From the IMG/VR virus record IMGVR_UViG_3300027896_000013: a stretch of 64,000 nt of DNA. One strand, 5' to 3'. Of this stretch, positions 1 through 64,000 are shown piece by piece. Numbering within the stretch: the stretch's first letter is position 1; every line of letters starts with the position of its first letter. Both the position numbers and the translations under genes were made by a program. The notes under the pieces were generated by a model that was not told where the DNA came from, did not search any database, and saw nothing but the letters and a program-made list of their open reading frames with translations. This DNA comes from a virus.

Positions 1-9
1 TTATTAAAA

Positions 10-129
10 TGGAGCGGCCGAAGGACTTTCACCTCATCAATCGGGTATAAACCGATTATCTTATATACTTCAGAGCCCAAGCCGGGTCACCGGTACGTTG
101 GCCCACGTGTATTATTAGACGATTACCGC
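10..129 (-). tRNA. tRNA-Ile(UAU)-like with ~45-nt expansion of the D-loop
   Basis: CCA end; anticodon arm AATCGG-TTTATAC-CCGATT; D stem GTCT/AGAT encloses 55 nt (62-116); acceptor stem imperfect. Confidence 0.6.
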
Positions 130-134
130 ATAAA

Positions 135-210
135 TGGTACGCATGCCGGGAATCCCACCCAGAACCCTAATTTAGAAGAATAGTATGATATGTATTTTCA
201 CCACACGCGC
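135..210 (-). tRNA. tRNA-Arg(UCU)
   Basis: Cloverleaf, anticodon loop CTTCTAA, CCA. Confidence 0.85.
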
Positions 211-211
211 A

Positions 212-841
212 TTAAACTATCGAAATAATCTCACGTTTCTGTTTTGACTTAGACAATGTAGATTCTTTCCCCATCCATTCATTGTAAGAACTGGTAAGCT
301 CTTTTGTTATATCAATAAAATCGCTACACAGATCTAAGTCGTAACCATGAGTATGATGCAATTTAGCAAGAGCTTCACCGTCGCTGCCATATTTTTTGAA
401 TAGAATAGGAACTTCTTGTTCTGCTCTTTTGCAAAGATTGTCATATTTTTCTTCCTCTATTCTGATAATCTCTCTAACGTGTTCAGATTTTTCTCTGAAG
501 TCTGCATAAGGGTTGTATTCCTTCATTGGGTTATTCGCTAAACATTGTGGAACTTCATCATCCCAACGAACCAATTCCCTAGACCTGCTGCAAAGGTAAC
601 ACTTATCAGTGCGTTCTGATCCTTCGAAATGATGAGCATCCACTAATTCCGGATCATGATAAGCATAAGTCGCTTTCCAAACATCATCTTGAGCGTCAAT
701 ATTTTTTGAAAAATAATCAGCTACAATAGCTTTATCTACCTTCTTAGGTGATATTAATAGTCTACGAACCTGTTGTGGTAATAATAAAACTAGCCTCTGT
801 AAAAATGTTGGGGTTGTATCTATTATACCTTTATGCATCAT
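212..841 (-). CDS. Protein with alanyl-tRNA synthetase helical-domain fragment
   Basis: IRIEEEKY...DGEALAKLHHTHGYDLDL resembles AlaRS EEE.F...DGE.AF.LYDTYGFP.DL; sigma70-like promoter just upstream. Confidence 0.6.
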   Translation of the reverse strand: MMHKGIIDTTPTFLQRLVLLLPQQVRRLLISPKKVDKAIVADYFSKNIDAQDDVWKATYAYHDPELVDAHHFEGSERTDKCYLCSRSRELVRWDDEVPQCLANNPMKEYNPYADFREKSEHVREIIRIEEEKYDNLCKRAEQEVPILFKKYGSDGEALAKLHHTHGYDLDLCSDFIDITKELTSSYNEWMGKESTLSKSKQKREIISIV

Positions 842-887
842 ATATAGATAATATGATATATGGTAGAGATATCAACTAAAAGAAATA

Positions 888-1006
888 ACCCTCTGAAGAA
901 AGGATTGAGCTTTCTCCGGAGAACCAAGGTACATTACTGCCCTTGAATGACCCCTACTGGTGCGCTTCAACCGATCGAGTTGCAACTCAATCAAGCGTGA
1001 AGGGTA
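888..1006 (-). ncRNA. Unassigned structured RNA
   Basis: Complementary ends (ACCCT/AGGGT) and internal hairpins in a tRNA-array spacer. Confidence 0.4.
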
Positions 1007-1014
1007 CTATTAAA

Positions 1015-1088
1015 TGGATCCCGCTACTGGTTACGCTCCAATTCTCTCAGGGTCAAAACCTGGTGTACTACTATTATACGAAGCGGGA
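1015..1088 (-). tRNA. tRNA-Gln(UUG)
   Basis: Cloverleaf, loop TTTTGAC, CCA. Confidence 0.85.
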
Positions 1089-1188
1089 ATAAATTGTTAC
1101 CTACCAACTTAGCCTCAGTCAGTAGGATTAGTGGTTTGCGGGTTAACCATATTTCAGATGCGACCCATAGCTCTTCAGCTAGATGAAA

Positions 1189-1263
1189 TGGCTGCTAGAG
1201 TAGGGGTTGCACCCACACCATCCAAGTTAACAGCTTGGTGAACTACTATTATTCGATCTAGCA
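1189..1263 (-). tRNA. tRNA-Asn(GUU)
   Basis: CCAAG-CTGTTAA-CTTGG arm, CCA. Confidence 0.9.
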
Positions 1264-1341
1264 ATAAATTATTCACCACCCTTTAACACTAAAGGTACTA
1301 TGTTTTCTAAGAATCTGCTATAAGATTCGTGGCTACTAAAT

Positions 1342-1418
1342 TGGAGTGTCCTGCGGGTAACGCTCCCGCTCGGTATTCACTTTGGAAGAGTGACGCCTCA
1401 CTTGTCGGCCAAGGACAC
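1342..1418 (-). tRNA. tRNA-Gly(UCC)
   Basis: TCACT-CTTCCAA-AGTGA arm, U73-CCA. Confidence 0.9.
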
Positions 1419-1423
1419 ATAAA

Positions 1424-1805
1424 TGGTGGAGTAGCCGGGAGTTGAACCCGGGTCTGAAGATCTTCTAATTACACTGAATTACAAGCTTTGTTGCGTTTTG
1501 CGCTACAACTACAGATTGTATACTGTAGAACTATTCCTCATGCTAACCGTGAGGATATCGGCTTTTCTCACTGCGACGATCGTTGAAGCCTTAGTGAGTT
1601 CAGACTTCGATCGGATTTCGGCTTTTAGGCCAAAACAGCGTCTGTGGCATATTTCGCCAACACTTCATCAGCGTTGTTGAAGATAGCTTCGACTTCATTC
1701 ATGATGTTGTCATTTATGATTTTGCACGATGTATTAACGAGGCCAACGTACGTCCTCGGCTTGCAGTCTAGGTTCGGTGATCTTCATCGATACCATTACT
1801 ACCCC
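1424..1805 (-). ncRNA. ssrA: tmRNA; predicted tag (A)DNIMNEVEAIFNNADEVLAKYATDAVLA at 1625-1711
   Basis: 5' GGGGTAG pairs with CTACTCCACCA (G3:U70), canonical T arm, ATAAAT before resume codon, tag ending VLA. Confidence 0.92.
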
Positions 1806-1815
1806 ATAAAAAAGA

Positions 1816-1889
1816 TGGTCGGGGTAGGCAGAATCGAACTGCCACCACATGATCCCAAATCATGTACACTACCACTATGCAATACCCCG
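1816..1889 (-). tRNA. tRNA-Pro(UGG)
   Basis: CATGA-TTTGGGA-TCATG arm, TTCGATT loop, CCA. Confidence 0.92.
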
Positions 1890-1896
1890 TTATAAA

Positions 1897-1914
1897 TGGT
1901 CGGAATGACAGGTA
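1897..1914 (-). pseudogene. 3' fragment of split tRNA-Pro
   Basis: TACCTGTCATTCCGACCA; CATTCCG pairs with CGGAATG at 2753-2759. Confidence 0.8.
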
Positions 1915-1930
1915 GAGAATAAATAATTGT

Positions 1931-2662
1931 ATGCAATTATTAATATCTACCGACCATCTGTTGACAAAATCTTATAAAGATCCGGTTCCTTGTAGATGTC
2001 TGCAATGTAAGCAAACATTTACAATACGCGCTACTCGCGCTAAAAGTATCTTAAAACAGCAAAAACTGGGTAAAGTTACTGATACAGCAGACTTCTGCTC
2101 ACAGAAATGTCATTACACGTACAAGCACACAGGAGTAACTGTTAATTGTGTCAATTGTGGTGCCCTGACATACGTTCAGCAGAAACTCTATATAAACTCT
2201 CGAAATAGGTTTTGCTCAAAAACCTGCCGAACCACATTTTGTAATGCTCACAAATCGTATGGTTATAGGCGATCAAAATTAGAAATCTATATTGAAAATC
2301 GTCTAAAGCAGGAATTTCCTACACTACCTATTGCGTTCAACGACACATCAGCAATTAACATTGAATTAGATATCTACTTACCTTCTTTGCGATTAGCATT
2401 TGAATTAAATGGTATCTTCCATTATGAACCGATCTTTAAAGAAGGTACGCTTGAGCGAACACAAGAACGAGACCAGCGTAAAATTTTAGAATGCAGTATT
2501 AAAGATATTGAGCTCTGCGTTATAAATACAACAGCTCAAAAATACTTTAAAGAAGCCACGGCAGAGCCATTTTACAGTATCATTAAAACTCTAATAACAA
2601 AAAACCTTAATAGACAGTACTGTTCTGAAATGGTCCACGCGACAGGTAACGCTCCTGCTTAA
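1931..2662 (+). CDS. Putative homing endonuclease, Zn-finger repeats + Vsr/EDxHD-like nuclease
   Basis: CxxC/FCSxxC repeats; ELDIYLP..LAFELNGIFHY; TAAATA upstream. Confidence 0.75.
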   Translation: MQLLISTDHLLTKSYKDPVPCRCLQCKQTFTIRATRAKSILKQQKLGKVTDTADFCSQKCHYTYKHTGVTVNCVNCGALTYVQQKLYINSRNRFCSKTCRTTFCNAHKSYGYRRSKLEIYIENRLKQEFPTLPIAFNDTSAINIELDIYLPSLRLAFELNGIFHYEPIFKEGTLERTQERDQRKILECSIKDIELCVINTTAQKYFKEATAEPFYSIIKTLITKNLNRQYCSEMVHATGNAPA

Positions 2663-2708
2663 TGACTAGTTCCCAAAACTAGTGGGTTCACTTTTTCCCT
2701 ACGCGTGG
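2631..2708 (-). tRNA. tRNA-Pro(UGG), intact copy inside the insertion
   Basis: CTAGT-TTTGGGA-ACTAG arm, CCACGCG/CGCGTGG acceptor, CCA. Confidence 0.85.
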
Positions 2709-2711
2709 TTC

Positions 2712-2759
2712 CTTGATCTTGCTCCCAAACCGAGTGCCTCACTTTTAGGCTACATTCCG
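2712..2759 (-). pseudogene. 5' fragment of split tRNA-Pro(UGG)
   Basis: CGGAATG, D arm, TTTGGGA loop with mismatched stem. Confidence 0.8.
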
Positions 2760-2761
2760 TT

Positions 2762-2851
2762 ATAGTTGGGCCCTTTGTGGAACAAGCATTTAGTCCGTGA
2801 ACCTTTCTGGAACTCACAGATGCTTCTAGGACTTTCACCTACACCAACTAT
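2762..2851 (-). ncRNA. Circularly permuted tRNA-like (YrlA-type topology) RNA
   Basis: Terminal stem ATAGTTGG/CCAACTAT; T-like arm TAGG-TGAAAGT-CCTA, then closed AAGCAT/ATGCTT stem, then small D-like hairpin. Confidence 0.5.
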
Positions 2852-2957
2852 TAAATACTGCCCCCCAGTGAACTATTCACGAGAATCGCACTGCCCGATT
2901 CCAGGAGGACTTCCAGCTGTCCATTTGATGCGGAATTGAACCGCTCAGCTGGTTAAA

Positions 2958-3032
2958 TGGCGCCTCATTCCGGTGCCGCCCCGGAGACTGCGAATAGACA
3001 GTTCGCTATGATAACTGTTTCAACAATGAGGC
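2958..3032 (-). tRNA. tRNA-Asp(GUC)
   Basis: GCGAA-CTGTCTA-TTCGC arm, G73-CCA. Confidence 0.88.
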
Positions 3033-3068
3033 TCTTGAAAAGTGTTACACTCTCGCTTAAGTATTTAT

Positions 3069-3962
3069 ATGAATAACTCCGAAGTGCATGAATACCTATC
3101 TAAGTTTAAATATAGTGATCTAGTAAATTTGACGTGTTCATTTTGTATGTCTCCTATACAAATTCGAAAGCGAGACGCTATTCAACAACTACGATATCGT
3201 GGTAGATTATCATGTAGTTCAGGTTGTGCACGAACCCATTCGAAGTGTGTAATAGTCTCTTGCGCACAATGTAAAAAACCTGTAAAGAGATCACTCAAAT
3301 ATAAATCTAAACACTCATTCTGTTCACGATCTTGTTCTGCTATATTCAATAATAAATTAAAAGATTATAGTTGGATAACACCCGAATTTAAACAGAAATT
3401 ATCAATCAAGATGAAAAATATTCCACCAGCTGGTTTTAGATTAAATCCTAAGTTATACGGTAGTAAAGGTGGTAGATGTAGTAAACGGAAATTGCCTCGC
3501 ATCGAATCAATATGTCAAAACAAATCATGCAATAAAATCTTTGAACATATATCAACAACTAAACGTGTTTACTGCTGCAGAGCTTGTGCAGATCAAAATC
3601 GTTATCATCCAAATTCTACCATTGTTCATCGCTCAACATATAAAGATCAACAAATGGATTCTGGTGCGGAACTTATTTTTGCAAAGCTACTCGACACAGT
3701 TAACATAAAATGGATTAAAAATCAGACTCAATATTTCTCATTTATTGGCTTAAATGGAAAGCAGAAAAGATACTACCCAGATTTCTTTTTACCTGATCAT
3801 AATTTATGGATAGAAATTAAAGGCAAACGATATATAAGGCCTGATGATGAATTGCGAAGAGCGGCTGTTGGTAATATTGTTCTTATAATGGCATCAGAAC
3901 TTCGCAATTCATCAGCTGTTTTATCAAAAATAACGCAGATTCGCCAGGCCGGCTCTGCGTAA
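3069..3962 (+). CDS. Putative homing endonuclease, Zn-finger repeats + PD-(D/E)xK nuclease
   Basis: Several CxxC/CSxxC; MDSGAE...YYPDFFLP...IEIKG; start moved to ATG after TAAGTA. Confidence 0.75.
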   Translation: MNNSEVHEYLSKFKYSDLVNLTCSFCMSPIQIRKRDAIQQLRYRGRLSCSSGCARTHSKCVIVSCAQCKKPVKRSLKYKSKHSFCSRSCSAIFNNKLKDYSWITPEFKQKLSIKMKNIPPAGFRLNPKLYGSKGGRCSKRKLPRIESICQNKSCNKIFEHISTTKRVYCCRACADQNRYHPNSTIVHRSTYKDQQMDSGAELIFAKLLDTVNIKWIKNQTQYFSFIGLNGKQKRYYPDFFLPDHNLWIEIKGKRYIRPDDELRRAAVGNIVLIMASELRNSSAVLSKITQIRQAGSA

Positions 3963-4005
3963 GCCTTTGTAGGTTCCACTGCCACTGGCAGGTAACAAAT
4001 TGAAT

Positions 4006-4120
4006 TCTCTATCTAGGTCTCATGTTCATCACCTAGCCAATCCCGTATATCCTGCCTTCTACCTTATTAGGGTGGGGATATGCTGCTGTTCCATCGTCAG
4101 GCTCTCTTACATCAATAGAG
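4006..4120 (-). ncRNA. Unassigned structured RNA
   Basis: CTCTAT/ATAGAG ends, two internal hairpins. Confidence 0.4.
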
Positions 4121-4123
4121 AAA

Positions 4124-4209
4124 TGGTGCGCCGTGATGGAGTTGCACCACCCGAGCCTTTCGACACGAGATTTACAGTCTCGCCCGCTACTCCTACGGTC
4201 TAACGACGC
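4124..4209 (-). tRNA. tRNA-Tyr(GUA)
   Basis: CGAGA-CTGTAAA-TCTCG arm, long variable arm, CCA. Confidence 0.92.
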
Positions 4210-4212
4210 AAA

Positions 4213-4287
4213 TGGTTGCAGGGGCATCGTTGCAGATGCATTTTGAGGTTATGAGCCTCACGAGTTGGCGATTACTCCACTCCTGCG
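4213..4287 (-). tRNA. tRNA-Met(CAU), initiator-like
   Basis: CTCATAA loop, C1:A72 mismatch, CCA. Confidence 0.8.
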
Positions 4288-4294
4288 TCAAAAT

Positions 4295-4504
4295 TGGTGT
4301 AGGTCTCCGGAATCTCACCGGCCTTCTTGTCGCGGTTTCATCTCTATTTTAATCTAATATAACTAACTATCATCCAACACTTACCGCAAGCGGTAATATA
4401 TGTCTTTTAAGATCTCCTCACCTCTAATATAGAAGACAAGAGACTTAAAAGGTTATATATTATCCATAATATATAGACAATTGTGCATTTTACACCTAGC
4501 CTAC
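4295..4504 (-). tRNA. tRNA body with 144-nt structured sequence in place of anticodon loop; identity unresolved
   Basis: Acceptor, D arm, TTGTC/GACAA stem, T arm and CCA flank 4332-4475. Confidence 0.65.
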
Positions 4505-4546
4505 AAATTCAGTATAGATGAATTGATAATTAAATCAACATAAAAG

Positions 4547-4693
4547 TGGTGCGCTGAGCAGGATTCGAACTGTAGTAATACAATCAATTGAGTTGTATCA
4601 CAACAATAGACTCATGTGGATTCCGGTCTACCACTGCTAACTGCAACCTCCCGGCTAAACACCGGGCGCCATTACCTGTTAGGCCATCAGCGC
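4547..4693 (-). tRNA. tRNA (central anticodon UUU, atypical G33) with 70-nt insertion in T stem
   Basis: Removing 4571-4640 gives GCAGG-TTCGAAT-CCTGC; perfect acceptor GCGCTGA/TCAGCGC, CCA. Confidence 0.75.
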
Positions 4694-4703
4694 ATAAATT
4701 TTT

Positions 4704-4900
4704 GCGTAAGCTAGTAGGCAAACTATTAACATCTCACACCCCTCAAATGGGGCTCGGATATCATGTGCTTCTCTGCACCATCTTAAGCTAAAAGAGCACG
4801 AGTAATAGGCAAACTCCACGCTACCATCTACACTGATCACTCAGCTACACCGGGCATTCCCAGCTAACGGAGCATTTGGGTGCTTCTCTGCATTACTCGT
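4704..4900 (-). ncRNA. Two tandem related RNAs (4704-4788, 4798-4900)
   Basis: Both have TGCAGAGAAGCAC...AGTTTGCCTA inside closing stems. Confidence 0.55.
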
Positions 4901-4909
4901 AAACGAATC

Positions 4910-4999
4910 AGTAGAGTGAGGGATTTGAACCGGAGGAGCTACCTCTTTCTCTCGAGCCGGTCAGAGCTCTTTTCCATGCCGTGTACTTAGGCCTCTACT
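4910..4999 (-). pseudogene. Degenerate tRNA-like element
   Basis: AGTAGAG/CTCTACT stem, GGTTCAAATCC T loop, no CCA, irregular arms. Confidence 0.45.
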
Positions 5000-5967
5000 A
5001 AATGGTTTAAAATTTCCTGTTTAATGTCATCTACTTTACCAGCATGAAGTACAATATTATTTTGTTCACGAACTAATCTAAGCTTTTCAGCATCTTGTTT
5101 CATCTTATATGGATTTTTCGGATCTAAATAAACATTAAGAGCCGGTAAAAAGAAATCTGGGTAATACCGGCGACGTTTACCGCTACCATCAATATACCAT
5201 AGCATTAATTTTCTACTCCGTCGCCATTCGATATTCTTTTCATCTAAAAATTTTGCGATATCAACTTCCCAACTTGAATCCATTAAAATATCTTTGTATC
5301 TATACCGCTTAAAATTAGTCTCACCACCACAATTTGGATTAGCTAGTGAATTACGTGAAAGTAGTTTACTCTTACAGTCAGGACTACAGGTCTTTGCAAT
5401 TCTTGTGGATTTTCTTGTAATAAAATTAGCGTCACAGATTATACATTTTGTAAATATAAATCGTGGAAATTGGGTCATATCTAAATCTTCTACTCTCTTA
5501 CTCGGTGATGAGGAGAGATATAACCGCGGATGTGTTGCGTAATATTGTTTCTGCTGTTGCTTGCGTATTTCAACTTTACATGTATCACAATAAATTTCAG
5601 GTACATTTATATAAGTTGTTACTAACTTCTTACAACCTTTACACGGTATTTCTTTTCGTTGTTTAGCTAATATCGGTATGTTATATTGGCGAGAACATTT
5701 ATGTGAACAACATTGTTGTGAACGATTTTTAAATGGTATATATCGCTGGCACACCGGGCAATGTTTAGGTGATTTATTGTATAATATTTCTGCTTCAATC
5801 AACTCTACTCTACCACCCGATCTACCTAGGTACTGTGGAAATGTTCGTTTTAATAACTCTCTACTAATATGTAGTTGGCGCGCGATCCAATCTGTCGGTC
5901 GGTGCTCAGTATGCCACTTCAGTATCTGTTGTCTATTTTCCTCAATAATTCGTTGTTGCTTACCCAT
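4987..5967 (-). CDS. Putative homing endonuclease, HTH + Zn fingers + PD-(D/E)xK nuclease
   Basis: CxxC repeats; MDSSWE...YYPDFFLP..VYLDPKN; TAAGTA upstream. Confidence 0.75.
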   Translation of the reverse strand: MGKQQRIIEENRQQILKWHTEHRPTDWIARQLHISRELLKRTFPQYLGRSGGRVELIEAEILYNKSPKHCPVCQRYIPFKNRSQQCCSHKCSRQYNIPILAKQRKEIPCKGCKKLVTTYINVPEIYCDTCKVEIRKQQQKQYYATHPRLYLSSSPSKRVEDLDMTQFPRFIFTKCIICDANFITRKSTRIAKTCSPDCKSKLLSRNSLANPNCGGETNFKRYRYKDILMDSSWEVDIAKFLDEKNIEWRRSRKLMLWYIDGSGKRRRYYPDFFLPALNVYLDPKNPYKMKQDAEKLRLVREQNNIVLHAGKVDDIKQEILNHLVEA

Positions 5968-6020
5968 ATATCAATACTTATGTAATAAGTATGGTGGAGC
6001 AACTAGTTTTTACAGAGACG

Positions 6021-6093
6021 TGGAGATGGTCGGTACCGCCCCGACTTCTACCGGGTGCAAACCGGTCGTGTTACCTTTTAGCACTACACCCCC
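6021..6093 (-). tRNA. tRNA-Ala(UGC), CCA not adjacent
   Basis: ACCGG-TTTGCAC-CCGGT, G3:U70; displaced CTCCACCA copy at 5992-5999. Confidence 0.88.
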
Positions 6094-6104
6094 ATAAAAT
6101 TAGA

Positions 6105-6195
6105 TAGGCTGCGTACTATCCGCTATACGATCCGAGCGCGGCGGTATCTCTACCGCTTACCCAGGTGGGATTCGAACCCTTAGTACGTTTCAGTT
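6105..6195 (-). ncRNA. Circularly permuted tRNA-like RNA
   Basis: GGG-TTCGAAT-CCC T arm precedes a closed acceptor-like stem and a consensus D arm GTAT-AGCGGATA-GTAC. Confidence 0.6.
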
Positions 6196-6199
6196 AGAT

Positions 6200-6274
6200 T
6201 GGTAGTCCATAGCAGTAACGCTCTGCTTTATCCTGTTAGAGAGACAGGCGAATTAACTTTTATTCTAATGGACC
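6200..6274 (-). tRNA. tRNA-Glu(CUC)
   Basis: CCTGT-CTCTCTA-ACAGG arm, CCA. Confidence 0.85.
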
Positions 6275-6284
6275 ATAAATACGA

Positions 6285-6359
6285 TGCTGGTGTTTTGCTA
6301 ATGCTAAACTACACTAGTTTTTGTTACTAGCGGCGGACCTTGCACCCACGACTCCAGCA
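6285..6359 (-). ncRNA. Circularly permuted tRNA opened at the anticodon loop
   Basis: TGCTGG-AGTC-T arm-CGCTAGT(AACAAAA)ACTAGTG-TA-D arm-A-CCAGCA. Confidence 0.75.
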
Positions 6360-6365
6360 AATTGA

Positions 6366-6501
6366 ATTAGAAGGTAGAACTGTCTACCCAGTTTGGAGCC
6401 ACAGACGCGATGAACTTCTCAGTATTCACCAGCTCTCAGACAAAATTGAACGAGTGCATTGGCCGTCATTCTCACTTCCTGCCTTATTTCTAAGGTTCTA
6501 A
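6366..6501 (-). ncRNA. Unassigned structured RNA
   Basis: TTAGAA/TTCTAA ends with internal hairpins. Confidence 0.3.
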
Positions 6502-6503
6502 AT

Positions 6504-6578
6504 TGGTAGCCTTGGTAGGAGTTTCACCTACAACCTTCCACTAATCGGGTGGATACTCTAAAGTTGAGTTACAAGGCC
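6504..6578 (-). tRNA. tRNA-Ile(GAU)
   Basis: TCCAC-CCGATTA-GTGGA arm (C33), CCA. Confidence 0.82.
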
Positions 6579-6584
6579 GTAAAT

Positions 6585-6660
6585 TGGTACCCCTGGCGAT
6601 GGTTGCAATCGCTGTCGCTCGGTTAAAAGCCGAATGCTTATCTCGTTAAGCTTCAAGGGC
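6585..6660 (-). tRNA. tRNA-Lys(UUU)
   Basis: CTTTTAA loop, CCA. Confidence 0.88.
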
Positions 6661-6674
6661 GTTAAATTGAAATT

Positions 6675-7715
6675 AGAGGTTGTATTCCGTAGCCGCGATA
6701 CTAAGTATACTTATGAAAGAACAAATCATCGAAGCAGTTCGACAATATTATAAAACATATAACAAATCTCCAGGAATTCCAAATAGTTGTAATCCTCTGA
6801 TGCCTGATGTACCATGTTATGCAACAATTAAAAAATACTTCAATTCGTGGAATGAAGTCTTAAACATTGCAGATATACCATTAAACATGAAGTCACCAAA
6901 ATCGAGAGTGCAAATTATATGTGCAAACTGTGGTAATACTAGAATGATACAACCTACAAGAATAAGTCAAACAAAACGCTCTTTTTGTAGTAAACATTGT
7001 GCAGGTACATATAATAGTAAACTACCAAAACATAAAACATTTCAATCAAAAGCAGAAAAGCAAATTAGAAAATATATTACAACTAACTATCCAAATCTTG
7101 AATTCATCACAAATAACAAATCACATATCGGTTACGAACTTGATATTTTTATACCGAGTCTCCAACTCGCTTTTGAAATAAATGGTATTCATCACTACAA
7201 ACCTATATATGGTACACCTTTATTTGAAAAAATAAAAATACGTGATAATTTACGAGTTGAAATGTGTGCTGCAAAAAATACAACACTCATAGTTTTAAAT
7301 ATTTCTAAACTCTCCCAATATACAGATAAGCATATGCAACCGTTTTATCAAATAGTAGATACTGCAATTAAAGATCACATGAAATAGTCTCGATTCGGTA
7401 ACCAATTTCTCGGTGTTAATCATTTATCTCAGTCTTTGCAAACTGGTCGATCGTTAAAATCGACTGCCCCAACCATTGCCTGGGTAACGTGTAGCACTAC
7501 CATCCATATTTGTACTTGCATCTACTATGTGGTCAATGAATCATAGGCTTATTCTATAACCCCTTTATTTCACCCTTCCTGCTGAACTTATCCGAGTTTT
7601 TCAAGGGCTCAGGAATGATTCTCCCACGAGCTGCTGTGATGGCGCGAACTTCCTCTAACAACCCAGACCTATTGTATTCATAGGTGACAGGGCTATCAGC
7701 GATAGGTCGAATGAG
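6675..7715 (-). ncRNA. rnpB: RNase P RNA-like gene interrupted by 695-bp nuclease insertion
   Basis: P3 hairpin then GAGGAAGTTCGCG; GGGTGAAA; GCAAG..CAAATA; AGATAAATGA; ACCGAATCG|CGGCTA rejoined across 6700-7394; P1/P2 pair weakly. Confidence 0.75.
6713..7387 (+). CDS. Putative homing endonuclease, Vsr/EDxHD-like nuclease
   Basis: N-terminal PCYATIKKYFNSWNE repeat, Zn finger, ELDIFIP..LAFEINGIHHY; TAAGTA upstream. Confidence 0.75.
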   Translation: MKEQIIEAVRQYYKTYNKSPGIPNSCNPLMPDVPCYATIKKYFNSWNEVLNIADIPLNMKSPKSRVQIICANCGNTRMIQPTRISQTKRSFCSKHCAGTYNSKLPKHKTFQSKAEKQIRKYITTNYPNLEFITNNKSHIGYELDIFIPSLQLAFEINGIHHYKPIYGTPLFEKIKIRDNLRVEMCAAKNTTLIVLNISKLSQYTDKHMQPFYQIVDTAIKDHMK

Positions 7716-7720
7716 TAAAT

Positions 7721-7828
7721 TGGCGCGAGGGGAGATGTATCAGATCTCATTTCAGCACTACCGAGTTTTAATCGGTTGATACGGCGACTTATCAGCTTGG
7801 GTTGAAAATCAACCACTGCTGCCCTCTC
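7721..7828 (-). ncRNA. CCA-ending acceptor/T minihelix carrying a nested three-hairpin domain
   Basis: GAGAGGG/CCCTCGC-GCCA, GAGAT/ATCTC T arm, inner CAGCA/TGCTG junction. Confidence 0.55.
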
Positions 7829-7834
7829 ATAAAA

Positions 7835-7906
7835 TGGCCCCGCCGTAAGGTATCTCACCCTACTTACCGGATTTGGAGTTCGGTTTGTTCAATTGAACGC
7901 GGCGGG
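7835..7906 (-). tRNA. tRNA-Trp(CCA)
   Basis: CTCCAAA loop, short D arm, G73-CCA. Confidence 0.82.
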
Positions 7907-7913
7907 ATTAAAG

Positions 7914-8127
7914 TGGTTGGCCGAGTTTGCACACGCAGTTGCAACCGCGTAGCCTTATCGTGTAGAATTTGCACCTACCCATTGCTGATCAGGCAATGTA
8001 CTCCCAACAGTGTATAAATTTTATGTTCAACATATCACACTCGCCAGAGCTAGGGAATCGAACCTTAGATACACTGAACATGGTAGCCGAGCAGTAGTGC
8101 TGAATACGCTCATCACCGTTTCGGCGA
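7914..8127 (-). ncRNA. Two non-canonical tRNA-like RNAs (7914-8009, 8041-8127)
   Basis: Paired ends and T-like arms (GTAGG-TGCAAAT-TCTAC; AGG-TTCGATT-CCC) without standard cloverleaf. Confidence 0.4.
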
Positions 8128-8213
8128 CACAAATTGGGCGCTCTCGTTTATCCCCTATCACTGTCGGAAATCACAGTAACGATTCGGGGCCTGAAACGCA
8201 ATTCCGAGATTAA

Positions 8214-8315
8214 TCCAGATGGAAGGATTTGAACCTTCGGCGTCTGCATGATCACCCTTTTGCGGTGTCTTGTACCATCATAGTGTGCAGCGGTCTACCA
8301 CTGAACTACATCTGA
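8214..8315 (-). tRNA. tRNA body with 37-nt anticodon loop; identity unresolved, no encoded CCA
   Basis: Canonical acceptor, D arm, CTGCA/TGCAG stem, GAAGG-TTCAAAT-CCTTC. Confidence 0.7.
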
Positions 8316-8324
8316 AATTGAATC

Positions 8325-8427
8325 CAGTTACAGCAGCTGGGGACGAGAACCCTGTTACTCCCGTGTCGAAATGACTTTGAATTGGGTGCGAAGCTATCAC
8401 CACATGAACTCGTAATTACTGTAACTG
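8325..8427 (-). ncRNA. Unassigned structured RNA
   Basis: 11-bp terminal stem CAGTTACAGTA/TGCTGTAACTG, T-like hairpin. Confidence 0.45.
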
Positions 8428-8487
8428 AAATAAAAGGCTCGCGCAAAGCGACAAGCCCAACACCTCCTACCATGGGTAAGTGTGAAA

Positions 8488-8562
8488 TGGAGTGCGAGAC
8501 GGGTAACGCTCCCGCTTGACCTTCCTTGGCAAGGAAGTGCCTCACTTTTAGGCTACTCACAC
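8488..8562 (-). tRNA. tRNA-Gly(GCC)
   Basis: CTTCC-TTGCCAA-GGAAG arm, U73-CCA. Confidence 0.9.
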
Positions 8563-8774
8563 ATGAAATTAAAGGGGGAGCCAAAGCTCGACCCCATTAA
8601 ATCGACGATAGAGCTTTCTCTGTTCCGTCGAACGCCGTGCTATTTTGGAGCTTATATCCAACCTGGGTTCTGCTTTCGCATAACACCCCACGACCGTTTA
8701 GCGATTTTATACTTTCTAAGCACCTTTTTCAAGGAGGCTCGCTGTGAGAGTTCTAAGCCTATCCGTAAATTCCT

Positions 8775-8815
8775 AATAAAAAACCCGCTACTTTTTTCTT
8801 TTTAGTAGCGGGTTT
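8775..8815 (-). terminator. Intrinsic terminator of putative attenuator
   Basis: 12-bp stem AAACCCGCTACT/AGTAGCGGGTTT followed by TTTATT. Confidence 0.85.
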
Positions 8816-8836
8816 CAAAATCTCTGACAAAACCCA

Positions 8837-8953
8837 CTACATTGTAAATCCTTTTTCGTCCGAATTCGCAATCGTAGTCTCATGACGCAGACAATACGGT
8901 TGCCAAGGGCTATTACCCTTTATACTCGCTCTTGTTGTTGGCATTGTTCGCAT
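8837..8953 (-). CDS. Putative attenuator leader peptide, 38 aa
   Basis: MRTMPTTRASIKGNSPWQPYCLRHETTIANSDEKGFTM; TAG lies within antiterminator strand 8830-8840. Confidence 0.7.
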   Translation of the reverse strand: MRTMPTTRASIKGNSPWQPYCLRHETTIANSDEKGFTM

Positions 8954-8960
8954 TTTAAAT

Positions 8961-9020
8961 TACTTATGCTTCGCGTTTCTTTTTCTACTATCAATATACA
9001 TACTATTTTTTAAAGTGCAA
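8961..9020 (-). promoter_or_regulatory. Tandem sigma70-like (TTGCAC-N16-TATATT) and late-type (TAAGTA) promoters of RNA operon
   Basis: Motifs at 9020-8993 and 8966-8961. Confidence 0.65.
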
Positions 9021-9272
9021 CTATTTTTCTTTACGTAATTCACGCAACAATAAATCAAGTATAGGTCTCTTCACTTCAAAGTCTATATTATCACGCAAAG
9101 CAACCCATATAGAACGACCAGTGTCTGAATCTATTTCCAAACTTGTCGCATCAAAAGTAGGCATACGAACAACACCTGTTATAAGATTCTTGGGTATAGT
9201 TAAAACCCAAGTTTCTACAGATCTCTGCTCGTGATAATCTTGCTCTACCTTACTCACCTTTATACCTTTCAA
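9021..9272 (-). CDS. Hypothetical protein
   Basis: ORF overlapping neighbour. Confidence 0.55.
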   Translation of the reverse strand: MKGIKVSKVEQDYHEQRSVETWVLTIPKNLITGVVRMPTFDATSLEIDSDTGRSIWVALRDNIDFEVKRPILDLLLRELRKEK

Positions 9273-9441
9273 TATCTAGCTTGCTAAGATTCCACGGTAC
9301 CATGTGACCACACTTATTACAGCTAAATTTTTCAGCCCACTCACCATACACACTCTTATCTCGATATGTACCATTCTTACACTTTAAACAACGTTTCCGG
9401 TACATATTAAACACTCTCTGAATTATACGTGTGTTGGTCAT
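9250..9441 (-). CDS. Small Zn-ribbon protein
   Basis: CLKC...CNKC. Confidence 0.55.
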   Translation of the reverse strand: MTNTRIIQRVFNMYRKRCLKCKNGTYRDKSVYGEWAEKFSCNKCGHMVPWNLSKLDIERYKGE

Positions 9442-9658
9442 AGATTCGATAAATACTATTATAGCGTATGTTAAACGAAAGTAAAGAAATTTTTAAGATT
9501 TATTCTGGTTCACCTGCAAGTATTAATGTTACTGTTACCAACACTGATAAGTGATAAACTGTTAGTTATGTCAGATGAGGCTGCTTTAAACTCGATTATT
9601 ATATCCATTGCTGAAGCCAACCAAGTAATATGGGTCAGTTGACAGCTGTGTAGCATTA

Positions 9659-10084
9659 ATGGAGACGAAGTCAGTAAAATTCTGTGACATATGTATGTAT
9701 TTATATTTTGACGCTATAAATATCAATGTGAACGTCTACGAATCTAGATTTCTAGCAGAGGGTGATTTTGACCCTCTCTATGATGTACCACCTTACAGCA
9801 TTTATAAGGTATCCTTCAGATATGATGGTAAGAATTATGCTACTACTGTTCGTGTTAATAGTCTACACGAGAAAGAAAGCGCTATCGCACCTGCAGTTGC
9901 AAAGGTTCTACGATCCCTTGGAGTTGAGTCAAACGGTATTTTGACAGATACCATCTTTAACATTAAGCATTTTCCAAAGAATTACAACCTCAAAGTAGAA
10001 TACAAAGAGGATGTAAAGAAACCTACTAATATGCGTGAGCTCTTCAAGAAGAAGCGTCGACCTACTCGTAGTCCTTCAGCATAA
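9659..10084 (+). CDS. Hypothetical protein
   Basis: ORF track; start uncertain. Confidence 0.55.
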   Translation: METKSVKFCDICMYLYFDAININVNVYESRFLAEGDFDPLYDVPPYSIYKVSFRYDGKNYATTVRVNSLHEKESAIAPAVAKVLRSLGVESNGILTDTIFNIKHFPKNYNLKVEYKEDVKKPTNMRELFKKKRRPTRSPSA

Positions 10085-11396
10085 ACTTATTACTCTTCGG
10101 TGGGATGCAATGCTGATAGTTCTCTGATAGGAACCAATACCATCTTTCCGGTCTCACAGGAGATACATTGTCACCGTAACCATCTGTAATAATGAAGATA
10201 GCATCCGGGTAACGGTCAGTTTTCTTCTTCTTCATATCCTGTTGAATATAGTCTTCAATGATATGAAATGACGTACCACCAAACCCGTAGAGCTTCTTAG
10301 AAGCAAAAGATGTTTCGTATATCTGCGTATCAAAGCAAAACAACCTAATGTCAAACCGCTCTTCAGGTAGCGATGATGCAGCTTTCCAAAAGCGATCAGC
10401 CAGATGAGCGCAGCTACCAGATGTATCTAAAAAGAACATCACCTGTACGCGTCTGTTTTCGTCAGCAAAGGAATCTGTCTCCATTTCGGTTGGAATAAAG
10501 ATCTTACCAGCACTAAGCGATTGAACGGTGCAGAAACGACGGTTAATACGCGCCCATTGATCCTTCGATTTATCAGAGCGATACATATACTTCTGCATCC
10601 AGCGCTTAATAACGGTCTCCCATTTACTCTTCTTAACAACCTTAACGTTGACCATTACTTTAACGACTCCACCAGCAGTAGAACCAGCTTGCTTAGTGGT
10701 TTTTGATTCGTCGTCAATAGACTTCTCAACAGCCTTTTTCAGGTTATCGACTTCCTTATCAGAAAGAGCATCACAAGCTTCTTCAACCTTACCGTCAATC
10801 TCTTGCTGAGAATCAGAGTCACCAAATGCTTCACCACCTTCAAATTCACCGTGAGTGTCAACAGTTCTGCATTGACCCTTACCTTCACCTTTACCACCGC
10901 TTTGCGGCTGACCTTTGCCACCTTCACTCACGTTAACGGTCTTAGCATTCTTTATCAACTCATTGTAGTAGAAGTCCATTGAACGTTCCTTTTCAATACC
11001 GTTAGGGAATACAGTGTCATACCAGCAGAGCTCTGCTTGGTTCATAACACGTTTACGATCAAACCCGAAGTTTTTGACTAGGCTTTCGTTAATCACAACA
11101 TCAGCTGCAATGTTACCAATCTCCGGGTGTTTACCTTTGAGACGAGCACCATGATAAAGTATCAAATGCAAAGCTTCGTGACAGATTACAAACTTGCGGT
11201 TGTAATCATCCAGGCTAGCCCAGAACTTAGGATTAAAGTTGAATCCAAAGTAATTGCCTTCCTTGTCAAAGGTAACCGCAGCAGTTGGAATCTTGTCATT
11301 CACAACCGGGCGACCCATTTGCCACAGCCTAGAGAAGATACCGTGGTAGCACTCTAGGTCTTGCGCTATGTTAAAAAACTCATCGAGAGTTATCAT
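10062..11396 (-). CDS. HExxH metallopeptidase-like + vWA protein (DUF2201-like)
   Basis: HEALH, NIAAD..IN, LDTSGS, GGTSF, IITDG. Confidence 0.85.
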   Translation of the reverse strand: MITLDEFFNIAQDLECYHGIFSRLWQMGRPVVNDKIPTAAVTFDKEGNYFGFNFNPKFWASLDDYNRKFVICHEALHLILYHGARLKGKHPEIGNIAADVVINESLVKNFGFDRKRVMNQAELCWYDTVFPNGIEKERSMDFYYNELIKNAKTVNVSEGGKGQPQSGGKGEGKGQCRTVDTHGEFEGGEAFGDSDSQQEIDGKVEEACDALSDKEVDNLKKAVEKSIDDESKTTKQAGSTAGGVVKVMVNVKVVKKSKWETVIKRWMQKYMYRSDKSKDQWARINRRFCTVQSLSAGKIFIPTEMETDSFADENRRVQVMFFLDTSGSCAHLADRFWKAASSLPEERFDIRLFCFDTQIYETSFASKKLYGFGGTSFHIIEDYIQQDMKKKKTDRYPDAIFIITDGYGDNVSPVRPERWYWFLSENYQHCIPPKSNKFMLKDYE

Positions 11397-12829
11397 ATGA
11401 ATTTAGCAAGATTTGCTTTGATGTATTCGTTAACCTTCTTGGACTGACGCGGGGTGATATTGTCCTTCTTGTACTCAAACAAGCAGTTGTGAACGTAAGA
11501 GAACACATTATCAAACCCACTGAAACCAGACATAGCCGTATAATCAGATGTACTCTCAATCATATCGCACAAGCAGTTTGACACATTCTCAGCTTCAGAT
11601 ACAGTGAGACCAACTGATTTCTTGATGTAATTGTCAACCAGTGTAACAGTCAATGATTCAAAGAGCTGTCTACGATAGGTCGTACCTTTCACGATATACG
11701 CACCGTATGAAGCAAGCAAAGAAGTAACATTGTTGCTCGTGTAACCAAGATACGCTGAACGCGGTTTATTCACTTTTCCAGCAAGATTCTTAAAGGTCAA
11801 CTTGCTGATATCCATTGGTGAATTACGCGCCATTTCAAGGATGTGAGACGCGAGACGCTTCTGTACATTCTTATTGGTCGAAGCACCTGCAATCACAGTC
11901 TTATACGTATTGTAATCATTGAATACAAAGTTTTGAACAGCAAGGTTGTTCGTAGTGAGAATCACCTGCTTCTCTTCAGGTATGAACGGGAAGAAGATAC
12001 TAATCCTCTTCGGGTCTTCACAGATATACTTGAAGGTGCTGTTGTAGTTATTCTCATCAGCGATGAACAGCTTAGCTTGCTCCATATCGTCAGTTTTCAT
12101 AACTTCATCCAAGCGCTTGCGGTATGAACCACACTTGAGCTCAGTAATCAGTTTACTCACGTTGATCTTCTGTGGAAGCACATCACGGACGTCACCACCG
12201 TCGATATACATCTGAACAGCGTACTCCAAACGACGAGGGCTAACAAGATCTTTCTCCTTTGCTTCGAGTTCATTCCACCAGGAGACTGCAGACTCACCTA
12301 GACCACTCTCAAAGCGGCGACGGAAGAAGCTGAGGTCGGGTTTGTAAGGTACAATCACTTGAACATGGAAGCGATCTCTTTGCGCGGGGTCAAGCTTTTC
12401 AACATCATACCGGACTTCACCAGCATCTTCACCATCGCTATCTGGATTAACAGCAACCCATATGATCTTGAGATTGTTGAACTTACGACCGTTGATAGAC
12501 TTAAACTGAACCAACTCCATAGTCGCATTACGAACTTTGGGTTGGCTGCGGTTATATTCGTCCAGGAAGATCGCTTGGATCTCATCATCCGCGAAGCACT
12601 TGGGGCGGATGAGGTCGATATAAGTACTACCGTCTGCATCGGTGACTTCTTTAGGTACACCTACAAAGTCCACCCACGGGTCGAGAGTCGATGCAGAGAA
12701 GTAGCGCCACTTCAATTTGGCGCGTTCAAATGCATCAATGATGCGCGCGGTCTTACCCACGCCGTGTTTACCTTCGAATAGTACGTTGTAGTTGTTTTTG
12801 ATCCAAAAATCGAGCTTATTGTCAGTCAT
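11393..12829 (-). CDS. MoxR-like AAA+ ATPase
   Basis: GKHGVGKT, IFLDEYNR, LDPAQRDRF; start placed after TTGAAA-N17-TACAAT; frame stays open to 13012. Confidence 0.85.
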   Translation of the reverse strand: MTDNKLDFWIKNNYNVLFEGKHGVGKTARIIDAFERAKLKWRYFSASTLDPWVDFVGVPKEVTDADGSTYIDLIRPKCFADDEIQAIFLDEYNRSQPKVRNATMELVQFKSINGRKFNNLKIIWVAVNPDSDGEDAGEVRYDVEKLDPAQRDRFHVQVIVPYKPDLSFFRRRFESGLGESAVSWWNELEAKEKDLVSPRRLEYAVQMYIDGGDVRDVLPQKINVSKLITELKCGSYRKRLDEVMKTDDMEQAKLFIADENNYNSTFKYICEDPKRISIFFPFIPEEKQVILTTNNLAVQNFVFNDYNTYKTVIAGASTNKNVQKRLASHILEMARNSPMDISKLTFKNLAGKVNKPRSAYLGYTSNNVTSLLASYGAYIVKGTTYRRQLFESLTVTLVDNYIKKSVGLTVSEAENVSNCLCDMIESTSDYTAMSGFSGFDNVFSYVHNCLFEYKKDNITPRQSKKVNEYIKANLAKFI

Positions 12830-13043
12830 GTTTTTATTGTATGTTGATTTGTTTTGTTTTTCAAGTTTTTTCTTCGACAATTTCGGTGTATACGTTAACG
12901 GTATATAAGGTGCATATATTACTGTTGGTGCACCAGGATGTACCTTCATCTGCTTTGGAGTTGACCACTTCATTGTCCATTTTTTTCTCATCTGAACAGG
13001 ATGATAGTGCAATATTATTGCACTATCAAGGAGAAACTACAGA

Positions 13044-13703
13044 TTACTCAGCGGGGGTAGATGTTTGAGGGATTTGATGTTGTGTACCGAGACCGGCATT
13101 CACAATATCAAGAGCAGCGTGGCGATCAGTATCAACATCAGAGATTTCATAACTGACACCTTCAAGCTCAATAGCTACAATACTACCGATACCATAACGC
13201 CTCAAGACGACCTCCATATCACCAGTAGGTCTGGAAGGAGCAAGGTAATCCTTACACTCTTCTTTTGTCTTTTCACTAAACGTACCGATATTGCTCTTAA
13301 CAACAAAACGCTGAGATGCAGAAGATTGTGGAAGTACTTGAACGTAATGTTTACCAGCGTGCTCTATGATAGATGACGAGGTGTGAGTACCGTATGTTCT
13401 ACCAGGAACATGAATTTCTCCCGGGCTAGCAATGTTAAGCTTTTCCTGCTTTTTTGTTGCGTAATCGGAATTAAGCAAACCTTCAACCTGAGACACCTTA
13501 TAAATCACACCTAGAGGATTCTTCTTCTTGTATGTTGCATCTACAATAGAGGTAAACTTAGTCGGTATATCTTTACCTTGAAGTTTGTTAATTTTATCAA
13601 TCAGTTCAGCTTTGGTGATTTTTACGGCAGTAGGAGAGAAGCCGTAAGCCATCTCTGTCAACAAACTCTTTTCCATTTTATGCAGCGTCTTGATAAATTT
13701 CAT
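13044..13703 (-). CDS. Hypothetical, possible virion protein
   Basis: Late-type motif upstream; LLTE/M possible maturation site. Confidence 0.6.
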   Translation of the reverse strand: MKFIKTLHKMEKSLLTEMAYGFSPTAVKITKAELIDKINKLQGKDIPTKFTSIVDATYKKKNPLGVIYKVSQVEGLLNSDYATKKQEKLNIASPGEIHVPGRTYGTHTSSSIIEHAGKHYVQVLPQSSASQRFVVKSNIGTFSEKTKEECKDYLAPSRPTGDMEVVLRRYGIGSIVAIELEGVSYEISDVDTDRHAALDIVNAGLGTQHQIPQTSTPAE

Positions 13704-13745
13704 ATGAGATATTTATAATGTCATTTGAACGAAAGCTCAACTAAA

Positions 13746-14039
13746 TTATGAAGTAATTTTCCTATAATTCTTATTCCAGATTGCTGTTGCCATTCGTGCT
13801 GATATAATCTCTACAGTTTTTTCATTTAGATCTGGGAAGTACATATGAAGCATCTCGTGAATTAATGTCTTGAGATATCTTTGAGATTTCTGGCGAGGGT
13901 CAATCTCAATCAGTGACGTACCGCACCAATACTGGCCGTAGTTTTGCTCTTTTCCTAATTTGCGCTCTTTTACGTTAGGTACCCATAATGGAGCTACCTC
14001 GGTTTGTAGTGTTACACCCGTTATTTTACGCTTCTTCAC
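13746..14039 (-). CDS. Small HExxH metallopeptidase-like protein
   Basis: TLIHEMLH...E. Confidence 0.65.
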   Translation of the reverse strand: MKKRKITGVTLQTEVAPLWVPNVKERKLGKEQNYGQYWCGTSLIEIDPRQKSQRYLKTLIHEMLHMYFPDLNEKTVEIISARMATAIWNKNYRKITS

Positions 14040-14945
14040 CTAATTACTTATTCGCTCGTATTGCGCAGTGTTACCTCTACCGCTTTTTGTAACCATTTCA
14101 TTGAGAACCATTTCTCTTAGTAATGTCATTGCAGCAGCAACATTACCGTTTACAAGAGGCATCACTTTTTGGAGGGTAATCTCACCTTCAATCTTGAGAA
14201 CTTCTGTCCATAGCTTATTACGAGTGCTATGTTTCTGTACAGTTATTGTCGGATTTACAAGAGGTTCAGTATCAAAGACATATCCCTTAGATGTCATAGT
14301 ACCAGTTAATTCACCTGCGGCACCAAAGCGATTCTTGTCGAACATAATATGCCTACATTCATCAGATTCACCAGCTTCTGGACCAACTATGCGCATATTT
14401 GCATCTACTACATGTAGAAGGTCGCTAGAACCTTTTAGTATGCCCTGTTTAGTTAGGTGACATACAAACCCTGTAGTGCACTCATGTTCTTGTGCTTTAC
14501 TAACGATCGTTTCATAACAGTATTTTTCATGAGCTCTTGTATTCAATCCATGCTTCGTTGTTAGACCTGGAAAGGAATCTATAATCAGAATATCGAATAG
14601 AGGCATAAGAGCAACAATCTCATCTACATCGCTTTTATTACCCAACATCACATCTTGTACACCAAGACGGTTGCAGGTAAATGCCATTTGATATATACTC
14701 TCCTCGCAACCAGCTACACATACACTATACCCCTGCTTGGTTGTCGCTTCTAACATTTGAAACAAGAAAGTAGATTTACCTAGACCAGCTCGACCAGTGA
14801 ATGTAAAAGTTGAACCGGGTAGCCAACCACCGGAGAGAAAGCTATCTACAGCAGGTATACCTGTAGTTATGCGTTTATAGAATACTCCTGGAATTACAAC
14901 ATCCTTTGCGGGCTTAAATTCAGTCGGTGCTATTTCAATATTCAT
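14040..14945 (-). CDS. RadA/Sms-like RecA-family ATPase (no Zn finger or Lon domain)
   Basis: GRAGLGKST, IIDS, HVVDA, KNRFG. Confidence 0.85.
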   Translation of the reverse strand: MNIEIAPTEFKPAKDVVIPGVFYKRITTGIPAVDSFLSGGWLPGSTFTFTGRAGLGKSTFLFQMLEATTKQGYSVCVAGCEESIYQMAFTCNRLGVQDVMLGNKSDVDEIVALMPLFDILIIDSFPGLTTKHGLNTRAHEKYCYETIVSKAQEHECTTGFVCHLTKQGILKGSSDLLHVVDANMRIVGPEAGESDECRHIMFDKNRFGAAGELTGTMTSKGYVFDTEPLVNPTITVQKHSTRNKLWTEVLKIEGEITLQKVMPLVNGNVAAAMTLLREMVLNEMVTKSGRGNTAQYERISN

Positions 14946-15038
14946 TAAATGTATAATACAGGAAAGCTAATTTTAAGTCAAGATAATTTTAAGCACCTAG
15001 AATTTTATTATTAGATAATAAATACTAACAAAGGACAC

Positions 15039-15311
15039 ATGGTAAAAAAATGGACAGTTAAAGTAGGTAAGAAAGATGTACAAGTCGTTGATAGTAAAGG
15101 TGTTGCAGACGCTATCGAGATATGTACACGTGCATTAGAATACCTAAGCGACAATAAAGTCGACTACTCTGTTGGACCTCTTCTTGAAGCACGATGTGAT
15201 GGTGTCTCTGAATTTAAAAGAACTGATGTGGTATTAGCTAATGCAGGTAGATATTATGAAGCTGCTGAGATGCAACGATTAGTTAAGCAAGTCAACGACT
15301 CTAAAGGTTGA
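15039..15311 (+). CDS. Hypothetical protein
   Basis: ORF with TAAATA upstream. Confidence 0.6.
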   Translation: MVKKWTVKVGKKDVQVVDSKGVADAIEICTRALEYLSDNKVDYSVGPLLEARCDGVSEFKRTDVVLANAGRYYEAAEMQRLVKQVNDSKG

Positions 15312-15480
15312 CGAGTGATGCTTTTACTTGCACCTTCTCCAACCACACTCTAATATTATCTTCAGATAGCTCGAACTTGGTAGCAAGTGCTTCAATATGA
15401 TCATCATCCTCTGCTACATTAGAGAGAAGCTCTGTCAATATATCTTCACCTTCAACTTGAGTAATTGTATCTCCATCCAT
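15301..15480 (-). CDS. Small acidic protein (59 aa, below track cutoff)
   Basis: MDGDTITQVEGEDIL...; TAAATA upstream. Confidence 0.5.
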   Translation of the reverse strand: MDGDTITQVEGEDILTELLSNVAEDDDHIEALATKFELSEDNIRVWLEKVQVKASLVNL

Positions 15481-15496
15481 GATATTTTATTTAAGA

Positions 15497-15535
15497 CAAA
15501 AGGGTGCGATTTTTTACGACCGCACCCTTTTGTTT
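15497..15535. terminator. Hairpin terminator
   Basis: CAAAAGGGTGCG/CGCACCCTTTTG. Confidence 0.7.
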
Positions 15536-15546
15536 TGTATTACTGA

Positions 15547-15870
15547 TTATTCAGCTTTTCCCCACTTACCGTTCATCTTGATGGCAGCCTGAAGCTCAGC
15601 CTCAGCGATGTCGGTCGTACACGTACTGTTGAGCTCTTGACGAACTTCAACCAACGTCTTACCCTGACGGAGCAAGCGAAGCGCTTCACGGCTGATGTAT
15701 TTCTTCAAATACTCGTCCGTAGAGACACCAGCCTGGCTGGCCTTGGACTCGAGATACGCCTTGTTCGTCAACCGGCCCTTACCGGTAACGATACACTGCA
15801 GCTTCGGCGTAATAACGCGAGCGGGTTTGGTCGGTTTCGTTTCGTCTGTCGTTGTGTTAGTTGTTGTCAT
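15547..15870 (-). CDS. Hypothetical protein
   Basis: ORF between promoter-like motif and terminator. Confidence 0.7.
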   Translation of the reverse strand: MTTTNTTTDETKPTKPARVITPKLQCIVTGKGRLTNKAYLESKASQAGVSTDEYLKKYISREALRLLRQGKTLVEVRQELNSTCTTDIAEAELQAAIKMNGKWGKAE

Positions 15871-15957
15871 AAATGTAATAATATTGTATAGACAAAAAGA
15901 TATAGTTCAACTGTTTTTCTGTCTTTTTTTATCTAAAGATCTAAATAATTGTATAAC

Positions 15958-16203
15958 ATGGCAAATAAAGTAAAATACCAATCCAATCAATTAAGTGATG
16001 TTTACACTCATATTCTTCATGAAGATGTATCAGCTGCACAGGTATCTGTTATTTTAAAGACGCCAATTGAGAAGCTGGGTAATTACCTACGGAAGTTGAA
16101 GGCTTCAAACCCGTATAAGTACGGTGAAATGATAGCATTAGCCTTTTTAGATGACAGGTGTATAAAGAAGATACATACCGTGTTACACGGTGCTAACACC
16201 TAG
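15958..16203 (+). CDS. Hypothetical protein
   Basis: ATG after TAAATA. Confidence 0.55.
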   Translation: MANKVKYQSNQLSDVYTHILHEDVSAAQVSVILKTPIEKLGNYLRKLKASNPYKYGEMIALAFLDDRCIKKIHTVLHGANT

Positions 16204-16530
16204 TTATTCAGTTAGAGCAAGATTCTGCACCCACATCATCAACGACAGTGTATCAGTGAACTGATCAACATACTTCTTCAATTGAGACGTGTATCGCTCA
16301 GAGAATCCGCTAGCATCAAACTCTTTATTGATAAAAGCCTTCATTCTCTTTAGGTTAGGTCCAACATTATCGTCAAAATCAAAGGTGTCTGCTAGCTTTT
16401 CACCAATTCGACTAAATTTTTCACGAGTTGTAGTAGATGGCTTAGCTGCATCCATGTCTTCTACATAAAGAACCATATCCTTAAAAGATATCTTCTCAAG
16501 ACGTTTTGTATTCATGTTTTTTTGATTCAT
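16204..16530 (-). CDS. Hypothetical protein
   Basis: Abuts AAA gene. Confidence 0.6.
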   Translation of the reverse strand: MNQKNMNTKRLEKISFKDMVLYVEDMDAAKPSTTTREKFSRIGEKLADTFDFDDNVGPNLKRMKAFINKEFDASGFSERYTSQLKKYVDQFTDTLSLMMWVQNLALTE

Positions 16531-16531
16531 A

Positions 16532-18133
16532 TTAAGGTGTTTTATTAATACCTATTCTGGTTGCTGCCGCGATTGCTTCATCTACATGCGTATCATTCAA
16601 AGCGGTATATGACGCTATAATAGCTGCTCCCAGTGATTCATCTTTTGCTTTGAGATCGCAAAGCAATGTTGTTAGCTTTTCTAGACTTAGCTCAGCGGAT
16701 TTCTTAAGAACCTTTTCAAACATATCTTCATATGTAGACGGCGGTGAAGAATTCTGTATTATACCTTTACCGTTACCGTCACCAATAACTTCATCACCAA
16801 GAACGATAAGTTGATTGAGAATATATTTCTCCCAAGCGAGTTCATCTGCCATGTTTAGCTGAGAGAAGTCGATATTGAATAATGATACGCGATTAAACGC
16901 CGGTTTTGACGTTTTTTGCAAATACTCTTTCAATCCTGTTGCCCAATCGTACCCACAGAAGAGACCTGCCTCGCGAATAACCTCATTTACCCACTCGCTT
17001 GATAGTTTCTTCTTCTCTTCAGTTGTTGTAGCAGAAGCTAGATCGTTATTGAATCTACTAGTTATCATTCTAAACGTCTGGCTATATTGTACAATACTAC
17101 GAGGGCTAGGCCAACCATGCTGATTTGCTCCTTTACCAAACTTACCACCTGAATATTTTCTAGGCATCACGAGAAACGTTTTCTTTGGATCCGTCTTAAC
17201 GTAATCTACGATAAATTGATCGACATAAGTCTTACCCGTCTTCTCATTTATTGTGGTTGCATATCTGAACCACAACTCAGGATCTGCTACAAGAGTACCA
17301 ATCTTACAACGGTTTGTTGCAGCGGGTGTCATATCAGTTGTAAGCTCCTCGAACATATCACCTAAGTTACCTGCACCACATACAAATACGTTTGGACTCA
17401 TCGGATGTTCACCGATTACTCTGTCCCAAAGAATCTGATACATGATCTTACAAACATCAGGGTTTGCTTGATTGATTTCATCTAGCAGTAGAATACCTGC
17501 AGCATCAGGATTAGTCACCATGTGCACCCAAATAGGTGTAGTGTTTACTTCGTATTCTTTTTTATTACCAACCATTGGTAGACCAGTAATATTCTCTACA
17601 AGCATGGAAGCTGATCTAACGTCAAAAATCCAAAAGTAATCTTTCAGATTTTCCATTACGGTTTCTTTCTCTGCCCATGTTGGTAAATTGTTAAAGATGA
17701 TAACATCTTTAGATTTCTCATCTCCTTCTATAGCTTGAACCTTTCCTTTTATCGTTGCGCTAATAGTGTTACGATCATTGAAATGTTTGCGTTTAACCTT
17801 CTTACCGAACTGTTTTAATATTTCACTCTTACCAATACCAGGTAACCCCCAGATGAGCATTGTATTCTTTTCAGGTTTATCTTCGCTTGTTTCAAAAGCG
17901 TTCCAAAGTGCTTGTTCAACCGTCTTGTAGGATAGCTTAATAGAACCAGTTTTGACTTCTTCTACTTTATCACCCTTTGATCTGTCTAGAGTAGCTTGCT
18001 CGAAATCTGTCGGGTCTTCACCTGTATACGCGTCAAAAGGTGAAATAGGCGGCGGAGCCTCTTCAGCACTACCATATTTGCTTGCTTCTCCAAGAAGAAA
18101 TTTTTCTACTAGTTTTTGGTCGAGTTTTTTCAT
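16532..18133 (-). CDS. Second MoxR-like AAA+ ATPase
   Basis: WGLPGIGKS, LLLDEINQA, PAATNR, PSPRS; start moved to MKKLDQ after TAAATA. Confidence 0.85.
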   Translation of the reverse strand: MKKLDQKLVEKFLLGEASKYGSAEEAPPPISPFDAYTGEDPTDFEQATLDRSKGDKVEEVKTGSIKLSYKTVEQALWNAFETSEDKPEKNTMLIWGLPGIGKSEILKQFGKKVKRKHFNDRNTISATIKGKVQAIEGDEKSKDVIIFNNLPTWAEKETVMENLKDYFWIFDVRSASMLVENITGLPMVGNKKEYEVNTTPIWVHMVTNPDAAGILLLDEINQANPDVCKIMYQILWDRVIGEHPMSPNVFVCGAGNLGDMFEELTTDMTPAATNRCKIGTLVADPELWFRYATTINEKTGKTYVDQFIVDYVKTDPKKTFLVMPRKYSGGKFGKGANQHGWPSPRSIVQYSQTFRMITSRFNNDLASATTTEEKKKLSSEWVNEVIREAGLFCGYDWATGLKEYLQKTSKPAFNRVSLFNIDFSQLNMADELAWEKYILNQLIVLGDEVIGDGNGKGIIQNSSPPSTYEDMFEKVLKKSAELSLEKLTTLLCDLKAKDESLGAAIIASYTALNDTHVDEAIAAATRIGINKTP

Positions 18134-18158
18134 TTCGATATTATTATTTATGTTTAAA

Positions 18159-19790
18159 TCACGAGCCTCCGCCGGTGCCGTCATCATAAGTTGTAACAGA
18201 CGCACCAAAATTTGTGAACTCTGCACCTCTGCGCCTATTAAACAGTGACATAGGTCCAAAGATCGCTATCGGAGCATCTGGTAAGACGTCTACATTAGAC
18301 TCTACTTCCAAGTCGGTAATATAAATGACACCTGCTAGCTTAGGTATGATTTCAGGTTGCTCAGCTTGTATATACTGTGCTACAGAACTCATATTGGTAC
18401 CACCACCACCAGGTAAACCAGCAGCATTCAACTCGTCTATTTTTTGATCTACTGTATTTGGAGTTATGTACATAACTCTATCTGCAAATACTGTGTAATC
18501 CCATGGAATTAAAAGAACGTTCATGTTCATTTTCTCTACGATGTCAAACACCTCAGCGAAGAACACTTTCTGAAACTTCTCGTCAAATACAGAACCTGAT
18601 GTGTCAATCGCTACGACAACAGTTCTCTGTGGTGGGCCACCAGATTTAGGAGCTCTGCCGGGTAAATACTGACCTCTTACAGAGCCTGATCTTGAAGGGC
18701 GTCTTATTGAACGTGAGCGAGATACCGTTGGTACACCTTTCTTGAGGAAATCGCGTAGGATCTCTCTCCAGTCAGCGTTATTACGAGACTTTAATATAGT
18801 CTTCATGATAGCACTGGATGAACCAGTACCTCTACCAGATTCCTCTGAATCTTTATACTTCTCTATAATATTATCAATAACGTTATCAGATAACGGTTCA
18901 TGTCTTAAGTGCTTAGCATCTTCAGGGTCAAGCAATTCGATATTTTCATCATCGGTTATCTCTGAATCTTTACCTATTTGATTAATAGCTGGTGACTCCC
19001 CTTCTTCTCCTTTTCCTTCTTCTCCTTCACCCTCGTCTTCACCCTCTCCTTTTCCTTCTCCTTTTCCTTCTTCTCCTTCACCCTCGTCTTCATCCTCGTC
19101 TTCACCCTCTCCTTTTCCTTCACCACCTTTACCTTCTCCTTCTCCTTTTCCTTCACCACCTTTACCTTCTCCTTCTCCTTTTCCTTTGCCGCCTTCTCCT
19201 TCTCCTTTTCCTTTTTTACCACCGGGGGGCATAGGTTGACCCTCTTCTCCATCATCGTCACCTTCTCCATCATCGTCACCTTCTCCATCTCCATCATCGT
19301 CACCTTCTCCATCTTCTCCATCTCCCTCGTCATCACCTGATGATGATGCTAGAACAACTTGACTACTTTTTACACCGGACACAACTGCCTCACTAACAAC
19401 AAGATCCTCTTCAGGCATAATATCAAGATCTTGCTCACCGGGTATGGTACCTTCTGCTTTAACGATAACACCATACTTACCAGTACCTTTAAATTTTACA
19501 CGGTCACCAGGTTTAAACAGTTTAGGTTTCTTATCCTTATCTTTACCACCTTTATCCTTATCACCCTTATCTTTGTCACCTGGCTGGTTCTGTGGGGTTG
19601 GAGGTCTGAAAACTATTTCATCCGGTGGTGTATTACCAGGTGAGCCTCCACCTCCACCACTACACGGGTTATAAATTACTGGCTTAAGAAACGCATTATT
19701 AAACTCGGTGCTGTGCGTGTTGTACCTATTTCGTATTGGTTGCTGTACCGGTACTACTGGTACTACTGGTTTTGGTAATGGTTTAGCCAT
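18159..19790 (-). CDS. vWA protein with G/E/K/D low-complexity linker
   Basis: IDTSGS, GGGGT, YITD. Confidence 0.85.
   Translation of the reverse strand: MAKPLPKPVVPVVPVQQPIRNRYNTHSTEFNNAFLKPVIYNPCSGGGGGSPGNTPPDEIVFRPPTPQNQPGDKDKGDKDKGGKDKDKKPKLFKPGDRVKFKGTGKYGVIVKAEGTIPGEQDLDIMPEEDLVVSEAVVSGVKSSQVVLASSSGDDEGDGEDGEGDDDGDGEGDDDGEGDDDGEEGQPMPPGGKKGKGEGEGGKGKGEGEGKGGEGKGEGEGKGGEGKGEGEDEDEDEGEGEEGKGEGKGEGEDEGEGEEGKGEEGESPAINQIGKDSEITDDENIELLDPEDAKHLRHEPLSDNVIDNIIEKYKDSEESGRGTGSSSAIMKTILKSRNNADWREILRDFLKKGVPTVSRSRSIRRPSRSGSVRGQYLPGRAPKSGGPPQRTVVVAIDTSGSVFDEKFQKVFFAEVFDIVEKMNMNVLLIPWDYTVFADRVMYITPNTVDQKIDELNAAGLPGGGGTNMSSVAQYIQAEQPEIIPKLAGVIYITDLEVESNVDVLPDAPIAIFGPMSLFNRRRGAEFTNFGASVTTYDDGTGGGS
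19005..19335. repeat. Coding tandem repeats (GEGKG, EGDDDG)
   Basis: Degenerate purine-rich repeats in vWA gene. Confidence 0.8.
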
Positions 19791-19791
19791 A

Positions 19792-20793
19792 TTACATTAA
19801 TCCTTGCTTTCTTTCTGCTTTCAATTTTGATAATTTTTTAGCCTCTTCTTCGGTAATCTCTCGAACTGTGTATGTTACGTTATTCTCATTACTGTAGTCT
19901 TTATAGACGTCTTCAACAACCCCAAAAGTATTTCTACTTGTGTCGAATACAACATCACCATACTCAAAAACTTTTATATCCTTTAATGCTTTTACGTTTA
20001 ATTTCTCCTTCAATTCCTCAAACACCGATTCCCAGTTGCGGCCTTTAAGGTCAAATCTAAGATTAACTAGTTGCGGTTGAGCAATTGATATATCCGGTAC
20101 ATCAACATCAACATACAATACCTGCAGGTTAAACCGACCACCGGCGGCTTGTATACCACCTTCAGGTAAATGAAAATTTGAATCCGTTAAATCACTGTTA
20201 ATATACGCATCTGTTGCATAATTGGCAAGTCTAAAAGGTGTTCGCCCTTTCAAGCGGTCCCAGTGACGCAGGAAGACGTGTAATGCTTCATGTGCTAATA
20301 CACCTATCAACTGTTCATCAGTTAGCAGAGATGCATAACCGAGGTTTACTAGAAGGTTAGTATTTGGAGAAATACCAAACGTTGGGCAACCTTTACCTGT
20401 TTTGGGATTGTAGCCTACATAAACAGTAGGAATTTCCTGTAGGATATCTCCTAGCTCTGCACATCTTTTTCTAACAGCTATCTTAGCTTTCGTAATGCGA
20501 TCTTTATCCGCTGGTGTTGGTTTTCTCTTCTCCATCATTGCGGTAGTGTACTTTATCTCGTTCTTGACGTATTTCTCAACAGTTGGTCGAACAACTGGCG
20601 GTATAAATCCAAAATCACCTGACAAAGCTAATACACCGCTCTCTTCCGCTTGCTTCTTAAAATAGCTATAGTACACCGTGTAGAACGCTGCTTCAACCGA
20701 TCCCTTCCAGTCAAAAGGTAAATCGAATATTCGAGGGGCGGCCTCGCTGAATTGTGGATTCTCTACAAAGAGAGCTAATTGGTCGAATTTCAC
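19792..20793 (-). CDS. Stand-alone HExxH metallopeptidase-like protein (DUF2201 N-terminal-like)
   Basis: VLAHEALH, NYATDAYIN. Confidence 0.8.
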   Translation of the reverse strand: MKFDQLALFVENPQFSEAAPRIFDLPFDWKGSVEAAFYTVYYSYFKKQAEESGVLALSGDFGFIPPVVRPTVEKYVKNEIKYTTAMMEKRKPTPADKDRITKAKIAVRKRCAELGDILQEIPTVYVGYNPKTGKGCPTFGISPNTNLLVNLGYASLLTDEQLIGVLAHEALHVFLRHWDRLKGRTPFRLANYATDAYINSDLTDSNFHLPEGGIQAAGGRFNLQVLYVDVDVPDISIAQPQLVNLRFDLKGRNWESVFEELKEKLNVKALKDIKVFEYGDVVFDTSRNTFGVVEDVYKDYSNENNVTYTVREITEEEAKKLSKLKAERKQGLM

Positions 20794-20837
20794 GAAATTA
20801 TTTATTGATTATTCATGCAAAAACCATAACTATTTAC

Positions 20838-21167
20838 ATGGGTTGCATATTAGAAATCATATTGAGATCGTGTTTGGTATCTACTTGTCTATTCATATGG
20901 TTTAAAACCGAGGCATTCTATGAATATTTTCAGTGGCTACCTCTCAACGTAATCAAAGAATACAAAAACAAATGGTCCTTCAAGTCAAACTTTTTAGATT
21001 TTGTCGCTAGTAAGTATAGTAATTTCTTCATTCGGCTGATAATCTGTCCGAAATGTCTAGGCTTCTGGATTAGCATTGCTAGTTGTTATAGCACCCTATC
21101 TCTAATGCCAGCTGTTTACATTTTAAGCCTGTTTATATACAGCAAATTAAGCCATGTTGATCTTTAA
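20838..21167 (+). CDS. Membrane protein with CPKCLGFW motif
   Basis: Hydrophobic segments, CxxC.GFW. Confidence 0.6.
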   Translation: MGCILEIILRSCLVSTCLFIWFKTEAFYEYFQWLPLNVIKEYKNKWSFKSNFLDFVASKYSNFFIRLIICPKCLGFWISIASCYSTLSLMPAVYILSLFIYSKLSHVDL

Positions 21168-21417
21168 TAACTACGAAGAGTTTTATAATGCGCTTGGATC
21201 TTTCGACTGTAAAGATTGCCACACTGTGCAATTCTTTATAAATGCTGTCAATAACAGCAAGGGCTGTGGATGTTCAAGCAGAAAGCTTGCAGCACGAGAT
21301 AGATACCAGAATATACCACAAGATATTATACCTGAAGAACGTGAAAAATTGTTAAAATTTTTAAACGTTGAAAAAATCGAATTACACAGTGATAATAATT
21401 GGACAGCAATTTTATGA
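21154..21417 (+). CDS. Small Cys-containing protein
   Basis: CKDC, GCGC. Confidence 0.55.
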   Translation: MLIFNNYEEFYNALGSFDCKDCHTVQFFINAVNNSKGCGCSSRKLAARDRYQNIPQDIIPEEREKLLKFLNVEKIELHSDNNWTAIL

Positions 21418-21581
21418 TGAAAACATATGGAAAAGGAAAAGGACCTGAAAAAGGTCGTGATCTTAAAAAGTTCAGAGATAATTATGACGAGTCTATGCCA
21501 AGTGCTTATAAGCCTAAATGGTTACGAGAGCTAGATGAAGAGCGAAATAATCAAGCACAGCCTCCTCCTAAGTCTGATTAA
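21414..21581 (+). CDS. Hypothetical protein
   Basis: Overlap-coupled small ORF. Confidence 0.5.
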   Translation: MMKTYGKGKGPEKGRDLKKFRDNYDESMPSAYKPKWLRELDEERNNQAQPPPKSD

Positions 21582-21593
21582 GTATTTGTTTAT

Positions 21594-22970
21594 ATGGCGA
21601 CTTCACCGTTTGACAGCGCAGAGCAAGAGATACAGGAGCTAGCTAAAGAAGCCTTTTCAACAAGGGTTATGAAAGCTTTTGTAGCTAATAACCCATCATT
21701 TACTCAAAAACCACCTACTGTAGGTGGTGGTAATACTCTTGCTCGGTATAGCCATCTCCATGGTAAACTCGTACAGGGTTCGGTATGGAACAAACACCTC
21801 CTGACAGCTACTGGCATCTTAGTTGGGTTTGCAAAGGTAGAACCTAGAAATACAACATCACCATACGCACCTGTAATATACACTGTACCACCGAAACTGA
21901 CTGACCCCGGGACACATGCACCATTACCCCATGTACCCGAAACAACACCAGCTCAAATAAGAAAGCGTTTTGTACTATTAGGCGCTGACACTGTTAGACC
22001 TTTAACGAGCTTACACACAATATTTGACACGATATGCAAATATTTAGAGGGTAAAGGGTATAAGAAAATGCCTCAAAGTCACGGTGGCTCTAATTTTATT
22101 TGGGAAATATTTGCAATGGGTGAATATGAAAACGATACGGCACTTTATCTACACGTACGTTCTGATACAGCGAAGAAGAACGTAACTTTTGGTTACGCAG
22201 TTATGTATCCCGGGTGCCCAGATTGGGTAAAATATACTAGACACGCAGTAGGTATTTCTGGTGATCAACAAGAGCGTGCATTACCTTCTGTTACTGATTC
22301 AGGTATGCAAGATATCATACCAGGTATAGATTTCGGTGAATTTACTTCAACAGGTGGATTTAAACCTACAGATATTGATGACTTTAAAAAAGCGTTCTTG
22401 TTCTATACTGATATCACACTCAAAAGCACTAAGGGTCGAATGCTTGCAAGCAGCCTACTCTCATCTGGTAGAGCAAATACACTATACAACATAGAGCAGG
22501 GTAAAAGAATAGAATTTGATGATCTCCGTTTCAAGCTGATGTATCTCATGACTGCATGGGGTACAATAACCTCGAATATACAGGGTGTTAATTTCATTTT
22601 TTATGATAATGAGCTGCTACAGACTTTTGTCGATACTGTAGGTATACCCGACATATCAGGTATGAATACTGAAGAGTATGATACCTGGGTACAAGCAGAT
22701 TGGTACAAGTACGCTATAGTTAAGCTGCTCTTACCACCATTCTTCATGGAGTATAAAGACAAAATAGTCCTACCAGCTGAGGCTTACCTACACCATAAAA
22801 GCATACAAGCAAAAATCGGTAAAGTTGGTGCACCTAAAGGTTTTGATGAAGCTAAGATTCAATGCCAACTAAGAGCGTTTATGGGAGCTATTAATACTGT
22901 TATACGGTTAAAGGATAGATTTACACCTGAACGCGCTTCATTTGCTTTACGAACTGCAATAGAACGTTAA
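21594..22970 (+). CDS. Hypothetical protein
   Basis: Long ORF after TAAGTA. Confidence 0.75.
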   Translation: MATSPFDSAEQEIQELAKEAFSTRVMKAFVANNPSFTQKPPTVGGGNTLARYSHLHGKLVQGSVWNKHLLTATGILVGFAKVEPRNTTSPYAPVIYTVPPKLTDPGTHAPLPHVPETTPAQIRKRFVLLGADTVRPLTSLHTIFDTICKYLEGKGYKKMPQSHGGSNFIWEIFAMGEYENDTALYLHVRSDTAKKNVTFGYAVMYPGCPDWVKYTRHAVGISGDQQERALPSVTDSGMQDIIPGIDFGEFTSTGGFKPTDIDDFKKAFLFYTDITLKSTKGRMLASSLLSSGRANTLYNIEQGKRIEFDDLRFKLMYLMTAWGTITSNIQGVNFIFYDNELLQTFVDTVGIPDISGMNTEEYDTWVQADWYKYAIVKLLLPPFFMEYKDKIVLPAEAYLHHKSIQAKIGKVGAPKGFDEAKIQCQLRAFMGAINTVIRLKDRFTPERASFALRTAIER

Positions 22971-23008
22971 TAGTTGCATTAATATATTTCCGATATTATA
23001 ATGCGTTA

Positions 23009-23239
23009 ATGAAAAAAGCAAAAGCTGTAACTGAACCACCTATTTACGCTAAAACAGTTCAGCCTGAATCCTTTGAAGCATGGGTGAGAGAATTTACTGG
23101 TGGTCCAAACGGTTGTCAAATACCTCACGGTGGAACCTGCGTCAGGCCTGATATACTTCTACACAACGACAAGTGCTGTGATACATGCGAATGTGTTCAA
23201 CACTGTTTATGTAAATCAAAAAAGCTTAGAAAGAAATGA
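23009..23239 (+). CDS. Cys-rich small protein
   Basis: Eight Cys; TTGCAT-N17-TATAAT upstream. Confidence 0.6.
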   Translation: MKKAKAVTEPPIYAKTVQPESFEAWVREFTGGPNGCQIPHGGTCVRPDILLHNDKCCDTCECVQHCLCKSKKLRKK

Positions 23240-23557
23240 TTTCTTCTGAGGTACTGTTGTAATTACATTCGATGACTGGAGAGAGTATACAATAGTCCTA
23301 ACCTTCGCTAGATATGCAGTAGTTTCAGCAATATTCTTTGATAGAGCCTTATAGTTGTTTGCATCTAACGCAAAATATGCATTAGATTCAACGTTAATAA
23401 TCTTCCATTCTACCGTTTCCATCTTAACACGTGGTGGTAGCGAAGGTATGTACGGTCTAATAGATTGCGAGGTGACGATATTCTCCGTTGCGCATCCAGA
23501 TAAAAGTGCAACGGCTATTAGCAATGTGTATAAAATTGATGTTTTCATGGTTTCCAT
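23216..23557 (-). CDS. o-spanin-like lipoprotein
   Basis: LLSGC lipobox, Pro-rich segment, follows i-spanin. Confidence 0.65.
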   Translation of the reverse strand: METMKTSILYTLLIAVALLSGCATENIVTSQSIRPYIPSLPPRVKMETVEWKIINVESNAYFALDANNYKALSKNIAETTAYLAKVRTIVYSLQSSNVITTVPQKKSFLSKLF

Positions 23558-23922
23558 TGGGGATCAGTTAAATTTTCGAGTGCATCCAGTGCTTTTTGAG
23601 ACCCGCTATTAACTCTAATCTCAATTAGACCTGCCTTCTTCTCAGCGAGTAGAGCAAGATTGTGTTTATTGAATACTTCGACTTTAGCTTGAGCATTACT
23701 ATTGATTATATCGCTTTGTTGTTGAATAAAATCAATACGCTTAACTGTCTCGTTGTAATTGTTAGATACCTGCGTGATTGTTTCCTTCTGTAATTTGTTT
23801 TCTATCTGAAGAGTAGCTACCTGCTCATGTAATCTAGTGTTAACCTTATACTGCCAATATGCAGTACCACCAGCTACTAGAATAATAGCTGCCATAAAGC
23901 TTATGATATACGTCATAAGCAT
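23545..23922 (-). CDS. i-spanin-like protein
   Basis: N-terminal TM + coiled coil. Confidence 0.65.
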   Translation of the reverse strand: MLMTYIISFMAAIILVAGGTAYWQYKVNTRLHEQVATLQIENKLQKETITQVSNNYNETVKRIDFIQQQSDIINSNAQAKVEVFNKHNLALLAEKKAGLIEIRVNSGSQKALDALENLTDPQWKP

Positions 23923-23972
23923 ATTTACTTTGTCATTAGCATTGTGCAAGTCGTCGAATAAATACTGTTGCA

Positions 23973-24704
23973 ATGGTACGATTTAAAACATATTATACAG
24001 GCGATATGCAAACAGAGGGTGTTTTGTCAAAAGCTCTAGGCACTGCAGGTTTAGCTGGTGCATTAGCGCTTGGTGGTATGCACTATAATCATAACCAACA
24101 TAAACAATCTACACCTGTTAAGCAAACTGCTGCTGTTAAGCATACTGTAGCAGCTCCTGTGAAGCATACACCTGTCAGCACAATTGCAGCAAAGCCAGTT
24201 GATAATACATCAACTAATTCTATTGCAGATACAATTAAAAAATACGAGAATAGTAAAGCTGATCCAGAGGGTGGCTGGGATAAGTCAAGAGGCCGATGGT
24301 ATGCACATGAAAGCAAAGAAAAAGGTAGTGATACAATAGCTTACGGTCATAAAATACTACCAGGTGAAAATTTCAGTAAAGGTCTCAGTGATACAGACGC
24401 TCTGTTGCTCTTGAAGAGAGATATAGTTAAGAAAGAAGCATTTGCAGGTACAAAAATTACGAACTACACCGCTTTACCGATCTATGTTAAGACTGGCATA
24501 ATTAATGCACTATATCGTGGTGATCTAGGCCCTAAGACTATTGCACTCATGAATGCAGGTCAATGGAGCAAAGTACCAGCAGAGTATTTGAACCATACTA
24601 ATTATACAAGTGGTAAATGGCAGGGTGTAAAGAAGAGGATGGAAGCAAACGCTGAGGCTTTCAAACGGTATGCTAAAGAGCTAAAGTCTATTTCGCATCG
24701 ATAA
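23973..24704 (+). CDS. T4-lysozyme-like muramidase with Gly/Ala-rich hydrophobic segment
   Basis: IKKYE...WY...DTIAYGHK; C-terminal KRMEANA. Confidence 0.7.
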   Translation: MVRFKTYYTGDMQTEGVLSKALGTAGLAGALALGGMHYNHNQHKQSTPVKQTAAVKHTVAAPVKHTPVSTIAAKPVDNTSTNSIADTIKKYENSKADPEGGWDKSRGRWYAHESKEKGSDTIAYGHKILPGENFSKGLSDTDALLLLKRDIVKKEAFAGTKITNYTALPIYVKTGIINALYRGDLGPKTIALMNAGQWSKVPAEYLNHTNYTSGKWQGVKKRMEANAEAFKRYAKELKSISHR

Positions 24705-25041
24705 AAACTTCACCGTAAACTTCTAGCTGACCCATTACCTGCTGGAACTCTTTCTGAGACATTTTCTTCCAACCTGCGAGCTTACGAATACATTCATCAG
24801 CCTTCTTTTCGACAAACTTCGTATCTTCAACGTGTTTTAGAGATTGCTTATACGGTATCTCTTTAGCTTTAAAATGGATAGCGGTGAGCTGAGCATAACC
24901 ACCTTTTGCTGCAGCAGCTTTTTGAATCTTTTCAGCACCAGTCGCGCGTGCTTTTATAAACTTTTTGTCTTCTTCTACACACTTGCAATCTTTAAGGTGC
25001 TTTTCGAAGACTAGACTAAATACATTGAATTCATCGCTCAT
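24688..25041 (-). CDS. Hypothetical protein
   Basis: ATG after TAAATA. Confidence 0.6.
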   Translation of the reverse strand: MSDEFNVFSLVFEKHLKDCKCVEEDKKFIKARATGAEKIQKAAAAKGGYAQLTAIHFKAKEIPYKQSLKHVEDTKFVEKKADECIRKLAGWKKMSQKEFQQVMGQLEVYGEVFIDAK

Positions 25042-25049
25042 ACTTGTAT

Positions 25050-25499
25050 TTAGATAACTCCAAAGAGTTTCGACAGGGTATACACATCATCGTGGTATGT
25101 TTGCTCAACGTTAACAGTAGTACCGTATTCACCATACGGGTCAGATGAGTCTACTGGTACAATTGTCGAAGATTGAGATATAACAGCGGGTCCTTTGTCT
25201 ATGATTAATCGAAGTAGTTGATAAGTTTCGATAGTATTCTTAGATCTCTCAACAAAATCCTTTATAATGTCTACTGTCAAGGTACCTTTAAGACTACCAA
25301 ATGGATTGGCATACAAGCCAAAAACATGGTGTGGGAGATATTTCATTGTCATCATCGCACAATCTCGTATAACAGGTACCGCTGCAGGTGCCTGCACAGT
25401 AATACCGGTTGTTGGTGCGTTGAACGCTTTTGTCGCTGGAGTCATCAGCTTGCTTATAGGAGCTGTGCTATTCGATAAAATTATTTCTTCTAGTGTCAT
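25050..25499 (-). CDS. Hypothetical protein
   Basis: ATGA-coupled ORF. Confidence 0.6.
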   Translation of the reverse strand: MTLEEIILSNSTAPISKLMTPATKAFNAPTTGITVQAPAAVPVIRDCAMMTMKYLPHHVFGLYANPFGSLKGTLTVDIIKDFVERSKNTIETYQLLRLIIDKGPAVISQSSTIVPVDSSDPYGEYGTTVNVEQTYHDDVYTLSKLFGVI

Positions 25500-25909
25500 A
25501 GTTGTATTAATTTAATCTGAAACTTATCAGCCATCTTGAATGTTAATTCTTTATCGTAATTTTCTAAAAAATCATGATAGTAAACTACTCTGATACCTTT
25601 TTGAGCAATGGTGCTCATACACTTATTACATGGTAAGTGTGTAACCGCTAATATTTCTACTTCACCACGCTTTACATTACTCAATACATTCTCCTCGGCG
25701 TGCAGAACAAATGGTCTACGCTCATCCCTATTCGACCAGTCAATATCAACACCGGTTGGTGGTCCATTATACCCAACTACTATACCCTTATCAAACTTGA
25801 TAGCAGCAGCACCGACCTGTATCCAGGGATCTTCGCTACGACAATCAGCTATATCAAGAGCTAGCTTCATCGCGGTCTCCGGCCAATTTTTTCGTTCTCT
25901 ACCGTGCAT
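25496..25909 (-). CDS. dCMP deaminase family protein
   Basis: GYNG, HAEEN, PCNKC. Confidence 0.9.
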   Translation of the reverse strand: MHGRERKNWPETAMKLALDIADCRSEDPWIQVGAAAIKFDKGIVVGYNGPPTGVDIDWSNRDERRPFVLHAEENVLSNVKRGEVEILAVTHLPCNKCMSTIAQKGIRVVYYHDFLENYDKELTFKMADKFQIKLIQL

Positions 25910-26573
25910 TCAAAAGATTAATTACATCGTTTTTCAAGTATGCAACTGGATAGCGTTGAAATGTCTCTGCAATCTTGTCATAGTAAAAGACACCTAACTG
26001 TCTTACAATTCTACCTGTCATCAGATGATACAAATATGCATATAGTGAAAGCTGCATACTATAATTGTTATATTCACAGTCTGTGAAATGGTCCAACGGA
26101 GGTTTCAACATCTTATCATACCCAGAGAAGAAGTTAAATTTCTTGTTTGTTTTAATATCAAAGACATCGAAATATTTTCCATCTGGGTGTATAATATCTG
26201 CAGTACCTGCAATCTTATACTGGTGATTGTAAACGAGCTGTTCATGCAACGTACCAGCTTTCTTAGTGTAGTTACCCATCTTCTTAAACTCATTAACGAG
26301 TTTTTCATTTTCAGGTTCAACCATACCGTTTTTAGCATACTCTTCTAGAATTGCATGTATCTTGGTACCAATTACTTTTGAATCGTTATTAGTCTTCTCC
26401 CACTCTGCTAAAATCTCTGCTTGAGTTACACCGCGCTTCTGAGCGACAAATCTTGATATATTTTCCTTATCAAACTCTGATTTAAATTTACCTAATATAG
26501 TCGATACTGAGATATACTTCTCGTTGGTTAGAGTGTTTGTGTAAACGTGCTTTACTGGGTCAAAATGTATCAT
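25899..26573 (-). CDS. PD-(D/E)xK (RecB/Cas4-like) exonuclease
   Basis: SVST, GTKIH, AGTAD, DIKT, QLSLY. Confidence 0.85.
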   Translation of the reverse strand: MIHFDPVKHVYTNTLTNEKYISVSTILGKFKSEFDKENISRFVAQKRGVTQAEILAEWEKTNNDSKVIGTKIHAILEEYAKNGMVEPENEKLVNEFKKMGNYTKKAGTLHEQLVYNHQYKIAGTADIIHPDGKYFDVFDIKTNKKFNFFSGYDKMLKPPLDHFTDCEYNNYSMQLSLYAYLYHLMTGRIVRQLGVFYYDKIAETFQRYPVAYLKNDVINLLNAR

Positions 26574-26614
26574 ACTAAAAGTATAGCGTATGAATATTGA
26601 AACTCCAGAAACAA

Positions 26615-28573
26615 TTACAAGTCAAAGTCCAGCTTAGGTACGTTTACTGCAGATAAGGTAGTTTTGAAATTACCCCACAAGGAATTAGTTATATACTTGG
26701 GCCCTGAAATATTTAAGTTAAAGTGGTTAAAGGTTGACCCGATATAGAATACAATCGTTTGACCTAAAGATATACCAAAATCTTGTAGCTTAAAATTCCA
26801 AGTATGGTGAGTATTTGATGTACTATCTGAGACTACTGTTACAAGGGGTGCTTCGTATGTAGTAGCAGACCCTGTAACAGTAAACGTTTGTAATACACCC
26901 ACTAAACCTGCAGCAGTATATGTGCTAGCTGCACCAGCATCCTGTAGAATTACAGATAACTGCTCAGTACTTAAAGCTTGTAACTGCGATACACTGTAGG
27001 TTGATAAAATCGATGTAACTGTATTGGATACTAGATATGGATCCAATATCTTAGTTTGTGTACCAGCCTTAAGCTTCTTATCTGTTAGCAATTGAGGCGC
27101 GACTAAAAGAGCAAGCTCCTCTTGTCTCTTAGCAGCACTCTTCTTTGCTGAGAGTGGTGTAAGTTTAGCAATATCAGCCTCGCTCAGATTAACAGTATCT
27201 ACTAATGTCGTAATGCGGCCGGATTTACGACCCAGCACCTCAACAATTGCGCCTTTGCCATTCTTACTTGGTAATAAAAAATACGAAAATGATTTAGTTA
27301 AATTGTCTATGGTAGCCTGATTACTACTGATCACCCTAGGTGCGACTACGCTTGACACAGCTTCCATTAGAGTGCTTGGTATAACTGTACCGCTGTTTGT
27401 TACCCTTTTACGGTCACCTGATACACCAATATATAATGTCACTCGAGTTGGTGCGTTGTCCATTGTAATACTAATAGGTGCATCCAGCATTATAAAGTTA
27501 CCACCAATATCAGGTGATAATTTAGTCTCAACTATAAAACCAGGTAAATTGCTGAGATAGAGTGGTGCTACAGGTGTTACTAAATAGTTGCCAGTTCTCT
27601 TATCTTTAAATATAACTGGAGTAGCTGATACAGTGGTAGACTGGGATGGTGTATACACTGCATATACTAAAGGATCGTAATTAACCGCGCCTAGAAAAGT
27701 AGAAAACTTTATTGGACCTGTTGGATCATCACCAATATCTAGATCTTGTCCACCATAATAACTCAACTTTATGTTCGAAAGAGGTAGAGTTGTTGTATTC
27801 ACTTGCTTGGAGAATCCAAGCTTTGTTACCTGGTTATATGATGTAGTTACTTTATCATACACTACAGGTATTGTAAATTGCTCGGATTTATGCAACCCAT
27901 TATTAACAACAATCACGTTGTAAGTGTACGGAGCTGATAAACCACTGACTAGAGTGTATGGGTTGTTAAGAGTTACAGCTGATGCAGTAAACGTAGTTGT
28001 TGATCGCTTCGCACTATTGGTCGCATTAATTGCACTAACTGAGAATGTACCAGAACTTAACGGTATTGTTTTAAATGTTAATGTAATCTTACCATTCTTA
28101 GCTGTATGATACTTCGTATAAGCCTCTGACCAACCATCAATACTAAATGTATTAAACCCAGTCTTAATTGTCTGTACATATGGTGCCGTCGTAGTTTTTA
28201 GATAAGAGGTTGATAACGTAAACGTTTCAGTTGACGATAAACTCGGGCAATTAACAACTACATTATAGGTATAAGGTGCTGTTAAACCTGTCGCAATCTT
28301 ATACTCGGTACCTAAAACGATACCACCAGATGTAAAAACTGTTATTGTCTTCTGCGCAGGTTTAGCTGTGTTGTAGGCACTAACAGAGAACATATTAGCA
28401 CCATGTGGTACCTCGGCGAATACCATTGAGATGAAACCATCGTGTTTTGTATGATATGTTGTGTATGTCTCTGTATACCCTTTAACTAAGAAGGAGGTGT
28501 TACTTATACCCGCTCCATAGAGCGTGTCAATATCTACAAAACTTAGATCGGTAAAAGGTAAAACTGTTGACAT
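26615..28573 (-). CDS. Putative tail-associated structural protein with two internal repeats
   Basis: Duplicated ETY..YHT..DG...GL.APYTYNV unit. Confidence 0.6.
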   Translation of the reverse strand: MSTVLPFTDLSFVDIDTLYGAGISNTSFLVKGYTETYTTYHTKHDGFISMVFAEVPHGANMFSVSAYNTAKPAQKTITVFTSGGIVLGTEYKIATGLTAPYTYNVVVNCPSLSSTETFTLSTSYLKTTTAPYVQTIKTGFNTFSIDGWSEAYTKYHTAKNGKITLTFKTIPLSSGTFSVSAINATNSAKRSTTTFTASAVTLNNPYTLVSGLSAPYTYNVIVVNNGLHKSEQFTIPVVYDKVTTSYNQVTKLGFSKQVNTTTLPLSNIKLSYYGGQDLDIGDDPTGPIKFSTFLGAVNYDPLVYAVYTPSQSTTVSATPVIFKDKRTGNYLVTPVAPLYLSNLPGFIVETKLSPDIGGNFIMLDAPISITMDNAPTRVTLYIGVSGDRKRVTNSGTVIPSTLMEAVSSVVAPRVISSNQATIDNLTKSFSYFLLPSKNGKGAIVEVLGRKSGRITTLVDTVNLSEADIAKLTPLSAKKSAAKRQEELALLVAPQLLTDKKLKAGTQTKILDPYLVSNTVTSILSTYSVSQLQALSTEQLSVILQDAGAASTYTAAGLVGVLQTFTVTGSATTYEAPLVTVVSDSTSNTHHTWNFKLQDFGISLGQTIVFYIGSTFNHFNLNISGPKYITNSLWGNFKTTLSAVNVPKLDFDL

Positions 28574-29898
28574 TATTTTTTATCATTTAATTCTCGTATT
28601 GCCTCAATAATGAGTGGTATGATTTTTTCATACTGTACACCTTTATACCCATTCTGTCTATCCGCTACAGCAGATGGTATAACCTTCTCAACTTCTTGAG
28701 CTATGACACCAATATCATGTCCATTATAGATGCTCTTCGAATTCCAGTCAAACTCTACACCACGTAAACTCATTAGCTTATCAAGAGCACTTGTAATAGG
28801 TACAATATTATCTTTAAGTCTACTATCAGATGAATAGTACGCAACTACGTCACCAGTTGCACTTATATCACCTACAACTGTACAACCATTAGTAAGAATT
28901 GTTCTACCGCTAAGAGCTATGTTATATGCACTCAGCCCCTTGAAGTTGTTTGTGTTGACTCCAAACCATGGCTGTGTATTAACTGTTAGTATAGGTCCAT
29001 TAATACCACTCACGTCAATCAATGTAACTGGGCTTGGATCTCCATTGTACAAGACGAGGGCTGTAAGAGCAGGGTGACCTGTTGTATCAATATTAAGCGA
29101 TGTTAGTGACATCGCAGTTGTGCTTATTGCATTGTAACCGCTTAAGAAAGTAGCAGCACCTTTAACATACAAGTTACCTTCTACTAATACAGCTCCATTG
29201 GTTTTACCACCAGTGAACACGAACCCGGGATTAGCGCTCGTACCTGTGCTTGTTGTAGTTGTAAACCTGAAAGCTGATTGAGTAGAAAATGTAGTGTAAC
29301 CTGTACCACCTACATTACGGAAATTAACGCTGCAAGAGTTGCTAGCAGATAGCTGTATCTGTGATGTATTGGCTTCACCGTTTATAAAGAGTGGTCCACC
29401 CACTGCAAGCTTGGCAGGTGTTACACTAGTCCAATTATTGTAGATGTTACCTATAAAGACGTTACCGGCGCTCATTGCCCAGTAAGCTGAGTCTAGTTCA
29501 AGCTTGTTTACACTCTGCTGTACGTTACCTGATGCAGATGACTCTGTGAAGTAACTTAAACCTGTACCGGGGAGGTCATCAAATATAATATTGGTGCCTA
29601 CTGTTATCCAGCCTAAGCTTGCCGGATCTTGTAATGCCCACAGCTTTTGAGTAGATGTTTCAAATACAGTATCACCTGGTTGAGCTTGTGATACCTCAGA
29701 AAGGTAAGTTACAACACCGATAAGCTTATTACCAGCAACAGTGCTATCACCAACAGTGCCGTTACCAATAAACAATCGCTTAGTATCTATAGCGTATGCT
29801 AGTTCACCTGTGTCAAGTGTAGCATATTGTCGCTCGAGGTCTGTACCTCTACGAACTATCAAACGAATTACAGTATTGCTGTTAATATTAACTGACAT
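28573..29898 (-). CDS. Tail fibre with C-terminal S74 intramolecular chaperone
   Basis: RRGT..GELAY..DTKRLFIG; SSDSRLKDNI...GVIAQEV. Confidence 0.85.
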   Translation of the reverse strand: MSVNINSNTVIRLIVRRGTDLERQYATLDTGELAYAIDTKRLFIGNGTVGDSTVAGNKLIGVVTYLSEVSQAQPGDTVFETSTQKLWALQDPASLGWITVGTNIIFDDLPGTGLSYFTESSASGNVQQSVNKLELDSAYWAMSAGNVFIGNIYNNWTSVTPAKLAVGGPLFINGEANTSQIQLSASNSCSVNFRNVGGTGYTTFSTQSAFRFTTTTSTGTSANPGFVFTGGKTNGAVLVEGNLYVKGAATFLSGYNAISTTAMSLTSLNIDTTGHPALTALVLYNGDPSPVTLIDVSGINGPILTVNTQPWFGVNTNNFKGLSAYNIALSGRTILTNGCTVVGDISATGDVVAYYSSDSRLKDNIVPITSALDKLMSLRGVEFDWNSKSIYNGHDIGVIAQEVEKVIPSAVADRQNGYKGVQYEKIIPLIIEAIRELNDKK

Positions 29899-29900
29899 AA

Positions 29901-30212
29901 TTATGTGATTTTCAAATAGTTATCAGAAGACGAATTATCGCTTCCAGATAGTGCATATAAACCGCTTAACCCGATTACATATACCAAGTCACCAGGTTGC
30001 ACGAATTGTATGGGGTTAACATCGCTAAAGCTACCAGCTATATAGAACTTGGTACCTACTGGCCATCCACCAGCTCGTTCACCATCACCTACAAATAGTC
30101 TACGTGAGGCATTATCAGTCGTTATACCCAGCTCACCGTCAGACAAAATAATTGTCTTGCGATCAGCGTCAGTGCCTCTCCGAATAAGAAATTTTACAAG
30201 ATTTTGAGCCAT
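29901..30212 (-). CDS. Stand-alone fibre N-terminal (Mtd_N-like) module
   Basis: RRGT...GELG...RLFVGDG. Confidence 0.7.
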   Translation of the reverse strand: MAQNLVKFLIRRGTDADRKTIILSDGELGITTDNASRRLFVGDGERAGGWPVGTKFYIAGSFSDVNPIQFVQPGDLVYVIGLSGLYALSGSDNSSSDNYLKIT

Positions 30213-30221
30213 TTGAATTAT

Positions 30222-31829
30222 TTATCTCAAGATTACGGGTTGGTTCTGAAAGTAACTTGAATCTTGTATTATAACGTTACTCTTTCCTATGATAGATGCT
30301 TGTATATCATAGATTTTCTTTAATCCTCTGTTTATCGCAGCAGATGTAAGCACCTCATTATTTCCGATAATGTGGTCGGGTGTAATCTGATACGCTGTCA
30401 AGTCAAGATCGTCTAATAAAAAGTATAGAGTACCAGCAAATAATGGTACCTGATTTACATCATATACACCTGTAAAGCGACCTCTGATCTTGTCTTTTAA
30501 TCGCAGGTGATTGAGCAGCAGTTTAATCACAGCCTTTGAAAACACCCATGGTTGAACATATTCACCACCTGAGGTTTTAATCTCTTGCAATTCGTACACC
30601 GGAAAATCGTCGTAGGATAGGACGCTTATAAGATTCTCAGTCTCGGTTAAATTGAGAATATTAGTTACACCATTCTTAGATGTAAATGCAAACACTGCAT
30701 CGTCAGTTGTATTTGGTACTGCAGCGCTATCTACGCAGAGTATACTATCTTGGCTATAACCAAGCCTGTATAGAGTAAATTTGCCTACAATATGAGAAGG
30801 TTTACTCAAATACAACTTATATACATTTTCCGATGTAACAATATAATAAAAGTTGACAAACGCTTTAGATGTAAATACGTTTCGTATACTTGCATAGTCA
30901 GGTATATTCTTAGCAATGAGTGTTGCTTCGATAACTTTAAAATCAGATGTCAGCTTTATTATGTGGCATGTACCTGTAACGATTATAAATTCACCAGTGA
31001 CTTCATTAGAGATGATACGCTTTGGTGATGTATTAACAAGTGTATGCTTCAATTGGTAGGCATTAACAAAATTCAAGCTAGCATCATACTGCTTAACCGT
31101 GTAGTTACCAGAATCGAGAATGTATATATTGTTGTTGTATATGCACATCGATGTTGGATTATTAAACGCATATCTATCTTGGAAAGAACCTGAACCTCCA
31201 ATTACCTTATCGAGAATAAGTGTATTCGGAAATATATCATCTGTCAATAATCCAGTTATGTTGTACCTGTACAGGTTATTGTAAAACGCATCAATCACAT
31301 AAAGGAAGTTACCATGGACCTTGATATCTGTTATTGTCTTGAACGTTAGATCTGAGTCTATATTCGCATTAAACGTACTGAGTAATGTATTGATAGCTGA
31401 TGTACCATCTGTTTGCGTAACAGTAATGTGCGTCTCTGACGCACTGAAGAGAAGATACCCATTGTAAACAGAACTATAAACTGCATGTACATTGTTTACG
31501 ATATCATACTGTTCCATACCAATAGTTGATAGCGGTTGGTAAACAGATTGAGACGTAGTCGGAAGATACCACTCAAACGATGTACCTGAAACACCAGCTA
31601 CGTAATTCAGAGAATCGGGTATGATATTTGAACTTACCCTCGTTATACCATACAAGTAGAGAAAATTATGATACAACTTCTCTACTGCATCGTTTACAAC
31701 TCTAAATGATATCAGCTCGTTTGGTTGGATTTGAATAGTTTCATACGAATACGGCAATTCGAAAGATTCGCTAATAAACCTGTCATGTAGCATTCCAGAC
31801 TGATCAAAGATTGTTTCTATTTGATTCAT
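30222..31829 (-). CDS. Structural protein with beta-propeller/NHL-like repeats
   Basis: FNNPTSM..IYILDSGN. Confidence 0.6.
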   Translation of the reverse strand: MNQIETIFDQSGMLHDRFISESFELPYSYETIQIQPNELISFRVVNDAVEKLYHNFLYLYGITRVSSNIIPDSLNYVAGVSGTSFEWYLPTTSQSVYQPLSTIGMEQYDIVNNVHAVYSSVYNGYLLFSASETHITVTQTDGTSAINTLLSTFNANIDSDLTFKTITDIKVHGNFLYVIDAFYNNLYRYNITGLLTDDIFPNTLILDKVIGGSGSFQDRYAFNNPTSMCIYNNNIYILDSGNYTVKQYDASLNFVNAYQLKHTLVNTSPKRIISNEVTGEFIIVTGTCHIIKLTSDFKVIEATLIAKNIPDYASIRNVFTSKAFVNFYYIVTSENVYKLYLSKPSHIVGKFTLYRLGYSQDSILCVDSAAVPNTTDDAVFAFTSKNGVTNILNLTETENLISVLSYDDFPVYELQEIKTSGGEYVQPWVFSKAVIKLLLNHLRLKDKIRGRFTGVYDVNQVPLFAGTLYFLLDDLDLTAYQITPDHIIGNNEVLTSAAINRGLKKIYDIQASIIGKSNVIIQDSSYFQNQPVILR

Positions 31830-31830
31830 A

Positions 31831-32121
31831 TTATATACAGTTAGCTATAACAATTTGGTCGGAGGTTTTTGTCACTATATTATCACCCGCTTTCGTCACT
31901 ATATTGCAATTAGACGCTGGTGTAGGAGTGGGTGTCTCCGTTGGTGTGGGTGTAGGTGACGGTGATGGTCCCGGTGTCGGGTAAGGTGTTAAATTATGTC
32001 CAACAGCCGTATTCGAAAACCCCTTAATAGACATATTCTTACGTGAGAACACCTTTGCAGATGCACTTTGCGTACTAATAAGTCGTCTATTTGAATCAAA
32101 TCGATTAGGCGGTGTTGGCAT
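31831..32121 (-). CDS. Small Pro/Thr-rich protein
   Basis: PTP repeats, NIVTK repeats. Confidence 0.55.
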   Translation of the reverse strand: MPTPPNRFDSNRRLISTQSASAKVFSRKNMSIKGFSNTAVGHNLTPYPTPGPSPSPTPTPTETPTPTPASNCNIVTKAGDNIVTKTSDQIVIANCI

Positions 32122-32158
32122 TGTATTTTATGTTAAGGTTGATCGTTTCATATACTTA

Positions 32159-35100
32159 TTAGGTTGAACCATCGCTATATGGCTCAGCTGTTTGTACCCA
32201 TTTTATAGATGCCGTTGTATTAACTGGTAATACGTTTTGTAGCTTCGCAGAAATTCGAGCTGTTAACAATTTTTGTAACTCTTCAGGTATGTTACCTACA
32301 TTTATACATACAGCTGAATGAGCAGCTTTATTAATAGGTACATCCAGCTTAAAGAAACGTTCAATTTCATCAACAAATGACCGTATACCAGCTGGCATAT
32401 TATATACAATACTTGGTATGGTCTTAGAGCTGTTAGCAATAGCAACAATATCGGAATCATTCAAAGCGTCATCATATATGCAAAAGTTTTTAAGTTTGCA
32501 ACCTACCATGTAATGATTTTTTTGCTTTAAATATTGTGGCAATGTAGAATTATAGAAAGGAGTAGCACCGATTACTATTGGCCTATCTAATGTCTTAGAG
32601 AATGTATATTGACCTGGTACGAATTGTATATCATCCATCTTCAGACCGTCAACAAAACAAGCGAAGTCTCCACGCAACGCGTCAAACCGAACTACCAGAT
32701 TGTGGTAGCCAGTACCCATACTACTAGTAGGTATCGTAAGGGTAAATTCCTCACGATTAGTGTTTATTATGTTATTAACTACAATCTTAGCAGTTATATC
32801 ACTAGAGTAACCAGATGAATGTCTACGAACGTAATCCCCATTACTTGTATTCTGCATTGCCATTAGATGTGGGAATAGATTATCAGTTGTAAAGGAACTG
32901 TGAAATATACCTGTATCAAGGTATCTGAATACTGTTATCGATGTGTCACCTGGTGTAATGCTTTGTGTGGTAACTATAGCATAGTTCTGTTGACCTGCTG
33001 CAGTGACTTCATTTATAAAGTCTACATCAACGGGTACTTTACCATTGGTATTAATCAATACATTGCATATCTCCTGACGAGCGCTAGTATATGCATAGAG
33101 AGTTGAATCTGTTGCGATCCAAAAATTATCAAACCTATCAATATTGAAATCTCTTATTGGTACACTTGTCTGGAAGAATGGATAATCAATATTATTGACC
33201 GTGTCCCATTTTCTAATCTCAATATCGTTATCCATGTGATAGATATCAGATCCTATTACATGCAGCTTAGAGCTAGGTAAACAAAATATATTATCGTTTA
33301 TTTTAGCTGTAGTATAACACGCAGATAAGGCTACACCACTTAACGTAGTTGCTGTCTGTGTTGTAACGCTACTTGTATCAAGAGTATAATCTAATACACT
33401 TCTACCAGATACAGTGCTAACTAACATTGTTATTGTATTATCTGTATGATAGCTATCAATAATGCCTACTGGTGTTGGTGGTATAATTTCACCTATTACA
33501 GTATTCTTTGTTGTTAAACGGTATACGTTTCCGGTATCCAATGTAACATAATAGTCTGAGACATTTCTCTCACGTGATAACGATGCAATATTACTCTCAA
33601 ACTCAACTGTGTCTAACAACACACCGTCAGTGTTATAGATGTAGAGATTGTTTAAGTTGAAAAAGCACAAAAATGGTGTTATGTCAGTAGCACTGAATAG
33701 TCCTATACCATCCTTAATAAAGTTACCTATGAACTGATTAGCGAACGGAGTAGTCCATTTTGGTACACTTAGGTCAACTGATATAGTGAACCGGTTGTTA
33801 TGTATAATAGAAGAAAGAGACACTGTTGTCGAGTATTGTTGACCATCAAAAGAAAACTCACCAACTTCTTCAACTCTGTCATACATCTGAGTATTGTTAA
33901 CATAGTAGTTAACTAACCCACTTTGAATCACAGATGGTGCTAAAGTTTTGAGATACGTCTGTATGTCATTGGTACCAATGTGATGGTAAGCATAATATAC
34001 ACCAGGTTCAAAATACAAATCACTAGGTTTATCAAAAAACGCGGTATTTGCACAAACAGTCCCTACAATTGTAGAAAAATTGGTTATGTAGGTGTTGATA
34101 TTAGTACTAGTTAGAGCTTCGAGGAATGTCGTCGCCATCGGGTTATAATACCTATCTACCCAAAGAGGTTGCGTTTTACAGTCAACACCAGCGGACAACC
34201 AAGAACACAAGAATACACCATTAGCTTCATCTGTAGACTGACCGAACGGTGATGTATACTTATATGCACCTCTTCTCTTAAAGATCTTATCTGACTTAAC
34301 TGGGTGATCGCTTGCAACTGCTCCACATCTAGCTATGTCAGTATCATTTACATTGAGCTGTTTATATGGATAAATGTTGCCGGGTACATGAAAATACGTT
34401 ATTGCATCAGCTTTAAACGTTAGCATGTTAGTCTTACCGGTGTAGCTTAAAGATATATTATCATCACCTAACAACTGTGGAGCACCAGTGAATATGCGAT
34501 TATATTCTCTTGAAACGTATTTATCAGATGTAAAGTACTCGCTAGGTTGTACGTTATTATTCTGTGGTGTTAACTCATTCTTAAGAGATAGTATGTTGAC
34601 ATTAAAGTGACCATCTGTTATATCATGGTATTCTGTGTTAACTAGAAAGTTGTTACTAGCTACTGTTGCGTCAGCTGTATTTAATTCAACGTTAAAATCT
34701 TTTGTATATGAAGCTCTTATATCATCTAGCTTGTATGATGAAGTAGGTGCACTATGAGGTCTCAATCTCATTACACCATTAAGATTATATGGGTGATTAG
34801 ATCCCGTTGGTGGTTGCCTTAGAGCTATTCTACGAGTAAACGGGTTGTATGTTGCGTAATACGGAAAATCAAAAATCTTCTTATACAAGATCATTAGATC
34901 TGTCTCTTTGTCATAGAAGTAATAAAAAATTTGAGGGCTTCCTACACCTAGTGCATCTAATCCAGCATCAACTGCAAAGCTGAGATTGAAGGTATAATCA
35001 AGAGTAAGATATCTTAAAATACCAGCGTGCTCATGTGAAATTTTACAGAGCATGTTATCTATAAACGATATATCAAAGAAGTTACGATTTTGTGGGGTTG

Positions 35101-35467
35101 GTGTCTTCTCAATGAAGGTGCGTATGCTTGTTTGACCTGTATCGTTACTTTCGTCTACACCCCAATAGAAAGACTCTTGCGATGTACCTTCAATAGCATC
35201 AAACGAAAAGAAAGTTGAAAATGAATTCGGTGTATGCTCGAGTGGTGTTATTGTAAAGAAATCACTAAGCTTCTTTTTCTTTGTCAAGAACAGATTAGAG
35301 AAGTTGTTTACCTTGCAGTCTGCAACACCAGACAGGAGCTGACTAAAGTTAAAATTCACCTGCTCATCGCTGTAAAACCCACGGCCTTGTAAATCTGCCG
35401 CAGAATCGTACGGGTAAATAGGTGTCAACTTCTCAAAAATCTCTGTTGAATATAGCTGTTGATGCAT
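32159..35467 (-). CDS. Large structural protein, possible LamG-like domain
   Basis: 1102 aa; HNLVVRFD..FVDG..IYDDAL. Confidence 0.6.
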   Translation of the reverse strand: MHQQLYSTEIFEKLTPIYPYDSAADLQGRGFYSDEQVNFNFSQLLSGVADCKVNNFSNLFLTKKKKLSDFFTITPLEHTPNSFSTFFSFDAIEGTSQESFYWGVDESNDTGQTSIRTFIEKTPTPQNRNFFDISFIDNMLCKISHEHAGILRYLTLDYTFNLSFAVDAGLDALGVGSPQIFYYFYDKETDLMILYKKIFDFPYYATYNPFTRRIALRQPPTGSNHPYNLNGVMRLRPHSAPTSSYKLDDIRASYTKDFNVELNTADATVASNNFLVNTEYHDITDGHFNVNILSLKNELTPQNNNVQPSEYFTSDKYVSREYNRIFTGAPQLLGDDNISLSYTGKTNMLTFKADAITYFHVPGNIYPYKQLNVNDTDIARCGAVASDHPVKSDKIFKRRGAYKYTSPFGQSTDEANGVFLCSWLSAGVDCKTQPLWVDRYYNPMATTFLEALTSTNINTYITNFSTIVGTVCANTAFFDKPSDLYFEPGVYYAYHHIGTNDIQTYLKTLAPSVIQSGLVNYYVNNTQMYDRVEEVGEFSFDGQQYSTTVSLSSIIHNNRFTISVDLSVPKWTTPFANQFIGNFIKDGIGLFSATDITPFLCFFNLNNLYIYNTDGVLLDTVEFESNIASLSRERNVSDYYVTLDTGNVYRLTTKNTVIGEIIPPTPVGIIDSYHTDNTITMLVSTVSGRSVLDYTLDTSSVTTQTATTLSGVALSACYTTAKINDNIFCLPSSKLHVIGSDIYHMDNDIEIRKWDTVNNIDYPFFQTSVPIRDFNIDRFDNFWIATDSTLYAYTSARQEICNVLINTNGKVPVDVDFINEVTAAGQQNYAIVTTQSITPGDTSITVFRYLDTGIFHSSFTTDNLFPHLMAMQNTSNGDYVRRHSSGYSSDITAKIVVNNIINTNREEFTLTIPTSSMGTGYHNLVVRFDALRGDFACFVDGLKMDDIQFVPGQYTFSKTLDRPIVIGATPFYNSTLPQYLKQKNHYMVGCKLKNFCIYDDALNDSDIVAIANSSKTIPSIVYNMPAGIRSFVDEIERFFKLDVPINKAAHSAVCINVGNIPEELQKLLTARISAKLQNVLPVNTTASIKWVQTAEPYSDGST

Positions 35468-35494
35468 TTATTAGTATTTATTACGTGGTATAGT

Positions 35495-37573
35495 CTATGT
35501 AGAGCTGCGAGCCACCTGTAAATGGCTACCAACTACAGTGCGGCCAGCTAGTGAACCAGTTGACGACAACAACCATCTAAAGGACGAATATGCAGATACT
35601 CTAGGAACTCTAATATAACCAACATCGTAATCACCTGGTTGACAGCTATACAGAGTTGTCCATGGTACGCTTATACCACTGCTTGGATATGTTGCTGTAC
35701 CTTGTATTAGAGACACGAAGCTCTCACCATATTGAAATGGTGTAAACGTTAACACATTATAAAACCGATCTATCTCCTGTATAATACCATCTTTAAATTC
35801 ATGTATAACCCATGCAGTGTTAGCAGTTGTAGTGGTTGTCCATTGAGATGATTGATCTATACTAAATGCGTTGTTTGCTGTGCTCACATTACCAGATGCG
35901 TAATCATGACCCTGCGCATAAACAGGTGAGATATGCATACCAATCAATGATACGTCAGTTGGTGTAGGTACTGGAGTCGGTATAGGTGGGGTTGGAGTTG
36001 GGGTTGGATATTGGTATGTACCATACAGTGCCAAGTACTTACCCACTACGGTAACACTAGACAGCGAAGCTGTCGATGAAAGCAACCAACGGAATGAGTT
36101 GTATGCGCTAGTCCATGGCACTGGTAAACGAGCAGGGTCAATATAATACAAGCTGCTTGTTGAACTGTATATAGTAGTCCACGGTACACTTAAACCACTG
36201 CTTGGATATGTAGCAGTTCCTTGAAGGAGTGTAACATAATTACCACTAAGTCCTCCAGTAAAATAGAATCGACCTGTAAACCGATCAACTGCTGCATATT
36301 GATTTGGTTTCATCTCAAATGTTATCCAGGCAGATGGAGCTTTCGTAAATGCATTCCACATAGTAGTGGTATTATCAAATGCATGAAATGCGCTTAACCC
36401 AGCCATCTGAGATGAAGCGTATATATGGCCATACGCATTAACATCTGCAGCTATATTATTAGTACCGTTAAGTGTTCTTACCGGTGTCGGGGTTGGTGTT
36501 GGTACAGGTGTTGCTGTAGGTAGAAAATAACCATACACTTGAATAGCGCTTGCAGCTGATCCAAAATTACTATTAATATTCTTAGATGCATGTTCAATTC
36601 TAATACCTCTGAAAGATGATAGTGAATTTATAATTTGTGGTGATATTCTATCAAAACTAAAAAACGACGCTGCAGTAAGCAGTGGAACGCAGCCGTGATA
36701 GTCATGGGGTGTAGTTGATCGATTATCGTATATAGCCCTAGGATCACCTGAAGTACCGAATACGATTGTATGTATATTTTGACCTTCTTTGTCAGAAGGC
36801 ATATAAACTGAACCAGAAAGCTTTTTGATAATAACTTTCTGGTTAACACCAAAATCATACGAAATCCAAGACGTTACTAATGCACTAGATGAGGTTAGGT
36901 GCCATGTATCAATCCAATAATCACCAACAACTTTATCAAATGCTCTCCAAGCTTCATGTCCAATAAAAGAACCCTCACCTTCTGAATCTGCTGTACCTGA
37001 AGGTCTTGAGTCATCTACCATCTTAGGTATCAGCTCGACTATTACAGGTGTCGGAGTCGGTGTTGGTAGTGGTGTTGATGTTGGTAGCGGTGTAGGAGTC
37101 GGAGTAGTACCATATATACCAGACAGTTGAAGCATATTTGCCACCACAGTCATACTATTCTGCAGTGGGTTATATGCGCTAACACCCCAGCGGAAGGATC
37201 TATAATCACCAGGGACGAAGCTATTCTCCCCAGGTAATCCACCTATATAACCACTACTTATTGAATTACTTGATAATGCTAAAACATGCCAATCACCATC
37301 TGTTGCAGATATAGCTTCTGCAGTAGTACCTTGTAAAAACGTAGTCCAGTTTGCAGCGCTGTTTACATTATCAACATTTAAAAAACCAGACCTCATCCAA
37401 GCTGTAACAGTAAAACCAAAATCGTATGTTACTGCCCAATATGGGTAAACTTTATTAGACGTATAGCCTACCCATGCACCACCTACACCATCAAACGCTT
37501 TCCAAGCGGCGGATGTTGTACCTAATATACTAGTAGCGGATGCTGTTCCAAATGGTGTTGTATTTGATATCAT
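35495..37573 (-). CDS. Repeated discoidin/F5-8-like modules joined by PT linkers
   Basis: AWKAFD/AWRAFD/AFHAFD repeats; start taken at ATG overlapping upstream TGA. Confidence 0.65.
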
Positions 37574-38706
37574 GGAATTAACGGATAAGGGGTTTGCGAC
37601 ACTGTCGGTGTCGGAGTCGGAGTTGGTGGTACCGCTGTTGGTGTCGGTGGTATCGCTGTCGCAGTAGGTACTGGTGTTGCAGTAGGTACTGGTGTCGGTG
37701 TAGGCGGAATCTCCGTTGGTGTAGCTGTCGGACCTACCCACGGTGTAGGTGTAGGTACTATATCAGTCGCTGTTGGAGTAGGTGTTGCTGTTGGAGTAGG
37801 TGTTGCAGTTGGAGTAGGTGTAGGAGTCTCAGTTGGTGTTGGAGTAGGTGTCTCAGTCGCTGTTGGTGTAGGTGTAGGCGTCTCAGTTGGTGTTGGTGTA
37901 GGAGTCTCAGTCGCTGTTGGTGTAGGTGTTGCAGTTGGTGGTGGTAATGTAGGTGTAGGTAGTGGTGTCGCTGTTGGCATTGGAGTAGGTGTAGGACCAT
38001 ACGAGATTTTTAATTTCGTAGCTGCTAACAAATCATCACTTTCAACCTCGAACATACACATTGAGTTACTACCTCTAGCTGCTGATAGCTGTGATACAGA
38101 AACAATATGAACATTATCTATATCGTAAATTGAATTAGGGTAGACTGTAACACTGTAGTAGTAAAATATCTGAGTCATATCACCGCATAAAGCTGTGATC
38201 GCAGGTGTATATGTTATTGGATTTGATGATGCATAATACACGAATGACTGAGGTAACTGTGTTGGTGAGTTTATGTTTGTTTCACCGAAAAATACTTGAT
38301 CTGAAAAATCAATATAGTGATTTAGAATTGGTCGATTAACTACAATTGCTTCCTCACCGTTTCCTGGTTCATATATAATTTTGAGTACGTCGTGCTGTGA
38401 TGTATCAATACCAGAGGGTACAAATGTTATTGTAGTATCACCTTTGATTGTTATCTGTGGTATATATTGGGTTTGATTAACCACCTGGTAACCCCACGGA
38501 AAGAATTCTCCACCACACACATAAGATGTAAATGTTGTATCAATATAACTACCTGTATCTGGATCGCTCCAGAAACCACCAAAAGCAGATAAACCTCTAT
38601 AATCAACTTCACCAAGAACTGGGTCTCTGAAGAACCACGCGTCTAGCACACTCGGCTGAATTGCAGAGAGTGCTGAACTTGTCAACGTGATGAAAAGTGT
38701 CTTCAT
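37570..38706 (-). CDS. Structural protein with long Pro/Thr tail
   Basis: ~140-aa PT(A/E)T repeat. Confidence 0.7.
37600..37995. repeat. Coding Pro/Thr tandem repeat
   Basis: ACACCAACT-type degenerate repeats. Confidence 0.85.
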
Positions 38707-38727
38707 GTTATAATACTTAATGTAGAG

Positions 38728-39324
38728 CTAGAGCCATGACCCAGCGTTTTTGTGCTGTCCATACTGAAAAAGTTTACGTTCTTTATATGGATATTCAAAA
38801 TATACATGGCTGTTTGCTTTATAGTCTGTTCGCCCTTCAAGAGCATTCGTCAAAAACATGGGACCTGCAAAATTTAAAACATCTGTAGTGTTCTGAATTT
38901 TGGGGACATATTCTATCTTACTAACAATATCCTCCACGCACAATGTACCTGGTCGACTATAAAAGATACTATTCGTAAGAAGTGGTGAGTCTGATTCGTG
39001 AAAAAATATAGTAGATAGCTTAGTTTGGTTTATCAAACTTTCAACATTACGAAACCACTCAATGTCAAGATCCGCATACAACCCACCGAGTTTATGTATA
39101 ATACATAATCTAGCTAAATCCGATCGTGCAATCGGCCATTTAATACATGAAAGGTATGCTGGATATAAAACCGGGAAGAAAGTTTCTATAAACCTCTCAA
39201 TGCGCTCATTGTTCCACAAAACAACTTCCCAGTTGGGGTGTAATGATTTAAATGAAGACTGGTACACAGCAGCATATGGCGGTATCTCGTTACCTATCCA
39301 AATTTGATGTAAAGTCTTAACCAT
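38728..39324 (-). CDS. Glycosyltransferase, GT32/OCH1-like
   Basis: LHQIW, SDLARL, GGLYADLD, GP. Confidence 0.88.
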   Translation of the reverse strand: MVKTLHQIWIGNEIPPYAAVYQSSFKSLHPNWEVVLWNNERIERFIETFFPVLYPAYLSCIKWPIARSDLARLCIIHKLGGLYADLDIEWFRNVESLINQTKLSTIFFHESDSPLLTNSIFYSRPGTLCVEDIVSKIEYVPKIQNTTDVLNFAGPMFLTNALEGRTDYKANSHVYFEYPYKERKLFQYGQHKNAGSWL

Positions 39325-39337
39325 TGTAGCTATTTAC

Positions 39338-40318
39338 ATGGTAACTGTAAATATTCAAATGTACGAGGCAGACAGCATCGAGATAGATATAACAGAGCAC
39401 TGTAACTTACGCTGCGCTCAGTGTACTCATAATGCTCCTTATTTTAAAACATCAGACACCCACTATACTCTTGAGCAATTTAAGAAAGATATAGATATCT
39501 TATCTAACAAAATACATTTCAATGCTATTAGACTGGTTGGTGGTGAACCGCTGCTGAACAATGATTTAGTAGAGATGCTTGAACACATCACAAATTCAAA
39601 AATAACTAATCAAATTGTTCTTGTGACGAATGGTATACTGTTAAGTGACACACCTCGCAGAGTATTTGAGCTAGTAAGCAGCGTGAGAGTTAACATCTAC
39701 CCACTTTCAGCTGATAAGATGCAGTCAGTAAAAGATGGTGTATTGTCGTTACGATCCTCTCACCCAGAATTAGACGTTATAACTAATGTAACAAATTACT
39801 TTTCAAAAACTAACACAATAGAAAAGATAACAGATGAAGCTCTCGTTAATAAAATCTACAGTAAGTGTATAGCCCGAGTTGACGGGTTCAATTTATTCAA
39901 TGGCAGAATTTATAGATGCTATGCATCTCGACGGAAATACAAATACCTAAAACAGCATCAGCATCTAATAAAGGATGATTTTGAATATCTAAACAACCCG
40001 GACTTAGACGCGATACGAATTACGACTGAAACATCTGACAAGGATTTTCATGACTTCTTCGTCCAATCTGCACCGCCTGTAGCGTGCCAGTGGTGTTTAG
40101 GGTGCTCGGGAAAACAATTGCCTCACAAGCAGTTACAAGACTTCACTAATGACATTGCAACCCTTAAAGATCTTGATTTTAAAGCGGGTGAAGCTTATTT
40201 GAGTAATTGTATACTGAGTTGGTCACATCTAAAACCGTCGTCCTTAAAGAATAACCCATTCTTTAAGATGGAGCATGTAAAGGAATACTATAAATACTTT
40301 ACCACATCGCCGTTCTAA
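39338..40318 (+). CDS. Radical SAM protein
   Basis: CNLRCAQC, GGEPLL, TNG. Confidence 0.88.
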   Translation: MVTVNIQMYEADSIEIDITEHCNLRCAQCTHNAPYFKTSDTHYTLEQFKKDIDILSNKIHFNAIRLVGGEPLLNNDLVEMLEHITNSKITNQIVLVTNGILLSDTPRRVFELVSSVRVNIYPLSADKMQSVKDGVLSLRSSHPELDVITNVTNYFSKTNTIEKITDEALVNKIYSKCIARVDGFNLFNGRIYRCYASRRKYKYLKQHQHLIKDDFEYLNNPDLDAIRITTETSDKDFHDFFVQSAPPVACQWCLGCSGKQLPHKQLQDFTNDIATLKDLDFKAGEAYLSNCILSWSHLKPSSLKNNPFFKMEHVKEYYKYFTTSPF

Positions 40319-41450
40319 ACTCAGGAAATACATCTAGGTAATTAAATTTGTCGTTTTGATTTTGCATAAACGCTTCGAACTTCTCTTTTGAAATATTATT
40401 CGGTCTAAGCAATATTTGCTGAATGTGTGTAATTTTCTCCGGTACAGTCATAAGATTAAGCTCCTTATCAGTACATTCACCTAGGTACGCTTTGTACTCG
40501 TCAAGCTTCTTGTACGCTAACACTTTTAGCTTTGACGGCATTACATTTACTGACAGCTCTTCCGGGTTTGTTAGGCAATATAATCTCAAATTGTCCTTTG
40601 TCAGGTACCCCTTTTCAATCCAGTCCTTATGAAAGTCGAACAGGTTTAAAACACTTAAATTTGTAACAGTTGGCTGTGCAGCAAACTTGATGTTCGGGTA
40701 GTTGCACATTGCTTCTCTATTTGCCTCTATCTGATTCCAATTAGCCCCTCTACGTATATACTCTAACCGTGTTCCACTACAATCTAGACTACCGAAGATC
40801 TTTACATTCTTGAAGTTGTTGAGTAGCTCATACATATTGCGACCTTTATACATATAACCACTCATATTCGTAGAGAACTGAACCTCTATATCAGAGCGGC
40901 CTTGCTCTAATAACAGGTCGAGTAAGCTATAAAAACTCTCGTTTAAGTGTGGTTCACCACCTACTAGATATAAAATATCTAGTTCTTTAAGTGTTTCTTT
41001 GGCAACTGACAATAATTCTTCAGTTGTCTTAAAACAGGTCTTTAGTTTTGCTCCATCAAACATTGTGCTGTGTTGACTGCTGCAATAGAGGCACTTGAAA
41101 TTACAGATATTAGACACATTTATCTCCCAGCATTTGAGATTATATGCAAATGTACCGTCTTCCTGTGTATTTTTAAAATATTCAGTTTGCAAATCTTGAT
41201 ACTTCTGCGGAGCAAGGTGTTTAAACGGCTGCTTACCGTCTATGCAGTGTCGTTTGCAAACCTCGGGCATTTGTCCATTTTTAAGCTGCTGCCTCAGCTT
41301 TTTTATTGTCGGTGAATTAAACAACGCTTCAGGAGACTCTGATGTTAGGCCAACTTTATACTCTTCCTCTCCGAACACCTTACAACACGGATAAGCGTAA
41401 CCATCCGTGTGGTATATTAGATGAAACCAAGGAAAAATACAAGTAGACAT
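40299..41450 (-). CDS. Radical SAM protein with N-terminal SPASM/twitch-like domain
   Basis: C..PW..DG..YPCC; CNFKCLYC; GGEP. Confidence 0.88.
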   Translation of the reverse strand: MSTCIFPWFHLIYHTDGYAYPCCKVFGEEEYKVGLTSESPEALFNSPTIKKLRQQLKNGQMPEVCKRHCIDGKQPFKHLAPQKYQDLQTEYFKNTQEDGTFAYNLKCWEINVSNICNFKCLYCSSQHSTMFDGAKLKTCFKTTEELLSVAKETLKELDILYLVGGEPHLNESFYSLLDLLLEQGRSDIEVQFSTNMSGYMYKGRNMYELLNNFKNVKIFGSLDCSGTRLEYIRRGANWNQIEANREAMCNYPNIKFAAQPTVTNLSVLNLFDFHKDWIEKGYLTKDNLRLYCLTNPEELSVNVMPSKLKVLAYKKLDEYKAYLGECTDKELNLMTVPEKITHIQQILLRPNNISKEKFEAFMQNQNDKFNYLDVFPEFRTAMW

Positions 41451-41465
41451 GTAAGTATTTATCGG

Positions 41466-42218
41466 ATGTATAAAGAATATCGAGTTTTGAAAGAATCTGA
41501 AAAGCTTAAGGGTTTTATCAGGTTTATAAACATTTTACCATCTACCGGTAAGCGTAAATTACTAGGTATCGGTATTAGTGACTCTATTACTTTAAAATAT
41601 TATGCCGAGCTAGACAAAGCTGATGACGTGTTACAAAGCGACTTCTTCCACATCTCTACAGCAAATTCATTTAAGCTTTACAGTACTCATCAGGCTAGGG
41701 AATATGAATCCAGTCTGGCTATTGGCATAAAGATTAGTAAAGATACCGTTACAAAATATTTTCACGTTAAGGTTACACCTGGTACTATCATTCCGAATTA
41801 TGAATCTCAGTTGTGGTTTTTTAAAATACTCAAAATAGATCCGATAACATTACCTATTGGAATATCTGGTGAAATACAACAGACTAATTGCAGAGCATGT
41901 ATACCACCTTTAAAGCTTAAAAGTTATTACTATCTGCGAACACCTGAAACTGTAGAGCGTTTTATAGCTTTCAAAAGGTTAAATGTTGACCCGTTATTAG
42001 TAGATCACATTGAAATGTATGCCACGGATACAGATTTTAAATATAATCTCATCTTTAAGGAAGCAGATACTGAAGTAGCTATGTCTGTTTTAACTGAGCG
42101 TGAAAAACAGATTGTTAAAGATCTTCAGCCGGAGATAAATCGACCCATATTATACGCAGGGCGGACAGCCAAGGAAGCTACTGTGTATTACTCTTTAACT
42201 AACAATAGTACGCTGTAA
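41466..42218 (+). CDS. Hypothetical protein
   Basis: ATG after TAAGTA. Confidence 0.65.
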   Translation: MYKEYRVLKESEKLKGFIRFINILPSTGKRKLLGIGISDSITLKYYAELDKADDVLQSDFFHISTANSFKLYSTHQAREYESSLAIGIKISKDTVTKYFHVKVTPGTIIPNYESQLWFFKILKIDPITLPIGISGEIQQTNCRACIPPLKLKSYYYLRTPETVERFIAFKRLNVDPLLVDHIEMYATDTDFKYNLIFKEADTEVAMSVLTEREKQIVKDLQPEINRPILYAGRTAKEATVYYSLTNNSTL

Positions 42219-42851
42219 CATAAATGCCTCTGCATATGGGTGTGCAATCTCACCACCACGTTTAATAGCATAAGCTCTGATATATTCTGAATCTCGCAAA
42301 CGACTGTATTCTCCTGGGTAACACTTCATTGCATCAATCTTTCTCTGAATGTGTGTATCGTCTAGAGGTACATAATAATTTGAAATAAATTGAGACCTAA
42401 CACTACCAACTGTCTGGTCTGTGGAGGATATAATCTCACCGGTTATGAACCTCGGAACCACTAAACCCTTTGAAGGCCTTATAGCGGAACAAACAGCTCT
42501 AAATACTTTTGAATGGTCTTGATGTAGGTCTGTGTCTCCGGATGACCACAGTGTATGGCAGTCGTGTGACTTAATAATAGTTTCAATGTGCTTAATTAGT
42601 ACCCTATCATTCACATCCGGTGATAATTTTAACAAACTTAGAAATGTGTAACCTAATACATCTTTAGCATCCTTAGCATGTACTTGCTGCAGCTCGCTTC
42701 GAGCAGTTTGAGTATCAAACATCACAAATACTTTTACCTTTGCACCTTGGTCGACTAATTTAGATATCACACCACCAAAACCGAGCACCTCATCATCTGC
42801 ATGTGGTACAATGAATAGGTGGGATTGCTTAATGTTTCTCAATATGGTCAT
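42195..42851 (-). CDS. PIG-L/LmbE family deacetylase
   Basis: PHADDE, HQDH, AEAF. Confidence 0.9.
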   Translation of the reverse strand: MTILRNIKQSHLFIVPHADDEVLGFGGVISKLVDQGAKVKVFVMFDTQTARSELQQVHAKDAKDVLGYTFLSLLKLSPDVNDRVLIKHIETIIKSHDCHTLWSSGDTDLHQDHSKVFRAVCSAIRPSKGLVVPRFITGEIISSTDQTVGSVRSQFISNYYVPLDDTHIQRKIDAMKCYPGEYSRLRDSEYIRAYAIKRGGEIAHPYAEAFMLQRTIVS

Positions 42852-43596
42852 TTATTTTGTTATGTGTATTTAAGAAGTCGTACTTTTCTAAAATTTTATA
42901 TTTCTCTTCAGGTGTTCGTCCTTCTAATTTATGAAATATTATAGGATTAACTGGATGAATGACAGCATAATCTGTAACAATTTCTAAATCAAGCGGTGTT
43001 TTTACATTCATCTTGAGCATGGCTATTTTCGGGTTCTTTGCAACCGTATAACCTATTCGTTTATCTTCACCTAAGTAAGTTTCGACAGTATTGATAAAAT
43101 CCTTCTCGGGGTTACTGACAATAAACTCCGCAGCATATCGACTTAGAAAATAGAAACCACCGCAAACATAATCAAGTAGGCTGATATTAGTCTTATCTAA
43201 GTAGCTTGGATCAGTATCATACTCTTTCATTTTGAAATTGTTCCAATACCGAGTTTGATTTAACCGCTCTGCACACAGATTTACATATCCACCGTAATCG
43301 TACTTGAAAATCAACTCCGGGATGATATTCTTCTCAATAAACGTATCATCATCGATTTTTAAGAGATAATCTGCATCAGTTTTATGTACGAAGTGTTCTA
43401 TGAGTTTATACGTCTTGTGAGATAGCTGGTTATATTTTTCCTCGCAGTCTACTATTATTTTTGGTTCTACTACTAGTTCAGGTGATCTACCATACACAAA
43501 ATAGTATTCAAAACCTTGTTTATCAAGGTGCTGTTTAACAAGGTTAGCAGGTCTATAATTCTTGCTACAAGTCGTTACGTATAATACTATCTTCAT
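42829..43596 (-). CDS. Glycosyltransferase, GT31-like
   Basis: KIDDDTF, YVCGGFYFLS, EDKRIG. Confidence 0.85.
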   Translation of the reverse strand: MKIVLYVTTCSKNYRPANLVKQHLDKQGFEYYFVYGRSPELVVEPKIIVDCEEKYNQLSHKTYKLIEHFVHKTDADYLLKIDDDTFIEKNIIPELIFKYDYGGYVNLCAERLNQTRYWNNFKMKEYDTDPSYLDKTNISLLDYVCGGFYFLSRYAAEFIVSNPEKDFINTVETYLGEDKRIGYTVAKNPKIAMLKMNVKTPLDLEIVTDYAVIHPVNPIIFHKLEGRTPEEKYKILEKYDFLNTHNKINDHIEKH

Positions 43597-44243
43597 GCAC
43601 CTGTAGGTCTCGGTAAGAGTACCGGTGGCCATATAGTAACTAGGGTACTGTATGTATCAGCAGTATCTATTTGTTTAAGCGCTTCTTCTACACCGGTAAT
43701 AGTTGCAGCTATAATAGCCTTTATTTCTTCAACACCGTTAATATTTTGAGCTTCTTCGAATTCTACTAAATCTTTCTGCAGAGTCTCTAATACACATTTC
43801 TTTTTCTCGTTAATCAGTTTTTTCCAGCCGTCTTTCGCAACAGTTAAAAAAGCTGAATCTTGATTTATAATAGACTGTATATCAAAATATTGAAATAATT
43901 TACACTTCTTTAAGATAGGAGCATACTGATGTACATCTTGTATTACTAGAACTTTAAGATGAGGTTGCTTACTAAAAATATCACTACAGTCTTTGATTAA
44001 ACTCTGTATAATATCAAGCTCACCTGCGAAGTCATCGTGAGATTCTGATACAAAAGCGACCGTATTATCCGTAATATTAAGAGATATCTCGCAGTTATTA
44101 ATTACATCTAAAAATTTACCAGTATTTGTGTTTAAGCTTTTTCCGAATATAGTCTGTCTTTCTTTCGTCTTTTCGTTTATATATTCAAATTTAACAACCT
44201 TACCAGATGTAAGGACTGCAACTAACAGTGTTGATATTGACAT
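43593..44243 (-). CDS. Hypothetical protein
   Basis: C-terminal WPP motif reminiscent of fibre assembly proteins. Confidence 0.6.
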   Translation of the reverse strand: MSISTLLVAVLTSGKVVKFEYINEKTKERQTIFGKSLNTNTGKFLDVINNCEISLNITDNTVAFVSESHDDFAGELDIIQSLIKDCSDIFSKQPHLKVLVIQDVHQYAPILKKCKLFQYFDIQSIINQDSAFLTVAKDGWKKLINEKKKCVLETLQKDLVEFEEAQNINGVEEIKAIIAATITGVEEALKQIDTADTYSTLVTIWPPVLLPRPTGA

Positions 44244-44280
44244 AGTATTATTATAGTGTGTTAAATGCTGTAATCAACCG

Positions 44281-45009
44281 TTATACTTGTGCACCGTATG
44301 TTGTCAATCCGTCATCAGATACCCATGCACCTGCACCTGTTTTTATCTTAAAAGGTACTCTCTGTATAGTAACCGGAGCTGGGGCGGGTTTAGAATACAC
44401 AGTAGATACTTTTGTAGTCATAGACAAACCGGACGCTAAATCTTGTACTGAAACATCATAACTATAAGGACTAATCAACCCAGAAGCTATTGTATATGTA
44501 CCAGCGCCTATTACATATGGGTTGATAGCAACGGATGGACCACCTCTTACAGTGATAAGCCACATACACTGAGAAGCTGCTGGTGTATTTCTAAGTTCCC
44601 AATCTAGTGCTGGTCTTTGCGCTGTAGCTGCGTTTAAGCTTATTGTGATTTTACCATCTTTTTTAGTGTGGTACTGACTGTAAGTTTCTGCATACACAGT
44701 AAGAGTAAATGACATTACCTGTGCACCAACTACGCTACCTAAAGAATAATCAGTTGATGTTCCTCCTGCGTATAAACTCTGTCCTGCAGCATACTGTCTA
44801 AATAATCCTACTATTGTAGAGATGCTTGTTTGACCTGTGATAGATACAGGTAAGGGACCGGGGTACGTACTAGCTAATACATTTATTTCTCGTATAGCGC
44901 TTGTTATACCAGGATCAGAAGGTACACCGTCATTAGCTAGCTCACCAATAGATAGATTGGAAGCTACACCATTAGTACCAAATGGAGGCATTACATAATT
45001 ATATCTCAT
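44281..45009 (-). CDS. Tail-associated protein, partial paralog of 26615-28573
   Basis: ETYSQYHTKKDGKITI...SGLISPYSY. Confidence 0.6.
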   Translation of the reverse strand: MRYNYVMPPFGTNGVASNLSIGELANDGVPSDPGITSAIREINVLASTYPGPLPVSITGQTSISTIVGLFRQYAAGQSLYAGGTSTDYSLGSVVGAQVMSFTLTVYAETYSQYHTKKDGKITISLNAATAQRPALDWELRNTPAASQCMWLITVRGGPSVAINPYVIGAGTYTIASGLISPYSYDVSVQDLASGLSMTTKVSTVYSKPAPAPVTIQRVPFKIKTGAGAWVSDDGLTTYGAQV

Positions 45010-46229
45010 GTTATCTTTTTATTCAGCTCTTTTATAGCTTCAATTAAGAGGGGTATAATGCTGTCATACTTAACTGCCTTTGTACCATCTGATCTTGTGC
45101 TCACAGCTTCAGGTAATATCTTTTCAATTTCTTGAGCAATTACACCTACATCTTTACCATCTCTGAAATCACAGTTCCAGTCAAATGTTACACCGCGGAT
45201 CTGGTTTACCTTTTCTAACGCGTTAGGTATAACTTCAATATTCTTCTTCAACGTTTCATCAGATGTTGAGAATACAACAACGTCACCGGTTGCGATGATG
45301 GCGCCTTGTACGCTTAATGCAACTGTCGTAGTATTAAGACCTTGTACACTTAAACCTTTAAATGATGGTGGTGCTGTATTGATACCAAAGCTGCAGTTCG
45401 AGCTATACGTAGAAACTAAAGCTCCATTTGTGCTATACTTAAATGGTAGTGGCAATAGACCAGTCAGGAGAGAACCGGTACCGTTCCAGGCACCGCTGTT
45501 AGTTGCAAATAAAGAATAGCAGGTATACCAGTCAGTGCTATTACGTCCACGAGTTCCAAACGGGTATGTAAATATCTCACCATAAGCGGATATGTTACCG
45601 TTTAAATTGCTTAACAATCCTACAGTTAAGTCTTTCTGAAGAGCTGTAGAATCAGCTGCATATAGCTTTGAATTGGTTGTTATATCACCATCAACAACCA
45701 AAGTCTGCTGGCTGCCTGGTGTACCTACAGTTGTATTAATTAAGAGCCCTATTTTAGAGCTTATATTGAATACTGTTGTATCAAGATGTATTTGAGCTAC
45801 CTCGTCTGCTTTTACCGCTGTTACACCATTAGTACCATCTAATTGGCTTAGCAGATTATATCGTACAATCTGTGTTGGTTCTGGTACTGCTGATAGAGCA
45901 GCTTTATCGGTAATATGATATAGTACCTCTTTGGAGCTATCGTATATTAAATCACCTATATCAGCACCGTTTGCAGTAAGAGCAACAATAGCATCTTGAG
46001 TGAGTGGGTTTCCATCTACACCACCTTGAAAAATACCGTTAACAGCTCCGTGGTTGACAATACCTATTGGTGCGCCGCCTACAGTTGAGCTATCTCCAAC
46101 ATATAGTCGTTTCGTATCAATATTAAACGCTGGTTCACCGTATTCGAAAGTGACACCGTCGCCACCACCAGTTCTGCGAACAACGTCTGTACCTCTCCTA
46201 AATAAAATCTTAGTGATATTCTGAGCCAT
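45006..46229 (-). CDS. Second tail fibre with S74 chaperone
   Basis: RRGT..GEP..DTKRLYVGD; TSDETLKKNI...GVIAQEI. Confidence 0.85.
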   Translation of the reverse strand: MAQNITKILFRRGTDVVRRTGGGDGVTFEYGEPAFNIDTKRLYVGDSSTVGGAPIGIVNHGAVNGIFQGGVDGNPLTQDAIVALTANGADIGDLIYDSSKEVLYHITDKAALSAVPEPTQIVRYNLLSQLDGTNGVTAVKADEVAQIHLDTTVFNISSKIGLLINTTVGTPGSQQTLVVDGDITTNSKLYAADSTALQKDLTVGLLSNLNGNISAYGEIFTYPFGTRGRNSTDWYTCYSLFATNSGAWNGTGSLLTGLLPLPFKYSTNGALVSTYSSNCSFGINTAPPSFKGLSVQGLNTTTVALSVQGAIIATGDVVVFSTSDETLKKNIEVIPNALEKVNQIRGVTFDWNCDFRDGKDVGVIAQEIEKILPEAVSTRSDGTKAVKYDSIIPLLIEAIKELNKKIT

Positions 46230-46290
46230 AATTTACTAATATTTATGCTTGACTTGTTAATAGGTATACTGTACATTCACATTAAAGATT

Positions 46291-46503
46291 ATGTTATACG
46301 CGACACCACAAAATAATTCGGTCGATATCTACGACTCAAACACTCAACAACGCAAGTATTCTATGCCTGTTAACGGAGAGGTTGCAGGTGCACCTATTAT
46401 TAATGGAGATCAAATGGCTATACCTGTTAGGGTAAGCGATACACAAGTTGTTACTCGAGTGTATGATATACACAGTGGTCAACTGAAATACACCAATTAC
46501 TAA
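46291..46503 (+). CDS. Small hypothetical protein
   Basis: TTGACT-N17-TACATT upstream. Confidence 0.6.
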   Translation: MLYATPQNNSVDIYDSNTQQRKYSMPVNGEVAGAPIINGDQMAIPVRVSDTQVVTRVYDIHSGQLKYTNY

Positions 46504-46605
46504 GTTATTTGTGTAACTGTGCTACTACAAAAGCTACACTATACAGTAATGTACAGCAGGCAATTGCTTCAGCGAAGGTTATAAACATTATCCGTATTCT
46601 CATAA

Positions 46606-47169
46606 CTAAGATGTCGTCAATTTGGTTAATAGGTGTGATAGCTGACCATTACCGGCAAGATACCCTATCAGGATTGCAATAGCAAATAAAATAACGAATG
46701 TCGCTGCATCTTTCTCTCTGCTACCTGGTCTATATGCTGCTTGTTCAAGAGCTTGAGATATTGCCTTTTCTAGTGATGGTATCTCGAGACCTCTTCCAAG
46801 AATCGTATACAATATACCTGCTTTAAGTGATAAATCTTGAATATAATCAGCAACTATACATATGTATGTAGTGTCTGAAAATTCTTCGCATAGCTTTAAA
46901 CATTCCTTATCTTCATCTTGTGACCTGTTTGAACTAGAGAAGTTTAATAATACAGCCGAGAAAGCTTCTCGTCTTAAAAACTCTCGAGCAACCTCGGCAG
47001 AGTTTACTTTGACAGATGTCTTTCCTAACTTTTTAACTACATTATCTACAATCTCAGCGTCTTCTTTATTGTTATCGATAATCAGTACGGGTAAGTTCTT
47101 ACCCAATGGATTAGAGTACAACAGAAATTTACCAAGCAGCATCACTATTTTCTCGATAATAAACGGCAT
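46606..47169 (-). CDS. Membrane-anchored receiver-like (REC) protein
   Basis: VLIIDNN...SAEVA..L....FSAVLLN; C-terminal TM. Confidence 0.6.
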   Translation of the reverse strand: MPFIIEKIVMLLGKFLLYSNPLGKNLPVLIIDNNKEDAEIVDNVVKKLGKTSVKVNSAEVAREFLRREAFSAVLLNFSSSNRSQDEDKECLKLCEEFSDTTYICIVADYIQDLSLKAGILYTILGRGLEIPSLEKAISQALEQAAYRPGSREKDAATFVILFAIAILIGYLAGNGQLSHLLTKLTTS

Positions 47170-47313
47170 ATATAAAAAATTGCAACGACATCTCTATGAG
47201 ATGTTGTCACATATACAAATATTTATTGTAAACAAAGGTGTTTATCTCACCTAAATAAAATTCTTCTTGAACTTTTCTTTCTACACCGTACAATGTATAA
47301 ATAATTTTCCGCT

Positions 47314-49446
47314 ATGCCACACAAACAAGAATCAGTAAATTTTTTAACAGAGGTATCTAACTTTATTTTCACAGACAAGTATGCAAGGTACTATGAAATA
47401 ATGAGCAGACGAGAAGCTTGGAACGAATGCGTTGGTCGCGTCGAAGACATGCACATCGCCAAGTTTAAGAAAATACTTTCAAAGGAGGAATTGAAGGAGA
47501 TGGAATGGGCATTCAACTTCGTAAGAGATAAAAAAGTTGTACCCTCTATGCGCTCGATGCAGTTCGGTGGCAAGGCTGTCGTAGCTCACAATCCTAGAAT
47601 TTTTAACTGCGCTGTACGACACATTGACAGTACACGCGCATTTGCAGAAGTGTTCTACCTTTTGTTGTGTGGTTGTGGTGTTGGGTTAGGTCTATCGAAA
47701 TACTTCGTTAATCGTTTACCTGATTTAGTTGGCCCTAGCGATAAGAGTGGTACGGTTGTTACCTACGTCGTTGAAGATAGCATCGAAGGTTGGGCTGATA
47801 GTATTGAAGCTCTTTTGAATTGCTATTTCCGTAATACTGCATATTCAGGTCGCAAGATTGTATTTGATTTTAGCAGAATTCGACCTGAAGGTGCTGTAAT
47901 TAAAACAGGCGGTGGTAAAGCTCCAGGATACAAAGGGCTTAAGAAGGGTTTACAGAAAATAAAGAGTTTACTTGACCACATCATAGAAGAAAACCACCAG
48001 AAACGTTTAAAACCAGTGAATGCGTATGATATCTTGATGCATTGCGCTGATGCTGTTTTAAGTGGTGGTATTCGCCGTTCAGCTACCTCAGTCATTTTTG
48101 ATAAGGATGATGAAGACATGCTCAATGCTAAGGTAGCTTTTAATGTTACCAAATACGCACACTTTGATGAGAACAGTAAAGGTAAGTATGAAGGCGTAGT
48201 TTACGTTGACGGTAAATTCGGCGGTATTCGTAATCACAGATATGATGTGGTTATTGAGAAGTGGGAATATGATATTCTCAAGGACAAGAAGACTATTGGC
48301 TGGAGCCATATCGAACCTCAGCGTGCACGTTCTAATAACAGTGTGCTTCTTCTGAGAGATAGTGTTACAGAAGAAGAGTTTATAAAGATCAATGCTCTGA
48401 CTCGCCAATTTGGTGAACCCGGATTTGTTTTCGCTAATCACCCTCATCAGTTGTTTAACCCATGCTTCGAGATCGGATTTATACCGGTAACTGCAGATGG
48501 TATATGCGGTGTACAGTTCTGCAACCTATCATCTATTAATGGAGCAAAAATCAAAACAGCGAATGACTTTTTTGAAGCTGTTAAAGCTGCTACTATCATA
48601 GGTACCTTACAAGCAACCTATACTGATTTTAGCTACCTAAGCAAGACTGCAAAACAACTTACAGAAGAAGAAGCTCTGCTTGGAGTATCGATTACCGGTA
48701 CTATGGATGCACCTGATATTATATTGAACGCATCTGTTCAAGAAAAAGGTGCAGCTATCGCTAAGAAGGTGAATAAGGAATGGGCATCTAAACTCAAAAT
48801 TAATCAAGCTGCACGCATCACAACACTGAAACCTGAAGGTTCTAGCTCGCTAGTTCTTGAGAGTGCTTCAGGTATTCACCCTCACCACGCGCGTCGTTAC
48901 TTCCGCCGTGTTCAAGTCAATAAACACGACCCAGTCTACAAATTCTTCAAGAAGATTAACCCGCATATGTGTGAAGAGAGTGTATGGTCGGCTAATAAGA
49001 CAGACGATGTAATTACTTTCCCTATCACCGTATCTAAGGAAGCAATGGTTAAGGCTGACTTATCTGCTATTAAACACTTGGATATTATTAAGTCTACACA
49101 AACACATTGGGTCAATAACGGTACAACTGAAGCTAACAAGAAGCCTATCACACATAATGTATCTTGTACAGTTATTGTGGATGAGAATGAGTGGAATGAT
49201 GTCTTTAAATACTTGTTCAAACACCGAAACTCTTTTGGTGCTGTATCTCTCTTACCAAAAACAGGTGATAAGCTCTTCAAGCAAGCTCCGAATGAAGCTG
49301 TTACGACCGAAGAGGACGAGAAGAAGTGGAATGATATTGTGTCTAACTATAAACCAGTTAACTACAAGCTACTGGAAGAAGACGAAGATTCTACAAAAAT
49401 ATCAGACACAGTAGCTTGTGCAGGTGGCAAATGTGACGTAGTTTAG
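47314..49446 (+). CDS. nrdJ: Class II (B12-dependent) ribonucleotide reductase
   Basis: FNC, G.RRSA, GEPG, NPCFEI, TTLKPEG, terminal CAGGKC. Confidence 0.9.
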   Translation: MPHKQESVNFLTEVSNFIFTDKYARYYEIMSRREAWNECVGRVEDMHIAKFKKILSKEELKEMEWAFNFVRDKKVVPSMRSMQFGGKAVVAHNPRIFNCAVRHIDSTRAFAEVFYLLLCGCGVGLGLSKYFVNRLPDLVGPSDKSGTVVTYVVEDSIEGWADSIEALLNCYFRNTAYSGRKIVFDFSRIRPEGAVIKTGGGKAPGYKGLKKGLQKIKSLLDHIIEENHQKRLKPVNAYDILMHCADAVLSGGIRRSATSVIFDKDDEDMLNAKVAFNVTKYAHFDENSKGKYEGVVYVDGKFGGIRNHRYDVVIEKWEYDILKDKKTIGWSHIEPQRARSNNSVLLLRDSVTEEEFIKINALTRQFGEPGFVFANHPHQLFNPCFEIGFIPVTADGICGVQFCNLSSINGAKIKTANDFFEAVKAATIIGTLQATYTDFSYLSKTAKQLTEEEALLGVSITGTMDAPDIILNASVQEKGAAIAKKVNKEWASKLKINQAARITTLKPEGSSSLVLESASGIHPHHARRYFRRVQVNKHDPVYKFFKKINPHMCEESVWSANKTDDVITFPITVSKEAMVKADLSAIKHLDIIKSTQTHWVNNGTTEANKKPITHNVSCTVIVDENEWNDVFKYLFKHRNSFGAVSLLPKTGDKLFKQAPNEAVTTEEDEKKWNDIVSNYKPVNYKLLEEDEDSTKISDTVACAGGKCDVV

Positions 49447-49489
49447 CCAGTGGGTTGATTATCGCTTTGCATATCTTATTATATGAGTA

Positions 49490-49954
49490 ATGAAAGTCAT
49501 TACTCTTACACAGGAACAAATCGACCAAGCTCGTTCACTTGCTACTAAGATACAAGATTCAAAACCATATACTCGCAGCTGGGGTGCTAAAAACATCGCA
49601 GTTGGTCTACTCGGCGAGATGGCTTATGCTCAGATGACTAATACTGAGATTTGTACTGAGGTGTGGAACGATAAATGCGATGGTGGTATTGACTTCAAAG
49701 ATGGAGCAGATGTAAAGACTATCACTTGGTTAGGCGCAAATCCTGAACTCAAAGTAGGCAGACTCCCTAGCGATAAAACAAAGAAAACTAAATTCGTAAT
49801 GGCTATATGTGATTACGAAAATGACCCGAAGAACGTCAGACTTATTGGTGAAATCTCCGTAGCAAGCTTCAAGCAAAAAGCTCAATTGCGTACATATGGT
49901 ACAAAGAGCTGGTATGCCGTTACACCGGAAGACCTCGATGTAATCTACACTTAA
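49490..49954 (+). CDS. Hypothetical, possible PD-(D/E)xK fold
   Basis: GLLGE...DGGIDF...DVKT. Confidence 0.55.
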   Translation: MKVITLTQEQIDQARSLATKIQDSKPYTRSWGAKNIAVGLLGEMAYAQMTNTEICTEVWNDKCDGGIDFKDGADVKTITWLGANPELKVGRLPSDKTKKTKFVMAICDYENDPKNVRLIGEISVASFKQKAQLRTYGTKSWYAVTPEDLDVIYT

Positions 49955-52467
49955 GCTGGTCCATTAGAACCGTTATTAATCGGATCTGCTGGTATACGCT
50001 CTAACTCATTAACAGCTTTAGCTCTATCACGCATCTCATCATTTGATGTAGTTAGCGTTAATGGTATATTCTTAAATGTGTGTGCATGTGGTGCTGACAC
50101 TATACAGTCTGGATCAGCTCCTGTACCATATACCTTGATAGGCATAAGCTCTTGTACAAAGCCTCCAATACCCATAGCTGTACCCTGAATACATGGTATA
50201 CCGCTACCGTATACAGGGTATAATCCAGCTGGTACGCAACCACCAGTGTTACTACATCCACCTGGGAGATTTACCCACCCCACGACTTGACTTGGTTGAG
50301 TTAACCCAATCACACTAGGTGCAACTGGTGCACCTAGTGCATTCTCTGTGTTGTATAATGGAACGCCGTACCCTATAACTGCTCCTCTACCCGTAAAGTC
50401 CTTTGCGGGTGTTGAATATACAACTGTTTTATCTGTTACCTGTATCTCTGCAGGAGCTGTAATGTGATTAACTGATAATTCACCTTCAACATGGCATCCA
50501 CCACCTATAACAACATTCTTATTAACACCGAGAGAGCTATCTATTAGAACTTGTTTTTTGTGACGCTGTCTGATGCTTATAACATCTGCTATAAGACTGA
50601 GTCTATGTCCGCCATCAATATTAACTTCATTTTCACTACCAATATTGACCTGTAACCCAGCTATATTAGTTATTGTACCTGATATTACAGCAGGTCCATG
50701 AGATTTGAATGACATTCCACCAGACCCAACTTGAACATTAAACCGGTTACAAACGTTCAAATTATAAGTTCCACCTGGTAAATCGTCAACGTGTGCATAT
50801 TCTATCAGAGGTGTTGCTACCTTATTCTCATATACACCTTGAGTACCCACTAGTATTTCAGCGTTATACATCTTACCTACAGGGTCGACACGAACTGAAC
50901 CGAAATCATTCATTACCATGCCGATAGTTTCAAACTTATGCTTAGTAATGTCAATTATCTGTGACCCGCCTAATCCCATTTGTTTTTCGACGTTAGATAG
51001 TTCGATTATTTTACTGTTTAAGAGCTCTTTAATATTCCTCTTTAACGGCTCTGCTTGCCATCTACCATCCATTGTACTTGTAGATATACCTGAACCACCA
51101 CAGCTTGGACACACATCACCGAAGATTTTACCCTTGCTACCAAAAGTACCATATGTAGCTGTGCTCTGTATCAGCGGCAGGGAGATGTTATTAAAGAGGA
51201 ATGTACCATCACATTCGGATGTTGTGAATGCTACACCGACAGTTCCCATATTATTGTTGAGCTTCCAATAACCTGATACGTTATTTGTACAAACCGGACA
51301 AGGTGCAAATGTACCATTTCGCTTTTGTAACGGGGATGTAGCTTTAAACGAACCCACCGTATTTGCTTGTGCTCGTTGAATGTCAAATAACTGCTTTGAC
51401 TCTGAAATCTCAGTATATATCCCCTTCCACTTTTTATACGGTTCTATATTCAGGTCACCTATCTTAACGTATCGGTTACCTCTTACAATATCATCGAAGT
51501 CATGCTGAACAAATTCATTCTTACTACCTCGGGTTGTTAGGAACTGATCACCTAAAACTAATTTCTGATCATTATTCTGCGCAAACTCGATATTTACCAG
51601 GTTTGTAAATTCTTTAAATGAACCAGAGAAGTGTGTGAATTTAAGAGACTCTCTATTATCAGTGTTTACTATTTGTATAGTTCCACCCTTTTGATTAATC
51701 ACATACTTGTTACGATAAGTCTCTGTGCTAAGATTGGCTGCATTAGCCGCTGATAGTGGCCTATTTTCAAACTCTCCAGGGTAGTCTATACCCTTATTAT
51801 CATTTGCATCGTATATACCCTTCCAGTCCTCAGCACCAAAAGATGTTGCAAAGTATACCGGCTTCATTGGGTCACCATTTTGAAAGAATACCCATACATG
51901 AGAACCTACATTTGGTATTGTGAATGCGCCGTGAGCCTGATTACTATACGTTTCAGGTATGTAGTTATAGCTATATTTGTTGACTGTATTTACACCGCTG
52001 AGAGCTGATGTAAAGGCATCGTTTACACGGTAGTAATCTATATCAAACCTGTTACCATACTTCTCACCAATTGAGTCAACATTTTGAGAGTATTTGGTAA
52101 TTTTAGATATGTCTATATCAGTCGACGACAGGTTTGTTACTAGTGTTCCGATCTTGTTAGAATCGCTCGTAGTACCTATTGCTTTTGAAGCATTGTATCT
52201 ACCAGAGCTGTTTTCACCTACTAAGGGAGAGGCACACTCAGCCCATGGTAATATGTTCTGTAAATCACCAACTATGCTAGAGAGATCGCTTTTAAGATTG
52301 ATACCTACAAACTTAAATCTCTTGTCTTTTTTTACCTCTGTCCACTTTTTGTAGACTGTTACGTTAATATGAGGAACAAAGATTTTCACACGGCCACGAC
52401 GCTCTGGGTCGTCTGACTGAACTACAATACCTAGGTAGTTACCTAGATATGATGGGTAATTATTCAT
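49951..52467 (-). CDS. Baseplate hub/spike, gp5/VgrG-like
   Basis: GIVVQSDDPERRGRVKI, PWA, P.VGS.VWVFF, H.SGSF.E, C-terminal HAH. Confidence 0.85.
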   Translation of the reverse strand: MNNYPSYLGNYLGIVVQSDDPERRGRVKIFVPHINVTVYKKWTEVKKDKRFKFVGINLKSDLSSIVGDLQNILPWAECASPLVGENSSGRYNASKAIGTTSDSNKIGTLVTNLSSTDIDISKITKYSQNVDSIGEKYGNRFDIDYYRVNDAFTSALSGVNTVNKYSYNYIPETYSNQAHGAFTIPNVGSHVWVFFQNGDPMKPVYFATSFGAEDWKGIYDANDNKGIDYPGEFENRPLSAANAANLSTETYRNKYVINQKGGTIQIVNTDNRESLKFTHFSGSFKEFTNLVNIEFAQNNDQKLVLGDQFLTTRGSKNEFVQHDFDDIVRGNRYVKIGDLNIEPYKKWKGIYTEISESKQLFDIQRAQANTVGSFKATSPLQKRNGTFAPCPVCTNNVSGYWKLNNNMGTVGVAFTTSECDGTFLFNNISLPLIQSTATYGTFGSKGKIFGDVCPSCGGSGISTSTMDGRWQAEPLKRNIKELLNSKIIELSNVEKQMGLGGSQIIDITKHKFETIGMVMNDFGSVRVDPVGKMYNAEILVGTQGVYENKVATPLIEYAHVDDLPGGTYNLNVCNRFNVQVGSGGMSFKSHGPAVISGTITNIAGLQVNIGSENEVNIDGGHRLSLIADVISIRQRHKKQVLIDSSLGVNKNVVIGGGCHVEGELSVNHITAPAEIQVTDKTVVYSTPAKDFTGRGAVIGYGVPLYNTENALGAPVAPSVIGLTQPSQVVGWVNLPGGCSNTGGCVPAGLYPVYGSGIPCIQGTAMGIGGFVQELMPIKVYGTGADPDCIVSAPHAHTFKNIPLTLTTSNDEMRDRAKAVNELERIPADPINNGSNGPA

Positions 52468-52529
52468 GCAGTTTAAAGATGTCTTAATTATTTACTTGAA
52501 GTATCAACTTCTGCTACTATTATATCGAT

Positions 52530-53348
52530 ATGAGAATTAAAGTATCCCACGAAAGTCCAATTAGTCTCCTTGAAAGATCACGTCTGTATAACGATTATGA
52601 TTACTGTCTAGTCCACTTGATGGAACAGCATGACTCGTATAGAGAGTATTTTCTAAACGCACGTAATGTTTATGATCGCGAAGTATTTCTCGATACCTCA
52701 GTGTTCGAGCTAGGTACAGCATTTGATGCGTCGAAATACATCGACTGGGCTGAAAAGATTCGGCCTAATCTGATGATTATACCGGATGTTCTCGAAAATG
52801 CTCAAGCTACTATGGATAACTGGGTTGACTTTGTCGATAAGTTCGGCGACAGGCTTGATAAGATGGACGCGCAGTGGATTGGTGTTGTTCAAGGTAAAAC
52901 ACTTGATGATATTATTCGCTGCTATAATTTCATGTCTAATAATGCTGATGTTATTGCAATCAGTTTTGATATGTCTTATTTCAAGGAAACCGGTAGAGGT
53001 CTAACTGATTATGAGCGTATGTGTAGAGGTCGTCAACAGCTTATTAACGCATTGATTGATAACGACATATGGGATTGGAGTAAACCTCACCATCTCCTTG
53101 GTAATGCACTTCCTCAAGAGATGAGCTTTTACGTAAACAACAACGTTTACAATATTCGCTCTGTAGATACATCAAACCCGATCGTACACGGTCTCCACAA
53201 TGTCAGGTACAACAGTACGTTTGGTCTACGCGATAAAATTAAAACCAAGCTCGCTGATTTGATCACTGCGAAAGTTTCAGATGATCAATGGGATTGCATT
53301 GCTTATAACGTTGATATGTACCGTGAAATCTTAGACGGTAATATGTAA
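52530..53348 (+). CDS. TGT-fold transglycosylase (DpdA-like)
   Basis: LDTSVFE, PDV, VVQG, HLLG, SVDTS. Confidence 0.7.
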   Translation: MRIKVSHESPISLLERSRLYNDYDYCLVHLMEQHDSYREYFLNARNVYDREVFLDTSVFELGTAFDASKYIDWAEKIRPNLMIIPDVLENAQATMDNWVDFVDKFGDRLDKMDAQWIGVVQGKTLDDIIRCYNFMSNNADVIAISFDMSYFKETGRGLTDYERMCRGRQQLINALIDNDIWDWSKPHHLLGNALPQEMSFYVNNNVYNIRSVDTSNPIVHGLHNVRYNSTFGLRDKIKTKLADLITAKVSDDQWDCIAYNVDMYREILDGNM

Positions 53349-53349
53349 T

Positions 53350-53910
53350 ATGAGACCTTGGATTACATTCTATTCAAATACCGGTAGTGAGATTTGTAAT
53401 ATTTCACGACGCCGTGGATGTTATCCAAGTGCTATTATAGGTCACTATAACTCTCAATTATCAAACAGCTTTATAAATGAGCTGATATCGCAACAGCCGG
53501 TTGTTAGTGAGAACACTACAATATACACCATACCTAACAAGCCGACTGTTGAGGATTACGAACGCATTCTCTCAAAATATGAAAACCCTTTGGTAACTCT
53601 TCATGGGTTTATGCGTATTGTACCGCCAGAGATCTGCAGTAAATACGAGATATATAACGGTCACCCTGGACTAATTACAAAATATCCTATACTCAAGGGT
53701 AAAGACCCTCAACTAAAAGCTTTTACTTACGGTCACACTGAAGCTGGTACAGTTGTTCATAGAGTAACTGCAGGTGTAGATGAAGGACCTGTAGTAATGT
53801 GGAATAAATGTTCAATTGCAGATTGCAAATCACCTAAAGATGTAATAAATCTTCTAAAGGGCCAATCTCTTGAATGCTGGATGGAATTTTTCGATGAATA
53901 CAACACCTGA
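53350..53910 (+). CDS. PurN-like formyltransferase (DpdN-like)
   Basis: NGHPGL...KG, GTVVHRV...VDEGP. Confidence 0.8.
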   Translation: MRPWITFYSNTGSEICNISRRRGCYPSAIIGHYNSQLSNSFINELISQQPVVSENTTIYTIPNKPTVEDYERILSKYENPLVTLHGFMRIVPPEICSKYEIYNGHPGLITKYPILKGKDPQLKAFTYGHTEAGTVVHRVTAGVDEGPVVMWNKCSIADCKSPKDVINLLKGQSLECWMEFFDEYNT

Positions 53911-54247
53911 AGACTTAATAAAAAAGGTAGAGCAAGACTACCCGGAAACTTGCGCTGAATATAAACGAATTCAACATGAGATGTATACTTTGTTTTGTAA
54001 GAAGCAAAGTGATTACGGACCTAATAATATATCTCTAGGCTCAGATCTCAAAACTGAACCGGATATTCGTGCTGCACTTAGCGGTGTTATCTTTAGGTGT
54101 AACGATAAGGTTCAACGCCTTCTTAACCTTGTTGTCAAGAAAGGTACAATCGCTACATCAAATGAACCTATTGACGATGCCTTTGCAGATCTTGGTAACT
54201 ATGCTATCATCATGAGTATTGTTAAACGCGGTAAATGGTGTAAATAA
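53894..54247 (+). CDS. Nucleotide-modification-associated helical protein (DUF1599-like)
   Basis: KKQSDYG..N, R.NDKV.R, D.F.DL.NYA. Confidence 0.75.
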   Translation: MNTTPEDLIKKVEQDYPETCAEYKRIQHEMYTLFCKKQSDYGPNNISLGSDLKTEPDIRAALSGVIFRCNDKVQRLLNLVVKKGTIATSNEPIDDAFADLGNYAIIMSIVKRGKWCK

Positions 54248-54252
54248 AACAT

Positions 54253-54810
54253 ATGTTAATTGCATTCACAGGAGCTCAATCGACAGGAAAAACAACCTTA
54301 CTAGAAGCTTGTAAAAGGCTTGATGAGTTTAAAGGTTATACATTTGTAGATGAAGTAACCCGCCGCATTAAACGAACACACGGTGTTGCAATTAACAACG
54401 ATGCAGACAACTACGATCAAACACAAAAACTTATTATCGACGACCACATTAAAAACAGCCATCTAAAAAATGCTGTTCTTGATAGATGCATTGTTGATGG
54501 TTATGTATATACACAATACTTTTATGAAAAGGGTAAGGTTTCAGAGTATGTATCCGATCTAGCTCACGGTGCACTTATTGGTATTATCGATCGATATGAT
54601 ATTATATTCTATACTGAACCTGATATTCCGCTTGTTGATGATAAAGAGAGAAGCATGGATGTTAAGTTTCGTGATGATATTATCAAACTCTTTAACATTC
54701 GTATCAGCGCAATAGAAAAACTGGAACCAAATAAAGTCGTACGCTTAAGAGGTTCTGTTGAAGACCGCCTCAATACGATTAAAAAAGCAGTTGCAAATCA
54801 CCAAAAATAA
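54253..54810 (+). CDS. P-loop nucleotide kinase (NadR/AAA_28-like)
   Basis: GAQSTGKTT, DRCIVD..VY. Confidence 0.85.
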   Translation: MLIAFTGAQSTGKTTLLEACKRLDEFKGYTFVDEVTRRIKRTHGVAINNDADNYDQTQKLIIDDHIKNSHLKNAVLDRCIVDGYVYTQYFYEKGKVSEYVSDLAHGALIGIIDRYDIIFYTEPDIPLVDDKERSMDVKFRDDIIKLFNIRISAIEKLEPNKVVRLRGSVEDRLNTIKKAVANHQK

Positions 54811-54824
54811 TCTACAATTTAATT

Positions 54825-55706
54825 ATGTCAAATGAAACTTCTGTTAGTAGGCACCTAGGTAAAGCCAGCGTATGTGTTGGTAAATACGATCCAACTCTTC
54901 TTGTTAAAGAAGCGCGCTCACGCAGCAGACAAGAACTTAATATTTCAAGCGATAAACTACCATTTGTTGGTAAAGACGTTTGGAATAATTATGAAGTCTC
55001 TTGTTTGCTTGATAACGGTATGCCTGTAACGGCTATAGCAAAGATTGTTTATGATTGTACGTCTGATGCTATCATTGAATCAAAATCAATGAAGCTTTAT
55101 TGGAACTCATTTAACATGGAAAAGATGGGTAAAACCATTGACGAATGTTACGCTAAGCTTCAAGCGATTACTGAGAAAGACCTGTCAACGTTGATTGGTT
55201 CACCTGTCATGGTCAGCTTGGTAAAGGCTGAAGTAGTATCTAGTCCGATTCCGTTGTTTGGATATGTTAACATCGATGAACTTGCTCAGCTTGTTGCAAC
55301 AGACAAATATAAGCACGATGAATCGTTGTTAACTGGTAAACAGGTAACTGAAGAGCGTGTTCTCAAAGTCCGTACATCGCTTCTACGTGGATTATGTTGC
55401 ATCACATCTCAACCAGATACTGGTGATGTTTATATTCATTACAAGGGTAATTACGATATCGATGTTACATCTATTCTGCAATACATTGTATCTAATCGTG
55501 AAACGAACGAGTTTCATGAACCATCTTGCGAAAAGTTCTTTAATGCTATAAGCAAGAAGTTTGAACCTAAAGAGCTGGCTGTATTCTGTTTATATAATCG
55601 GAGAGGTTCTTTGGATATTAACCCGATGCGTGCAACTTCATACGACTTGATACCCGTTCATATGACTGACCCAGATACACAATGGTCAAAAGCTGCTAGG
55701 CAGTAA
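54825..55706 (+). CDS. queF: Bimodular preQ0 reductase
   Basis: ESKSMKLYWNSF, C.ITSQPD, FHE, RRG.LDINP.R. Confidence 0.92.
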   Translation: MSNETSVSRHLGKASVCVGKYDPTLLVKEARSRSRQELNISSDKLPFVGKDVWNNYEVSCLLDNGMPVTAIAKIVYDCTSDAIIESKSMKLYWNSFNMEKMGKTIDECYAKLQAITEKDLSTLIGSPVMVSLVKAEVVSSPIPLFGYVNIDELAQLVATDKYKHDESLLTGKQVTEERVLKVRTSLLRGLCCITSQPDTGDVYIHYKGNYDIDVTSILQYIVSNRETNEFHEPSCEKFFNAISKKFEPKELAVFCLYNRRGSLDINPMRATSYDLIPVHMTDPDTQWSKAARQ

Positions 55707-55712
55707 TCAAAT

Positions 55713-55746
55713 AAAAACCCCGCTGAGAAATCAGCGGGGTTTTTTG
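55713..55746. terminator. Bidirectional terminator
   Basis: AAAAACCCCGCTGA-GAAA-TCAGCGGGGTTTTT. Confidence 0.9.
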
Positions 55747-55759
55747 TGTTTAAATGTTA

Positions 55760-56344
55760 TTAACCGTTAAGTGCCCAAAGACGTGTGAATTCAGCTTTTG
55801 ATGTAAACCCGTTATATGGTGTGTTGACTGCAGATACGACTGTTGTGAGTGTCTGAACTGGGTTTGTAACAGGTGTTGGTGTTGAACCTACAAGGCATGT
55901 GCTGCTGAGTGTAACTGTATATGTAAGTGTTTGTGGTCCTGCTGCGCTTTTACTACCGAAAGCGGAGAGAGTAATACCGCTAACAGCCATTACACTTGTA
56001 ATAGTTACTGGGTAAATATTGGGATCTACAATAGTATAGAATGAATTACCTTCGGCTGTATAACATGGTGCACCGCTACGGCTCTCGCTAACTTTAATAC
56101 CTGTAACAATGGCCTTTGTATTGACGTTAGTGGTACGGATTCTAATATCCGTATGCGCTGCACTAAGAGCGTTGAAACTATTAACACCATTAAGACCATT
56201 AAGAGTATCAACGTACTTCGATAGAACTATCGCACCCGGTACCGGTGTCGCAGTTGGTGTCGGTGCAGGTGTTGCGGTTGGTGGCACCGGTGTTCCCGTT
56301 GGTGTCGGTGTCGGTACTTCTGGTGTTGCGGTTGGATCAGCCAT
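55760..56344 (-). CDS. Pro/Thr-rich late protein, possible head decoration
   Basis: PT repeats; downstream of capsid gene; TAAATA upstream. Confidence 0.55.
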   Translation of the reverse strand: MADPTATPEVPTPTPTGTPVPPTATPAPTPTATPVPGAIVLSKYVDTLNGLNGVNSFNALSAAHTDIRIRTTNVNTKAIVTGIKVSESRSGAPCYTAEGNSFYTIVDPNIYPVTITSVMAVSGITLSAFGSKSAAGPQTLTYTVTLSSTCLVGSTPTPVTNPVQTLTTVVSAVNTPYNGFTSKAEFTRLWALNG

Positions 56345-56397
56345 ACAATTATTTATTATCTTGAGACCTCTATTTTAATAAAATATGTAGTAAACAA

Positions 56398-56431
56398 GAA
56401 AAAACCGCCGGTAGAGCAATCTACCGGCGGT
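56398..56431 (-). terminator. Terminator after capsid gene
   Basis: ACCGCCGGTAGA/TCTACCGGCGGT + T run. Confidence 0.88.
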
Positions 56432-56457
56432 CGAATCTAACGGCTACTCTGATATTA

Positions 56458-57948
56458 TCAGAAGTATACGCTTTGCGTACCAGGTGTGAACGACTGGCCG
56501 AGGCCGGTCAATACAATCACGTGGTAATACAGATTTGCTCCGAAGATGTTGTCGACAACACCATAGCGGGTCATAAGACCAACTCGTGGTGCGAAGTCGT
56601 TCGGACCGATTGTACGTTGTACCATGACTGGAATGTACGGGCAGTAGATGATACCGGTGTCGTAAAACTCCGGACCTTTATAACCCAACAACGCGTACTC
56701 AAGACGGGTCTGACGAGCAGTAACAGCGCCGCCGGCGGGCCAGCTTGGCTGTGTGCTACTGTAAGCCTGTGCTTCAGTGCGTGTATCACGGTAAACATTA
56801 AACCGACCACCCAACGATCCAACCTTAGCAACTCCGACAGGCTGTGTGTTAACACTGCCCTGTACCGGAACCCACTGGAATTCGGGCAACATTTCAAGAA
56901 TGGCGCACACACGAGGTGTACCCACGATGAAGTTAGCCGAACCACGGCGGTTACGGATAGCAATACGATTTGCTTCGACGATCAAGCGTTGATAGAAGTC
57001 GCGATTGCGTTCTACCAACCAGCGTCCATCAGCAGAAGCTGGACTCCAGATGCTATAACCCTGGCCATAACCAGCGTTAAGAGCGGTCTGAATCATTCTG
57101 ATGATCATTTCGCGGTCGATTTCGGCTTGTAGCTCATAGCTCATCGCATTTGTAAGCTCAGTGTCGATATCGATACCGTTCATGTTCTTCAGATCTTGTT
57201 CCAACTCAACTGACCAACGGGCTGCCAAGCGTCTCGTGCCGGCTTCAACAGCGGTCTTCTCAAAGCTAACAACGATCTGCGGAATATTGCTAGAGAGCTC
57301 AAACTGACTGAGCAATGCAGCTACACCCGAATCCTGTTGCGCAATTACGAAGTCACTGTTACCAGACAGCGCACCACTGGAAACGCCAGTGAAGCGGGTG
57401 TCGAGGTACTGGTAACCCAATTCAGGATTACCGGACAAAGCCTGCTGCAGACCTGGGTTAATACCATACTGTCCAGCACCGGTGTTTCCATCGGCACTGC
57501 CAGTCTGATAACCAAGAGCAGTCGGTTCGTATTTGTAACGGAGAGCAAAAGCAAGACCTACGGGCCCGCTCATCGGCTGAACACCAACGATTTCGTTAGT
57601 GATCAATTCCGGGAACGTACGGCGAATCATCGGGATGAGAATCTTTGGAAGGCGTGCATCACCAGGGGCGTATGCATTATCATTCTGAGACGGGAACTGA
57701 TTGCCGTAGGAACCATTATTAATGGTACCGAAGACACCAGTCGAACCGCCAGCAATGTTACCACTAGACTCAAAGCACCACTTCTCTTGGTTTTCCAAGA
57801 GGATGGCAGTGTTCAAGCGGGTGTGGTCATCTTCGATTGCGCGAACGTTGTCGGAACTGTAGTCCAGAACTGGACCCCATTTCTCGAGCATGAGTTTTGC
57901 GCGATTTTCATCGATGTAAGCTGAAGTAGGACGAATAGAATTATTCAT
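56458..57948 (-). CDS. Major capsid protein, T4 gp23-like
   Basis: LENQ, GVQPM.GP.G..FALR, ELEQDL, YCPYIP, TRYG. Confidence 0.97.
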   Translation of the reverse strand: MNNSIRPTSAYIDENRAKLMLEKWGPVLDYSSDNVRAIEDDHTRLNTAILLENQEKWCFESSGNIAGGSTGVFGTINNGSYGNQFPSQNDNAYAPGDARLPKILIPMIRRTFPELITNEIVGVQPMSGPVGLAFALRYKYEPTALGYQTGSADGNTGAGQYGINPGLQQALSGNPELGYQYLDTRFTGVSSGALSGNSDFVIAQQDSGVAALLSQFELSSNIPQIVVSFEKTAVEAGTRRLAARWSVELEQDLKNMNGIDIDTELTNAMSYELQAEIDREMIIRMIQTALNAGYGQGYSIWSPASADGRWLVERNRDFYQRLIVEANRIAIRNRRGSANFIVGTPRVCAILEMLPEFQWVPVQGSVNTQPVGVAKVGSLGGRFNVYRDTRTEAQAYSSTQPSWPAGGAVTARQTRLEYALLGYKGPEFYDTGIIYCPYIPVMVQRTIGPNDFAPRVGLMTRYGVVDNIFGANLYYHVIVLTGLGQSFTPGTQSVYF

Positions 57949-58028
57949 ATTAGTTTACTTTTCTCCTTTAATTTCGTCGACCTTATGTTTTTTAGCATAT
58001 AGCTGTTCAGGTTGGAACCTCAAATAAA

Positions 58029-58928
58029 TTAGAACTTCTTTAACTCACTCATGTATGTGTTAAATACCGGGTTAGCAGCTTGCTGCTCTTCGGCATTTAC
58101 AGACTCTTCGACAACTGTCGGTCTGTCTACATTCATGCTGTGTGAAGTTTCTGTCGCCTGCTCTCTAAGAACGTCGAGCTGTTCAGCTTCATTCTTATCA
58201 AACAAGTTTAAAACGTAATCGTAATTTTCCGTGATGTACTGCTCACTCTTGCCAGCAAGTACTTTCTTCATGTATTTCTTCTTTTCGCTAGGAAGTTCAG
58301 CTGTTTTGCTTTCAATAAGCAATGCAGTAGAAGCTGTCTTGTGACTCTCTGTCACCGTGCTAAGCTTCTTATTTGCTTCGGCAAGAGCTTTCTTATAGTC
58401 TTCAATCTGAGCCTTACCATCCAATACAGCTTCACGGATCGATTCAGTTGCCATCGCTAAGTCAACACCAAGCAATGTACGCATCTGAGATACAATTCTA
58501 GCTGACTGAACGTTTTCAACAGCTTCAGCTACCTGTGCGTTCGGAATCTTCTCTTCCAGATACAGCTCAAGATATTTGTCAAGTTTGTTAACTAGATTTG
58601 ATTTAAATTTGTTTGCATCTTCCGTCAATGCCTTCTCGTAGTGGTTAATAACCTTCTTTAGTTTAACTACGTGGTTCTTGTCAAGAGCTTCGACAACACG
58701 GTTAAGTTTGTTGGTGTGGTCTGAATCAATGACACCGAGAAGCTTTTCTACTTTGGCGCTGTAGTCAGCGTCCTGCTTGTCGAGTGCTGTGCTAACAGCT
58801 AGCTTAGTGCGCTCTTCAACAAGGCTGTTAACGGATGTATCGTACGCAGATTTGATATCAGCGAGAGTCTGTTCAGTCAACAAATCTTTTGTCGCTTCCT
58901 TAAGAATGGTTTTAATATCTTTTGACAT
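58029..58928 (-). CDS. Prohead scaffold, gp22-like
   Basis: Coiled coil, LDKYL, position upstream of gp23. Confidence 0.85.
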   Translation of the reverse strand: MSKDIKTILKEATKDLLTEQTLADIKSAYDTSVNSLVEERTKLAVSTALDKQDADYSAKVEKLLGVIDSDHTNKLNRVVEALDKNHVVKLKKVINHYEKALTEDANKFKSNLVNKLDKYLELYLEEKIPNAQVAEAVENVQSARIVSQMRTLLGVDLAMATESIREAVLDGKAQIEDYKKALAEANKKLSTVTESHKTASTALLIESKTAELPSEKKKYMKKVLAGKSEQYITENYDYVLNLFDKNEAEQLDVLREQATETSHSMNVDRPTVVEESVNAEEQQAANPVFNTYMSELKKF

Positions 58929-58931
58929 ATG

Positions 58932-59150
58932 TTATAAAGTAGCTGCAATGCGAGTCATCAATTTAGACTCGATAACATCCGCTAAATACTTATTAGCATT
59001 GTTATACTTTTTCTGTGCGATTGCTCTAATAAATTTACCAATGTGGGAACTCTCACCCAACGCCCGATCACGTGCGGCACAACCACTACGCGGCTTCTTC
59101 ATGAGCTTCTTCTTCGTGAGTTTCTTTTTAAGTTTAAACTTCTTGGCCAT
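58932..59150 (-). CDS. Small basic head-module protein
   Basis: Between protease and scaffold. Confidence 0.55.
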   Translation of the reverse strand: MAKKFKLKKKLTKKKLMKKPRSGCAARDRALGESSHIGKFIRAIAQKKYNNANKYLADVIESKLMTRIAATL

Positions 59151-59159
59151 ATGTGTTAA

Positions 59160-59828
59160 TTATTTATTCTTGAAGGACTCAATAAACTTAATGATTTGAT
59201 CTTTAAGATAACCTTCTACGTCTTTGCGAGGTAGATTTGTTAATTTAGATTCAAAACTCTCATACATTTCTTCATATGTACCATCACCACGAAGAACAAA
59301 CTGCTTACTTTCGAGAATACCCGAAACAAATGCTTTGGTGAAAGACGGATCAGCAACACAGTCAACAGCAACTAACCTCATGCTAGTTACACGGTTAATA
59401 CCGTTGCTCTCCTCTTGTAACTTACCAAGAGCGCGTGAACTCATACCAACTTTAACACCGTCGTTAATAAGAGAACGTACAAGTAAACCTAGAGGAGACG
59501 TGAGTATTTTAGATTTACCGTAGTAAATGTTTCCCTCTCTTCTAAGTTCAGTAACTAAATGGCATGCTCGCTCTGGGTTTACTTCGGCTGAAGCAGGGTG
59601 ATTCAACTCACCCATCGCTCTACCCGTTCGCACCATTTCACCTATATAGCGATTTACTTCAGATTCCATCTCTTCACCAGCGTAAATGCGCTTGTTTTTA
59701 TTAACCGTTTCAGCACCCATGTACGGGCCACTGACCCACATTGTGCTTGGTTCTTTTGTGTTTTTTTCTTCGACAAGAAAATCCAAACTCTCTGAGAGAG
59801 GGGTTTCTGTAAGTAGTCGTAGCGCCAT
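59160..59828 (-). CDS. Prohead protease, gp21-like
   Basis: N.NKRIY, GELNHP, GMSSRALG, D.VADPS. Confidence 0.95.
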   Translation of the reverse strand: MALRLLTETPLSESLDFLVEEKNTKEPSTMWVSGPYMGAETVNKNKRIYAGEEMESEVNRYIGEMVRTGRAMGELNHPASAEVNPERACHLVTELRREGNIYYGKSKILTSPLGLLVRSLINDGVKVGMSSRALGKLQEESNGINRVTSMRLVAVDCVADPSFTKAFVSGILESKQFVLRGDGTYEEMYESFESKLTNLPRKDVEGYLKDQIIKFIESFKNK

Positions 59829-59855
59829 ATCTTAAATTACTTATAGTTTTATGTA

Positions 59856-60275
59856 TTATTTTGTTAAAACTATACGAGTTAATTCTTTTGTCTTAATTTT
59901 TATGTTCTTCGACTTTAAGAACTTACTCTTAAGGTGTTGAAAGATGCTACCTGTGGTGTCTAGTATTAGCTTCTTCTTGGACGCTGCCGCGTTCTGATCC
60001 CTTACGGCATCATTAATCCTCGACCAAATAGTTCCAGCATCTTCACCTTCTTTTTGCTGCACTACCCAACCTGATACATCATCGATTGAAATCTTACCAT
60101 TAGGATCTTCAAGAACAATAACATGTTCCCATTTTTCTTTTGGTTCCTTATCTTTGTCTTCCTTGAGTTCTTCAATGACCTGTGATAGATCTTTTATAAT
60201 ATCATGAACCTTAGAGGGTTCAATTTTACGGCGAAGCAAAGTCGCTTCAACTTCTTCAAGGCTTATTTTACTCAT
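59856..60275 (-). CDS. Hypothetical protein
   Basis: ATG after TAAGTA. Confidence 0.65.
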   Translation of the reverse strand: MSKISLEEVEATLLRRKIEPSKVHDIIKDLSQVIEELKEDKDKEPKEKWEHVIVLEDPNGKISIDDVSGWVVQQKEGEDAGTIWSRINDAVRDQNAAASKKKLILDTTGSIFQHLKSKFLKSKNIKIKTKELTRIVLTK

Positions 60276-60310
60276 ATATCACTACTTATAAACTATCGAA
60301 AATTAGCAAG

Positions 60311-60766
60311 TTAAACACCTAGTTGATGTTCTGTGAGTATCAAGAATTTATAACGGTTTCTCTCACACCACTGCTTTGCAGCATCCCACTTCGCCATATT
60401 GACAGCGTATGTTTGAGATTCATAGAGAAGAGTACTCTTCTTTTTACGCTTGGTAACTACAGGTGGAACGGTTTGGGAGCTAGGCTTTATCTCAATCAAA
60501 TACTTTACGAGTTTATCACCCTCTTTGATAAGAACAACACCATCAGCGAAATATCTGTGCATGTTACCATCTACTGGACTTCTGTATGGTATAACGATAG
60601 CTTCAGAGGCCCATTCAATGATATTCGGGTTGGTATCACACCATCTATAGAATTTACACTCCCAACCGGAGCGGTATACAGGTGTCTCTTTTCCAATATA
60701 CTTCTTGGGGTTTTGTGGTTTAAAAACACCTTGAATAAATCTACCTTTACCATTTAAAGGTATCAT
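60311..60766 (-). CDS. Head completion nuclease, gp4-like
   Basis: P.NPKKY.G, YRSGWE, IEIKP, N.AKW.AA. Confidence 0.92.
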   Translation of the reverse strand: MIPLNGKGRFIQGVFKPQNPKKYIGKETPVYRSGWECKFYRWCDTNPNIIEWASEAIVIPYRSPVDGNMHRYFADGVVLIKEGDKLVKYLIEIKPSSQTVPPVVTKRKKKSTLLYESQTYAVNMAKWDAAKQWCERNRYKFLILTEHQLGV

Positions 60767-60769
60767 AAA

Positions 60770-61846
60770 TTAGCCTACGAAGAACATTGGAGGTGCTGCA
60801 TCACCCATACCAGGAGAGGCGCCTTGGAAGAGCATTGTTTCAAGCTCTTTTTTCTCGTTCAGGCCTTCTGCAAGCATGGCTGTTTCTAACTGTCCACCAC
60901 CAAATAGAGTTGTACCACCGTACTTACCACGTACACGCGCTACAGTAATCTTCGTTAGCGCTGTTGCATACTGCTGTACCCATGGCTCTTTAATTAAGTC
61001 CTTTAAAGGTCGCTCTACATAGCAGGATATTACACCGTAGAACCTACCAGATGACCCCGATGTACCAGGCGACGGGTGCATTGTCAAATATTGTGTACGG
61101 GGATCGAATGTATATGATCGCTTAAGAGCTAACATCTTTTCACGGTTCTTCATCCAATCTTTTAGAACGTACCAGCTTACTAAATCAAAACCATAATTAC
61201 CCATCGCGTAACTGAAATACGTCTGCTGTGCTAAGGATTGCTCAATAGTGAACAGTGTATTAATGTTTGACGAAGAACCTTCTTCAAAATCATAAACGTC
61301 AATTACTTTTCGATAATCCATTCTATCGAAATCAAACGCATTGCTGTATTGTTCTACACCGTTCATCGAAGCATTAAAAGCACTTGTAAGTGTGGCACTT
61401 AGTGCGATAACACTTAGATAATCAGTATTAGAAAGTATTTGATTCTTATAAATACCAGATTTGTAGGTAGCAGATAATGTAGTCGAGGTTGCAAATATAC
61501 TAGAATCTAACCCCGTGAGTGCTACATAGACAGTTTTTGATGGTTGGTTGATTCTGTTAAACGTGGGTGTAATAGAAAAGAGTTCATCAAGCTTTAATCC
61601 TTTATGAGGTGTATAGAGATTTGAATCAAATACGAGATACTCTTCTGTATACCCTGCATATTTGCTAAACAACTCACAAGCTTGGCTAAGATTCTCTCTT
61701 AAGTTGTCAATATGAGCTTCAACGTTAATTAGAGGTGCACCTAGATTGCGAGCAATACGATCAGTCACTCTGTCAAAATCATCAAGTCTATTACCAAGAT
61801 TGGTGTTTTGGAATGCTGTAATTGGGCTTATATCAGTGCAACTCAT
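60770..61846 (-). CDS. Neck protein, gp13-like
   Basis: LGAPLINVE, W.QQYATAL.K, KY....L.GG. Confidence 0.88.
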   Translation of the reverse strand: MSCTDISPITAFQNTNLGNRLDDFDRVTDRIARNLGAPLINVEAHIDNLRENLSQACELFSKYAGYTEEYLVFDSNLYTPHKGLKLDELFSITPTFNRINQPSKTVYVALTGLDSSIFATSTTLSATYKSGIYKNQILSNTDYLSVIALSATLTSAFNASMNGVEQYSNAFDFDRMDYRKVIDVYDFEEGSSSNINTLFTIEQSLAQQTYFSYAMGNYGFDLVSWYVLKDWMKNREKMLALKRSYTFDPRTQYLTMHPSPGTSGSSGRFYGVISCYVERPLKDLIKEPWVQQYATALTKITVARVRGKYGGTTLFGGGQLETAMLAEGLNEKKELETMLFQGASPGMGDAAPPMFFVG

Positions 61847-61856
61847 ATAACATTAC

Positions 61857-63656
61857 TTAGGCGGTTGGGGCTGCGGGTGCTGCGGGTGCCCCAGGAGCTG
61901 CAGCTCCTGCTCCAGCTTCTGCACCTGCCTCTGGTGCACCTACTTCACCACCGGCTGCTGGTGCCGGTCCAAAGGCTGGCGGTAGCGCACTACCACCACC
62001 TGTAGGTGCTCCACCAGCTGGTGGAGCGGCTTCTGCACCAGGCGCTGCTGCGGAAGCAGCTGCTGCCACAGCCTGTCTCCAGTTAGGTCCTTGACCTTTG
62101 ATCTGCTCAATTTCCCATTGGAACTCAGAATCTTTTCTCATGAACTCACGATTTGCGAGTACATCATGATCAGACCAACCGAGATACTTCTTCTGTGCGT
62201 ATGTCTTTGACACGAATTCATTTTGAGTGATACTATTATAAGACTCAAACTTCAATTGAAGTTTTTGATTTTCTCTGAGTTCGTAGAAGTTAGTAGGTAC
62301 ATTAAACTCAACTTCAAAATGATGCTCTCTAAGTTCTAGATTATCCCAGATACCTTTAAGTTTAAGATGGGTTATAAATCCTGGCTTAATACCAGAAGCA
62401 ACGCGTTGCTGTAGACGAACGATAAACCTAGCAAATTTGAGCTCCTCGCGAAGGATACCTTCACCATCATTAAATGCGTCTTCAGGATTAACACGAGTAA
62501 CGGGTACTTTAAGCGCTTTATAGAGCTTCTTAACGAAATATAACAGATCCGTTAATTCACCAAGATTACCAGCTGGTTGTAATCTTGTAACTGATGTACC
62601 TTCAGAACCTGCTCTTTTTGGGAACCAGAAAGCATCAAGCATGCTCTGCGGATTAAACTTGTTAACTGTTGAACCTTGATCACCATCATATGTGCGCTTA
62701 GACCAATACTGTGTCATCAATCTTCTGAGATATGATTCAGCCTTTGGTGGTGACATATTACCAACGTCAACACTAAATACCAGACGTTCAGGTGCATTAA
62801 CCAATCGATATATAACAATCGAATCTTCAATCAAACTCAACTGTCTATAAGATCTACGAGCATTTTCAATGAAAGGCAGGCGAAGCGTTTTATTCTCGTT
62901 CCATATACCAGAATTGATATAAATGACTTGATTCTGGTCAAGAGGTACCATCTGTATCTCTTTTATCTTGGTCGGATTTTTTGAGTCATATACCGGCTTA
63001 CGAAGCAAATAGCCTTTTACGAGCATGTTCTGCACGTTTGAGTAGATCGGGTCTACTACATCAGATGGAATAGAGATAATACCAAGTACACCTTTATCAG
63101 GGTGATCCTTGTGTATAATGTTTTCAAAGAATATTTCTGCATCTACAAGCAGCTGACGAAAATATTCCCACCCACGTTTGTGAAGTTCATAGTAACTTAC
63201 ATAACGCTTCCACTCTTCATTCAACTTCTCCTGCTTCTTTGCATCTATGTCTGAATCTTTGTATATAAGATTTGCAACCGATCCGTCTCGTGCAACGTTG
63301 ATACATTCATCACAAATTTCATCCAATGCATCAGATACCTCAGAGAATGCTGCCATCACTCTGTATTCTGTAAGCCGTTTACCTTTATCGGGTTGAACGT
63401 TTGCATACATGAATTCGAGAAAGTCTTTATTGCGAAGAATATTAGAAGCTGGTTCATCATACTGAACAACAGAGGAAATCGATTTATTAATCAGATTTTC
63501 TTGCTGTTTGGAACCTTTATCGTAGAAAGCTTCGAATTTTGGATTTAGTTCTGCGATTCGGTCAATAACCCTATACCCAGTATACGGTATATTTGATGAT
63601 ACAAACTTCATCAATTCTCTACCGAATGTACTTTCACGATTAGAATCAGCCGCCAT
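61857..63656 (-). CDS. Portal protein, gp20-like
   Basis: L..IEDS.VIYR...APER..F.VDVGNM...KAE. Confidence 0.96.
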   Translation of the reverse strand: MAADSNRESTFGRELMKFVSSNIPYTGYRVIDRIAELNPKFEAFYDKGSKQQENLINKSISSVVQYDEPASNILRNKDFLEFMYANVQPDKGKRLTEYRVMAAFSEVSDALDEICDECINVARDGSVANLIYKDSDIDAKKQEKLNEEWKRYVSYYELHKRGWEYFRQLLVDAEIFFENIIHKDHPDKGVLGIISIPSDVVDPIYSNVQNMLVKGYLLRKPVYDSKNPTKIKEIQMVPLDQNQVIYINSGIWNENKTLRLPFIENARRSYRQLSLIEDSIVIYRLVNAPERLVFSVDVGNMSPPKAESYLRRLMTQYWSKRTYDGDQGSTVNKFNPQSMLDAFWFPKRAGSEGTSVTRLQPAGNLGELTDLLYFVKKLYKALKVPVTRVNPEDAFNDGEGILREELKFARFIVRLQQRVASGIKPGFITHLKLKGIWDNLELREHHFEVEFNVPTNFYELRENQKLQLKFESYNSITQNEFVSKTYAQKKYLGWSDHDVLANREFMRKDSEFQWEIEQIKGQGPNWRQAVAAAASAAAPGAEAAPPAGGAPTGGGSALPPAFGPAPAAGGEVGAPEAGAEAGAGAAAPGAPAAPAAPTA

Positions 63657-63739
63657 AAGTAAAGATATTTATGACCAATGATGGAATACTCTAGGTCTGC
63701 TTATCGTATTTGTTAACTGGTAGCAAATACTCGACTCAA

Positions 63740-64000
63740 TCAATATGTTCGAATTATTATAGGTGGTTCACCACCGCTTGCAGAGGCTACTACTGTTTCT
63801 ACTTCTTTTATCATTCCGGTTGATACCGGATACGTGTACGTTAGACCTGATAGCTCTTCGTAAGTTGTAAGAACGCTGTTGACTCTGAGATTTTCGTCAA
63901 TATAATAGATATTTTTTGTAGGAGCTGGAGCTGGTGGAAATAACCAACCTTGTATCGTAAATGAAGTATCTGCTGTTATTCTATACTTGTCGGTTGCATT
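63740..64000 (-). CDS. Tail terminator gp15-like, C-terminal part (truncated by window)
   Basis: Open frame from edge with FTIQGWLFPP. Confidence 0.65.
   Translation of the reverse strand, partial: NATDKYRITADTSFTIQGWLFPPAPAPTKNIYYIDENLRVNSVLTTYEELSGLTYTYPVSTGMIKEVETVVASASGGEPPIIIRTY

Follow-up and report, generated by a model that had tools for sequence, protein, structure and literature searches.

A phage RNase P RNA gene very probably broken in its catalytic P4 helix by a free-standing homing-endonuclease gene

An RNase P RNA gene in a distant T4-like phage has, very probably, been broken at the DNA level by a free-standing homing-endonuclease gene, a reading that accounts for both the anatomy of the locus and its origin. 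The DNA analyzed (here called the window) is a stretch of 64,000 nucleotides, on the minus strand of which the 5′ piece of the RNA (7391–7724) terminates ...ACCGAAUCG (7399–7391); after the insert, the same strand continues with ATCGCGGCTA (RNA AUCGCGGCUA, 6699–6690), which belongs to the 3′ piece (6661–6699). The exact 10-mer ATCGCGGCTA has a single occurrence in the 64-kb window, at the 3′ piece. An earlier note on this DNA had claimed that an RNase P RNA is split in its catalytic core by a nuclease gene, and a hidden Markov model (HMM) of the RNA family, the uninterrupted relatives and the register of the P4 helix all agree with that claim. The CGAT duplication that it placed at 6696–6699 and 7391–7394 is present in the sequence, and its 695-bp insertion corresponds to the 691 bp lying between the CGAT copies (6700–7390) together with one copy.

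The phage is a distant T4-like one, with a portal protein 33% identical to cyanomyovirus gp20; a blastn search of 50,697 phage records returned no DNA match to the region. The RNA pieces lie in a stable-RNA operon that occupies the minus strand from ∼8600 down to 1190 and encodes tmRNA and several tRNAs. One of these tRNAs (6588–6660, minus strand; Rfam tRNA, 42.6 bits) directly follows the 3′ piece, and its homologue is found directly 3′ of the intact RNase P RNA of a related locus, L118. Four endonuclease-like ORFs, of which three are antisense, were found inside the operon. A paralogue of the insert endonuclease (34% identical) is located in a split tRNA-Pro gene, where an intact tRNA-Pro copy adjoins the paralogous nuclease cassette. 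The same phage is present in at least two further assemblies, and an assembly artefact is unlikely because an independent Logan assembly shows gene spacing identical to that of the window. A JGI contig of the same phage stops within the operon.

Uninterrupted relatives of the RNA were recovered from other phages. The 142-kb contig of L118 was reached through a neighboring protein (DUF2201_N, 69% identical); the syntenic operon on this contig contains an uninterrupted RNA of ∼310 nt that matches the Rfam RNase P clan at 31 bits (E 3e-6). A second RNA, at locus L121, was recovered via patterns common to the window and L118 RNAs, and 16 further distinct IMG/VR contigs (among 80 loci) contain GAGGAAGUUCGCGAC followed 135–277 nt later by AACAGAAUCGCGGCUA, so defining an RNA family with at least 18 other phage members. 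The empty alleles for which the earlier note had suggested a search therefore exist: L118, L121 and the 16 other contigs read ...AACAGAATCGCGGCTA... unbroken and are continuous across the junction of the window (GAATCGCGGCTA in DNA, GAAUCGCGGCUAC in RNA), the 691-bp insert being missing from the homologous position in 18/18 related RNAs. Several members sit in large tRNA arrays and match RNase P models with E values of 6e-11 to 6e-7; across the relatives, Rfam scores range from 31 to 49 bits (E 6e-11 to 3e-6). P1 is present in 18/18 members, and P2 covaries, with 6/6 pairs formed in 13/18 members by ten different sequences.

The family consensus for J2/4 and P4 is AACAGAAUCG, and all other recovered members have their P4 3′ strand in an uninterrupted AACAGAAUCGCGGCUA. 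The invariance of AACAGAAUCGCGGCUA across members is partly by construction, because this 16-mer was the search string; the block nonetheless belongs to CR-V and the P4 strand, both of them conserved in RNase P RNAs at large. Other routes to relatives were less productive. The exact 22-mer of the rejoined junction was absent from the viral and metagenome collections, and other exact window patterns gave either no matches or unrelated tRNA matches. Searches via the portal protein returned IMG/VR contigs that were too short or that did not contain the RNA, those via a 209-aa neighboring protein returned only unrelated phages, and GTDB genome scans for the RNA yielded no matches.

Taken alone, Rfam gave a sub-threshold result for the window. 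The best model, RF00011 (type B), scored 24.9 bits over 7558–7380 against a gathering threshold of 97 (E 2e-4), and its alignment was good only over P15, P15.1, P18 and CR-IV, with the 5′ half forced onto the wrong bases. An HMM was built from the 18 uninterrupted phage homologues and applied to the window, to the 5′ part, and to the contiguous and in silico rejoined sequences. On both strands of the window (128 kb), the best match was 7731–7615 (E 6e-10), at the 5′ piece, and the second-best was 6699–6683, in the 3′ piece. The alignment of the rejoined sequence ran the full length of the HMM and scored 41.7 bits (E 6e-13); with the 5′ piece on its own, or with the genomic sequence read contiguously, it stopped at HMM position 111 and scored 31.9 bits. 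The earlier note had proposed scoring the rejoined sequence with RNase P models and would have given up its claim had this sequence done no better than the 5′ part; since the rejoined sequence outscores the 5′ part alone (41.7 versus 31.9 bits), the claim survives.

Individual elements of an RNase P RNA were also identified. A GAGGAAAGUCC-like CR-I directly 3′ of P3 is present as GAGGAAGUUCGCG at 7655–7643; CR-IV, the P15 loop with GGU and P18 with a GNRA loop are all present and form the best-aligned block of the RF00011 match. CR-V, comprising ACAGAA and the P4 3′ strand, is found only with the insert removed, as ACCGAA-UCGCGGCU with a P4 of −6.9 kcal/mol, against −1.8 kcal/mol in the contiguous reading. 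P1 and P2 do not close the catalytic domain, for which an 11-bp substitute helix is present instead. Membership of the phage family is indicated by identity at 14/15 positions of GAGGAAGUUCGCGAC and, once the pieces are rejoined, at 14/16 positions of AACAGAAUCGCGGCUA, with tRNAs and tmRNA as flanking genes. The stretch GAUGCAAGUACA (7523–7512), which the Rfam alignment assigned to CR-I, was rejected, the true CR-I being at 7655–7641.

The 5′ piece is homologous to the uninterrupted RNAs of L118 and L121 and spans the closing helix, P3, CR-I with the P4 5′ strand, the specificity-domain region, P15/L15, P15.1, P18, CR-IV and J2/4 (all on the minus strand). At its start, GCCAAUUUACUC (7713–7724), the homologue of the P1 5′ strand, here forms the 5′ strand of the closing helix: with GAGAAAUUGGU (7411–7401), a better partner than any other in the 1-kb region, GCCAAUUUACUC (7724–7713) makes 11 bp at −11.8 kcal/mol (shuffle p = 0.013). 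The family P2 5′ strand CCUAUC (7701–7706) is missing its partner, and 3/6 pairs form in the window. The P3 hairpin (7655–7699) has a lower stem of CUGAUAGCCC / GGGUUGUUAG and an upper stem of ACCUAU / AUAGGU, is present in the minimum free energy (MFE) folds, and shows compensatory changes relative to CUAGUA / UACUAG in L118. A pairing of GGGUUGU (7664–7658) with the tail sequence ACAACCU as P1 was considered and rejected, as this strand is part of P3, a helix that covaries with L118. CR-I, GAGGAAGUUCGCGCC, which includes the P4 5′ strand AAG(U)UCGCG (7641–7655), is identical at 14/15 positions to the invariant GAGGAAGUUCGCGAC of the family.

In the 3′ half of the 5′ piece, the Rfam type B alignment places P15 with its GGU loop (7484–7467), P15.1 (7464–7446) and P18 with a GCAA loop (7445–7430), and this region (7484–7430) also aligns to L121-type family members. 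It is followed by CR-IV, AGAUAAAUGAU, and a remodelled stretch (together 7401–7429), as defined by HMM and MAFFT alignments and by a duplex test; in 7429–7401, the family P2 3′ strand is absent, and an extra ∼17 nt in J2/4 hold GAGAAAUUGGU. The piece terminates with UACCGAA of J2/4 followed by UCG, which begins the P4 3′ strand (together 7391–7400), the window reading ACCGAA where the family reads ACAGAA. The 11-bp closing helix within the 5′ piece looks like an adaptation to the missing distal P1 strand.

The 3′ piece comprises, in order, the P4 3′ strand UCGCGGCU (6698–6691), A, CG, GAAU (6687–6684) and a 23-nt tail. The P4 3′ strand is complete within this piece, and the pairing proposed earlier, of CGCGGCU with AAG(U)UCGCG to form P4 with its bulged U, is recovered after rejoining at −6.9 kcal/mol in the family register. 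P1 formed with the 3′ piece is restricted to 4 bp, at GAAU in the family register, and no P1 partner was found in the tail of the 3′ piece, for which the best pairing was −2.5 kcal/mol (p = 0.37). GAAU together with GAG-AAAUUGG constitutes a near-exact complement of the kind expected for the P1 5′ strand, divided between the two pieces. On the RNA strand, the first bases of the insert, AGACUAUUUC (7381–7390, minus strand), include AGACUA, which agrees with the severed CGGCUA at 4/6 positions; the CUA of AGACUA is the antisense of the TAG stop of the endonuclease ORF. Extended by one base, AGACUAU matches the family CGGCUA(Y) at 5/7 positions (p about 0.01–0.04, a binomial estimate). With this mimic strand, P4 contains a central G.A mismatch and is worth −1.8 kcal/mol, compared with −6.9 kcal/mol for the true strand.

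The insert (6700–7390), flanked by the CGAT direct repeat, has a G+C content of 29%, compared with 45–50% in the flanks, and is filled by a 224-aa homing-endonuclease ORF (6713–7387, plus strand, antisense to the RNA operon), so that the non-coding remainder amounts to 13 + 3 nt. The ORF matches PHROG 559/3339/9084 (best E 8e-19). Its N-terminal part contains a homing-endonuclease-associated repeat (PF18780, weak) and a Zn ribbon; no Pfam match was obtained for the C-terminal nuclease domain, which resembles Vsr and I-Bth0305I. An AlphaFold (AF2) model built from 21 homologues had a pLDDT of 86, and the top Foldseek matches were 1cw0/1vsr (E. coli Vsr) and 3r3p (I-Bth0305I), with a probability of 1.0 and weak E values of 0.008–0.011. 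These best matches of the predicted fold point to a Vsr / I-Bth0305I-like homing endonuclease. Residues E142, D144, E155, N157, G158 and H161 are invariant. Homologues of the ORF occur as stand-alone genes on contigs of other phages, and in none of the contexts covered does a homologue lie inside or beside an RNase P gene. A perfect palindrome, AAGTATACTT (6703–6712, plus strand), the site of TAAGTA, the putative late promoter of the earlier note, directly precedes the endonuclease ATG; no Shine-Dalgarno sequence was found before the ATG and no sigma-70-type site at 6703–6712.

Other types of insertion were considered. The earlier note saw no group I or II intron scaffold, and this holds: there was no Rfam intron match at E ≤ 10, and the ORF is antisense with 16 nt of non-coding sequence. 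The RNA of the insert (antisense to the ORF) showed no excess structure (z = −0.18), and a group I/II intron was rejected on the lack of a ribozyme-core match, the antisense ORF and this z value. An intervening sequence (IVS) of the RNase III type was rejected for lack of a long terminal stem, no terminal or closing stem being present in the MFE fold of the insert RNA. A transposon was likewise rejected, as the endonuclease is the only ORF and terminal inverted repeats are missing, the best near the ends being 18 nt long, 78% complementary, ∼40 nt inside and at chance level. The 4-bp CGAT repeat itself fits the repair of a staggered cut equally well as it fits a transposon target duplication. 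Excision at the DNA level was rejected, with no recombinase present and a repeat of only 4 bp.

Homing endonucleases typically recognize conserved, functionally constrained sequence. The AACAGAAUCGCGGCUA block would be the homing site of this endonuclease or of its ancestor, and the endonuclease gene would have entered the cleavage site when a staggered break was repaired illegitimately, with the CGAT repeat as the trace. Insertion would have destroyed the site, and the carrier allele would therefore be protected from cutting, rendering the genome immune to its own nuclease. The GAAUCGCGGCUA block is a probable new homing site, and the nuclease is a candidate enzyme with a long recognition sequence. 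The transcript of the operon would run through the antisense ORF, and both RNA pieces would therefore be made, with nothing to rejoin them.

For the ribozyme itself, the favored fate, at about even odds, is to have been disabled or badly weakened. Its loss would be tolerated because the RNase P of the host would mature the phage tRNAs. Loss of function is favored by a P2 reduced to 3/6 pairs, the missing canonical P1, the ACCGAA of J2/4, and a 3′ piece held by 7 + 4 bp. Against loss, there is no general decay in the 5′ piece (∼330 nt), with CR-I, L15, P15.1, P18 and CR-IV intact, its 5′ end has gained the 11-bp partner of the closing helix, and the 3′ piece retains a perfect P4 strand and GAAU in register; protein genes split in this manner in T4-type phages also still function (PMC2988022).

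The same intact core elements, perfect P4 strand and in-register GAAU would be expected of a working split or looped ribozyme, in which a self-folded 5′ piece is completed by the 3′ piece as a 15-nt staple, UCGCGGCU pairing with the P4 5′ strand and GAAU with AUUC (7712–7709). This is a possible state of the RNA, if on the unlikely side. The two pieces would pair within a single transcript, across the 0.7-kb antisense loop, or else in trans once the insert RNA had been removed, for which a possible route is RNase III cutting a duplex of the A+U-rich insert RNA and the endonuclease mRNA. The closing helix (7724–7713 / 7411–7401, p = 0.013) speaks for such a ribozyme, as does the activity of M1 RNA reconstituted from fragments, which Guerrier-Takada and Altman reportedly described in 1992. 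Genes in pieces that arose by endonuclease insertion in related phages are, moreover, functional (PMC2988022). On the other hand, the hold amounts to only 11 bp in two blocks, P1 is limited to 4 bp and P2 is lost. Nor is the complementarity of the 3′ piece evidence of use, because ancestry alone already predicts it. The fullest form of this proposal, a natural two-piece RNase P made of a self-closed ∼330-nt RNA and a separate staple RNA of ∼15–40 nt encoded 0.7 kb downstream, with the endonuclease mRNA possibly guiding RNase III excision and the relocated P1 strand (7411–7401) as an adaptation to the split, is unlikely.

Alternatively, the contiguous RNA might itself be the ribozyme, the cassette having supplied a substitute P4 3′ strand, UCGAGACU (7393–7386); the RNA would then end in the antisense stop-codon region of the ORF and the downstream 3′ piece would be a scar. 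The 5/7 match of AGACUAU to CGGCUA(Y) speaks for such a substitution, the pairs beside the bulged U (G-C and A-U) are retained, the Rfam model aligned the mimic stretch as CR-V, and the 5′ piece is self-contained by virtue of its closing helix; the paralogous tRNA-Pro cassette also adjoins an intact tRNA-Pro copy. The G.A mismatch, however, lies in the middle of P4 (−1.8 versus −6.9 kcal/mol) and the P4 5′ strand has not changed to compensate, the HMM score is no higher with the contiguous extension, and the likeness may stem from a decayed 10-bp target duplication that supplied the TAG of the ORF. Together these points make a substitute strand quite doubtful. Such a fate is a fourth option beyond those listed in the earlier note, in which the ribozyme was dead, in two pieces or repaired.

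Repair at the RNA level, by which the insert would be removed and ...CCGAAUCG joined to CGGCUAC, whether by a self-splicing intron or by a nuclease and a ligase, is very improbable. RNA ligases and kinase-phosphatase are frequent in T4-type phages, and the 4-nt repeat permits an ambiguous junction. Against this stand the lack of a group I or II match at E ≤ 10, an antisense ORF that leaves 16 nt of the insert non-coding, an insert RNA with no excess structure (z = −0.18), and the lack of a bulge-helix-bulge motif or terminal stem. That there is no real split gene, the RNase P likeness being due to chance or to a chimeric assembly, is hardly credible: the low Rfam score (24.9 bits versus a gathering threshold of 97) is in its favor but is set against the family HMM E value of 6e-13 for the rejoined sequence, the synteny with L118, the matches of family members to Rfam RNase P models (E 6e-11 to 3e-6) and the identical spacing in the independent Logan contig.

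Interruption of phage genes by free-standing endonucleases has precedents in T4-type phages, in which mobE lies in nrdA of Aeromonas phage Aeh1, mobA between T4 genes 60/39 and seg43(25) in gene 43, all of them “transposition-like” insertions into critical parts of phage genes (PMC2988022). Split protein genes of this origin are functional and, like the gene in the window, consist of one gene turned into two separately encoded parts (PMC2988022). In those cases, however, protein genes are involved and the polypeptides reassemble, whereas the window has a catalytic RNA with an antisense ORF, and any reassembly would depend on RNA-RNA pairing. A closer parallel in setting is T4 SegB, a free-standing homing endonuclease encoded in a tRNA gene cluster (PMC2988022; Brok-Volchanskaya et al. 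2008). Like the ORF of the window, it is an endonuclease gene in a phage stable-RNA operon, and it spreads by intronless homing; SegB, however, is a GIY-YIG enzyme encoded between tRNA genes that cuts the tRNA region of phages lacking the homing endonuclease gene, whereas the window ORF is Vsr-like and lies inside an RNA gene.

The Vsr-related family of Dassa et al. 2009 includes both phage “fractured genes” and stand-alone gene-breaking inserts (PMC2677866). Vsr-like homing endonucleases share with the window ORF the predicted C-terminal fold and the conserved acidic and His positions. The fractured genes rely on a split intein for repair of the protein (PMC2677866), whereas no repair device is visible in the window; I-Bth0305I, unlike the window ORF, is found in a group I intron, and the similarity of the ORF to 3r3p is only about 11–12%.

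Bacterial RNase P RNA (CL00002) and the RNA of the window have in common CR-I, CR-IV, CR-V, P3, a P4 with a bulged U, a P15 hairpin with a GGU loop and a P18 with a GNRA loop. The window RNA differs in its P4 (GUUCGCG / CGCGGCU), an unalignable specificity domain, the loss of P2, a vestigial P1 and its interruption. It shares the invariant CR-I and CR-V blocks and the genomic setting with the RNase P RNAs of other phage tRNA clusters; those 18 RNAs, however, are uninterrupted and retain P1, with P2 in at least 13/18, whereas the window copy is split and remodelled. RNAs with a structural or catalytic role that function although their pieces are not covalently joined include bacterial 23S rRNAs with intervening sequences and fragments of M1 RNA. 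The rRNA intervening sequences are short and have a terminal stem that is cut by RNase III, a stem that the window insert does not have, and the work on M1 RNA fragments was done in vitro with larger, multiply paired pieces, unlike the 3′ piece of the window.

Homing endonucleases split phage protein genes and also ride in self-splicing introns within RNA genes. The literature searches found no paper about RNase P RNAs of phage origin or about RNase P RNA genes that contain an endonuclease gene, and no account of a ribozyme whose catalytic helix is occupied by an endonuclease gene lacking an intron. Spread of this kind is commonplace in T4-type phages; what is unusual is the target, a ribozyme gene. 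A nuclease dedicated to this target implies that co-infecting phages carry RNase P genes often enough to maintain such a selfish element, which lends indirect support to a wide spread of this RNA family, itself apparently unpublished. Should the gene simply be dead, phage RNase P would be dispensable once acquired. The locus also presents a natural experiment in the form of an RNase P RNA whose P4 helix would be assembled from two molecules.

The sequences GAGGAAGUUCGCGAC and AACAGAAUCGCGGCUA were found to be invariant in a phage-borne family of RNase P-like RNAs comprising L118, a syntenic relative with an uninterrupted RNase P RNA, and loci L121, L122, L138, L140, L141, L151, L153, L155, L158-L160, L168, L190, L192, L193, L199 and L200 on other contigs; for the family's 16-nt block, which served as the search string, this invariance is partly by construction. 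Within this family, the conserved blocks holding the 5' and 3' strands of P4 (CR-I and CR-V, respectively) are spaced 135-277 nt apart, P2 covariation is present, and many members are set in tRNA arrays. Rfam scores of the members were all under gathering threshold. The 16-mer AACAGAATCGCGGCTA was also observed inside a conserved protein-coding gene on many small viral contigs (about 55 loci, L123-L201), in the context ...GAGATCAACAGAGCGGCT-AACAGAATCGCGGCTA-GAACAAGACGTGG...; this gene has no relation to RNase P.

Other RNase P and RNase P-like RNAs were identified on further contigs. A complete and bona fide RNase P RNA of type B (RF00011, 223.8 bits) is present at 1685-2045 of the 16-kb viral contig IMGVR_UViG_3300049639_000219 (L083), where at least 11 tRNA genes form an array around it; its sequence shows no relationship to that of the window's family. 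In addition, a G+C-rich RNase P-like RNA at ~1150-1420 of L084 differs again in P4, which reads GAGGAACUUCAGUC ... AAAAGGCUGGGUA, and downstream of this RNA comes an end resembling that of a tRNA or tmRNA, ...CUCCACCA. The sequence is identical in four JGI contigs (L084, L087, L098 and L101).

Inspection of the RNA operon revealed a second split gene, a tRNA-Pro interrupted in the T arm (1897-2759, minus strand). Its 5' part (CGGAAUG...) starts at ~2759 and its 3' part (...CCUGUCAUUCCGACCA) lies at ~1914-1897, both on the minus strand. The intervening cassette encodes a paralogue of the endonuclease (1931-2662, plus strand; 34% identical) and an intact tRNA-Pro(UGG) (2631-2708), which has UACCUGUC in common with the remnant of the split tRNA-Pro. 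A phage tmRNA (120 bits) is present at 1424-1805 (minus strand), with a predicted tag peptide that is unusually long at 28 residues and ends in VLA. A 46-kb contig of the same phage, L108 (JGI Ga0031655_10000127), stops within the RNA operon, close to the first of the nuclease cassettes. Such a break in assembly would fit a population in which the cassette is present in some genomes and absent from others.

In the minimum free energy fold of the window's RNase P RNA precursor, J2/4 and the adjoining mimic strand formed by the insert's first bases (together GUUACCGAAUCGAGA, 7388-7402, minus strand) make a 15-bp pairing with 6892-6907 (minus strand), within the antisense ORF RNA; this predicted pairing may be due to chance. 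The sequence TGGCGCGA occurs twice in the window, at 7721-7728 and 7640-7647 (plus strand). On the RNA strand (UCGCGCCA), one copy is the P4 5' strand and the other, which closely precedes the 5' closing strand of the RNA, could act as a rival for the P4 3' strand. The extra copy overlaps the "CCA-bearing minihelix" named in the earlier note (7721-7828).

A perfect 10-bp palindrome, AAGTATACTT (6703-6712, plus strand), adjoins the endonuclease ATG, which lacks a Shine-Dalgarno sequence. According to the earlier note, similar TAA(A/G)TA motifs stand ahead of the other three nuclease ORFs.

Follow-up and report, generated by a model that had tools for sequence, protein, structure and literature searches.

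We identified a cassette ahead of the tRNA and tmRNA genes of an uncultured T4-like phage that may be a ribosome-operated (leader-peptide) transcription attenuator, a reading of the sequence that we hold at about half confidence. Computation established the parts of the cassette, their conservation, the exclusivity of its two hairpins and the coding signature of its leader. The phage is represented by a stretch of 64,000 nucleotides (IMG/VR record IMGVR_UViG_3300027896_000013) from a 157-kb metagenomic contig, a stretch referred to here as the window, which encodes a gp23-type major head protein and portal, baseplate and tail-fibre proteins. Phage tRNA arrays have been discussed as aids to codon usage or as spares against tRNA depletion and tRNA-cutting defences, and to our knowledge almost nothing is known of how they are regulated.

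The features of the window are listed in Table 1. The original prediction had proposed a promoter, a 38-codon open reading frame (ORF) and a terminator at this locus, with the stop codon of the ORF placed in a segment (seg1) that pairs with the 5' arm of the terminator (seg2), such that the two hairpins exclude each other. All three elements are present in the sequence, and the folding energies bear out the competing helix: seg1:seg2 and the terminator, formed by seg2 and seg3, are mutually exclusive hairpins (Table 2). The terminator has a GC-rich stem of 11 to 13 bp, and seg1 pairs with seg2 over 11 to 13 bp. The leader terminator is among about five strong terminator loci in the 64 kb, and it alone among seven strong terminator-like hairpins in the window has a long upstream complement (12 nt, versus 3 to 6 nt at the others). 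No conserved upstream partner of seg1 (a protector helix) could be established, and only three pairing segments were defined. In single-sequence folds, the AGATTTT of the antiterminator loop pairs with AAAAT in the start region. Public gene calls include the leader ORF in a 35-aa version begun at the second ATG.

Table 1. Positions of the cassette and of neighbouring features in the window
Feature	Position	Strand	Details
83-aa ORF upstream of cassette	ends 9021		promoter directly after it
Sigma70-like promoter	8993..9020	(-)	-35 TTGCAC 9020-9015, 16-nt spacer, -10 TATATT 8998-8993
Gene-start signal TAAGTAATTTAAAATG	8951..8966	(-)	late-promoter-like TAAGTA 8966-8961, 7 nt 5' of ATG
Leader ORF	8837..8953	(-)	38 codons + TAG (8839-8837); ATG at 8953
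Peptide core W-QPYC-L-RHE, codons 17-25	8879..8905	(-)	conserved in four lineages
seg1 GTAGTGGGTTT, antiterminator 5' arm	8830..8840	(-)	contains stop 8839-8837; pairs with seg2
AGATTTT, antiterminator loop	8817..8823	(-)	immediately 5' of seg2; present in four lineages
Intrinsic terminator	8775..8815	(-)	seg2, A-rich 13-nt loop, seg3, U-tract
seg2 AAACCCGCTAC, terminator 5' arm	8815-8805	(-)	
seg3 GTAGCGGGTTT	8791-8781	(-)	followed by T-run to 8775
Spacer, terminator to tRNA-Gly	8563..8774	(-)	promoter-like site 8732-8704, hairpin 8595-8577
tRNA-Gly(GCC), first array gene	8488..8562	(-)	
Hairpin + T-run directly behind tRNA-Gly	8458-8435		
Rest of RNA-gene block	138..8487	(-)	~12 tRNA or tRNA-like genes, tmRNA, four homing-endonuclease ORFs interleaved
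tmRNA	1805-1424	(-)	120 bits

These parts suggest how the cassette might operate. Transcripts from the sigma70-like promoter would carry the 38-codon ORF, which would be translated in the manner of other phage genes that have no Shine-Dalgarno site. A ribosome that reached the stop codon would cover or unwind seg1, seg2 and seg3 would pair, and RNA polymerase would terminate at 8781-8775. A terminating ribosome protects roughly 12 to 15 nt 3' of the A site; with this footprint, a ribosome at the stop would cover or have just unwound seg1, leaving seg2 free. If the ribosome were instead delayed earlier in the ORF (within roughly the first 30 codons), seg1 would be free to pair with seg2 once seg2 had been made, no terminator would form, and transcription would continue through the spacer RNA into tRNA-Gly and the genes downstream. 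Folding of the naked full-length leader RNA favored the terminator by 7 to 10 kcal/mol in all four lineages that carry the cassette. For read-through to occur, seg1:seg2 would therefore have to be favored kinetically, in the manner of classical attenuators. In this scheme we infer translation of the leader, coupling of ribosome and polymerase, the direction of the switch and the natural factor that limits decoding.

The leader ORF looks like an ordinary gene start of this phage, judging from the TAAGTA signal that it shares with other genes. TAA[AG]TA occurs 5 to 15 nt 5' of the ATG in 15 of the 36 long genes of the window, against about 1.6% expected, and a Shine-Dalgarno-like pentamer precedes only 2 of the 36. 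Because the phage genes do not use Shine-Dalgarno sites, the lack of one in the leader is no argument against its translation. Transcription probably also starts at the late-type TAAGTA signal, in addition to the sigma70-like promoter.

The same cassette was found in three further uncultured phage lineages (L002, L003/L022 and L029/L030). L002 and L003 were reached through homologues of the neighboring 444-aa DUF2201 protein, and the L029/L030 member P0123 came from a peptide profile search of 1.84 billion representative proteins; L022 is identical in sequence to L003, and the two were counted as one lineage. Common to the four lineages are a sigma70-like promoter, the phage gene-start motif TAAGTAATT..ATG, an ORF of 38 to 54 codons and an intrinsic terminator, and in each the ORF ends (by its last codons or its stop) in, or immediately 5' of, a segment complementary to the terminator's 5' arm. 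The stretch TAAGTAATT..AAATG is invariant, and the promoters of the other lineages read TTGCAT-17-TAATAT, TTGATT-17-TATAAT and TTGCAG-16-TATATT. The relatives that had been anticipated, with a short ORF, a stop-overlapping antiterminator, covariation and high codon diversity, thus exist in three further lineages. Similarity between lineages sets in abruptly at the -35 box. Further, the genes upstream of the cassette are different in each lineage, and RNA genes always lie directly behind it; the L002 cassette, like that of the window, precedes tRNA-Gly(GCC). The differing upstream genes and the onset of similarity at the -35 box indicate that the cassette is a unit complete in itself and tied to the RNA genes.

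Several other searches delimit this distribution. Among 50,697 phage records, blastn found nothing that matched the region, and a scan of IMG/VR for the neighbor protein, a degenerate QPYCxRHE, two spacer-RNA words and the tRNA-Gly junction returned chance matches only. Scanning JGI metagenomes recovered L003 again (as L022) and one chance match, nothing else; scans of GTDB genomes found no relatives. When the peptide profile was used in a word-indexed protein search, the window's own ORF was the sole sequence retrieved, and the 83-aa upstream protein had no homologues. Neither the window nor any of the fetched loci yielded a second copy of the cassette in an nhmmer search with the four-lineage leader alignment. 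In L005 and L024, which carry remoter relatives of the neighbor gene, the synteny differs or the contig is too short to be informative. A promoter, a stretch of about 200 nt and a terminator stand ahead of one tRNA cluster in the 595-kb megaphage LR756511, and this leader contains no homologous ORF and no visible complement.

Comparison of the four lineages suggests that the leader ORF is very probably translated. The ATG codons align, and all insertions and deletions between the ORFs keep the frame. The Q, P, Y, C, R, H and E of the core QPYCxRHE are invariant, and nucleotide differences within the core are confined to third positions and the x codon; further shared residues include IKG, SP and FAN. 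DNA identity of the ORF between lineages is only about 50%; synonymous sites are saturated, so dN/dS is not computable. Between the window and L002, 11 of 20 identical residues differ in codon. For the three pairs formed by the window, L002 and L003 (L029 was left out), identical residues with different codons numbered 11, 5 and 7 in frame versus 0 to 4 in the other two frames, in a protein-made alignment that itself favors frame 0. The evidence for a translated short ORF, as a leader-peptide attenuator demands, is thus comparative.

Alternatively, the translated ORF might be the gene of a conserved small protein that has its own function; the hairpin and U-tract would then be the terminator of this gene, the complement in seg1 would tune the 3' end or the stability of its mRNA, and the tRNAs would be separately promoted. 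The core is fixed at the amino acid level, as in a folded or binding peptide, and its C and H, together with the C-terminal Cys that two lineages have, could bind metal. Outside the core, however, the peptide is poorly conserved and its length varies by 16 residues, and no homologue was found outside the cassette among the 1.84 billion representative proteins. The promoter-like site behind the terminator in the window would suit separate promotion of the tRNAs, but this site is not conserved in the other lineages, and the cassette always stands directly before RNA genes although the upstream genes differ. A small protein would also leave unaccounted for the conserved pairing of seg1 with seg2 and the fixed distance from the stop codon to seg2 (Table 2). 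We therefore regard this explanation as rather unlikely.

Table 2. Leader ORF, hairpins and peptide composition in the four lineages (energies in kcal/mol)
Lineage	ORF and peptide length (codons; aa)	Stop to seg2 (nt)	Antiterminator	Terminator	Shuffles as good	Amino-acid types	Equal-length genic windows reaching this number
Window	38	24	-16.8	-19.3	1/5000	19	1.8%
L002	47	26	-15.2	-17.6	5/5000	19	7.1%
L003	45	23	-19.3	-20.6	39/5000	20	0.8%
L029	54	24	-17.6	-17.0	3/5000	20	2.5%

If the cassette is a ribosome-operated attenuator, the composition of its peptide would indicate what it senses. A recount agreed with the original prediction that the window peptide uses 19 of the 20 amino acids, all but Val, and 31 distinct codons. 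The diversity had been thought only modestly above chance and proved to be higher, each lineage falling in the top 1 to 7% of genic windows (Table 2), with similar tail figures from random draws on the phage amino-acid frequencies; since there are only four lineages, all related, these statistics are not independent and the tail probabilities must not be multiplied. Neither the window peptide nor that of L002 contains Val, though it accounts for 7% of the proteome. Each of the four peptides has one His, one Trp and one Tyr; the Trp adjoins the core in two lineages and lies in an upstream IKW in the other two. Rare amino acids are enriched among the invariant residues (p=0.017). Such a pattern would arise if selection maintained the presence of every amino acid, since only the rare ones would then need a fixed position. 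Pro, Arg and Glu of the core, however, are conserved though they are not single-copy, which, like the missing Val, speaks against a strict form of this idea. Regulatory codons are not enriched, and there is no run of any amino acid.

Because nearly every amino acid occurs about once, the switch would report general decoding speed or translation capacity, and not one amino acid; a gauge of this kind is the most likely function if the attenuator operates. A stall at any codon might then turn the operon on, with the whole 9-kb block forming one gated operon. More tentatively, in some T4-like phages the near-complete leader could serve as a translation-capacity gauge through which loss, cleavage or uncharging of host tRNAs elicits replacement tRNAs, tmRNA and the conserved spacer RNA. 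A purpose in counter-defence, against anticodon nucleases, is likewise possible and, to us, doubtful.

The original prediction also held that the leader contains a codon for every identifiable tRNA downstream. A cognate codon is indeed present in the leader for each of the 10 typed phage tRNAs, which is true of only 1.2% of genic windows, but such codons are not enriched: those cognate to phage tRNAs make up 34% of the leader versus 39% of the genes. Since this share is not raised, the coverage follows from overall diversity, and we rejected the view that the leader is written as a roster in the codons of the downstream tRNAs. A sensor holding one of each amino acid leaves the fixed 8-residue motif unexplained, and a pure any-codon sensor fits poorly with the fixed QPYCxRHE, with the missing Val, and with the hairpin and T-run behind tRNA-Gly.

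The motif would be accommodated by an attenuator built on a specific arrest peptide, in which the QPYCxRHE chain pauses the ribosome in response to one signal (a small molecule, a factor or a single tRNA species), as in TnaC, SecM and Erm. Some 40 nt separate the core from seg1 downstream, so that seg1 would stay free if the ribosome were arrested there, and positional conservation is typical of such peptides and not required by a pan-codon sensor. The core matches no known arrest motif, however, and arrest would not account for the variable parts being so diverse in amino acids in all four lineages. Moreover, the invariant residues are mostly rare and often single-copy, as is also expected from keeping each amino acid. 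On balance, a specific arrest peptide seems unlikely.

The competing hairpins are conserved in all four lineages. Tabulating strand pairing by coordinates across the lineages revealed matched insertions and deletions in all three strands: the window is without 'TC' in seg2 and without 'GA' in seg3 and seg1. In L003 and L029, pairing is retained with a bulge. When the upstream 67 nt of the window were shuffled in 5000 trials and scored on seg1-seg2 duplex energy, a single shuffle was as good as the native sequence. In three lineages seg1 codes for Ser-Ser-Glu-like residues, but in the window it covers the stop codon and bases that are not translated, which argues that its conservation is that of an RNA and not of a peptide. 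In every lineage, seg1 is found either at the stop or among the last 7 codons, and the distance from the stop to seg2 is nearly constant despite the 16-codon spread in ORF length (Table 2). All four lineages therefore have a terminator before the genes proposed to be regulated, a competing seg1:seg2 helix and a suitably placed ORF end.

A protein or an RNA could, in principle, select the hairpin independently of translation (a phage antiterminator, or a tRNA as in a T-box), leaving the ORF incidental. Terminator/antiterminator pairs also serve protein- and tRNA-dependent systems, and AGATTTT and the leader's 5' region are conserved. Yet cmscan analysis of positions 1-12000 of the window against Rfam (E<=0.1) matched only tRNA, tmRNA and, weakly, RNase P, with no T-box and no other leader family. 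The third-position variation and the kept frame point to selection on translation, and the stop codon stands at a fixed distance from seg2, so that we consider a translation-independent switch very unlikely. Chance, with an ordinary terminator whose upstream complement and open frame arose by accident, is almost certainly not the explanation: short ORFs abound in AT-rich DNA (the probability of an open frame of 38 codons by itself is about 8%), but frame, start signal, core and complement are kept in four lineages at about 50% nucleotide divergence, shuffles match in only 1 to 39 of 5000 trials, and six other terminator-like hairpins in the window have no such complement.

A ribosome-operated attenuator would place the cassette beside the enterobacterial leaders trpL, hisL, thrL, leuL, ilvL and pheL, in which the position of the ribosome in a leader ORF picks the terminator or the antiterminator. 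The cassette shares with them a short ORF taken to be translated, a terminator and an exclusive antiterminator, with ribosome position as the deciding factor, and like the trp leader it favors the terminator in naked RNA. Whereas the enterobacterial leaders run codons for one amino acid and control biosynthetic enzymes, the phage cassette has about one of almost every amino acid and precedes tRNAs and tmRNA. It also differs in having three segments without a conserved protector helix, no Shine-Dalgarno site and no Rfam leader match. In antibiotic-responsive leaders of Firmicutes (for example mef/mel; PMC4335068), a ribosome stall in the leader ORF relieves a downstream terminator; these leaders sense drug-bound ribosomes and control resistance genes, unlike the phage cassette.

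The closest working analogue is the upstream ORF (uORF) attenuator of whiB7 (wblC), in which loss of any of a wide range of amino acids, tRNAs or synthetases stalls the ribosome and causes read-through; the amino acids sensed depend on uORF composition, and the Mycobacterium smegmatis uORF contains 19 of the 20 (PMC10274678). Both systems combine an ORF of broad composition with an antiterminator and a terminator. The whiB7 uORF is rich in Ala and precedes a transcription factor gene in Actinobacteria, whereas in the phage cassette neither Ala nor any other residue is enriched and RNA genes follow. The cassette has no sequence relationship to whiB7, contains a fixed core and is phage borne, and we do not regard it as a member of that family. 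In Anabaena sp. PCC 7120, translational stress induces a tRNA array, the L-array (trn operon) (PMC8421152). As proposed here for the phage, a supernumerary tRNA array is switched on when translation is impaired, but in Anabaena induction proceeds via promoter repeats, and the report mentions no leader peptide, attenuation or terminator (PMC8421152). A full-text literature search found no description of attenuation control of phage tRNA genes. What appears to be new here, as read from the sequence, is a candidate leader-peptide attenuator of trp/his design, without enriched regulatory codons, before phage tRNA genes.

If the proposed mechanism is correct, tRNA genes would for the first time be seen to be controlled by attenuation, which would then reach beyond amino-acid and resistance genes to the apparatus of translation itself. 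It would give the phage a feedback loop in which slow decoding yields more tRNA and ribosome rescue, and a sensor-effector loop for counter-defence. The counter-defence hypothesis would also become directly testable with a small reporter. At about 250 nt and self-contained, the cassette could be a portable sensor of translation stress.

The extent of the genes under its control is less clear-cut. The region behind the terminator had been described as 9 kb of stable-RNA genes; the tRNAs and tmRNA are indeed there, with four homing-endonuclease ORFs interleaved among them. ARAGORN with default settings detected 6 tRNA genes in the window, and Rfam or relaxed ARAGORN about 13. For the RNase P RNA also predicted downstream, the Rfam match is weak and partial (24.9 bits versus a gathering score of 97). 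The promoter-like site after the terminator and the hairpin and T-run behind tRNA-Gly make control of the full 9-kb block doubtful.

The first product behind the switch is probably a structured RNA, judging from sequence comparison of the spacer. In L002, L003 and L029, the approximately 230 nt from the terminator to the first tRNA are conserved above the level of the leader ORF and contain compensatory pairs; the version in the window has diverged. We rejected antisense ORFs in the spacer (107 aa in the window and a 138-aa call in L003), which are not conserved in L002 or L029. A same-strand ORF of 38 to 40 aa was also rejected, being broken in L003 by paired single-base insertions. Because these paired insertions break the ORF yet add a base pair, we read the spacer as RNA.

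A spacer of about 230 nt separates the leader terminator from the first tRNA of the array. Comparison of the lineages revealed that this spacer is nearly identical in three other uncultured phage lineages carrying the same leader cassette (L002, L003, and L029), that several compensatory pairs occur within it across these three, and that a single-base insertion in the L003 spacer is paired. The window copy is strongly diverged, and a search of Rfam returned no match for the spacer. The spacer is probably an undescribed structured RNA.

RNA features in and immediately ahead of the tRNA arrays
Feature	Location	Strand	Remarks
Spacer, leader terminator to first tRNA	L002:15536-15790; L003:15903-16151; L029:527-748; window 8774-8563		~230 nt
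RNase P RNA-like matches	window 7380-7558; L002:17294-17602		Weak
Long-insert tRNA-like genes	window 8214-8315 and 4550-4693	minus	Rfam tRNA matches, 102 and 144 nt

The two RNase P RNA-like matches score 24.9 bits with the bacterial class B model and, for the archaeal model, 31.2 bits; both values are far under the gathering scores, and each match sits within a tRNA array. They may represent a phage RNase P-like RNA that is conserved across lineages. ARAGORN at default settings made no call for either of the tRNA-like genes with long inserts. In the window, a terminator-like hairpin followed by a T-run is present at 8435-8458 on the minus strand, 30 nt past tRNA-Gly(GCC), the first tRNA of the array; it may mark the end of the first transcription unit or a processing site. 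No such hairpin and T-run follows tRNA-Gly(GCC) in L002.

Two sets of genes encoding a DUF2201-type metallopeptidase and an ATPase are found near the array (window 10062-13012 and 16532-20793). The 444-aa DUF2201 protein has hundreds of homologs in metagenomes but only one distant match in deposited phage genomes. Ahead of one tRNA cluster in a distant relative, the 595-kb uncultured phage LR756511.1 (L025:37900-38190), a TTGACA promoter is separated by about 200 nt from a strong terminator, beyond which TTGACA occurs again; this region contains neither a homologous ORF nor an obvious complement of the terminator arm.

The antiterminator loop of the leader (window 8817-8823) contains AGATTTT, which is kept in the window, L002, L003, and L029 and which, in single-sequence folds, pairs with AAAAT of the start-codon region. 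The motif could link the switch to translation initiation. In L029, the 5' arm of the antiterminator (GGTAGCGAG) is duplicated in tandem (439-447 and 454-462, 15 nt apart), with both copies falling among the final codons of the leader, which is 54 codons long. Across the whole window, Shine-Dalgarno sites are almost absent upstream of phage gene starts (2/36 genes), and TAA[AG]TA lies 5 to 15 nt upstream of the ATG in 15 of the 36. Together, these patterns suggest either late promoters that would yield nearly leaderless mRNAs or a non-Shine-Dalgarno initiation signal.
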